Counted from the first letter of the stretch, positions 1 to 32,000 are shown. The stretch is DNA of 32,000 bases from Candidatus Methylomirabilis oxygeniifera (GCA_000091165.1 FP565575.1:2340001-2372000), one strand, 5' to 3'. Notes: generated from the sequence alone by a model not told the origin. Made by a program: numbers and translations.

Positions 1-526
1 CCTCTGCCGCGTGGATCTCCCAATCGACGCCGCCAGGCTCAGGTTGACAGATGCGGCAGGTGGTAAATGTACCATCGACCAGCCGATACCTGCGATCCCC
101 TTCCTTATGGACCTCGACGCCCTGAAAGACGGTCGCAGGGGGGATCGCGCCTTTGGCCTGATACATGACACCGGTATTGGTGCGATAGCGGTATTCCAGT
201 CGATCGCCGTCCAGACGGCTTGCGCCGTCGATGAGTTGAACCCTTCCCCTAGCCCGGATGATCTCCTGAACCTCATCCACCTCGACCTCATCGGCATGGA
301 GGATGCGGTTCTCCATCAGGATTCGGACGTCGCCTCGCGCGATGGCAACCTTGTCGCGCTCACGGCGCTCAATCTCATTCGCCTCGATCCGAACAGCCGA
401 TTTGAGCTCATCGATTTTACCGAGAAGGCCCCGGGATTCCGCATCCTGCGCCAGGACTGCCGGCGTGAACCATGGCGAGGCAAGGAAGAAAAACGCCAAC
501 AACACAGGCAAGAGGTAGCGTGGCAT
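1..526 (-). CDS. lptD: LPS-assembly protein LptD, N-terminal part (gene start inside the window, rest runs off the left edge)
   Basis: Absent from the ORF track because it is open at the window edge. The reverse-strand ATG at 526 gives MPRYLLPVLLAFFFLASPWFTPAVLAQD (signal peptide), then ARGDVRILMENRILHADEVEVD and GTFTTCRICQPEPGGVDWEIHAAE. This is an OstA-like N-domain with the FTTC..P.W.I.A motif typical of LptD. The + ORF 11..565 is its antisense shadow. Confidence 0.75.
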   Translation of the reverse strand, partial: MPRYLLPVLLAFFFLASPWFTPAVLAQDAESRGLLGKIDELKSAVRIEANEIERRERDKVAIARGDVRILMENRILHADEVEVDEVQEIIRARGRVQLIDGASRLDGDRLEYRYRTNTGVMYQAKGAIPPATVFQGVEVHKEGDRRYRLVDGTFTTCRICQPEPGGVDWEIHAAE

Positions 527-693
527 CAACAAAGACCTCGTGAGGACGCTAACAGACCTTTGTAGAGGCAGGGCGTACCCTACCCGGAACGGGCGCGCGG
601 CAAGCGGCGCCCCTATCGCGCATCACTGCAGTGCAAGGTGCCCCCGCCTTATATCAGAGAGCCCCACCTAAGGCAAGAAGTTTTGTGCCGACG

Positions 694-999
694 TCACCGC
701 GCCCTGATAATCACCGCACTGATCCGGTCGATACCGACAAAGGCATCAAAGAAATCTCTTTTTGCAAGTTTCGAAAGATGAACCAGATGTTCGCCAACCA
801 CAGACACCGTCCCTTCTATTTCTTCGCTGGACTCCAGCCGCAATACCACCCGTTTGCCGATAGCATCCGTGAGAAGAGCCCTCATGGTTGTCGTGGACTT
901 CAAATCGTACCTGGCCTCTTCCGCCGCTACGATCGGGGCGGACATCACCATAAGTCCCGCCGCAAACATGACAGCGCGCACGATCCCTTGCACCTTCAT
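694..999 (-). CDS. small secreted hypothetical protein (about 101 aa)
   Basis: ORF 694..1032. An internal ATG at 999 is preceded by GAGGAG and gives MKVQGIVRAVMFAAGLMVMSAPIVAAEE, a signal-peptide-like N-terminus. No family recognised. Confidence 0.5.
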   Translation of the reverse strand: MKVQGIVRAVMFAAGLMVMSAPIVAAEEARYDLKSTTTMRALLTDAIGKRVVLRLESSEEIEGTVSVVGEHLVHLSKLAKRDFFDAFVGIDRISAVIIRAR

Positions 1000-1180
1000 G
1001 ACCTTTATCTCCTCGTGATAGGTTTGTGACAACCGCCGGATCCCCTCAGTTAAGAAGGTGAGTTATTGGGTAACGTGAACTCACCCCTGCAGCGTCTGCA
1101 GCAATGCGGTCGAAGCCGGAAATCGTTTCGAGCGGGCGCAGATCCTAGGGATAGATAGTACCGATAATGCCGTCAAGCAC

Positions 1181-1211
1181 GTTGCAATCTACGCCCCCGC
1201 GCGGGGGTGAC
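1181..1211 (-). repeat. solitary CRISPR repeat, second family (copy a)
   Basis: + strand GTTGCAATCTACGCCCCCGCGCGGGGGTGAC. It differs at 3 of 31 positions from the copy at 2078-2108. The reverse complement ends in ..ATTGCAAC. Strand is inferred from the 3' tag. Confidence 0.7.
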
Positions 1212-1239
1212 ACAGGGGGGATTTGCGGCCGAAAGAGAC

Positions 1240-1677
1240 TCATGGGAGTGACCTCGGCCACACAGTCAGGCCAGTTGCCTGTGCGGCGTTCCAGAGTTGC
1301 CGGTCGTAGGTCGCCACCGTAACCGACTCGCCCAGCATATCCCGCCAGAACAAAGCCGACGCCAAGTGAGTCGCATCGTAGCCGCGTAGGCTATAATCCC
1401 AAGCAAGAGATGCGGCACGGGACACGAGAACCTCGGTCATCTGGAGGCGGATAAGGCTTTCCCACTCACCACTGAAGAACTGCAGCGCGGAAACTCCTTC
1501 CTCGCGCGTCAACAGCGCCATGCGGACGGCCTTGGCCATCGCTGCGGCCACTTCCGCCCGGCTGATGATCGCCGTGCCGACCACCGCGGCCTGATCAATG
1601 AGTTCTCCAACCTCGGCAGAATCCGCCTCTGCCACGTACCGCTTGACAAGCGCGCTAGCGTCGAGATAGGCAATCAC
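1240..1677 (-). CDS. vapC: PIN-domain toxin VapC
   Basis: MIAYLDASALVKRYVAE... is a typical PIN N-terminus with an acidic residue, and ..ATYDRQL lies near the C-terminus. Its start overlaps the upstream antitoxin stop by 4 nt. Confidence 0.85.
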   Translation of the reverse strand: MIAYLDASALVKRYVAEADSAEVGELIDQAAVVGTAIISRAEVAAAMAKAVRMALLTREEGVSALQFFSGEWESLIRLQMTEVLVSRAASLAWDYSLRGYDATHLASALFWRDMLGESVTVATYDRQLWNAAQATGLTVWPRSLP

Positions 1678-1961
1678 TCGCGGTCCTCAATCAGCAGATC
1701 GGCCACGGTGCGCTTTCCTCGGACCCGGGCCACGGGCGCCAAGGATGTCAGTTTGCGCTTATTCCAGAGCACGAGGCCCGACTGGGCCAGAGCTTCGATG
1801 CGGTCTTCAATCGGCAGAATTGTCGGTACGATCCGGCCTATCGGCGTCCCCCGATCGGCGATCTCTACCGACTCTCCGGCCTTGACCAGCCGCAGGTAGT
1901 GGCTCAGCCTGCTCTTGAGTTCGCGTATGCTGACTCTCGTGCACTTCGTCACTCCTTCCAC
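1674..1961 (-). CDS. Phd/YefM-type antitoxin partner of VapC
   Basis: 95 aa, with VSIRELKSRLSHYLRLVKAGESVEIADRGTPIGRIVP (prevent-host-death-like fold). GTG start at 1961 with AAGGGGG 8 nt upstream. Translationally coupled to vapC. Confidence 0.75.
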   Translation of the reverse strand: MEGVTKCTRVSIRELKSRLSHYLRLVKAGESVEIADRGTPIGRIVPTILPIEDRIEALAQSGLVLWNKRKLTSLAPVARVRGKRTVADLLIEDRE

Positions 1962-1989
1962 AACGTCACCCCCTTTATCGTGATCTCAT

Positions 1990-2018
1990 TATATAACAGT
2001 GTAGTCACATGATGTCAA
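1990..2018 (-). promoter_or_regulatory. putative sigma70 promoter of the Phd-VapC cassette
   Basis: Minus strand reads TTGACA (2018-2013), a 17-nt spacer, then TATATA (1995-1990). Confidence 0.5.
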
Positions 2019-2077
2019 ATCTATGGAAGTCCCCTGACCAACCCATCATCCCTACTAAAAGGGGCAGCGACCGTCCG

Positions 2078-2108
2078 GTTTCAATCCACGCCCCCGCGCG
2101 GGGGCGAC
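2078..2108 (-). repeat. solitary CRISPR repeat, second family (copy b, best consensus)
   Basis: + strand GTTTCAATCCACGCCCCCGCGCGGGGGCGAC. Reverse complement is GTCGCCCCCGCGCGGGGGCGTGGATTGAAAC, a GC-rich hairpin plus ATTGAAAC 3' tag as in I-C/I-G-type repeats. Confidence 0.8.
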
Positions 2109-2132
2109 TTCCTGGTGGAGGGTCCGAGGACA

Positions 2133-2161
2133 TTGCATACGAATTGGGTATATGTTAGAAT
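2133..2161 (+). promoter_or_regulatory. putative sigma70 promoter of the AbrB-VapC cassette
   Basis: TTGCAT (2133-2138), a 17-nt spacer, then TAGAAT (2156-2161). Confidence 0.5.
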
Positions 2162-2184
2162 TTTATGAAAATGGAGGAATTACG

Positions 2185-2436
2185 ATGCCTATTACCCATC
2201 TCTCTGAAAAGGGGCAGGTTCTCATTCCCAAGGCGCTTCGCCGCAAGTTCGGCTTGAAGCCGGGCGCGAAGATTCAGTTGGCCGAGGAAGCGGGGCGGCT
2301 GATCCTCTCGCCGGTTCCGCCTGATCCAATCGCCGCCGCTACGGGCTCTCTCGAGGGGGAGTTCTCGCTGACGGCCGATCTCCGCCGCGACCATCAGGAA
2401 GAAATACACCGTGAGCGAAAAGCTCGTACTCGATAG
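2185..2436 (+). CDS. AbrB/MazE/SpoVT-family antitoxin
   Basis: ATG at 2185 preceded by GGAGG. MPITHLSEKGQVLIPKALRRKFGLKPGAKIQL is a swapped-hairpin (SpoVT/AbrB) signature. It overlaps the toxin start. Confidence 0.8.
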   Translation: MPITHLSEKGQVLIPKALRRKFGLKPGAKIQLAEEAGRLILSPVPPDPIAAATGSLEGEFSLTADLRRDHQEEIHRERKARTR

Positions 2437-2818
2437 CTTCGCGCTCGTTGCGCTGTTTCACAAAGAACCGGGCTGGCAGGGCGTACAAATGGCCCTCTAC
2501 GAGCAGGAGAAAGCCCACTCGCGGGCGTTCCTCAACTGGATCAACTGGGGAGAATTCTTCTACGTCGTCAAGCGCCGAGTCGGAGCGGCCAGGGCGGAGG
2601 AGGCTCTGCGCCGGCTGGAGCAGTTGCCACTGGAACTGGTACCCCTGGACCTCCCCCTGGTACGGGCAGCGGCCGAGATTAAAAGCGAGTACACCGTGTC
2701 GTATGCCGACGCCTTCTGTGTGGCGACGGCCCAGCGGGCTAACGCGACCATCCTCACCAGCGATCAGGAGTTCCGGGCCGTCGAGCACCTCATCAAGATC
2801 CGCTGGCTTACCGGATAA
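2411..2818 (+). CDS. vapC: PIN-domain toxin VapC
   Basis: GTG start. KLVLDSFALVALF... and ..SYADAFCVATAQRANATILTSDQEF are PIN acidic-residue motifs. Confidence 0.85.
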   Translation: MSEKLVLDSFALVALFHKEPGWQGVQMALYEQEKAHSRAFLNWINWGEFFYVVKRRVGAARAEEALRRLEQLPLELVPLDLPLVRAAAEIKSEYTVSYADAFCVATAQRANATILTSDQEFRAVEHLIKIRWLTG

Positions 2819-2894
2819 CTGCACCATCACGCCTCACTCGTCGCTTGTCATCGCCTCACACCGCTACTGCGATCAGACCGGATTGGCGTTGACC

Positions 2895-2926
2895 GTTCCA
2901 ATCCACGCCCCTGCCCGCAGGACGAC
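2895..2926 (-). repeat. solitary CRISPR repeat, second family (copy c, diverged)
   Basis: + strand GTTCCAATCCACGCCCCTGCCCGCAGGACGAC. It keeps the TTCAATCCACGCCCC core and the GAC end. Confidence 0.65.
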
Positions 2927-2999
2927 CCTTGATAACAAGGCTACCTACGTAGAAGTCTAGTTATTGCACCATGTCGCCAAATCAAGTCGACCAAGCGAT

Positions 3000-3028
3000 T
3001 TGACGCTGGACAGGGATGGTACTACACT
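3000..3028 (+). promoter_or_regulatory. putative sigma70 promoter of the antitoxin-Doc cassette
   Basis: TTGACG (3000-3005), a 17-nt spacer, then TACACT (3023-3028). Confidence 0.5.
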
Positions 3029-3065
3029 GTGAGTACGTTAAGATATCATGAGAGGAGGAATCGCG

Positions 3066-3293
3066 ATGGTGAAGCACCTGACCAAGCATGGCAACAGCCT
3101 AGCCCTCGTCATCGATCGTGGAGTATTGGACCTGCTTGAGATCAACGCCGATACCCCCCTTTCAGTGACAACCGACGGCAAGTGCCTGATCGTCACCCCG
3201 GTGCGAGACCCGGAGCGGGAAAAACGATTTCGCGCCGCACTGCAGAAGATCAACACGCGCTACGGCAAGGCTCTCAAACATCTGGCGGATTAG
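3066..3293 (+). CDS. AbrB/MazE-type antitoxin paired with Doc
   Basis: ATG at 3066 preceded by AGGAGG. MVKHLTKHGNSLALVIDRGVLDLLEI is a MazE/AbrB-like fold. Its stop lies 3 nt before the doc start. Confidence 0.8.
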   Translation: MVKHLTKHGNSLALVIDRGVLDLLEINADTPLSVTTDGKCLIVTPVRDPEREKRFRAALQKINTRYGKALKHLAD

Positions 3294-3296
3294 CGC

Positions 3297-3683
3297 ATGG
3301 CGCCTGTATTCCTCAGTCTTGATGAGGTTACCGAGATTCATCGGGAGATGATCGAACGGTATGGCGGAAGCGCCGGCATCCGGGACATGGGCCTGTTACA
3401 GTCGGCCGTTGCCATGCCTCAGGCAAGTTTTGGTGGTCAGTTCCTGCATGCTGATCTTTTCGAGATGGCCGCCGCCTACCTATTCCATCTCGTACAAAAC
3501 CACCCATTTATCGATGGCAACAAGCGCGTCGGTACCGCGGCGGCGATGGTCTTTCTCGAATTGAATGGGGTCGAGGTGAAGGTCTCCAACGCATTATTGG
3601 CCGCGACTGTCCTGGACCTCGCGCAAGGGAAGATCGCAAAAGCCACGATCGCCGAGTTCCTCAAAACGCACTCCCGCCCTTAG
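3297..3683 (+). CDS. doc: death-on-curing (Doc, Fic-fold) toxin
   Basis: Contains the Doc/Fic motif HPFIDGNKRVGTAAA and an N-terminal LSLDEVTEIHREMIERYGG. Confidence 0.9.
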   Translation: MAPVFLSLDEVTEIHREMIERYGGSAGIRDMGLLQSAVAMPQASFGGQFLHADLFEMAAAYLFHLVQNHPFIDGNKRVGTAAAMVFLELNGVEVKVSNALLAATVLDLAQGKIAKATIAEFLKTHSRP

Positions 3684-3734
3684 CGTCACGCCGACGCGAC
3701 TCCAAGGCGGACGTAGCCGGTCAGTTCATTCAAG

Positions 3735-3763
3735 GTTTCAATCCAGCCCCCGCGCGGGGCGAC
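3735..3763 (-). repeat. solitary CRISPR repeat, second family (copy d)
   Basis: + strand GTTTCAATCCAGCCCCCGCGCGGGGCGAC. It is 29 nt, with two single-base deletions relative to copy b. Confidence 0.7.
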
Positions 3764-3802
3764 GGGTCGCTTCCTAACCGTACGGTGTCCTTGGACCATA
3801 GC

Positions 3803-3830
3803 GATCAGCAATCAGCCGTCAGCTTCAGAG
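3803..3830 (+). repeat. tandem heptanucleotide repeats (NNTCAGC x4)
   Basis: GATCAGC AATCAGC CGTCAGC TTCAGAG. The same family occurs at 25117-25149, 25303-25344 and 27341-27367. Confidence 0.6.
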
Positions 3831-3848
3831 ACATCCCCCTTCGAGTCC

Positions 3849-3869
3849 CCCCCCTTTGATAAAGGGGGG
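3849..3869. other. perfect 9-bp palindrome/hairpin
   Basis: CCCCCCTTT GAT AAAGGGGGG. No adjacent T-run on either strand, so it is not a canonical intrinsic terminator. Confidence 0.4.
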
Positions 3870-3967
3870 TGCAGGGGGTTTCATGATGCCCGGGTGGCCC
3901 TGAGGCTCTGATTATTCTTGAGATGACACCATGCCGGCGATCGTGTGCCACGGGGAGGCCTGCGTGT

Positions 3968-3997
3968 GTTACTCCACGCCCCCGCGCGGGAGGCGGC
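3968..3997 (-). repeat. solitary CRISPR repeat, second family (copy e, degenerate), in the terminal-repeat position of the I-G array
   Basis: + strand GTTACTCCACGCCCCCGCGCGGGAGGCGGC. It keeps the CCACGCCCCCGCGCGGG core. It lies exactly 36 nt (3998-4033) from the first I-G repeat. Confidence 0.6.
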
Positions 3998-4033
3998 TCC
4001 CTCGCTTGGCAATGGCGGGCGCCGGGTGGCCTC

Positions 4034-5743
4034 GCTTCAATGGGGCCACGGCTCTGAGGCCGTGGAAACCTCGATCACAGCACCCGCAGTCGCCCTCTTT
4101 TACGACCTTCAATGGGGCCACGGCTCTGAGGCCGTGGAAACGCATCGGCGTAATCTCGCCATGCGCCGCCATGAGCGCCCTTCAATGGGGCCACGGCTCT
4201 GAGGCCGTGGAAACCGAGGATGTTGCCCCACCGCATCGCCTCGTTTTCATCCTTCAATGGGGCCACGGCTCTGAGGCCGTGGAAACGTTTGGGTGGGTCG
4301 AGGACTTTGAGGGATTTCTCAGCCTTCAATGGGGCCACGGCTCTGAGGCCGTGGAAACGCATGGGCTTGGCGTCACGCGCAGCCGCCCCTTGTTCCCTTC
4401 AATGGGGCCACGGCTCTGAGGCCGTGGAAACGCCGGGTCGAAGCGCATGATCATCGCGGGGACGATTGCCTTCAATGGGGCCACGGCTCTGAGGCCGTGG
4501 AAACACATATGGAGTCCGCATGGTTGATTCAACTCGGAGCACCTTCAATGGGGCCACGGCTCTGAGGCCGTGGAAACCATCTAAATACTGGCATCCTCGC
4601 TGTCGGATCTCAATCCTTCAATGGGGCCACGGCTCTGAGGCCGTGGAAACTCCGATTGGGGCGGTCTATCCGTGCCGCAAAAGGACTACCTTCAATGGGG
4701 CCACGGCTCTGAGGCCGTGGAAACTGAAACGACTCAATCTACTTATCGGTGCGGCAAAAGCCCTTCAATGGGGCCACGGCTCTGAGGCCGTGGAAACCAC
4801 GTATGAGGTGGACAGCACGGCCTGGTTCCATGCCCTTCAATGGGGCCACGGCTCTGAGGCCGTGGAAACCGCTTAGCCTCACCTACTGCACGTACCATAT
4901 CGATAACCTTCAATGGGGCCACGGCTCTGAGGCCGTGGAAACCTCATGCTTCTCGACCAGCCCGGCCCAATCCGGCTCTACCTTCAATGGGGCCACGGCT
5001 CTGAGGCCGTGGAAACCTCGCTCGATCCGTTGAAGCGTGCCGAGATTCTTCACCTTCAATGGGGCCACGGCTCTGAGGCCGTGGAAACTGAAGACTGACC
5101 TCGAGGTGTTGGTGAACGGCGTCGTCCTTCAATGGGGCCACGGCTCTGAGGCCGTGGAAACGTGAGCGCCTTGCCAAATGTGAGGGCAAGTACCTCAGCC
5201 TTCAATGGGGCCACGGCTCTGAGGCCGTGGAAACGGATATTGAGATAGCGGTAGGCAAAGGCTGAGGCCGACCTTCAATGGGGCCACGGCTCTGAGGCCG
5301 TGGAAACTCTGCATCTGATATGTCTGCGATGTTGAATACGACTCCTTCAATGGGGCCACGGCTCTGAGGCCGTGGAAACCTCCGTCGCGCGCTGCTCGTG
5401 TATACCCGAATATCCACCTTCAATGGGGCCACGGCTCTGAGGCCGTGGAAACCTGTAGAGTTGATCGAGGACACTCCGGCGAGGTTTTTCCTTCAATGGG
5501 GCCACGGCTCTGAGGCCGTGGAAACACCGGCTCAGCAACACGCCAACCGCAGAATTAACGCTCCTTCAATGGGGCCACGGCTCTGAGGCCGTGGAAACAA
5601 CGAGCTTATCGGGAGATAATCTAATGACAGAGACGCCTTCAATGGGGCCACGGCTCTGAGGCCGTGGAAACTATGCTTTCCCAGTGTTCTCCCCGATGCA
5701 CGTATACCCTTCAATGGGGCCACGGCTCTGAGGCCGTGGAAAC
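4034..5743 (-). CRISPR. CRISPR array: 24 repeats of 36 nt, 23 unique spacers of 36-38 nt
   Basis: + strand repeat CCTTCAATGGGGCCACGGCTCTGAGGCCGTGGAAAC. Repeat starts: 4034, 4106, 4179, 4251, 4323, 4396, 4469, 4542, 4615, 4689, 4762, 4834, 4907, 4981, 5053, 5126, 5199, 5272, 5344, 5417, 5490, 5563, 5636, 5708. All copies are identical except the first base of the 4034 copy (G for C). The internal 7-bp stem is CCACGGC/GCCGTGG. Minus orientation is inferred from three points: the reverse complement ends CCCCATTGAAGG, the leader and cas2 lie at the 5744+ side, and the only variant repeat is at the far end. Confidence 0.97.
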
Positions 5744-5950
5744 CGACATAGTATCCGGCACCGAAAAATCGCGGGGTTACATCAGCGGTTGCGAGAGGTT
5801 CCGCCACACCCCGCTCCACTGCCCTCCTCGACAGCACATTCATAGTCGCCGCATCACAGAAAAGGGCCGAATTTTCAAATACCTTAGCCACCTTCGAGTG
5901 CTCCTGCCTATTCGGTTGTCAAAGAACCGCTCGCAACTCTACCGGCAAGC
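5744..5950 (-). promoter_or_regulatory. CRISPR leader (between cas2 stop and first repeat)
   Basis: 207 nt noncoding and locally AT-richer (e.g. AAAAGGGCCGAATTTTCAAATACC). It sits between cas2 and the array, the usual leader location. Only weak -35/-10 candidates are visible. Confidence 0.65.
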
Positions 5951-6241
5951 TTACACCACCATTGACTCACGCCCGACTACCTCCATCGGGCGACCAATCG
6001 CCTGGATTTCCTTCACCTCCCTTCCTTCAGTGGGACCCAGATCAATGAAGACTACCTGATCCTCCTCATGATTGATGATCGCGCTCAGCGCCGCTACCAT
6101 CCTCACCTTCTGCGCCGGCGTCAGATCACACTGGAACACCGACAACTGTAGGTGCTCACCGAAGCCCCGCATGGTTTTGTAGACCTTGGCCCAGCGCACG
6201 CGGTCGGAGATGTCGTAGCTGACGATGAACAGATGGCGCAT
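5951..6241 (-). CDS. cas2: CRISPR-associated endoribonuclease Cas2
   Basis: 96 aa, MRHLFIVSYDISDRVRWAKVYKTMRGFGEHLQLSVFQCDL (Cas2 ferredoxin fold with N-terminal catalytic Asp). Starts 3 nt after the cas4-cas1 stop. Confidence 0.92.
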   Translation of the reverse strand: MRHLFIVSYDISDRVRWAKVYKTMRGFGEHLQLSVFQCDLTPAQKVRMVAALSAIINHEEDQVVFIDLGPTEGREVKEIQAIGRPMEVVGRESMVV

Positions 6242-6244
6242 CGT

Positions 6245-7954
6245 TCATCGCGTCGTGAAGCTCGGGTACTCAGGGATCTCGCCAGCGAGGTAGCGACCGA
6301 GCAGCCGGGCCTGCACCTCCAGCACCCGCCGATAGCTGATCCGGTAGCCGAAGATGGGATGAGAAATCTCCTGACTCATGCGCCGCTCGTAGGCCTCGAT
6401 GAACCTGGTGCGACCGCTCGGGGTCAGGGAGACAGAGCCCGCGATGCTGATAAAGTCCTGCGGCCGCACCTCGCCGTTATTGACGGCCATGAGTACGACC
6501 GAATCCCCGATCAAGGACCGGAACTCCTCCATCAGGTCCAGGGCCAGAGCCGGGCGCCCGTACCGCGGCTGGTGGTAGAATCCCAGGAAGGGATCGAAGC
6601 CTACCGCCTGTAACGTGGTCGTCCATTCCCTGGTGAGCAGCGCGTAGGCAAACGAGAGCATCGCGTTCACAGGATCCCGAGGCGGACGGCGGTTGCGCTG
6701 CTGGAAGTCAAAGCCGGGCATAGGCGCATCCCCGCCTCGCAGCATCGCGCCGAAATTGGAAAAGTAGCGATGGGCCGCCGTTCCCTCGATGCCGAGGAGA
6801 GAGTCCATCCGATCTGCCCTAGCCGCGTGCTCCATGTCCTCCTTGAGATCCCGCAGGGTCTGCTCGGGTGGGTCGGGATGATTGCGACGAAGCAGCGTCC
6901 GGCAGTTGGCGATCTTCGCGCGTACGAACCGCTGAGCGAGGGCAAGGCAGCGCTGCGGATCCGATGCCGCGTCGTACTGACGTCGTCGCAGTTCCACGTT
7001 CTTGTGCCAGAGCCCCTGCGTGATACCGTAGAGCCAGCCGCCGTGCGACAGATACGAGATGGGGATGCCTCGCTGGCACAGCTCGTGGATCACCGGCGTG
7101 CTCGCGTGAACACCGCCAAACAGGACGAGATGCGACACCTCCTCCAGTCGGGCTTCTGCGAGGAGGGCGTCCTCATCCCAGACCTGAAGCACGTTCCCGT
7201 CCTTCTTGATCCGAGCCCCTTGATGCTGCACGTGCAGAGGGAGCGCGTCGTCCCTTGCGGGGAACAAGAGGCGAGGTTCAACCGGATGATCGCCGGCGGC
7301 CTTCAGGAGGCGTACCTCATCGGGCAGGCAGATCCCGACCAGCGAGCACCGCGGGCACTTCGGGCTATCGTCCAGTGGCGGCGGGATCAGTCCTCCGCGG
7401 GCCACTGCGGTCATCTGGCCGGCCAGCTCCAGCGTGCGCTCCACCAGGACCTCATCGAACTCAACCGTCACGCGCTCCTTCGACCCGGCAAAGTAAATCA
7501 CGCCGTTGTCGCACAGAAAGCCGTTGTCTCTCAAGATCAGCCCCTGTGCGCACACCTGCACCCGTTCGGGCTCATACGCGCCCTGTGGCAGGTGGGGGCG
7601 CTTGCCCCGCTTGTAATCGACAGGCGTGACCTGGTTTCCCTCCCCTTCGATCAGGTCAACCTTGGCCGTCAGCCCCAGGCGGTCCGAGGTCAGATGCACC
7701 GACCGTTCGTGGATCGCTTCGGGCTCTCCGGTTTCCTCTTTTGTCGGCTTCTGCCGCTGCCGCCCCCGATCCACGGTCCGGTGCCGCAACCGACCTTCCA
7801 CCGTGTCCGCGCTGTCCGCAAACTCCCCCTGCACCCACTCCAGGTAGCAGAGCCGCGGACAATAGGCGAATTCATTCAGCATCCGGGCCGGCAGCGGCCC
7901 TGGCAAAACATCAGAGGGTGGAAGCGACGGCGTCACTGGCAGTGTATCGTTCAC
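6245..7954 (-). CDS. cas4-cas1: Cas4-Cas1 fusion protein
   Basis: The N-terminal Cas4 part has FAYCPRLCYLEW, VDYKRGK and the CPRCSLVGIC cysteine cluster. The C-terminal Cas1 part has EGTAAHRYF, RRPPRDPVNAMLSFAYALL and GFYHQPRYGRPALALDLMEEFR. Confidence 0.93.
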   Translation of the reverse strand: MNDTLPVTPSLPPSDVLPGPLPARMLNEFAYCPRLCYLEWVQGEFADSADTVEGRLRHRTVDRGRQRQKPTKEETGEPEAIHERSVHLTSDRLGLTAKVDLIEGEGNQVTPVDYKRGKRPHLPQGAYEPERVQVCAQGLILRDNGFLCDNGVIYFAGSKERVTVEFDEVLVERTLELAGQMTAVARGGLIPPPLDDSPKCPRCSLVGICLPDEVRLLKAAGDHPVEPRLLFPARDDALPLHVQHQGARIKKDGNVLQVWDEDALLAEARLEEVSHLVLFGGVHASTPVIHELCQRGIPISYLSHGGWLYGITQGLWHKNVELRRRQYDAASDPQRCLALAQRFVRAKIANCRTLLRRNHPDPPEQTLRDLKEDMEHAARADRMDSLLGIEGTAAHRYFSNFGAMLRGGDAPMPGFDFQQRNRRPPRDPVNAMLSFAYALLTREWTTTLQAVGFDPFLGFYHQPRYGRPALALDLMEEFRSLIGDSVVLMAVNNGEVRPQDFISIAGSVSLTPSGRTRFIEAYERRMSQEISHPIFGYRISYRRVLEVQARLLGRYLAGEIPEYPSFTTR

Positions 7955-7957
7955 ATT

Positions 7958-12802
<4,845 letters not shown>

Positions 12803-12807
12803 CTCGG

Positions 12808-15396
12808 TTACCTCCCGACTTCGCTCGACCCCGCCGCCTGTTGCTCAGCCTTCTTGCTCGCCCGCATGTCTGCCGCGCGGAGGATGGCTTCCAGGTGCGC
12901 CAGCCGAAACGGGCCGAGTGTGTTTCGCAAATGGAGCATCCGTTCTGCCCAAGACGGCAGCCCTCTGAAAGGTTCCTGTTCGCACAGGCCCAACTCCATC
13001 GGCTCCAGCGAGAGCTTGACAACGGGAGCGGTCACGCCGCTGCCCAGATCAGTTGCCGGAAGCCCATCTCCGTCCCAGATGCCTCTAGCGAAACGGCGCT
13101 CTCCATCAGGGCGCATCTCATTCGGCAGTGAGCGGAGGGAGATGCGCACCTTACCGTGGTGCGCGGCGACAAGATACGCAACAAGGTCACGAATCTCGTT
13201 GGGAATGTTGTCATTTCTGGGGTCGAGCACCGACAGGGCCGAAGCGAGCTCATGGCGGAAGTGCCAGCGGCTGTACCGCTTCCAAGCTCCCGCCGCCTTG
13301 GCCCAGATCAGCGCTTCGTCAGGGACACCATCAGGTAGCGCCGCCCTGAATACGTCGTGCGCCTTTCCCCGGTCATGCCAGCGAGCAGCATGCAGCAGTG
13401 CTTGGCCTTCCAAGCCATTGATTGAGACCGTCTTGTTAATCTCTTCAACTTCCTTGCACAATTCATCCGTGTGTTGAGCAATGGTCTGCCAGACGGCGAT
13501 GCGCGACAACGGGTCATCATCGGTCGCTTCTGAAGGCTCGCCTTGGGTTCCCCCCGGTGTCGGCTCAACAGGGTCCCTGCTGTCCGGATCCCACCCCCGA
13601 TCCGCCCTGTATCCGCCCGCATCGGCGTGAACGAGAAAGAGCTGTCCAGGCGCGCTCCTACTCGCGTCGGCCCTCTCCCATTTCTTGTCGAGGAAGTTCC
13701 AGCGCCAGACATGGCCTGTGTGCTCCTTGGCGAATCTGCGGAAGCCGGGATTTGTCTCGCTCCCGATTGGTGCGGGGCACAGTTCTTCCCGCCGCGGTGC
13801 GGGTGCGTCATCTGGCGGCGGTTCATGTCCCTTGCGCTGGTCCCATACGCGCCAAAAGACGCGCACGTCGCTCTCCTCCACCTCGCGGACAAAGCGGTCT
13901 ATATCGATGTCATTGCCTGCCAGGTCCGGTGTGGTGTCGAAGAGATCGATCAGGTCTTTGCGACGAATCACATGGTCGTGACTGAAGGGCATCGGGACAT
14001 TAGGGAGTGACCCCAGGCCGACATCGACCAGCCTCTTCAACTGCTCAGCCGCTTCCTTGAGATCGTTAAATTGATAGGGAGCGGCGACCTTTTCGGCATC
14101 CGCCTCCTTCGGTGGCAGGGCTATCCAGCGGACCGCAGCATTGCCGTTGTCTTCCCCCTTTCGGTTGCAGCGCCCACACCGCTGCACAAGCGACGCCCAT
14201 GGAGCCAGCTCCGTAAACAGCGTCGTGGCGCTCACGTCCACGCCAGCCTCAATGACCTGCGTGCTGACAACGATGGTGCCCGGCTCACCTGGCTTGATCT
14301 CCGCGAGCGCTCGATTCACTTGTTTCTTGCGGTCCTCGGGCCTGAATCGCGAGTGCAGCAAAACTATTCCGGGCTCGGAAGTGGTGGGGACGCTCGCACC
14401 CTTCTCCAAGTCTCTTGTCTTCTTGCTCTTCCTTCCCTCCTTTGAGGAATCATTGGCGATCGTCTTCAGGGCTTCGAACAGCGTACAGGCCCGTTTGACT
14501 GTATTGACGATGGCGATGGTCCGCGTGCCGGGCTTGTGGGCATTGCGCACTTCTTGCGCCAGCCGGGTCGCATCTCCTATCGCTGCTTCGGCCTTCGCCA
14601 GCGACTTCTTCGCCTTCCAGCGATCCTCTAAAGTCTTGCGAGCCTTCTCATCCAGTCCGTCGGCCTTGATCTGCTTTTTGAAGTCAAACTTGAGTTCGGG
14701 CGCTTCGTGGAGGAATGGCGCGAAGTCCACGGTCTTAAGCCAATCATGCTGCAATGTCGCAGACATCCATACGCTGCGACAGCCGTGGCTGTTCTTGGCC
14801 GCGTCTGGGTCTTTGTCGGGAAGGAGACGGCGGAACGCTTCAAGCTGGGCCGTCGTCGACAATCCTGCACCCATTAACTGGATCTCGTCGAAGACCCACA
14901 GGCAGTCCTTGTTAAGCAGGCCGAACTGCATGGGCCAGCGGGATCGGGTCGCGGCATATCCACGGTTGAGCGCCCGCGACAGAAGCATGTCTTGCGTGCC
15001 GATGATGATCTGGTCGCGCTCCGGGTGGATGTCCCAGTCGCCTTCGTCCTCGCCACCCATAAGGATGTGGATGTTGAGTGGCTGTGCCATTTCCTTGGGG
15101 TAGTGCTTTTTCAGCTCGGTAAGCCATTTCTTTGCCTGGCCTTCCGTCTGCTCCGCAAGCACCCGCATGGGCAAGCAGTACACGAGCCGCCGGGGCGTGA
15201 CCTTTCTGATTTCCTTGCCACAAAAACGCCGCCGCCACAGCCAGCCTAAGACCGCCATGGCCGTCTTCCCCATCCCTGTCGGCACGTTCACGAGCTGCGG
15301 CAACTCGGCTGCCTCCGCAAATCGGCGCTGATAGGGGAACGGTCGGCATCCTGTCGCCCGCTGGAACCACTGATCGAAGTCCGTCATCGGCAACAC
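12808..15396 (-). CDS. cas3: Cas3 helicase with C-terminal HD nuclease (I-G architecture)
   Basis: 862 aa. Walker A VNVPTGMGKTAMAV and DExQ box VFDEIQLMG lie in the N-terminal half. HD-domain motifs (AARWHDRGKAHDVF, FRHELASALS, VAAHHGKVR) lie at the C-terminus, which is the I-G/I-U domain order. Confidence 0.92.
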   Translation of the reverse strand: MLPMTDFDQWFQRATGCRPFPYQRRFAEAAELPQLVNVPTGMGKTAMAVLGWLWRRRFCGKEIRKVTPRRLVYCLPMRVLAEQTEGQAKKWLTELKKHYPKEMAQPLNIHILMGGEDEGDWDIHPERDQIIIGTQDMLLSRALNRGYAATRSRWPMQFGLLNKDCLWVFDEIQLMGAGLSTTAQLEAFRRLLPDKDPDAAKNSHGCRSVWMSATLQHDWLKTVDFAPFLHEAPELKFDFKKQIKADGLDEKARKTLEDRWKAKKSLAKAEAAIGDATRLAQEVRNAHKPGTRTIAIVNTVKRACTLFEALKTIANDSSKEGRKSKKTRDLEKGASVPTTSEPGIVLLHSRFRPEDRKKQVNRALAEIKPGEPGTIVVSTQVIEAGVDVSATTLFTELAPWASLVQRCGRCNRKGEDNGNAAVRWIALPPKEADAEKVAAPYQFNDLKEAAEQLKRLVDVGLGSLPNVPMPFSHDHVIRRKDLIDLFDTTPDLAGNDIDIDRFVREVEESDVRVFWRVWDQRKGHEPPPDDAPAPRREELCPAPIGSETNPGFRRFAKEHTGHVWRWNFLDKKWERADASRSAPGQLFLVHADAGGYRADRGWDPDSRDPVEPTPGGTQGEPSEATDDDPLSRIAVWQTIAQHTDELCKEVEEINKTVSINGLEGQALLHAARWHDRGKAHDVFRAALPDGVPDEALIWAKAAGAWKRYSRWHFRHELASALSVLDPRNDNIPNEIRDLVAYLVAAHHGKVRISLRSLPNEMRPDGERRFARGIWDGDGLPATDLGSGVTAPVVKLSLEPMELGLCEQEPFRGLPSWAERMLHLRNTLGPFRLAHLEAILRAADMRASKKAEQQAAGSSEVGR

Positions 15397-15494
15397 CTCC
15401 CCTCAGATTTCATACCCTTGCCGAGTCATGCAGGCTGCGGGTCCCTTTGTTCCGCTCGGGGTGAGTATATAATCGATACGTTACCACGTCTCTA

Positions 15495-15517
15495 TGACAT
15501 CCGAGGTCACTTTCCGC
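15495..15517. promoter_or_regulatory. dyad-symmetric box about 100 nt upstream of cas3 (candidate operator)
   Basis: TGACATCCGAGGTCACTTTCCGC is 20/23 identical to 18570-18592, next to the WYL gene. It lies just upstream of a minus-strand TATACT (15469-15464). Statistically marginal; see findings. Confidence 0.3.
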
Positions 15518-15835
15518 CTATCTGGCGGCCACAGGGGATGACCCTACGAGCTGCCATCCCCCGGATTGCGTGTGGGCGACAGAAACAGGTACCGGACACC
15601 TTTCCGCGCGTAACCCCATGGAATCCCGCGAGTCGGATTTCAATTCTTCCTCGCTCGTAAACCTCCAGGGTGTTGTTTCCAACGTTAACTTTCGCCTCCC
15701 CGCCCTCGACCGAAGCCCTGCTCAGTTGGTCTTCCATCACCGCGATGGCGCGCAGCGCAGGCGCCGCCTCCTCCGATAGACCGGTCTCGCCTCCTCGACC
15801 CCGAAGCCGATGCGTTGTCCCGCACCGTTTACTTC

Positions 15836-15864
15836 TTGACGTATCGCCATCTCTGCTGTATGGT
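15836..15864 (+). promoter_or_regulatory. putative sigma70 promoter placed for a leaderless vapB mRNA
   Basis: TTGACG, a 17-nt spacer, then TATGGT ending 7 nt before the ATG at 15872. No Shine-Dalgarno sequence. Confidence 0.5.
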
Positions 15865-15871
15865 TTTCCAT

Positions 15872-16099
15872 ATGAAGACCACGCTGAATATCGACGATTC
15901 CGTTATGGTCCTTCTCAAGCGCGAGGCGGCCCGGCAAGGGCGGACGATGTCCGAACTTGTGGAGTCCGCGCTTCGCCTGATGCTCCGCGCCCAGCGGAGG
16001 CGGAGCGGCCTCCCTCCGCTGCCGACGTTTCGAAGCGGGGGCCACCTCGTGGACGTCGCGGACCGCGACGCTCTGTACCAGGCCATGGAAGGCCGTTAG
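15872..16099 (+). CDS. vapB: VapB-family (ribbon-helix-helix) antitoxin
   Basis: An internal ATG of ORF 15815..16099 gives MKTTLNIDDSVMVLLKREAARQGRTMSELVESALRLML, a classic RHH VapB N-terminus. Paralogue of 17843..18082. Confidence 0.8.
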   Translation: MKTTLNIDDSVMVLLKREAARQGRTMSELVESALRLMLRAQRRRSGLPPLPTFRSGGHLVDVADRDALYQAMEGR

Positions 16100-16533
16100 T
16101 GTTCGTCTCGGACACGAACGTTCTCATCTACGCCGCCGATGCGGATTCCCCTTTCCATCGCCGGTGTCATGCGCGCCTTCAGGACTGGCGCGGCCAGACC
16201 TCAGCCTGGTACCTGACTTGGGGTATTTTATACGAATTCCTCCGGGTGACAACGCATCCACGAGTGTTCCGACAGCCCTGGCCGGCGGCGCGCGCGTGGG
16301 AATTTATTGAGGCTGTGCTGGCTTCTCCCGGTCTCAGCCTCCTCCTCCCCACGGATAGGCATGCCACGGTCGTGGCCGAGGTATTCGGGGAACTGCCGCA
16401 CCTCGCTGGGAACGTGATACACGACGCTCACACTGCTATTCTGATGCGCGAGCATGGGATTCGACGCATCTATACCCGAGACACCGACTTCCATCGCTTC
16501 CCCTTCCTCGAACCGATTGATCCGATGGCCTAG
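16099..16533 (+). CDS. vapC: PIN-domain toxin VapC
   Basis: GTG at 16099 overlaps the vapB stop (TAGTG). VFVSDTNVLIYAADADSPFH... and ..NVIHDAHTAILMREHGIRRIYTRDTDFHRF. This is the C-terminal part of the listed ORF 15670..16533. Paralogue of 18079..18513. Confidence 0.85.
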   Translation: MFVSDTNVLIYAADADSPFHRRCHARLQDWRGQTSAWYLTWGILYEFLRVTTHPRVFRQPWPAARAWEFIEAVLASPGLSLLLPTDRHATVVAEVFGELPHLAGNVIHDAHTAILMREHGIRRIYTRDTDFHRFPFLEPIDPMA

Positions 16534-16563
16534 TGTTGTGCGTCTCACGCGTCTTTCTATGTA

Positions 16564-16708
16564 CCGTTCACCCTGAGTCTGTCGAAGGGTCAGGCATGTC
16601 GACCAGTTGCGTTCATGGTTCGACAAGCCTGTCCTGAGCATCCCAGCCGTTTCCTTCGACCAGCTCAGGACGAACGGCTGAGATGTCGAAGGGCTCACCA
16701 CGAACGGC
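16564..16708. repeat. cluster of nested inverted/direct short repeats (REP-like intergenic element)
   Basis: CCGTTCACCCTGAGTCTGTCGAAGG (16564-16588) is the 20/25 inverted partner of CCTTCGACCAGCTCAGGACGAACGG (16653-16677). Related CTGAG..TCGAAGGG and ACGAACGG pieces recur at 16618-16645 and 16677-16708. Confidence 0.6.
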
Positions 16709-16722
16709 CCATAAAGGTATTG

Positions 16723-16968
16723 ATGACTCACCACACGAGCAAATGTCCTGTGTGCGGCGGCCCTGAAGAACCTGCCCACGTCACCTTCGCAACCACAGCG
16801 AGCGAGGCTCTCGTGTCTATCGAGGGCGTGCCAGCACTGGTTTGCCGCCAGTGCGGTGAGGAAACATTCTCGGCGGAGACAGTTAAGCGCATCGAAGCGC
16901 CGCTCGCTTCGCACCCAGCCCCCCGACGTGTCGCTGCGGTACCTGTATACACTCTGGATGCCGCGTAG
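16723..16968 (+). CDS. YgiT-type (MqsA N-terminal-like) zinc-finger protein
   Basis: An internal ATG preceded by AAAGG gives [13 protein letters not shown]...[21 protein letters not shown], with CxxC...CxxC spacing as in the YgiT zinc-finger domain. No HTH domain and no partner toxin are seen. Confidence 0.65.
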
Positions 16969-17416
16969 CCTATCGCCGAAAAAAGTAGGACGTCATATTT
17001 CTTCTCGAGTTCATGTAGACGCCGAGCCAGTTCTGCGTTGGAGGCAACCATCCGGCGCAGTCGCACGAAGGCTCGCATGATCTCGATGTTTACCTGCACG
17101 GCGCGAGCGCTTCGCAGGACGCTCGATAGCATCGCCACGCCTTGCTCGGTGAAGGCGTAGGGCGACGCCCGCCGGAGACCGCCCCAACTTGAAATCACAA
17201 TTTGTGATTTCAAGTTGGTTAGCTCCTCGCGAGTCAACTGAAACATGAAATCGTCCGGGAATCGATCGAGATTGCGTTTGACGGCCTGGACGAGAACGCG
17301 CGGCTCTACACCGTAGAGGGCTGCCAAGTCCGTGCTCAGCATGACCGCTCGCCACGCAGGAGGACGATCTGCTCCTCGATCAGCCCAGCATGAGCCACGC
17401 TCTTTTTCTCGACCAA
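16969..17416 (-). pseudogene. ORF6N (KilA-N-like) domain gene, frameshifted and 3'-disrupted
   Basis: ORF 16728..17342 encodes [83 protein letters not shown]. The expected N-terminus (..[23 protein letters not shown]) lies in a different reading frame at 17343-17416, ending GER-S-C-stop, so one base is missing near 17343. The C-terminal 80 aa of the ORF is low-complexity antisense of the zinc-finger gene. Confidence 0.65.
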
Positions 17417-17804
17417 GTTTCCTCGCTTTCGGCCCGCTGTGAACTGCGGGGGTGTCGTTACCTACATCGCTTTTCGCTTCCCTATTCCAGACCGAAGCTC
17501 TACCCGCTCAGTCCCTATTGCCGCGACGGTGTGCGGCGCAACCGCCGCGTCCGATAGCTCGTCCCGGCATCATCGACGTGAAAGCCGATGCGTTTTGTCG
17601 GCGGTGGACAGGGGTCCGCCCCTACAACTCCTACGACCCTGCGGATCACGTCCGGCGCAGATGGAACCGGTGCGGTCGCGCCCCACAAACGGCCCTAAGA
17701 ACGAGCGCTGCAAGCGGCGCCCCTAGGATCTGCATCCTACCCCCGCAACCCCAACCTTCTCCCGCACCCGGGGGGTACCCGGGAGGCGAAGGGGAATATG
17801 TTGT

Positions 17805-17833
17805 TTGACATCAGATGCGGTCGATGTTAACAT
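17805..17833 (+). promoter_or_regulatory. putative sigma70 promoter placed for a near-leaderless vapB mRNA
   Basis: TTGACA, a 17-nt spacer, then TAACAT ending 9 nt before the ATG at 17843. No Shine-Dalgarno sequence. Confidence 0.55.
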
Positions 17834-17842
17834 CATTACATC

Positions 17843-18082
17843 ATGGCGCGAACGACCATAGACATCGATACTCCACTTTTAAGAGAGCTCAAGAAGCTGC
17901 AGGCGCGGGAGGGGCGGTCCATGGGCAAGATCGTGTCGCAGCTCCTGGCGGAAGCTCTTGCGCGGCGGACACGTACGCCTCAACCTCCCAAGTTCCAGTG
18001 GACCTCCCGCCCCATGCACGCGCTCGTCGATCTCTCCGATAAAGAAGCTGTGTATGGCGTCCTGGACCGCGATACCGAATGA
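17843..18082 (+). CDS. vapB: VapB-family (RHH) antitoxin
   Basis: MARTTIDIDTPLLRELKKLQAREGRSMGKIVSQLLAEAL. It overlaps the vapC start by 4 nt. Confidence 0.85.
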   Translation: MARTTIDIDTPLLRELKKLQAREGRSMGKIVSQLLAEALARRTRTPQPPKFQWTSRPMHALVDLSDKEAVYGVLDRDTE

Positions 18083-18513
18083 GCTATTCGGTAGACGTCA
18101 ACGTCCTTCTCTATGCTTCGGACACATCCAGTCCCAAGCATCCGGAAGCCATCCGCTTCATGGAGGAGCGCGCCTTCGACCCCGACCTGTTCTGCATTGC
18201 CTGGTCCACGCTGATTGCCTATCTCCGCATCGCTACCTATCCGCGAATCTTCGCTCGGCCGCTCTCGCCGAGTGACGCGCTAGGGAACGTCGAGTCCCTT
18301 CTCAGTCTACCGCGCGTGCGTACGCTCTCGGAGGGAGAGGACTTCCTTGATGGCTACCGTGGCGTGACCGCCCACTTTCCTGTGCGCGGCAACCTTGTTC
18401 CCGACGCTCATCTGGCGACCCTTCTCCAACAGCACGGCGTAGGCAGGCTGTATACGGCCGATCGGGACTTCAGGAAATTCGACTTCCTCGAGGTTGTCGA
18501 CCCCTTCGAATAG
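18079..18513 (+). CDS. vapC: PIN-domain toxin VapC
   Basis: MSYSVDVNVLLYASDTSSPKH... and ..NLVPDAHLATLLQQHGVGRLYTADRDFRKF. Colinear with the 16099..16533 paralogue. Confidence 0.88.
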   Translation: MSYSVDVNVLLYASDTSSPKHPEAIRFMEERAFDPDLFCIAWSTLIAYLRIATYPRIFARPLSPSDALGNVESLLSLPRVRTLSEGEDFLDGYRGVTAHFPVRGNLVPDAHLATLLQQHGVGRLYTADRDFRKFDFLEVVDPFE

Positions 18514-18569
18514 CATGCCCCAATGAGCTCTCGTGTCCCATTGACTGGCTTTTACTGTACCGCCCCCCG

Positions 18570-18592
18570 TGACATCCGGGGTCACTTCACGC
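18570..18592. promoter_or_regulatory. second copy of the dyad box, abutting the WYL gene stop codon
   Basis: TGACATCCGGGGTCACTTCACGC. With the preceding G it forms a perfect GTGAC-N7-GTCAC (18569-18585). Confidence 0.3.
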
Positions 18593-19576
18593 AAGCGTCC
18601 CGCTGAGAATCCGCCGGGCCTCATCCTGCACCCTCGCTGCAAGGGCGGCGGGTTCGAGTACCCGGACCTTGCCGCCGAAGCTCAGAATCCATCCGACCAG
18701 TTCAGGCGTGTCCGCTACCGAGAGGGTCATCCTTAAGCGCCCACCCCTCAGGGGCGTCAGGGTCTGGCTCCGGTGCCACACCCGATCCTTCACCCAGGGG
18801 GCGGCGGATTTGCTGAACAGGAGCTCGACCGTGACCGGTTGCCCCCGCATGACCACGAGGGCATCCTGCACATGGGCCTCCAGATCGAAGCCGAGCGGCA
18901 TTTGATAGGGGTGATCGGTGACGGTAAGGGAGCGGATGCGGTCCACGGCAAACAGGCGCACCTCACCGCGCCAGTGGCAGTATGCAATCAGGTAGAGGGC
19001 GCCGGCTACATACCAGAGGCGATAGGGATCGACCTCTCTGCGCGTCGTGGCGTTGCGGGACGCGGAGTAGTATCGAATCTGGAGTGTACGAAGCTGAGCG
19101 ATCGCCTGCGTAACGCGATCGATCGTGTCCTGGTGTTGCCGATAGTTCTTGTGCGGGCCAAGCCCGACTGAGAAGAAGTCCTGCATCTGCCTGACGTAGG
19201 TCTGCCCCTGAGGGGGCAGGGCGGCGGTGGCCTTATTCAGGGCGGAGTCGAGGGCGCCCTTGATCGCGGTTCCTTCCAAGGGTCTGAGCAGGTCACGGCT
19301 GAACGTCAGTGCCATGAGTTCGGTTGGGGAAAACGCCAGGGTGGGGACGTGCCGGAAGCCATCCATGAGTCGCCAGCGGGTGTGGCCGTCGACGCGTTCG
19401 GTGATGAGCGGGAAGCCGGAAGCCTCCAGCGCCTCCAGATCCCGGCGGAGGGTGCGGGAGTGACGCCGGTAGTCGTCCGGCAGGCTTTCGGTGAGTTCCT
19501 CGATGGTCACGCCACGGGCAGACTCCAGCCTCCGAAGGAGATGCCATTGTCGGATCACCTGGTCGTTGCGCGACAT
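18587..19576 (-). CDS. WYL-domain transcriptional regulator (HTH-WYL-WCX, YafY-like)
   Basis: 329 aa. The N-terminal wHTH is RQWHLLRRLESARGVTIEELTESL. The central part, LRTLQIRYYSASRNATTRREVDPYRLWYVAGALYLIAYCHWRGEVRLFAVDRI, is a WYL-domain signature. A C-terminal extension follows. Confidence 0.85.
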   Translation of the reverse strand: MSRNDQVIRQWHLLRRLESARGVTIEELTESLPDDYRRHSRTLRRDLEALEASGFPLITERVDGHTRWRLMDGFRHVPTLAFSPTELMALTFSRDLLRPLEGTAIKGALDSALNKATAALPPQGQTYVRQMQDFFSVGLGPHKNYRQHQDTIDRVTQAIAQLRTLQIRYYSASRNATTRREVDPYRLWYVAGALYLIAYCHWRGEVRLFAVDRIRSLTVTDHPYQMPLGFDLEAHVQDALVVMRGQPVTVELLFSKSAAPWVKDRVWHRSQTLTPLRGGRLRMTLSVADTPELVGWILSFGGKVRVLEPAALAARVQDEARRILSGTLA

Positions 19577-19670
19577 TGCTCCTCCATCATCGCCGTGTAG
19601 GTGAGGACCGTTTAGCGTGGAGCTGCCTGCTGCTGCCCCCTATGGTGTCGAAGAGATGCGGGGGCGTCGG

Positions 19671-20075
19671 CTATGTGGGATGCTCCAGCAGTGTTACCGG
19701 CAGGCCTCGCTGGATGAGCCGGAAATCGTTATCTTTGGTGAAGATGGCCTTGCCGGCGGCGTTGGCTACTACGGCAATCATGAGGTCTGGGATGCTGATC
19801 CCGTTGATTCCCATGCGCTTAAGTCGAAACTGTACGTCGATGATCTCTTCCCACAGCGAGGTCGGTTCTTTTGCCAGCGGAAGCGCATCAAAATAGTCCT
19901 TCAACTCCCGGAATTGTCTTGGCGTCCGGGCTCCGGGGATGATTTCGGCTTTGATCAGGTTGCTGGTGCACACCCGTTCTTCCTCTAACAACTGATCGAG
20001 CGCCGCCGCATAGGGGGAGTCCCGCACTCTGAAAAATTCCAGCCAGACTGAGGTATCGACCAGGACATCGCTCAC
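19671..20075 (-). CDS. vapC: PIN-domain toxin VapC
   Basis: MSDVLVDTSVWLEFFR... and ..IPDLMIAVVANAAGKAIFTKDNDF. Confidence 0.88.
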   Translation of the reverse strand: MSDVLVDTSVWLEFFRVRDSPYAAALDQLLEEERVCTSNLIKAEIIPGARTPRQFRELKDYFDALPLAKEPTSLWEEIIDVQFRLKRMGINGISIPDLMIAVVANAAGKAIFTKDNDFRLIQRGLPVTLLEHPT

Positions 20076-20105
20076 CAGAACCTCACCTTTCGCTTTCGGC
20101 CACCG

Positions 20106-20312
20106 TCAGTGGGCAGTGGTTCGATCTTTCCTCAATCGCTTCAAGTCAACGTCGAGGTCGAGCCTTCCTCGCAATGATCGAAGCCGCTCGATCTTCTTGG
20201 ACTGAATCAACTTCTGGAGCGAGAGGATTACGGTACCGGTCATCGTCTTGGTACCGCATATCTTCTTGGCTTCCTCCAGCAGGTCCTTTGGCAGATCCAT
20301 GGTGGTTCTCAT
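20106..20312 (-). CDS. vapB: VapB-family antitoxin (MRTT..DLP..LLEEA type)
   Basis: 68 aa, MRTTMDLPKDLLEEAKKICGTKTMTGTVILSLQKLI. AAGGAGG lies 7 nt upstream of the ATG. Confidence 0.8.
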   Translation of the reverse strand: MRTTMDLPKDLLEEAKKICGTKTMTGTVILSLQKLIQSKKIERLRSLRGRLDLDVDLKRLRKDRTTAH

Positions 20313-20327
20313 AGGCTAGCCTCCTTT

Positions 20328-20369
20328 ATGCATATATGTAATGCATTATAGTATCCATATATTATGCAT
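20328..20369 (-). promoter_or_regulatory. AT-rich promoter/operator with three ATGCAT palindromes upstream of vapB
   Basis: ATGCAT at 20328-20333, 20341-20346 and 20364-20369. The minus strand reads TTGACATGATGCATAATATATGGATACTATAATGCATTACATATATGCATAAAGGAGG. Confidence 0.5.
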
Positions 20370-20501
20370 CATGTCAATCGTAACTCTCCGAATCGGCTTT
20401 CCGCCAGCCTCCCTTCATCCAGTATTTGGGGTACGTGGCCCCTGGGGAACACGATGAGATTGCCGCGCTCCCAGTGGTCGCTCGCAATGACCCCGAGAGG
20501 G

Positions 20502-22235
20502 TTAGGCGACGTTGGGGCGGGGTTTGTGGGCCCAGGTCAGCAGCGTATTCACGGGCCAGGCATTGATGACGTCGGATTTTTCAACCCAGGCGCGGCGGGC
20601 GACGGCTACGCCGAGGGACATATTGTCGAGCTGATCGAGGACGTGGGTATCGGTACTGATGGCAAGCTTGATCCCCAACTCCTTGGCCCGTCGCGCATGG
20701 TGGTCGTTCAGGTCAAGGCGCGACGGTTGAGCATTGATCTCCAGCGCCTTGTCGTACTGTTTGGCCGCCGCGAAGACCGCCTCCATATCCACGTCGTAGG
20801 GGTCGCGCTCGCCGATCAGACGCCCGGTCGGATGGGCGAAGATGTGGACGTAGGGATTGCTGAGCGCCCTGACGATGCGGGCGGTCATCCCGGCCCGATC
20901 CTGCTTGAAGCGTGAGTGGACGGCGCAGACCACGATGTCAAGCTGGGCCAACACACGGTCGGAGAAGTCCAGGCTCCCGTCGGCCAGGATGTCGCACTCG
21001 CTACCCGCCAGGATTCGGATCGTTGTGTACTTCTTGCTGAGGGCGCGGATCCGGCCGATCTGTTCGAGCAGCTTCTCCTCGGAGAGGCCGCCGGCGACGG
21101 TAGCCGCTCGGGAGTGGTCGGAGACGATGATATACTCGTATCCCTTCCGCTGAGCCGTCTCGATGAGTGTCTCCAGAGAATGATGGCCGTCGGTCCAGTT
21201 GGTGTGGGCGTGTAAATCGCCGCGCAGGTCGGCCAGCGTCAACAGCTCCGGCAGGCGCCCTTCGAGGGCCGCCTCGACCTCGCCGGCGTCTTCCCGAAGC
21301 TCGGGCGGGATGTACGGCAGGCCGATCGTTTCGTAGACCTCCTCCTCGGTGGCACCGGCGATTCGCGTGCCGGTAGCCTCCTTGAAGACGCCATACTCGC
21401 TGACCTTCAGCCCTTTACGGACCGCGAGCTCCCGCACTCGGATGTTGTGGGCTTTGGAGCCGGTGAAGTACTGCAGTGCGGCGCCGAAGCAATCGGGCTC
21501 GACGACCCGGAGGTCTACCTGGATCCCATCCCGATGACGGATGGTTGCCTTGGTCTCACCCTGGAGCAGCACCTCCGCGACCTGCGGGAGGGACGTGAAA
21601 ACCGCCATGACCGTGGCCGGCTTTGTTGACGTGGCCAGGAGGTCAAGGTCTTTAACGGTCTCGCGCATCCGCCGAAGGCTGCCGGCCAGGCTGATCTGTG
21701 TGACCTCGGGGAGCGTCTCAAGGATCCGAACCAGCTCGAGGGCGAGCGGTAGGGCCCGGCCCAACGGCATCCGCTCCCGCCCCGTCTTGACGACCTGGAT
21801 CCCTTTGAGAATATTGTCGACCGTCTTCTGCTTGATCCCAGGCAGGCCAAGCAGCTTCCCTTGGAGGGCGAGGGTCTCCAGCCTCTCGACCGAATCGACC
21901 TGGAGTTGCTGGAAGAGGAGCTTGGTGGTCTTGGGTCCGACGCCCGGAATCGCCATCAGCTCGACCACGCCACGGGGGATCGCCGTGCGCAGCTCTTCCA
22001 GATATTCGATGCGCCCGGTCTCGATCGCCTGTTGGATCTTGGCCGCCAGATCCTTGCCGATCCCCGCGATCTCGGCGAGGCCGCCTCGCGCTGCTACTGC
22101 CTCGATCTCCTCGGTTAAGGATTCCAGGTTCATAGCCGCCCGGCGGTAGGCCCGGATCTTGAAGATGTTTTCGTCCTGGATCTCCAGCAGGTCGGCGATT
22201 TCGTGAAACAGCTTGGCGATGTCGAGGTTGCTCAT
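20502..22235 (-). CDS. polX: family X DNA polymerase with C-terminal PHP domain (PolX)
   Basis: 577 aa. MSNLDIAKLFHEIADLLEIQDENIFKIRAYRRAA (HhH N-terminus), the Pol-beta-like core, and PHP histidines (DLHAHTNWTDG, ..AVHSRF.., ..ISTDTH). Confidence 0.9.
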   Translation of the reverse strand: MSNLDIAKLFHEIADLLEIQDENIFKIRAYRRAAMNLESLTEEIEAVAARGGLAEIAGIGKDLAAKIQQAIETGRIEYLEELRTAIPRGVVELMAIPGVGPKTTKLLFQQLQVDSVERLETLALQGKLLGLPGIKQKTVDNILKGIQVVKTGRERMPLGRALPLALELVRILETLPEVTQISLAGSLRRMRETVKDLDLLATSTKPATVMAVFTSLPQVAEVLLQGETKATIRHRDGIQVDLRVVEPDCFGAALQYFTGSKAHNIRVRELAVRKGLKVSEYGVFKEATGTRIAGATEEEVYETIGLPYIPPELREDAGEVEAALEGRLPELLTLADLRGDLHAHTNWTDGHHSLETLIETAQRKGYEYIIVSDHSRAATVAGGLSEEKLLEQIGRIRALSKKYTTIRILAGSECDILADGSLDFSDRVLAQLDIVVCAVHSRFKQDRAGMTARIVRALSNPYVHIFAHPTGRLIGERDPYDVDMEAVFAAAKQYDKALEINAQPSRLDLNDHHARRAKELGIKLAISTDTHVLDQLDNMSLGVAVARRAWVEKSDVINAWPVNTLLTWAHKPRPNVA

Positions 22236-22275
22236 GGCGTTGCCGAATCATGCTGGGCGTGAGGTGGGAAGGCTG

Positions 22276-22295
22276 CCCCGGACACCGATCCGGGG
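22276..22295 (-). terminator. 7-bp GC hairpin between lpxC stop and polX start
   Basis: CCCCGGA CACCGA TCCGGGG. No T-tract follows, so it is only a possible terminator or attenuator. Confidence 0.25.
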
Positions 22296-22329
22296 TGCGT
22301 GGTGTGGAGGGTCGTACGCGGGAATCCGA

Positions 22330-23253
22330 TTACGAAGGGACGACCTCAAGCGATCGTTCCGGCTGAAGCAGCGGTCGTGCCCATCGCTCAATCACGCCGC
22401 TACAGACGGAAGCCGGATACTCCAGGTCCAGATGGCGCTGGATCTCCCGTACGAGCCTGGTATGCAGGTGGTGACCGGCGCCGTGAGCAATGATGGTCCC
22501 GACGACAGGCCGGCCAAGGAGATAGAGATCGCCCAGCAGGTCGAGGACCTTATGGCGGACCAGCTCGTCTCTGAATCGGAGATCGCCGTTGAGCACACCT
22601 CCCTCACCGATCACGATCGCATTGTCAAACGACCCGCCCAGGCCCAGGTTGCGACGGCGAAGCTCTTCGATATCCTTCAGGAACCCGTAGGTGCGGCAAG
22701 ACGCAATCTCTCTGGCGAACATCTCCCTGGTGATGTTGAAGGCAGCCGACTGTTCTCCCAGGAGCGGGTGGTCGAAGCGCATCGTATAGATAACCTGAAG
22801 ACGCTTTGAAGGAACGATCTGAATGCTCGATCGCTCGGTTTCGACAACCAGACGCTCTTTAATCTTGAGATACGTCCTGGCGACCATCTGTCGTTTGAGG
22901 CCTGCTTTCCTGATCAACTCGACAAACGGCGCAGCGCTGCCATCCATGGCGGGAACCTCTTCGCCGTCGAGTTCTACCAGGACATTATCCAACCCCGTCC
23001 CCGCAAACGCCGCCATCAGGTGTTCGATGGTCCTCACCTTCATACCATCCTTGCCGATGGTGGTCGCATGATGGACATCGACAATGTGGGCGGGCTTGGC
23101 CTCGATCGTTGGGGCGAAGGGAAGATCGATGCGCTTAAATACGACGCCGGAGTTCGCCGGAGCGGGACGGAGAGCCATCTTGACCGACTGGCCGGTATGA
23201 ATCCCTGTTCCTTTACAGGTGGCTAGCGTCTGAAGCGTTCGCTGATGGCTCAC
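22330..23253 (-). CDS. lpxC: UDP-3-O-acyl-N-acetylglucosamine deacetylase
   Basis: 307 aa. TLATCKGTGIHTGQSVKMALRPAPANSGVVFKRIDL and ..IEHLMAAFAGTGLDNVLVELDGEEVPAMDGSA.. are typical LpxC motifs. Confidence 0.92.
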   Translation of the reverse strand: MSHQRTLQTLATCKGTGIHTGQSVKMALRPAPANSGVVFKRIDLPFAPTIEAKPAHIVDVHHATTIGKDGMKVRTIEHLMAAFAGTGLDNVLVELDGEEVPAMDGSAAPFVELIRKAGLKRQMVARTYLKIKERLVVETERSSIQIVPSKRLQVIYTMRFDHPLLGEQSAAFNITREMFAREIASCRTYGFLKDIEELRRRNLGLGGSFDNAIVIGEGGVLNGDLRFRDELVRHKVLDLLGDLYLLGRPVVGTIIAHGAGHHLHTRLVREIQRHLDLEYPASVCSGVIERWARPLLQPERSLEVVPS

Positions 23254-23374
23254 AATGATCTCCTCATCAGACCTGTTCTGTCTGAGCTAATTCCCACTCC
23301 CGCACACGCGAAATAACAAAGATTGTACTCGAAGACTCCGATTTTCGCAAGTCGTGCAGCAGCAGCGGTTATTG

Positions 23375-23872
23375 TCACCTTGATGCCCACCGTTGAAAGA
23401 GTCGCTGAACGGCATCACAACAGGGCAGGTCTCTGAGAGGACTCAGCAGGGTGGCCATACCTGCCTCAACCGCAGGTGACACTGCCGGGATCCTTTGCCT
23501 CCTGCGATAAGAGGGTTGTGGGGTAGCATACTGGCGGGGTCGGCCGATTCTCAGCGCAATCTCGTCCACCGCCGGCTCGCCGACCTCTTTGTTCAGGATT
23601 GTTTTCAACTGGTGGCGCAACATGTGGAGCTCATGCATCCAGATGGGATCCTCGACGCAGAGGTATAGGCAACCGTTCCTGAAATCCTCGACGCTCGCCC
23701 GCTCCTTGATTCGACCGGCTATAGCCCGATCCCAGGCCCGAAGGAGCGCAAGGTGACGGACAACCCGGCCGAAACCCAGCCCTTGCAGGCTGCTCTCAAG
23801 GATGTCCGCACATCTGGCGGGGGTAGTTTGGATGTTCCTGTGTGCGGACCTGGCGGCCTTCACCCGGCACAC
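23375..23872 (-). CDS. DUF721/DciA-like protein
   Basis: LALLRAWDRAIAGRIKERASVEDFRNGCLYLCVEDPIWMHELHMLRHQLKTILNKEVG fits the DUF721 pattern. The start codon is uncertain (GTG at 23872 or 23863). Confidence 0.6.
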   Translation of the reverse strand: MCRVKAARSAHRNIQTTPARCADILESSLQGLGFGRVVRHLALLRAWDRAIAGRIKERASVEDFRNGCLYLCVEDPIWMHELHMLRHQLKTILNKEVGEPAVDEIALRIGRPRQYATPQPSYRRRQRIPAVSPAVEAGMATLLSPLRDLPCCDAVQRLFQRWASR

Positions 23873-23908
23873 TCCACTGTTGACGCCATATTTACCGTCC
23901 GCTCACAA

Positions 23909-24391
23909 TTATCCCTCGCCGCGAGAGACTCCGGATAAGGCTTCATTGATCGCGCGGTTCGCGAGTGCGTCCGCCTGACGGTTCAGCTCACGACCGATAT
24001 GCTCAACCGATAGCCGACAGCTTGCCGTCGATAGCTGATGCATGAGGTTGAGCGCTTGCGTGTACAACTCGGCGAGACGCGGGCTTTTGACCCGATACCT
24101 GCCCTGAACCTGTCTAACCAATAGTTCGGAGTCGGATCGAATCTTGACGACAGCGGGCTGAAGCTTTTCGGCCTCCCTCAGCGACAAAAGGAGCGCTTTA
24201 TATTCAGCCACGTTGTTGGTCGCCTTGCCGATGTATTGGTAGAAGGTCCGGCGCAACAGCCCATCCTCTGCCTCCAGCATCACGCCGATCCCGGCCGGTC
24301 CCGGATTTCCGCGAGCGGCTCCGTCGATGTGAATGACCAAGTGCAGCCCTGGCGGGGCCTGGCCGGTGTCCAGCTCCTCCGCGCCCTGCAC
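23909..24391 (-). CDS. rnhA: RNase HI-family ribonuclease
   Basis: IHIDGAARGNPGPAGIGVML...NNVAEYKALLLSLREA...RSDSELLVRQVQG..NRQADALAN shows the DEDD residues. The preferred GTG start at 24391 follows AAGGAG, which is embedded in the last codons of the upstream gene. The ORF-track start at 24427 would overlap that gene by 31 nt. Confidence 0.8.
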   Translation of the reverse strand: MQGAEELDTGQAPPGLHLVIHIDGAARGNPGPAGIGVMLEAEDGLLRRTFYQYIGKATNNVAEYKALLLSLREAEKLQPAVVKIRSDSELLVRQVQGRYRVKSPRLAELYTQALNLMHQLSTASCRLSVEHIGRELNRQADALANRAINEALSGVSRGEG

Positions 24392-24396
24392 CGTCG

Positions 24397-25113
24397 CTAC
24401 TCCTTCCAATAGAGAATCCGACCGCATCCTTCGCAGGTGCGAATCGCCTCATTCCGGCGAATCTCTAAGTACAACTGAGGCGTGAGGGTGACGTGGCATC
24501 CTTCGCAGGAACGGCCCGTTGCATTCGCTACCGCCAGGCCATCCCGACTCTTCAGGAGTCGCAGGTATAACTGCAACAGCGATGCCTCGACGCCCCCCGA
24601 CCGGCCTTCCCGGGTCTTCCGTACTATCGCCAGGCGACTTTGTAGTTTATGCAACTCGCCTTCCCGCTCCTGTTTATTCTTCAGGAACTCCGCCTGCGTG
24701 ACCCGGACCTTCTCCTCCTCCTGAACCTGAATCTTTACAGCGCCATCGATCGCATCGAGGGTAACAAGGACCTCTTCCTCCAACAACGAAATCTTCTGCT
24801 TCAGTCCCTCGACCTCCTTCAGGGTGGCGGTGTATTCCTGGTTCGTCTTGATCTCAAATAAACGTCCCTGTCGCTTTTTCAGCTCTCTGCCGGATTCATC
24901 CAGATCGCGCTCCTTCTGGCGGCGAAGCTTTTGGAGTGTGTCCACCTCAGCGGTAGTCGCCTCCAGGGCTGCTTTGGCACGGACCAATTGCTGCTCCATC
25001 ATTCGGATCTGGTCGGGGATGGCGGCGATAGCTCCCTCGAGTACAAAGATTTCGGCATCGAGCCCCTGTAGTTGGACGAGCTGCTCTAAGTCCTGAAGCA
25101 CGCTTTCCTCCAC
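24397..25113 (-). CDS. COG1579-type coiled-coil protein with C-terminal C4 zinc ribbon
   Basis: 238 aa. A long heptad-rich coiled coil is followed by GRSCEGCHVTLTPQ....IRTCEGCGRILY. GTG start at 25113. Confidence 0.75.
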   Translation of the reverse strand: MEESVLQDLEQLVQLQGLDAEIFVLEGAIAAIPDQIRMMEQQLVRAKAALEATTAEVDTLQKLRRQKERDLDESGRELKKRQGRLFEIKTNQEYTATLKEVEGLKQKISLLEEEVLVTLDAIDGAVKIQVQEEEKVRVTQAEFLKNKQEREGELHKLQSRLAIVRKTREGRSGGVEASLLQLYLRLLKSRDGLAVANATGRSCEGCHVTLTPQLYLEIRRNEAIRTCEGCGRILYWKE

Positions 25114-25116
25114 TAT

Positions 25117-25149
25117 GATCAGCTAACAGCTTTTCGCTGAGTGCTAAGT
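25117..25149 (+). repeat. heptanucleotide repeats in dyad arrangement
   Basis: GATCAGC TAACAGC ttttc GCTGAGT GCTAAGT. Confidence 0.55.
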
Positions 25150-25159
25150 CGATCGAGTC

Positions 25160-25186
25160 TATTGAGTCGACGTGATCGACTCAATA
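25160..25186. other. 11-bp perfect hairpin downstream of the tRNA
   Basis: TATTGAGTCGA cgtga TCGACTCAATA. No T-tract. Possibly a tRNA 3' processing or termination structure. Confidence 0.4.
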
Positions 25187-25217
25187 ACCCAACAGACCCA
25201 ATGGATCGCTGCTTACG

Positions 25218-25294
25218 TGGTGGGCCCACCTGGACTCGAACCAGGGACGACCCGGTTATGAGCCGGGGGCTCTAACCAACTGAGCTATGGGCCC
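25218..25294 (-). tRNA. tRNA with CAT anticodon (elongator Met or lysidine-modified Ile2), CCA encoded
   Basis: Reverse complement is GGGCCCATAGCTCAGTTGGTTAGAGCCCCCGGCTCATAACCGGGTCGTCCCTGGTTCGAGTCCAGGTGGGCCCACCA. It forms a clean cloverleaf with 7-bp acceptor, GCTC/GAGC D stem, CCCGG/CCGGG anticodon stem and a TTCGAGT T-loop. The paired 1:72 G-C and the absence of the GGG/CCC anticodon-stem signature argue against an initiator. Confidence 0.92.
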
Positions 25295-25302
25295 AAACGA
25301 GC

Positions 25303-25344
25303 GATCAGCCGTCAGCTCGATAGCGGCTGAGTGCTGAGCGCTGA
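25303..25344 (+). repeat. heptanucleotide repeats in dyad arrangement between rpoD stop and tRNA
   Basis: GATCAGC CGTCAGC tcgata GCGGCTGA GTGCTGA GCGCTGA. TCAGCCG can pair with CGGCTGA. Possible rpoD terminator or tRNA upstream element. Confidence 0.55.
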
Positions 25345-25351
25345 GTGCCGC

Positions 25352-27316
25352 CTAAGATTCCACAAAGCTCTTGAGCTTCCTGCTCCGAGTGGGATGCCGG
25401 AGCTTCCGCAGCGCCTTGGCCTCAATCTGTCTGATCCGCTCGCGGGTGACATCAAACTGCTGGCCGACTTCCTCCAAGGTATGATCTCGCCCGTCCCCGA
25501 GCCCGAAACGGAGCTTCAGGATCTTTTGCTCCCGTTCCGTCAGCGTCTCGAGCACCTGCTCGGTCTGACCGCTCAAGTTCATACCGATGACGGCTTCGAT
25601 TGGGGAGATGACGCCTTTATCCTCGATGAAGTCACCGAGATGGGATCCTTCCTCCTCTCCAATAGGTGTTTCCAGGGAGATCGGTTCCTGGGCGATCTTC
25701 AGGACTTTCCTGACCTTATCCACCGGCAGATCGATCTTCTGGGCGATCTCCTCCGGTGTCGGCTCCCGGCCGAATTCCTGAACCAGATACCGGGAGGCGC
25801 GGGTCAGCTTGTTGATGGTCTCGATCATGTGAACAGGGATCCGGATAGTGCGGGCCTGATCGGCAATCGCTCGCGTGATGGCCTGGCGAACCCACCACGT
25901 GGCATACGTGCTGAACTTATATCCTCGCTGATACTCAAACTTGTCGACTGCCCGCATCAGGCCGATGTTCCCCTCCTGAATCAGGTCAAGGAACTGGAGG
26001 CCGCGATTGGTATATTTCTTTGCGATACTGATCACCAGACGGAGGTTGGCCTCCACCATCTCCTTCTTCGCCAGGTGCGCCTTTCGCTCGCCGGTGGTAA
26101 TGGCATGAAGCAAGGACCGCAACTCCTTGCCGGAGGCATCAGCTTCTTCTTCGACCCTTCGGATCTTCCGCTGGATCGCCGCGACGGCGTGCTCACATTC
26201 ATCCAGTCCCTTCCGGTCGAGCCCCGTCCGGCGGAGAATGCCTCGTATGGCGGTCGTCTTGCCCCGGCCGTTGCCGGCAATGATCCTGATATCCTCCATA
26301 GACAGGTGGTGGACTCGCGCCACCTCACGAAGCTCTTGCTCGCCCTGTTCAATCCGTTCCAGAAGATTGCGAATCCTGGCCACCACCCGGTCAATAACCC
26401 GCTGGTTCACATGAAGCTTGCGAATCAGAGTGGCCTGCGCTGCTTTGCGGTGCGCCAACTCATCCAAGATCCGCTGCTGCCACCGCTCGCTCAGGCGGCC
26501 GACCCCACGCTGGTAACGGCGTCGGAGGCTGTCGATCTTCACCTGCTCATCGCGGAGGGCTTCCAGGGTCGGGGTGTGTTCGGCCAGTAACTCGCGCTCT
26601 TTTTGCTCGGAGATCTCGTCAAACTCATTGAGCGAGAGCAGCTCATAAATACGAGCTTTCTCGTGCAACAGTCGTTCTCCGATTTCGGTAATCTCTCGAA
26701 CCGCGACTCCTGCCTGACAGACGGCTTCAGCGACCTCTTTGTGGCCGTCTTCGATCCGTTTCGCAATCTGAATCTCGCCCTCACGAGTCAGCAGCGGGGT
26801 TTTCCCCATCTCCCGCAGATACATCCGAACGGGATCGTCGGTCCTGCCGACGGACGATGGAATCAGCTCCGGCTCCACCTCGGCGCCCTCTTCTTCCTGC
26901 TGGGGCGCGGGTGATCTGGTTGTCTTGGTTCGCTCCGCCTCATCGACAACCTCGATATCCATCTCATCGAACAGGTTGAGGATCTTGTCGATCTGGTCGC
27001 CGGAGGTGACCTCTTCCGGGAGAAAGCTGTTCACTTCATCATAGGTCAGGTAGCCCTTTTTCCGTCCCAGTGACACCAGCGGCTTGATCCCCTCTTTGAG
27101 AGCGGCCGAGACGACCGTCGTCGGTTTCTTGGCGCTTTTCGAGCCTGCATTGCTGCGAGCGCCCTTTGCCGCTGAGGTCGCCGGAGCCGCCTCTGTCTTA
27201 TCCTGTGTACTCAAGGCCGCCCGCTTATGAGCCGCTTGAAGAGGACGCGACGTCTGACGAGGCGTTCTCCATCGAGTAGCCTTTGACGGTCGTCTTGGCT
27301 TATGCGCATTTGCCAT
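25352..27316 (-). CDS. rpoD: primary RNA polymerase sigma factor RpoD (sigma-70)
   Basis: Region 2 reads [73 protein letters not shown], and region 4 reads [29 protein letters not shown]. The preferred start is the ATG at 27316 (MANAHK) behind AAGGGAGA, not the TTG at 27337. Confidence 0.95.
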
Positions 27317-27340
27317 GCTGTCTCCCTTTTCTACCAAGCT

Positions 27341-27367
27341 ATCAGCTTTCAGCGATCAGCGTTCAGG
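27341..27367 (+). repeat. tandem heptanucleotide repeats between dnaG and rpoD
   Basis: ATCAGC TTTCAGC GATCAGC GTTCAGG. Confidence 0.55.
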
Positions 27368-27388
27368 CATCGGTGATGATGCAGTGGG

Positions 27389-29233
27389 CTATCTCGCAGT
27401 TCCATGATACTGTGTGGACGCAAGAGGCGGCCGGTTGCGATTGAGCGCGAGAAACTCGGCCTGCAGGTGCGCAACCATCGCATGATCACCCGCTCGTTCG
27501 GCCGCTTCCATCTGTCGCCGGAGTTCTTCACCCTTTTTACGCTCGCGCCTGGCTGTGAGGCGCGCAAGGCAATCAGAGAGGGCCCGCTCGACTGCCTCCT
27601 CCCCGTCGTATTCCGCGAGATCTGTTGCCAGCAACTGTGTGAGTATCCGCTGTGCCTCCGGTTCTATGGCGGCCAGGGGTGTTGCGCCACGGCCCGTCTC
27701 CTGGCCAACGACGGCATATTGAAAGATCCTGCGAAGCGAGCGATCTTCCAACTCCTCCGGCCGTACCCTCTTTCGCACACGATCGGCCGCGCCGGGATGG
27801 TGGAGCGCCAGGTGGAGAAGCTTCCACTCGATAGAGGGCAACCCTCTGGGTTGCAGCGTCAGCGGTATGGTGTCCCGTTTGCGACCTCTCACCTGGCGGT
27901 TGAGTTCGCGGACGATGGCGTCATTGGAGAGTGACACCCGACGCGCCAACTTGTCCGCATAGTGCTGCCTCGTCACCTCATTGCCGACGGCACCCAAAAG
28001 GGGCAGCACGGCATTCACCGCTTCAGCCTGGCCTTCAGGGCTGGTCAGATCGAACCCCGAAACCTTTCGATCGAGCAGAAACTCCATCAGATCCTTCGAC
28101 TGCGCGAGCGCCTCGGCGAAGGCTGATGGGCCGCGCTCCCGCAGAAACCGATCAGGATCTTCTCCGTCAGGAAGCAGGATCACCCGCCAGTCCAGCCCGC
28201 TGTTGAGTAGGCTCTCGACACAACGCCTCGCGGCGGCGATTCCCGCCGGGTCAGGATCGAACACCAGGAACGCCCGTGTCGTATGCCGGTGGAGCAAGGT
28301 GATCTGTTGAGCTGTCAGCGCCGTGCCCAGAACCGCCACGGTATGCTGGACACCGGACGCGTGCAGGGCGATCAGGTCGAAATACCCTTCCACGACAACA
28401 GCCGACCCTCGATCGCGAATGGCGGAGGCCGCCAGGTGCAGGCCGAAGAGGTGCGCTCCCTTCTTGTAGATAGCGGTCTCCGGGGAGTTCAGATATTTCG
28501 GCGCCGAATCGTCCATGACGCGGCCACCGAAGGCGATCACTTGACCCGACGAATCACAGATCGGGATCATCAATCGGTTTCTGAAACGATCGTAAGCCCC
28601 GCTCCCATCCTTGCGCAGCAGCGCCAGCCCCGCCTCTTCCACCTGCTGCTTGGAGAAGCCCCTGCGCAGTAGATGGCGAAGAAGCCCGTCCCAGGACGCT
28701 GTGGCGTACCCGAGTCCGAACTGCTCGACTACCGTATCCGGAATCCCGCGGCTCCTCAGATACGCGCGGGCCGTTGTCCCGACCGTCTGATGCTGAAGCT
28801 GGTGGCGAAAGAATTCCGCCGCGACCTTGTGAATCTCGAGTAGCCCATGACGCGCGTGCTCGTTCTGTCCTGTCCCGCTCCCGGCATGTGTGCGAGATTG
28901 AGCCGGCAGGCTGATCCCGGCTCGGTCGGCCAGCGACCGGATCGCTTCCGGGAAGCTCAAGTGTTCCTGCTTCATCAGGAAACCGATCGCATCCCCGCCC
29001 TCTCCGCAGCCAAAACAGTGAAAGATCTGACGCTCCGGGTTGACAGTGAAGGAAGGTGTCTTTTCATTATGGAAGGGACACAGGGCCTTGAAGTAGCGTC
29101 CGGCAGGCTTCAGCGGAAGGTATCTGCCGATAAGCTGCACGATATCGGTGCCGGCCAGCACCCGGGAGACCGCCTCCTCCGCGATCACTGTCCGCTCATC
29201 CTTTTCATGCCGCTCCGCCCATGGACACGCCAT
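27389..29233 (-). CDS. dnaG: DNA primase DnaG
   Basis: Zinc finger CPFHNEKTPSFTVNPERQIFHCFGCGEGGDAIGFL, with TOPRIM region VVVEGYFDLIALH. The start is either the ATG at 29233 (overlaps the mutS2 end by 29 nt) or the GTG at 29188 behind AAGGATGA. Confidence 0.93.
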   Translation of the reverse strand: MACPWAERHEKDERTVIAEEAVSRVLAGTDIVQLIGRYLPLKPAGRYFKALCPFHNEKTPSFTVNPERQIFHCFGCGEGGDAIGFLMKQEHLSFPEAIRSLADRAGISLPAQSRTHAGSGTGQNEHARHGLLEIHKVAAEFFRHQLQHQTVGTTARAYLRSRGIPDTVVEQFGLGYATASWDGLLRHLLRRGFSKQQVEEAGLALLRKDGSGAYDRFRNRLMIPICDSSGQVIAFGGRVMDDSAPKYLNSPETAIYKKGAHLFGLHLAASAIRDRGSAVVVEGYFDLIALHASGVQHTVAVLGTALTAQQITLLHRHTTRAFLVFDPDPAGIAAARRCVESLLNSGLDWRVILLPDGEDPDRFLRERGPSAFAEALAQSKDLMEFLLDRKVSGFDLTSPEGQAEAVNAVLPLLGAVGNEVTRQHYADKLARRVSLSNDAIVRELNRQVRGRKRDTIPLTLQPRGLPSIEWKLLHLALHHPGAADRVRKRVRPEELEDRSLRRIFQYAVVGQETGRGATPLAAIEPEAQRILTQLLATDLAEYDGEEAVERALSDCLARLTARRERKKGEELRRQMEAAERAGDHAMVAHLQAEFLALNRNRPPLASTQYHGTAR

Positions 29234-31619
29234 GGGGATATAACTCTACAATGGTGGCGCCGATCCCCCCCTCCAGATAGTCGGCCACGCGAAAGCTCTC
29301 GACCAGCGGGTGATCCACAAGAAGCCCCGTCACCGTTTTTCTGAGGATGCCTGAGCCCTTTCCATGAATGATTCGAACGGTGGGAAGTCCGACGATGAAC
29401 GCGTCTCCGACATACTGGTCAAGACGCCGAGCCGCTTCAGCCGCATCGCATCCGATCAGGTTCAGTTCGCCCTTCACGTCATCCGTTGTCCTGGCCAGCC
29501 GGATCGGCCTGCTCGTTTCACCCTGAGGGGGATCGCCCTGGATTATCACCGCTTCCAGAGGGACTCTCATCTTCCCGATGGGAAGCCGGATTTCTACGGT
29601 CCCGGAAGATGAGGGCTTTCCGATCACCGTTCCGCGCTGTCCAAGCCCCCTGATCACAACCTCCTGCCCATCGCGTATCGACGCCGCATCCACGCTGCAT
29701 GCCGCGTGATCAGAACCGGTCACATCGCTGAGCCTGGCCTTTGTCTGCCGCTCCACGTCGATGAGTCGCCGGCGCACCTGCTGTGCCGACCGCCCACGCG
29801 ATTGCGCCAACCTGAACTCCCGAAGGAGTCGTTCGACCTCGATTCGAGCGTCAGCGACAGCTCCCTCGGTCTGCTGACAGGCCAAGCGATACAACTGCTC
29901 GGCCTCAACCCTCGCCGCGTCTCGTCGCGTCTCGGCCTCCGCCCGCGCCCTGGCTGTCTCGGCAACCTCGCGGGCCAGCACCTCACGCTCTATGGTGAGA
30001 CGCGCCTGCTCGTCCTCCAACCGATCCAGCAGCAGCCGTAACGGATCGCGCCCTTCGCCGAGTAGCCGCTCAGCCTGTTGAATGACGCGTAGAGGCAACC
30101 CAACCCGAGAGGCAATCGCCAAGCCATGGCTGCGACCGGAAAGCCCAATTAATAATTTATACAGCGGTCTCAGGGTGTCAAGATCGAACTCCACGCAGCC
30201 GTTTTCGATTCGAGGGTGCGAATAGGCATAGGCCTTGATGGCGTCCAGGTGCGTTGTCGCCACGACCAGCGCGCCACGCTCCAGCAGCGCGTCAAGAATG
30301 GCGATTCCCAAGCATGCCCCTTCGACCGGGTCGGTGCCGGCGCCAAGCTCATCGAGCAATACCAGGGTTCCGGGTTGCGCCGCGTCGAGGATGCGCCGAA
30401 TCTGACCGATATGGGAGGAAAAGGTGCTCAGACTTTGCTCGATACTCTGTTCATCTCCGATATCCGCCAGGACGCCGCTGAAAAAGGGGACCTCGGAGTC
30501 CGGAGAGGCCGGCAGATGTAGGCCGGCCTGCGCCATCAGGGAGAGCAGGCCGGCAGTCTTCAAGGCGACCGTCTTGCCGCCGGTATTCGGTCCGGTGATG
30601 AGCAGCGCGTCAAAGCTATCGCCCAGACGCAGGTCGATCGGGATGGTTCGGTGTATCCCGGCCGCGTCGATCCGCTCCAGTAAGAGCGGGTGGCCGGCCT
30701 CCCGCAGCAGCAGCGGACCAGCCTCCTTCAAGGCGACGGGGGCGCAGTGCAGCGTATCGGCAAATCGGGCAGCGGCACATCGGACGTCCAGCTCGGCCGC
30801 GAGAAGCATCGTTGAGAGCACCGCATCGGCTGTTGCACGGAGAGTAGCGGTCAGCGCGGCCAGCACCCTTCTGATCTCCTCCTCTTCAGACCGCTGCAAC
30901 AACCGCAACTGATTATTAAGCTCGACAACCTCCTGGGGCTCCAGGAAGATGGTGACACCGCTGATGGACCGGTCCTGGACCACACCTTTCAGAACGGTCC
31001 GATAGTTCGGTTTGACGGGGATCACGTACCGGTCGTTTCGAAGTGTCACAAGCGATTCAGTGATATAGGGCTGGAGGGTAGGAGTCATCAACAGGGACTG
31101 CAATCGCGCATGGATCAGGTTGCGGAGCTGATGGAGACCAATCCGAAGCTGGTTGAGTCGTTGGCTGGCGGTATCCTTCACCTCTCCATCGGCTTCGATC
31201 GTTGCGTGAATCTCCCCTATCAGGTCGGTATGATCATCCAGCCGGGAGACGATCGCATGAAGCCGTGGACACCGCTCCCTGGAGCGGACGATGGTGTGGC
31301 GGATCGCCGCCGCCGTTTCCAGTGATGTGACGATCCTGACGAAATCGATTGCCGCGAGTACGGCCCCTTCTGGTCGAGATCGTTGAACCGACTCTCTGAT
31401 GTCATGCAGTTGGTCAAACGGCAGTGCGACTTCCCTGGCCAGCAGCACCCGGAACTCCTCAATCTCGTTCCGGACCTTCTGTGCGTCCTCAAGCGTGGGC
31501 AGGGGATGAATCGCGTGCGCCAACTCTCTTCCAAGCGGCGATCCGGCCCGGGCGGCCACTCTCGCCTGGATGGCAGGCCATTCCAGGACCTCGAGGGTGT
31601 GCTGGTCGATCCGATTCAT
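29205..31619 (-). CDS. mutS2: endonuclease MutS2 (MutS ATPase plus C-terminal Smr domain)
   Basis: Walker A LITGPNTGGKTVALKT, and Smr tail ELNLIGCDAAEAARRLDQYVGDAFIVGLPTVRIIHGKGSGILRKTV. The preferred start is the ATG at 31619 (MNRIDQHTLEVLEWPAI). The 46-aa extension of the ORF-track start at 31757 looks noncoding. Confidence 0.92.
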   Translation of the reverse strand: MNRIDQHTLEVLEWPAIQARVAARAGSPLGRELAHAIHPLPTLEDAQKVRNEIEEFRVLLAREVALPFDQLHDIRESVQRSRPEGAVLAAIDFVRIVTSLETAAAIRHTIVRSRERCPRLHAIVSRLDDHTDLIGEIHATIEADGEVKDTASQRLNQLRIGLHQLRNLIHARLQSLLMTPTLQPYITESLVTLRNDRYVIPVKPNYRTVLKGVVQDRSISGVTIFLEPQEVVELNNQLRLLQRSEEEEIRRVLAALTATLRATADAVLSTMLLAAELDVRCAAARFADTLHCAPVALKEAGPLLLREAGHPLLLERIDAAGIHRTIPIDLRLGDSFDALLITGPNTGGKTVALKTAGLLSLMAQAGLHLPASPDSEVPFFSGVLADIGDEQSIEQSLSTFSSHIGQIRRILDAAQPGTLVLLDELGAGTDPVEGACLGIAILDALLERGALVVATTHLDAIKAYAYSHPRIENGCVEFDLDTLRPLYKLLIGLSGRSHGLAIASRVGLPLRVIQQAERLLGEGRDPLRLLLDRLEDEQARLTIEREVLAREVAETARARAEAETRRDAARVEAEQLYRLACQQTEGAVADARIEVERLLREFRLAQSRGRSAQQVRRRLIDVERQTKARLSDVTGSDHAACSVDAASIRDGQEVVIRGLGQRGTVIGKPSSSGTVEIRLPIGKMRVPLEAVIIQGDPPQGETSRPIRLARTTDDVKGELNLIGCDAAEAARRLDQYVGDAFIVGLPTVRIIHGKGSGILRKTVTGLLVDHPLVESFRVADYLEGGIGATIVELYPHGVSMGGAA

Positions 31620-31756
31620 CTGATACAAGGGCCTCCGAATACCATGGTACGGTGCGGACACGCTATAAACGCACAGGGGACTCGGTTTCGAGTCCCCTGA
31701 ACGGCCCACCCCCCCCAATACGGGGGTACACGTATAATGAGACAATAGCGCGGTCA

Positions 31757-32000
31757 TTACCGCCGTGATAATGCGTCCTTCACCATCTGACTGGCCACCT
31801 TCCCATCAGCCCGGCCTGAGATCTCCGGCATCAGGAGCGCCATGACTTTACCCATGTCCTTGAGGGAGCTCGCCTGCGCCGTGACGAGCGCGTCCTCTAT
31901 TTTCGTTCGAAGCTCTTCCGGAGAGAGCGGCGGAGGCAGGTACAACTCAAGGATCTTCAGCTCGGCCTCCTCTTTTGCGGCCAGATCATCGCGTCCCCCC
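31757..32000 (-). CDS. yqeY: GatB/YqeY-domain protein, C-terminal part (gene start beyond the right edge)
   Basis: The frame stays open to the window end: ..RDDLAAKEEAELKILELYLPPPLSPEELRTKIEDALVTAQASSLKDMGKVMALLMPEISGRADGKVASQMVKDALSRR, a YqeY-like C-terminus. Confidence 0.75.
   Translation of the reverse strand, partial: GGRDDLAAKEEAELKILELYLPPPLSPEELRTKIEDALVTAQASSLKDMGKVMALLMPEISGRADGKVASQMVKDALSRR

Follow-up and report, generated by a model that had tools for sequence, protein, structure and literature searches.

The window analysed here, a 32,000-nucleotide stretch of DNA from Candidatus Methylomirabilis oxygeniifera (M. oxyfera), carries a type I-G CRISPR-Cas system on its minus strand. 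The array (4034–5744) comprises 24 repeats of ∼36 nt with a period of 72–74, and is followed by a leader (5745–5950) and, up to position 15396, a cas operon containing cas2, cas4-cas1, a csb2-like gene, csb1, a 735-aa ORF and cas3. Pfam annotation of the operon, which lies entirely on the minus strand, returned Cas2, a Cas4–Cas1 fusion, GSU0053, Cas3 and, as a weak match, a GSU0054-like protein; the 735-aa ORF, which has no Pfam match, was assigned as cas8u by its position. The I-G repeat has a weak Rfam match to CRISPR-DR16, and the terminal repeat, at 4034, differs by a single base.

Beyond this terminal repeat lie five copies of a second repeat, 29–32 nt in size, of type I-C and unrelated to the resident I-G repeat; all are on the minus strand. 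Copy 2 (2078–2108, GTTTCAATCCACGCCCCCGCGCGGGGGCGAC; reverse complement GTCGCCCCCGCGCGGGGGCGTGGATTGAAAC) is the best kept of the five, with a 7-bp hairpin of −15.6 kcal/mol, a covariance model score of 44.2 bits and a weak Rfam match to CRISPR-DR9 on the minus strand. Copy 1 (1181–1211, GTTGCAATCTACGCCCCCGCGCGGGGGTGAC; 37.7 bits) has three mismatches to copy 2 and a hairpin that is down to 5 bp; it forms the outermost boundary of the island and adjoins a 101-aa ORF and lptD. The hairpin of copy 3 (2895–2926, GTTCCAATCCACGCCCCTGCCCGCAGGACGAC) is degenerate, copy 4 (3735–3763, GTTTCAATCCAGCCCCCGCGCGGGGCGAC; 35.6 bits) is 29 nt long and carries deletions, and copy 5 (3966–3997, GTGTTACTCCACGCCCCCGCGCGGGAGGCGGC; 39.5 bits), which is separated by 36 nt from the terminal I-G repeat, is damaged at the ATTGAAAC handle end. 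In all, either hairpin or handle is damaged in three of the five copies. A preliminary description of this DNA had listed the same five repeats, with copy 5 starting at 3968, and had correctly given the intervals as 866, 786 and 808 nt; comparison of the repeat flanks bears out its statement that these are mutually unrelated. The common polarity that it attributed to the stray repeats and the I-G array also holds, as weak Rfam matches place both families on the minus strand. Given this shared polarity, read-through from the array would run antisense to cassettes B and C (below), which are on the plus strand.

The covariance model found only these five matches in the window, all within 1181–3997, and no repeat match in a further 7.8 kb upstream, ∼40 kb being examined in all. 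In shuffled sequence, 0.00 matches to the 31-mer are expected at up to three mismatches. The copies are spaced 897, 817, 840 and 231 nt from start to start, rather than by regular spacers of 33–36 nt, and therefore do not constitute a functional array. I-C cas genes and an I-C leader are absent from the window, the I-G ones being there instead, and M. oxyfera does not appear among the best 120 relatives of I-C Cas7. Most likely the five repeats themselves are functionless fossils in M. oxyfera.

The repeats bracket three type II toxin–antitoxin (TA) pairs and one 200-nt non-coding segment. Cassette A (1240–1961, minus strand) encodes a PIN/VapC toxin (1240–1677) and a Phd-like antitoxin (1674–1961), as annotated by Pfam. 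On the plus strand, Pfam and gene calls define cassette B (2185–2818), with an AbrB/MazE-type antitoxin (2185–2436) and a PIN/VapC toxin (2411–2818), and cassette C (3066–3683), with an AbrB-like antitoxin (3066–3293) and a Fic/Doc toxin (3297–3683). Both PIN domains, the AbrB/MazE domain of cassette B and the Fic/Doc domain score above the Pfam cut-off; the Phd-like antitoxin (24.9 bits, cut-off 29.8) and the AbrB-like antitoxin of cassette C (17.4 bits) score below it. Antitoxin and toxin genes overlap or lie 3 nt apart in each pair. Their domains and gene adjacency predict that all three are type II TA modules, and Pfam thus agrees, with two antitoxins below cut-off, with the earlier assignment of one pair to each interval (Phd-VapC on the minus strand, AbrB-VapC and AbrB-Doc on the plus strand). 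Each cassette had also been credited with a near-consensus sigma70 promoter; one, at 3000–3028 (cassette C), is listed by the promoter scan, while the other two are by-eye matches. Segment D (3764–3965), between copies 4 and 5, contains the hairpin CCCCCCCCTTTGATAAAGGGGGG and is kept in a related metagenome contig, DAT (91%), and, in two copies, in the related locus L166. Two other TA pairs in the window, at 17815–18513 and 19671–20312, have no repeat, indicating that the repeat belongs to the array side and not to TA genes as such.

The repeat is that of real arrays. Its core 22-mer occurs, among the matches listed, in normal period-66 arrays of many phyla, and Methylomirabilis-type loci contain ordinary arrays of up to 61 repeats with the same period, whose 32-nt repeat is the window consensus with one extra G in the stem, as compared with the best window copy. 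At two of these loci I-C cas genes lie beside the array at the homologous place: in L142, 61 perfect repeats adjoin cas2-cas1-cas4-cas7-csd1, and L164/165 likewise has an array of the 32-nt repeat with I-C cas genes alongside. Thus both a normal array and an I-C cas locus with this repeat, which the preliminary description had proposed to look for elsewhere, are found in relatives. A short GC-rich palindrome in intergenic positions might be taken for a generic, dispersed REP-like element with no relation to arrays. We regard this as extremely unlikely, because there are no copies elsewhere in the window or in the 7.8 kb upstream, all copies are in the polarity of the array, and, one G fewer in the stem apart, the sequence is the repeat of arrays with a period of 66, both in Methylomirabilis relatives, where two have I-C cas genes alongside, and, among the matches listed, in many other phyla.

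Nine related Methylomirabilis-type loci were compared with that of M. oxyfera, giving ten configurations; DAT is a single metagenome contig, and every other configuration occurs in at least two separately listed assembly records. The locus is a hotspot within the genus Methylomirabilis, conserved between the gene for an ABC-F ATPase and lpxC. TA cassettes are interleaved with the leader-distal repeats of the relatives' arrays too, and ∼13 cassette types occur across the ten configurations. We counted roughly 54 cassette junctions, 38 of which are matched by the covariance model, and only two matches, both weak, lie outside arrays and islands at the related loci; at L142, L150 and L162 the repeat is not detectable at some of the junctions. 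The CRISPR-Cas system beside the cassettes is I-C, I-G, I-E (cas genes in one relative) or none. In M. lanthanidiphila there are no cas genes in reach and the array adjoins an IS21 element. The TA-bearing trailer is retained in every case where the system is I-G or I-E or cas genes are missing. The locus also records successive replacement of I-C, I-G and I-E at one site. The earlier proposal that an old array was colonised by addiction modules is well supported by these normal arrays with interleaved TA cassettes, two of them with I-C cas genes; its corollary, that the modules now stabilise the CRISPR-Cas locus, finds no support, as the cassettes outlast the cas genes.

Alignment of the syntenic loci, as suggested in the preliminary description, shows that both the content and the order of the cassettes vary between repeats. 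M. oxyfera has the order A-B-C, L154 has A-C-B and L166 has B-C-A; BLAST homology blocks among these three begin or stop at repeats. In L154 and L166 cassette A is 86–90% identical, at other positions, and cassette B is 90–93% identical, in a different order. Cassette C is present in all ten configurations (truncated in L164/165); the degenerate form of copy 3 is common to L154 and L160, indicating that this repeat travels with cassette C. DAT differs from M. oxyfera by one extra MNT-HEPN cassette plus one repeat, seated inside copy 5 such that copy 5 is divided: its left half is found in the left copy, its right flank beside the right copy. This split is a signature of repeat-by-repeat recombination. 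M. limnetica has no array and no cas genes here, and retains one perfect solitary repeat, which is what remains once a whole array is deleted between repeats. The near-perfect repeats flanking cassettes in DAT and the perfect repeat of M. limnetica fit recent events or gene conversion; selection on repeats in I-C-carrying hosts could also account for them.

Direct repeats in the polarity of the array itself on both sides of each cassette, near-perfect ones in the DAT contig, would also be expected if the I-C Cas1-Cas2-Cas4 proteins had integrated whole TA cassettes as oversized spacers, duplicating a repeat each time. CRISPR spacers are integrated at the leader end, however, and Cas1-Cas2 measures their length, while the cassettes are exclusively leader-distal. 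Integration alone does not give three orders of the same cassettes, and the indel at copy 5 consists of two different repeat halves with no duplicated repeat. We consider this origin improbable.

Our interpretation, which we hold to be probable, is that the five copies represent what is left, after erosion, of the leader-distal trailer of an ancestral type I-C array, with type II TA modules lodged between the repeats. The active I-C array and its cas genes would have been replaced in M. oxyfera by the I-G module. We infer a recombination pathway in which the 32-bp repeats serve as portable homology: where two direct repeats recombine, one unit, made up of a cassette and a single repeat, would be deleted or excised, and the excised unit, or incoming DNA that carries the repeat, could then recombine with any other repeat and be re-inserted. 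Ordinary spacers would be purged by the same repeat-by-repeat recombination, and TA cassettes would be kept and would accumulate, each ending up between repeats. Selective retention would arise because loss of a TA pair is penalised, the stable toxin outliving the labile antitoxin; deletion of such a pair being costly, the cassettes would persist. Of the integron-like, repeat-mediated capture suggested previously, the outcome is thus apparent in the variable content and order and in breakpoints within repeats, and the mechanism would be the one outlined here.

One-cassette-plus-one-site units, a variable repertoire at a fixed platform, shuffled order and a site that can fold as a hairpin might reflect a dedicated site-specific system, a true integron analogue in which the repeat hairpin is an attC-like site for some recombinase. 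Nevertheless, Pfam annotation of the scanned ORFs of the window and of the called genes of the nine related loci revealed neither an integrase nor any other candidate for a recombinase; the one transposase in this set is that of an IS21 element beyond the array in L150. Moreover, the site has the sequence of the repeat in the array itself, less one G in the best window copy; it lacks attC architecture, and the cassettes are in mixed orientation and apparently have their own promoters. A dedicated system is accordingly unlikely.

The preliminary description had also raised the possibility that the repeats, acting as sites of processing or docking, couple the expression of TA genes to CRISPR-Cas activity. 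In its CreTA- or CRISIS-like form, solitary repeats would yield crRNA-like RNAs whose pseudo-spacer guides Cascade to the neighbouring TA promoter, addicting the cell to its Cas proteins. There is precedent for this, in that cargo genes, TA genes among them, are regulated by mini-arrays and by solitary repeat units (Shmakov et al., bioRxiv 10.1101/2023.03.03.530964), and I-C systems regulate other defence genes likewise (bioRxiv 10.1101/2024.12.27.630466); furthermore, the repeats are well kept in the DAT contig. Against it, the 34 nt following each of 28 repeats at seven loci gave no seed-plus-PAM match within 3 kb above shuffled controls. The cassettes occur in both orientations relative to the repeat, and the same cassettes persist beside I-E cas genes or without any cas genes. 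The damage to hairpin or handle noted above for M. oxyfera, together with the lack of I-C cas genes in the window, where the cas genes are I-G and their repeat is unrelated, argues further against such coupling, which we judge to be most doubtful.

It is possible, though we put this forward only tentatively, that leader-distal array ends can serve as integrase-free, integron-like cassette platforms, the CRISPR repeat being a recombination site for the capture, excision and reshuffling of self-promoted addiction (perhaps defence) cassettes within and between genomes, and that a TA-studded trailer outlives several CRISPR-Cas generations at a hotspot. If the repeats are recombination sites, addiction modules would have a concrete means of entering defence islands and of anchoring them thereafter, and the persistence of orphan repeats long after cas genes have gone would be explained. 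In annotation, these loci will either be overlooked or be wrongly split into several tiny arrays.

It is well known that TA genes cluster near CRISPR-Cas loci, that arrays lose spacers by repeat-by-repeat recombination and that terminal repeats decay. The island resembles degenerate trailer repeats and orphan arrays in its decayed far-end repeats, its maintained polarity and the swapping of neighbouring cas genes (I-C, I-G, I-E or none). It differs from fossil arrays in that intervals of 0.2–1.5 kb with complete TA operons replace spacers of 33–36 nt, and in that the arrangement is conserved and reshuffled across the genus.

Mini-arrays in CRISPR-cas loci provide a closer parallel, since TA genes are enriched beside repeat-like sequences and the genes present differ among relatives, such places being described as ‘hotspots of gene shuffling’ (Shmakov et al., 2023; bioRxiv 10.1101/2023.03.03.530964). 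Those mini-arrays consist of two repeats and a spacer complementary to the cargo promoter, mostly between cas genes, whereas here cassettes at the trailer of the array are bracketed by single repeats, and the search for a complementary target was negative. CreTA (Li et al., 2021) similarly ties degenerate CRISPR repeats to toxin–antitoxin function inside a CRISPR locus; it is a Cascade-repressed system in which both partners are RNA and a repeat-derived RNA is the antitoxin, as opposed to the ordinary protein type II pairs with their own antitoxins found here. In Clostridioides difficile, type I TA modules (RNA antitoxin) are also physically attached to CRISPR arrays (Maikova et al., 2018; PMC5961336); they are adjacent to the arrays, and the available portion of that report makes no mention of interleaving or shuffling with repeats. 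In the literature that we searched there is no earlier description of array repeats enclosing complete TA operons one by one, genus-wide, with ∼13 types and three permutations of one set of three cassettes.

Chromosomal integrons, such as the Vibrio superintegron, contain self-promoted TA cassettes between short structured repeats, and the TA cassettes are thought to guard the array from deletion. The likeness extends to variable, reorderable cassettes at a conserved platform, as seen here in ∼13 types and three orders. However, no IntI is among the annotated genes of the window and the related loci, CRISPR repeats take the place of attC sites, and the recombination involved is presumably homologous and not site-specific. 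While attC sites are imperfect inverted repeats of 57–141 bp with R''/L''-L'/R' cores, the sites here are CRISPR repeats of 29–32 nt with a GC hairpin of 5–7 bp and no paired outer core sites. If these repeats are indeed recombination sites, CRISPR arrays would represent a second cassette-shuffling platform besides integrons.

Mismatch and repeat searches recovered the five solitary repeats of the preliminary description as direct copies of 29–32 nt at 1181, 2078, 2895, 3735 and 3966 (copies 1 to 5); when up to 3 mismatches are allowed, 0.00 occurrences of the 31-mer are expected in shuffled sequence. The reverse complement of the best preserved, copy 2, is GTCGCCCCCGCGCGGGGGCGTGGATTGAAAC, and its GC hairpin with a ATTGAAAC tail is what we take to be the architecture of type I-C repeats. 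Folding showed the 7-bp hairpin to be whole in copy 2 only, reduced to 5 bp in copies 1 and 4 and mostly gone from copy 3, while the handle end is missing from copy 5. The locus sequence is identical across all M. oxyfera assemblies found. Rfam returned CRISPR-DR matches below threshold only; because the weak matches of both the stray repeats and the adjacent I-G repeats lie on the minus strand, the two families share a polarity, as had been claimed.

The core 22-mer was scanned against one genome per species and matched at least 120 stretches, the majority of them normal arrays with a period of ∼66 from many phyla; two Methylomirabilis MAGs are among the arrays of that period in the matches listed. 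Judged by its sequence, the stray repeat is clearly a real CRISPR repeat. M. oxyfera itself is absent from the best 120 relatives of an I-C Cas7. This identity with array repeats, together with the local specificity of the copies in the ∼40 kb covered, speaks against the reading of the repeat as a REP element. A covariance model trained on 20 copies matched exclusively the five copies in the 32-kb window and found none in an extra 7.8 kb upstream; the repeat is therefore not a locally dispersed element.

Pfam searches placed a PIN and Phd-like pair at 1240–1961 on the minus strand (cassette A, Phd-VapC), AbrB/MazE with PIN at 2185–2818 (cassette B, AbrB-VapC) and an AbrB-like protein with Fic/Doc at 3066–3683 (cassette C, AbrB-Doc), two antitoxin matches being under the cut-off. 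The fourth inter-repeat interval, 3764–3965, is non-coding. Of the sigma70 promoters claimed for every cassette, one promoter-like site, at 3000–3028, is retained, and no other passes the scan. The I-G array starts 36 nt past copy 5 and comprises 24 repeats (4034–5744); its leader (5745–5950) adjoins the minus-strand I-G operon, which contains cas2, cas4-cas1, a weak GSU0054 match, GSU0053, a 735-aa ORF and cas3. A single base at the outer end sets the last I-G repeat (4034–4070) apart from the other 23 (GCTTCAAT, as against CCTTCAAT), the kind of decay usually seen in terminal repeats. Beyond the cas operon lie a 287-aa PIN protein (15670–16533), an ORF6N protein (16728–17342), a 75-aa ORF paired with PIN (17815–18513), a WYL/WCX regulator (18587–19576) and a VapB-VapC pair (19671–20312). 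The toxin–antitoxin (TA) genes among them carry no repeat, and therefore the repeat does not go with TA genes generally. The VapBC pair adjoins the leader-distal end, or trailer, of an I-C array in relative L165, and lpxC in M. limnetica.

Relatives were gathered from Doc and ABC-F homologue searches and their contexts fetched. On the question of whether inter-repeat cassettes vary among relatives, both content and order proved to differ between loci. Besides the window and contig DATMXF010000040.1 (DAT), eight configurations were found, every one beginning at an ABC-F gene. Reading away from that gene, with R for a repeat, L142–145 carry HVO/TumE, a PemK pair, R, AbrB-Doc, R, a Zeta-like gene, 61 perfect repeats and I-C cas; L164/165 a truncated AbrB-Doc, R, TumE/HVO, R, AbrB-VapC, VapBC, an array and I-C cas; and L146/147 R, FitA-PIN, R R, a PemK pair, R, AbrB-Doc, R, MazE, PIN_3-HicB and I-E cas. 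M. lanthanidiphila (L150–153) has FitA-PIN, AbrB-Doc, a decayed AbrB-VapC, R, a 27-repeat array and IS21; L154–156 have Phd-VapC, R, AbrB-Doc, R, AbrB-VapC, R, DUF433-DUF5615, R and an array; L160/161 have R, PIN_3-HicB, R, AbrB-Doc and R; and L166/167 have AbrB-VapC, R, AbrB-Doc, R, the non-coding segment, R, Phd-VapC, R and an array. In M. limnetica (L162), R, AbrB-Doc and R R are followed by more TA pairs and one perfect solitary repeat. By our own count, ∼38 of ∼54 cassette junctions have a covariance-model match; outside arrays and islands there are two matches, both weak.

The M. limnetica island has no array or cas genes and closes with lpxC-dciA-RNase H, which also close the island in the window (22330–24427). 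Its solitary repeat (L162 6195–6226) is perfect at 32/32, as expected if a whole array had been deleted between its outer repeats. At the other border, the ABC-F search gave no match traced to M. oxyfera, so that the island's left border appears to have been rearranged in that species; ABC-F seems either lost or moved elsewhere through a rearrangement with one end near copy 1. The M. oxyfera island begins at a 101-aa ORF and lptD, not ABC-F (window 1–1180).

The changes in order have their breakpoints at repeats. BLAST comparison with L154 gave blocks at 1229–2108 (86%), 2077–2856 (90%) and 2895–3756 (83%), all three beginning or ending at repeats, and the order in L154 is A-C-B. The same cassettes are 83–93% identical to the window in L166, in the order B-C-A. 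Hand alignment revealed more decayed repeat remnants in L154, and one spacer-sized interval. Since M. oxyfera, L154 and L160 share the degenerate version of copy 3, this copy has evidently been inherited together with cassette C rather than renewed. The Doc gene is itself a mosaic (alignment A2 columns ∼700–800, window ∼3560–3660); its C-terminal part occurs as two allele types, one in M. oxyfera, L142 and L146 and the other in L150, L154 and L160, which do not track ABC-F relatedness. This suggests recombination inside the AbrB-Doc cassette.

The database entry for DAT reads ‘Patescibacteria group bacterium’. With a GC content of 0.60, an ABC-F protein 85–91% identical to those of Methylomirabilis-type loci and the I-G repeat of M. 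oxyfera, the contig was probably mis-binned and comes from Methylomirabilis. Seven near-perfect repeats, spaced by 846, 1013, 233, 978, 1463 and 919 nt, enclose TumE with HVO_A0114, a 68-aa ORF with PIN, the non-coding segment (91% identical), MNT with HEPN, a second HEPN with MNT, a Zeta-like ATPase and AbrB-Doc (89% identical). As compared with the window, DAT has one additional MNT-HEPN cassette and one additional repeat at copy 5. The odd left half of copy 5, GTGTTACTCC, is kept on the left DAT copy and its right flank (ccctcacttgg versus tccctcgcttgg) on the right DAT copy, a division that, from the sequences, would be the product of recombination between two direct repeats. The non-coding segment (3764–3965, 200 nt, with hairpin CCCCCCCCTTTGATAAAGGGGGG) matches DAT at 83–91% identity and is present in two copies in L166, and a further DAT repeat is likewise followed by its first 30 nt; the segment may represent either the terminus of an old array or a small RNA. 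Amid the I-C repeats of DAT lies a single I-G repeat with 67 nt of I-G leader (L036 1142–1243; DAT concatenated 9142–9243), 93% identical to window 5709–5810 and followed by TA cassettes in place of cas2. This piece is either a collapsed array or what is left of an I-G module since lost.

The findings are most simply read as colonisation of an old I-C array at the ABC-F/lpxC hotspot by TA modules. The array would have been long resident there and TA modules would have settled between the oldest of its repeats; through the homology offered by the 32-bp repeats, the units between them would be deleted, excised and re-inserted. TA cassettes would withstand the deletions that purge ordinary spacers, and CRISPR-Cas modules would be replaced over time beside them. 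How the units recombine, how the first cassettes entered and the selection that keeps them are inferences on our part. Integration as giant spacers by Cas1-Cas2 does not account for the location of the cassettes at the trailer, for the hybrid repeats or for the changes in order. Nor is a true integron analogue supported, there being no attC structure and no recombinase annotated among the window ORFs scanned and the called genes of the nine related loci.

CRISPR-Cas types have been serially replaced at this one site: between ABC-F and lpxC, two loci carry I-C cas genes, M. oxyfera carries I-G and one further locus I-E, M. limnetica has neither cas genes nor an array and, in M. lanthanidiphila, an orphan I-C-type array adjoins an IS21 element. 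The cassettes outlast cas genes and therefore do not obviously stabilise CRISPR-Cas itself, as had been proposed. Regulation of the CreTA or CRISIS kind, in which a crRNA-like RNA derived from the repeat guides Cascade to TA promoters, has precedent in the literature but fits poorly here. The cassettes persist beside I-E cas genes or without any, the repeats are decayed and cassette orientation is mixed. Moreover, the 34 nt after each of 28 repeats in 7 loci have no seed-plus-PAM target above shuffled controls within 3 kb, which also counts against the proposed repeat-based coupling of TA to CRISPR-Cas. A 21-nt, 81% match between 2047–2067 and 2197–2217 (repeat family D9) does not involve the seed and has probably arisen by chance.

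Outside Methylomirabilis, one deltaproteobacterial array among the at least 120 stretches is separated from a degenerate repeat by ParE-RHH (L014 5426–7187). At I-C-type array trailers, a DUF433-DUF5615 pair (L039 6356–6967) and an MNT next to an ORF that is HEPN-like by size only (L079 637–1457) were found. When 28 further arrays, each with 2 kb of trailer flank, and 18 control segments were surveyed, the matches listed, limited to 25 Pfam families, included these two and one HicB-like match in the flanks, and one RHH protein in the controls. These scattered parallels are suggestive, the enrichment being not significant. Viral contigs gave 11 matches to the repeat core, some solitary; no TA pair beside a repeat was seen when their ORF translations were read by eye. 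In an IMG/VR contig (L141 4401–5198), an ORF with a copy of this repeat on either side looks like SSB, and two long ORFs of 537 and 423 aa that split an Acidobacteriota array (L013 1146–4399) read, in translation, as insertion-sequence transposases; both would be large inserts of a different kind lying between I-C repeats.

TA genes are enriched near CRISPR loci and mini-arrays (bioRxiv 10.1101/2023.03.03.530964), type I TA modules are described beside arrays in C. difficile (PMC5961336), and vapBC pairs occur among cas genes in Sulfolobus. No prior description of repeat-bracketed TA cassettes was found in the literature searched, an absence that is no proof of novelty. The proximity of TA genes to CRISPR loci is thus already known, and it is the bracketing of TA operons by repeats at an array trailer that is apparently new.
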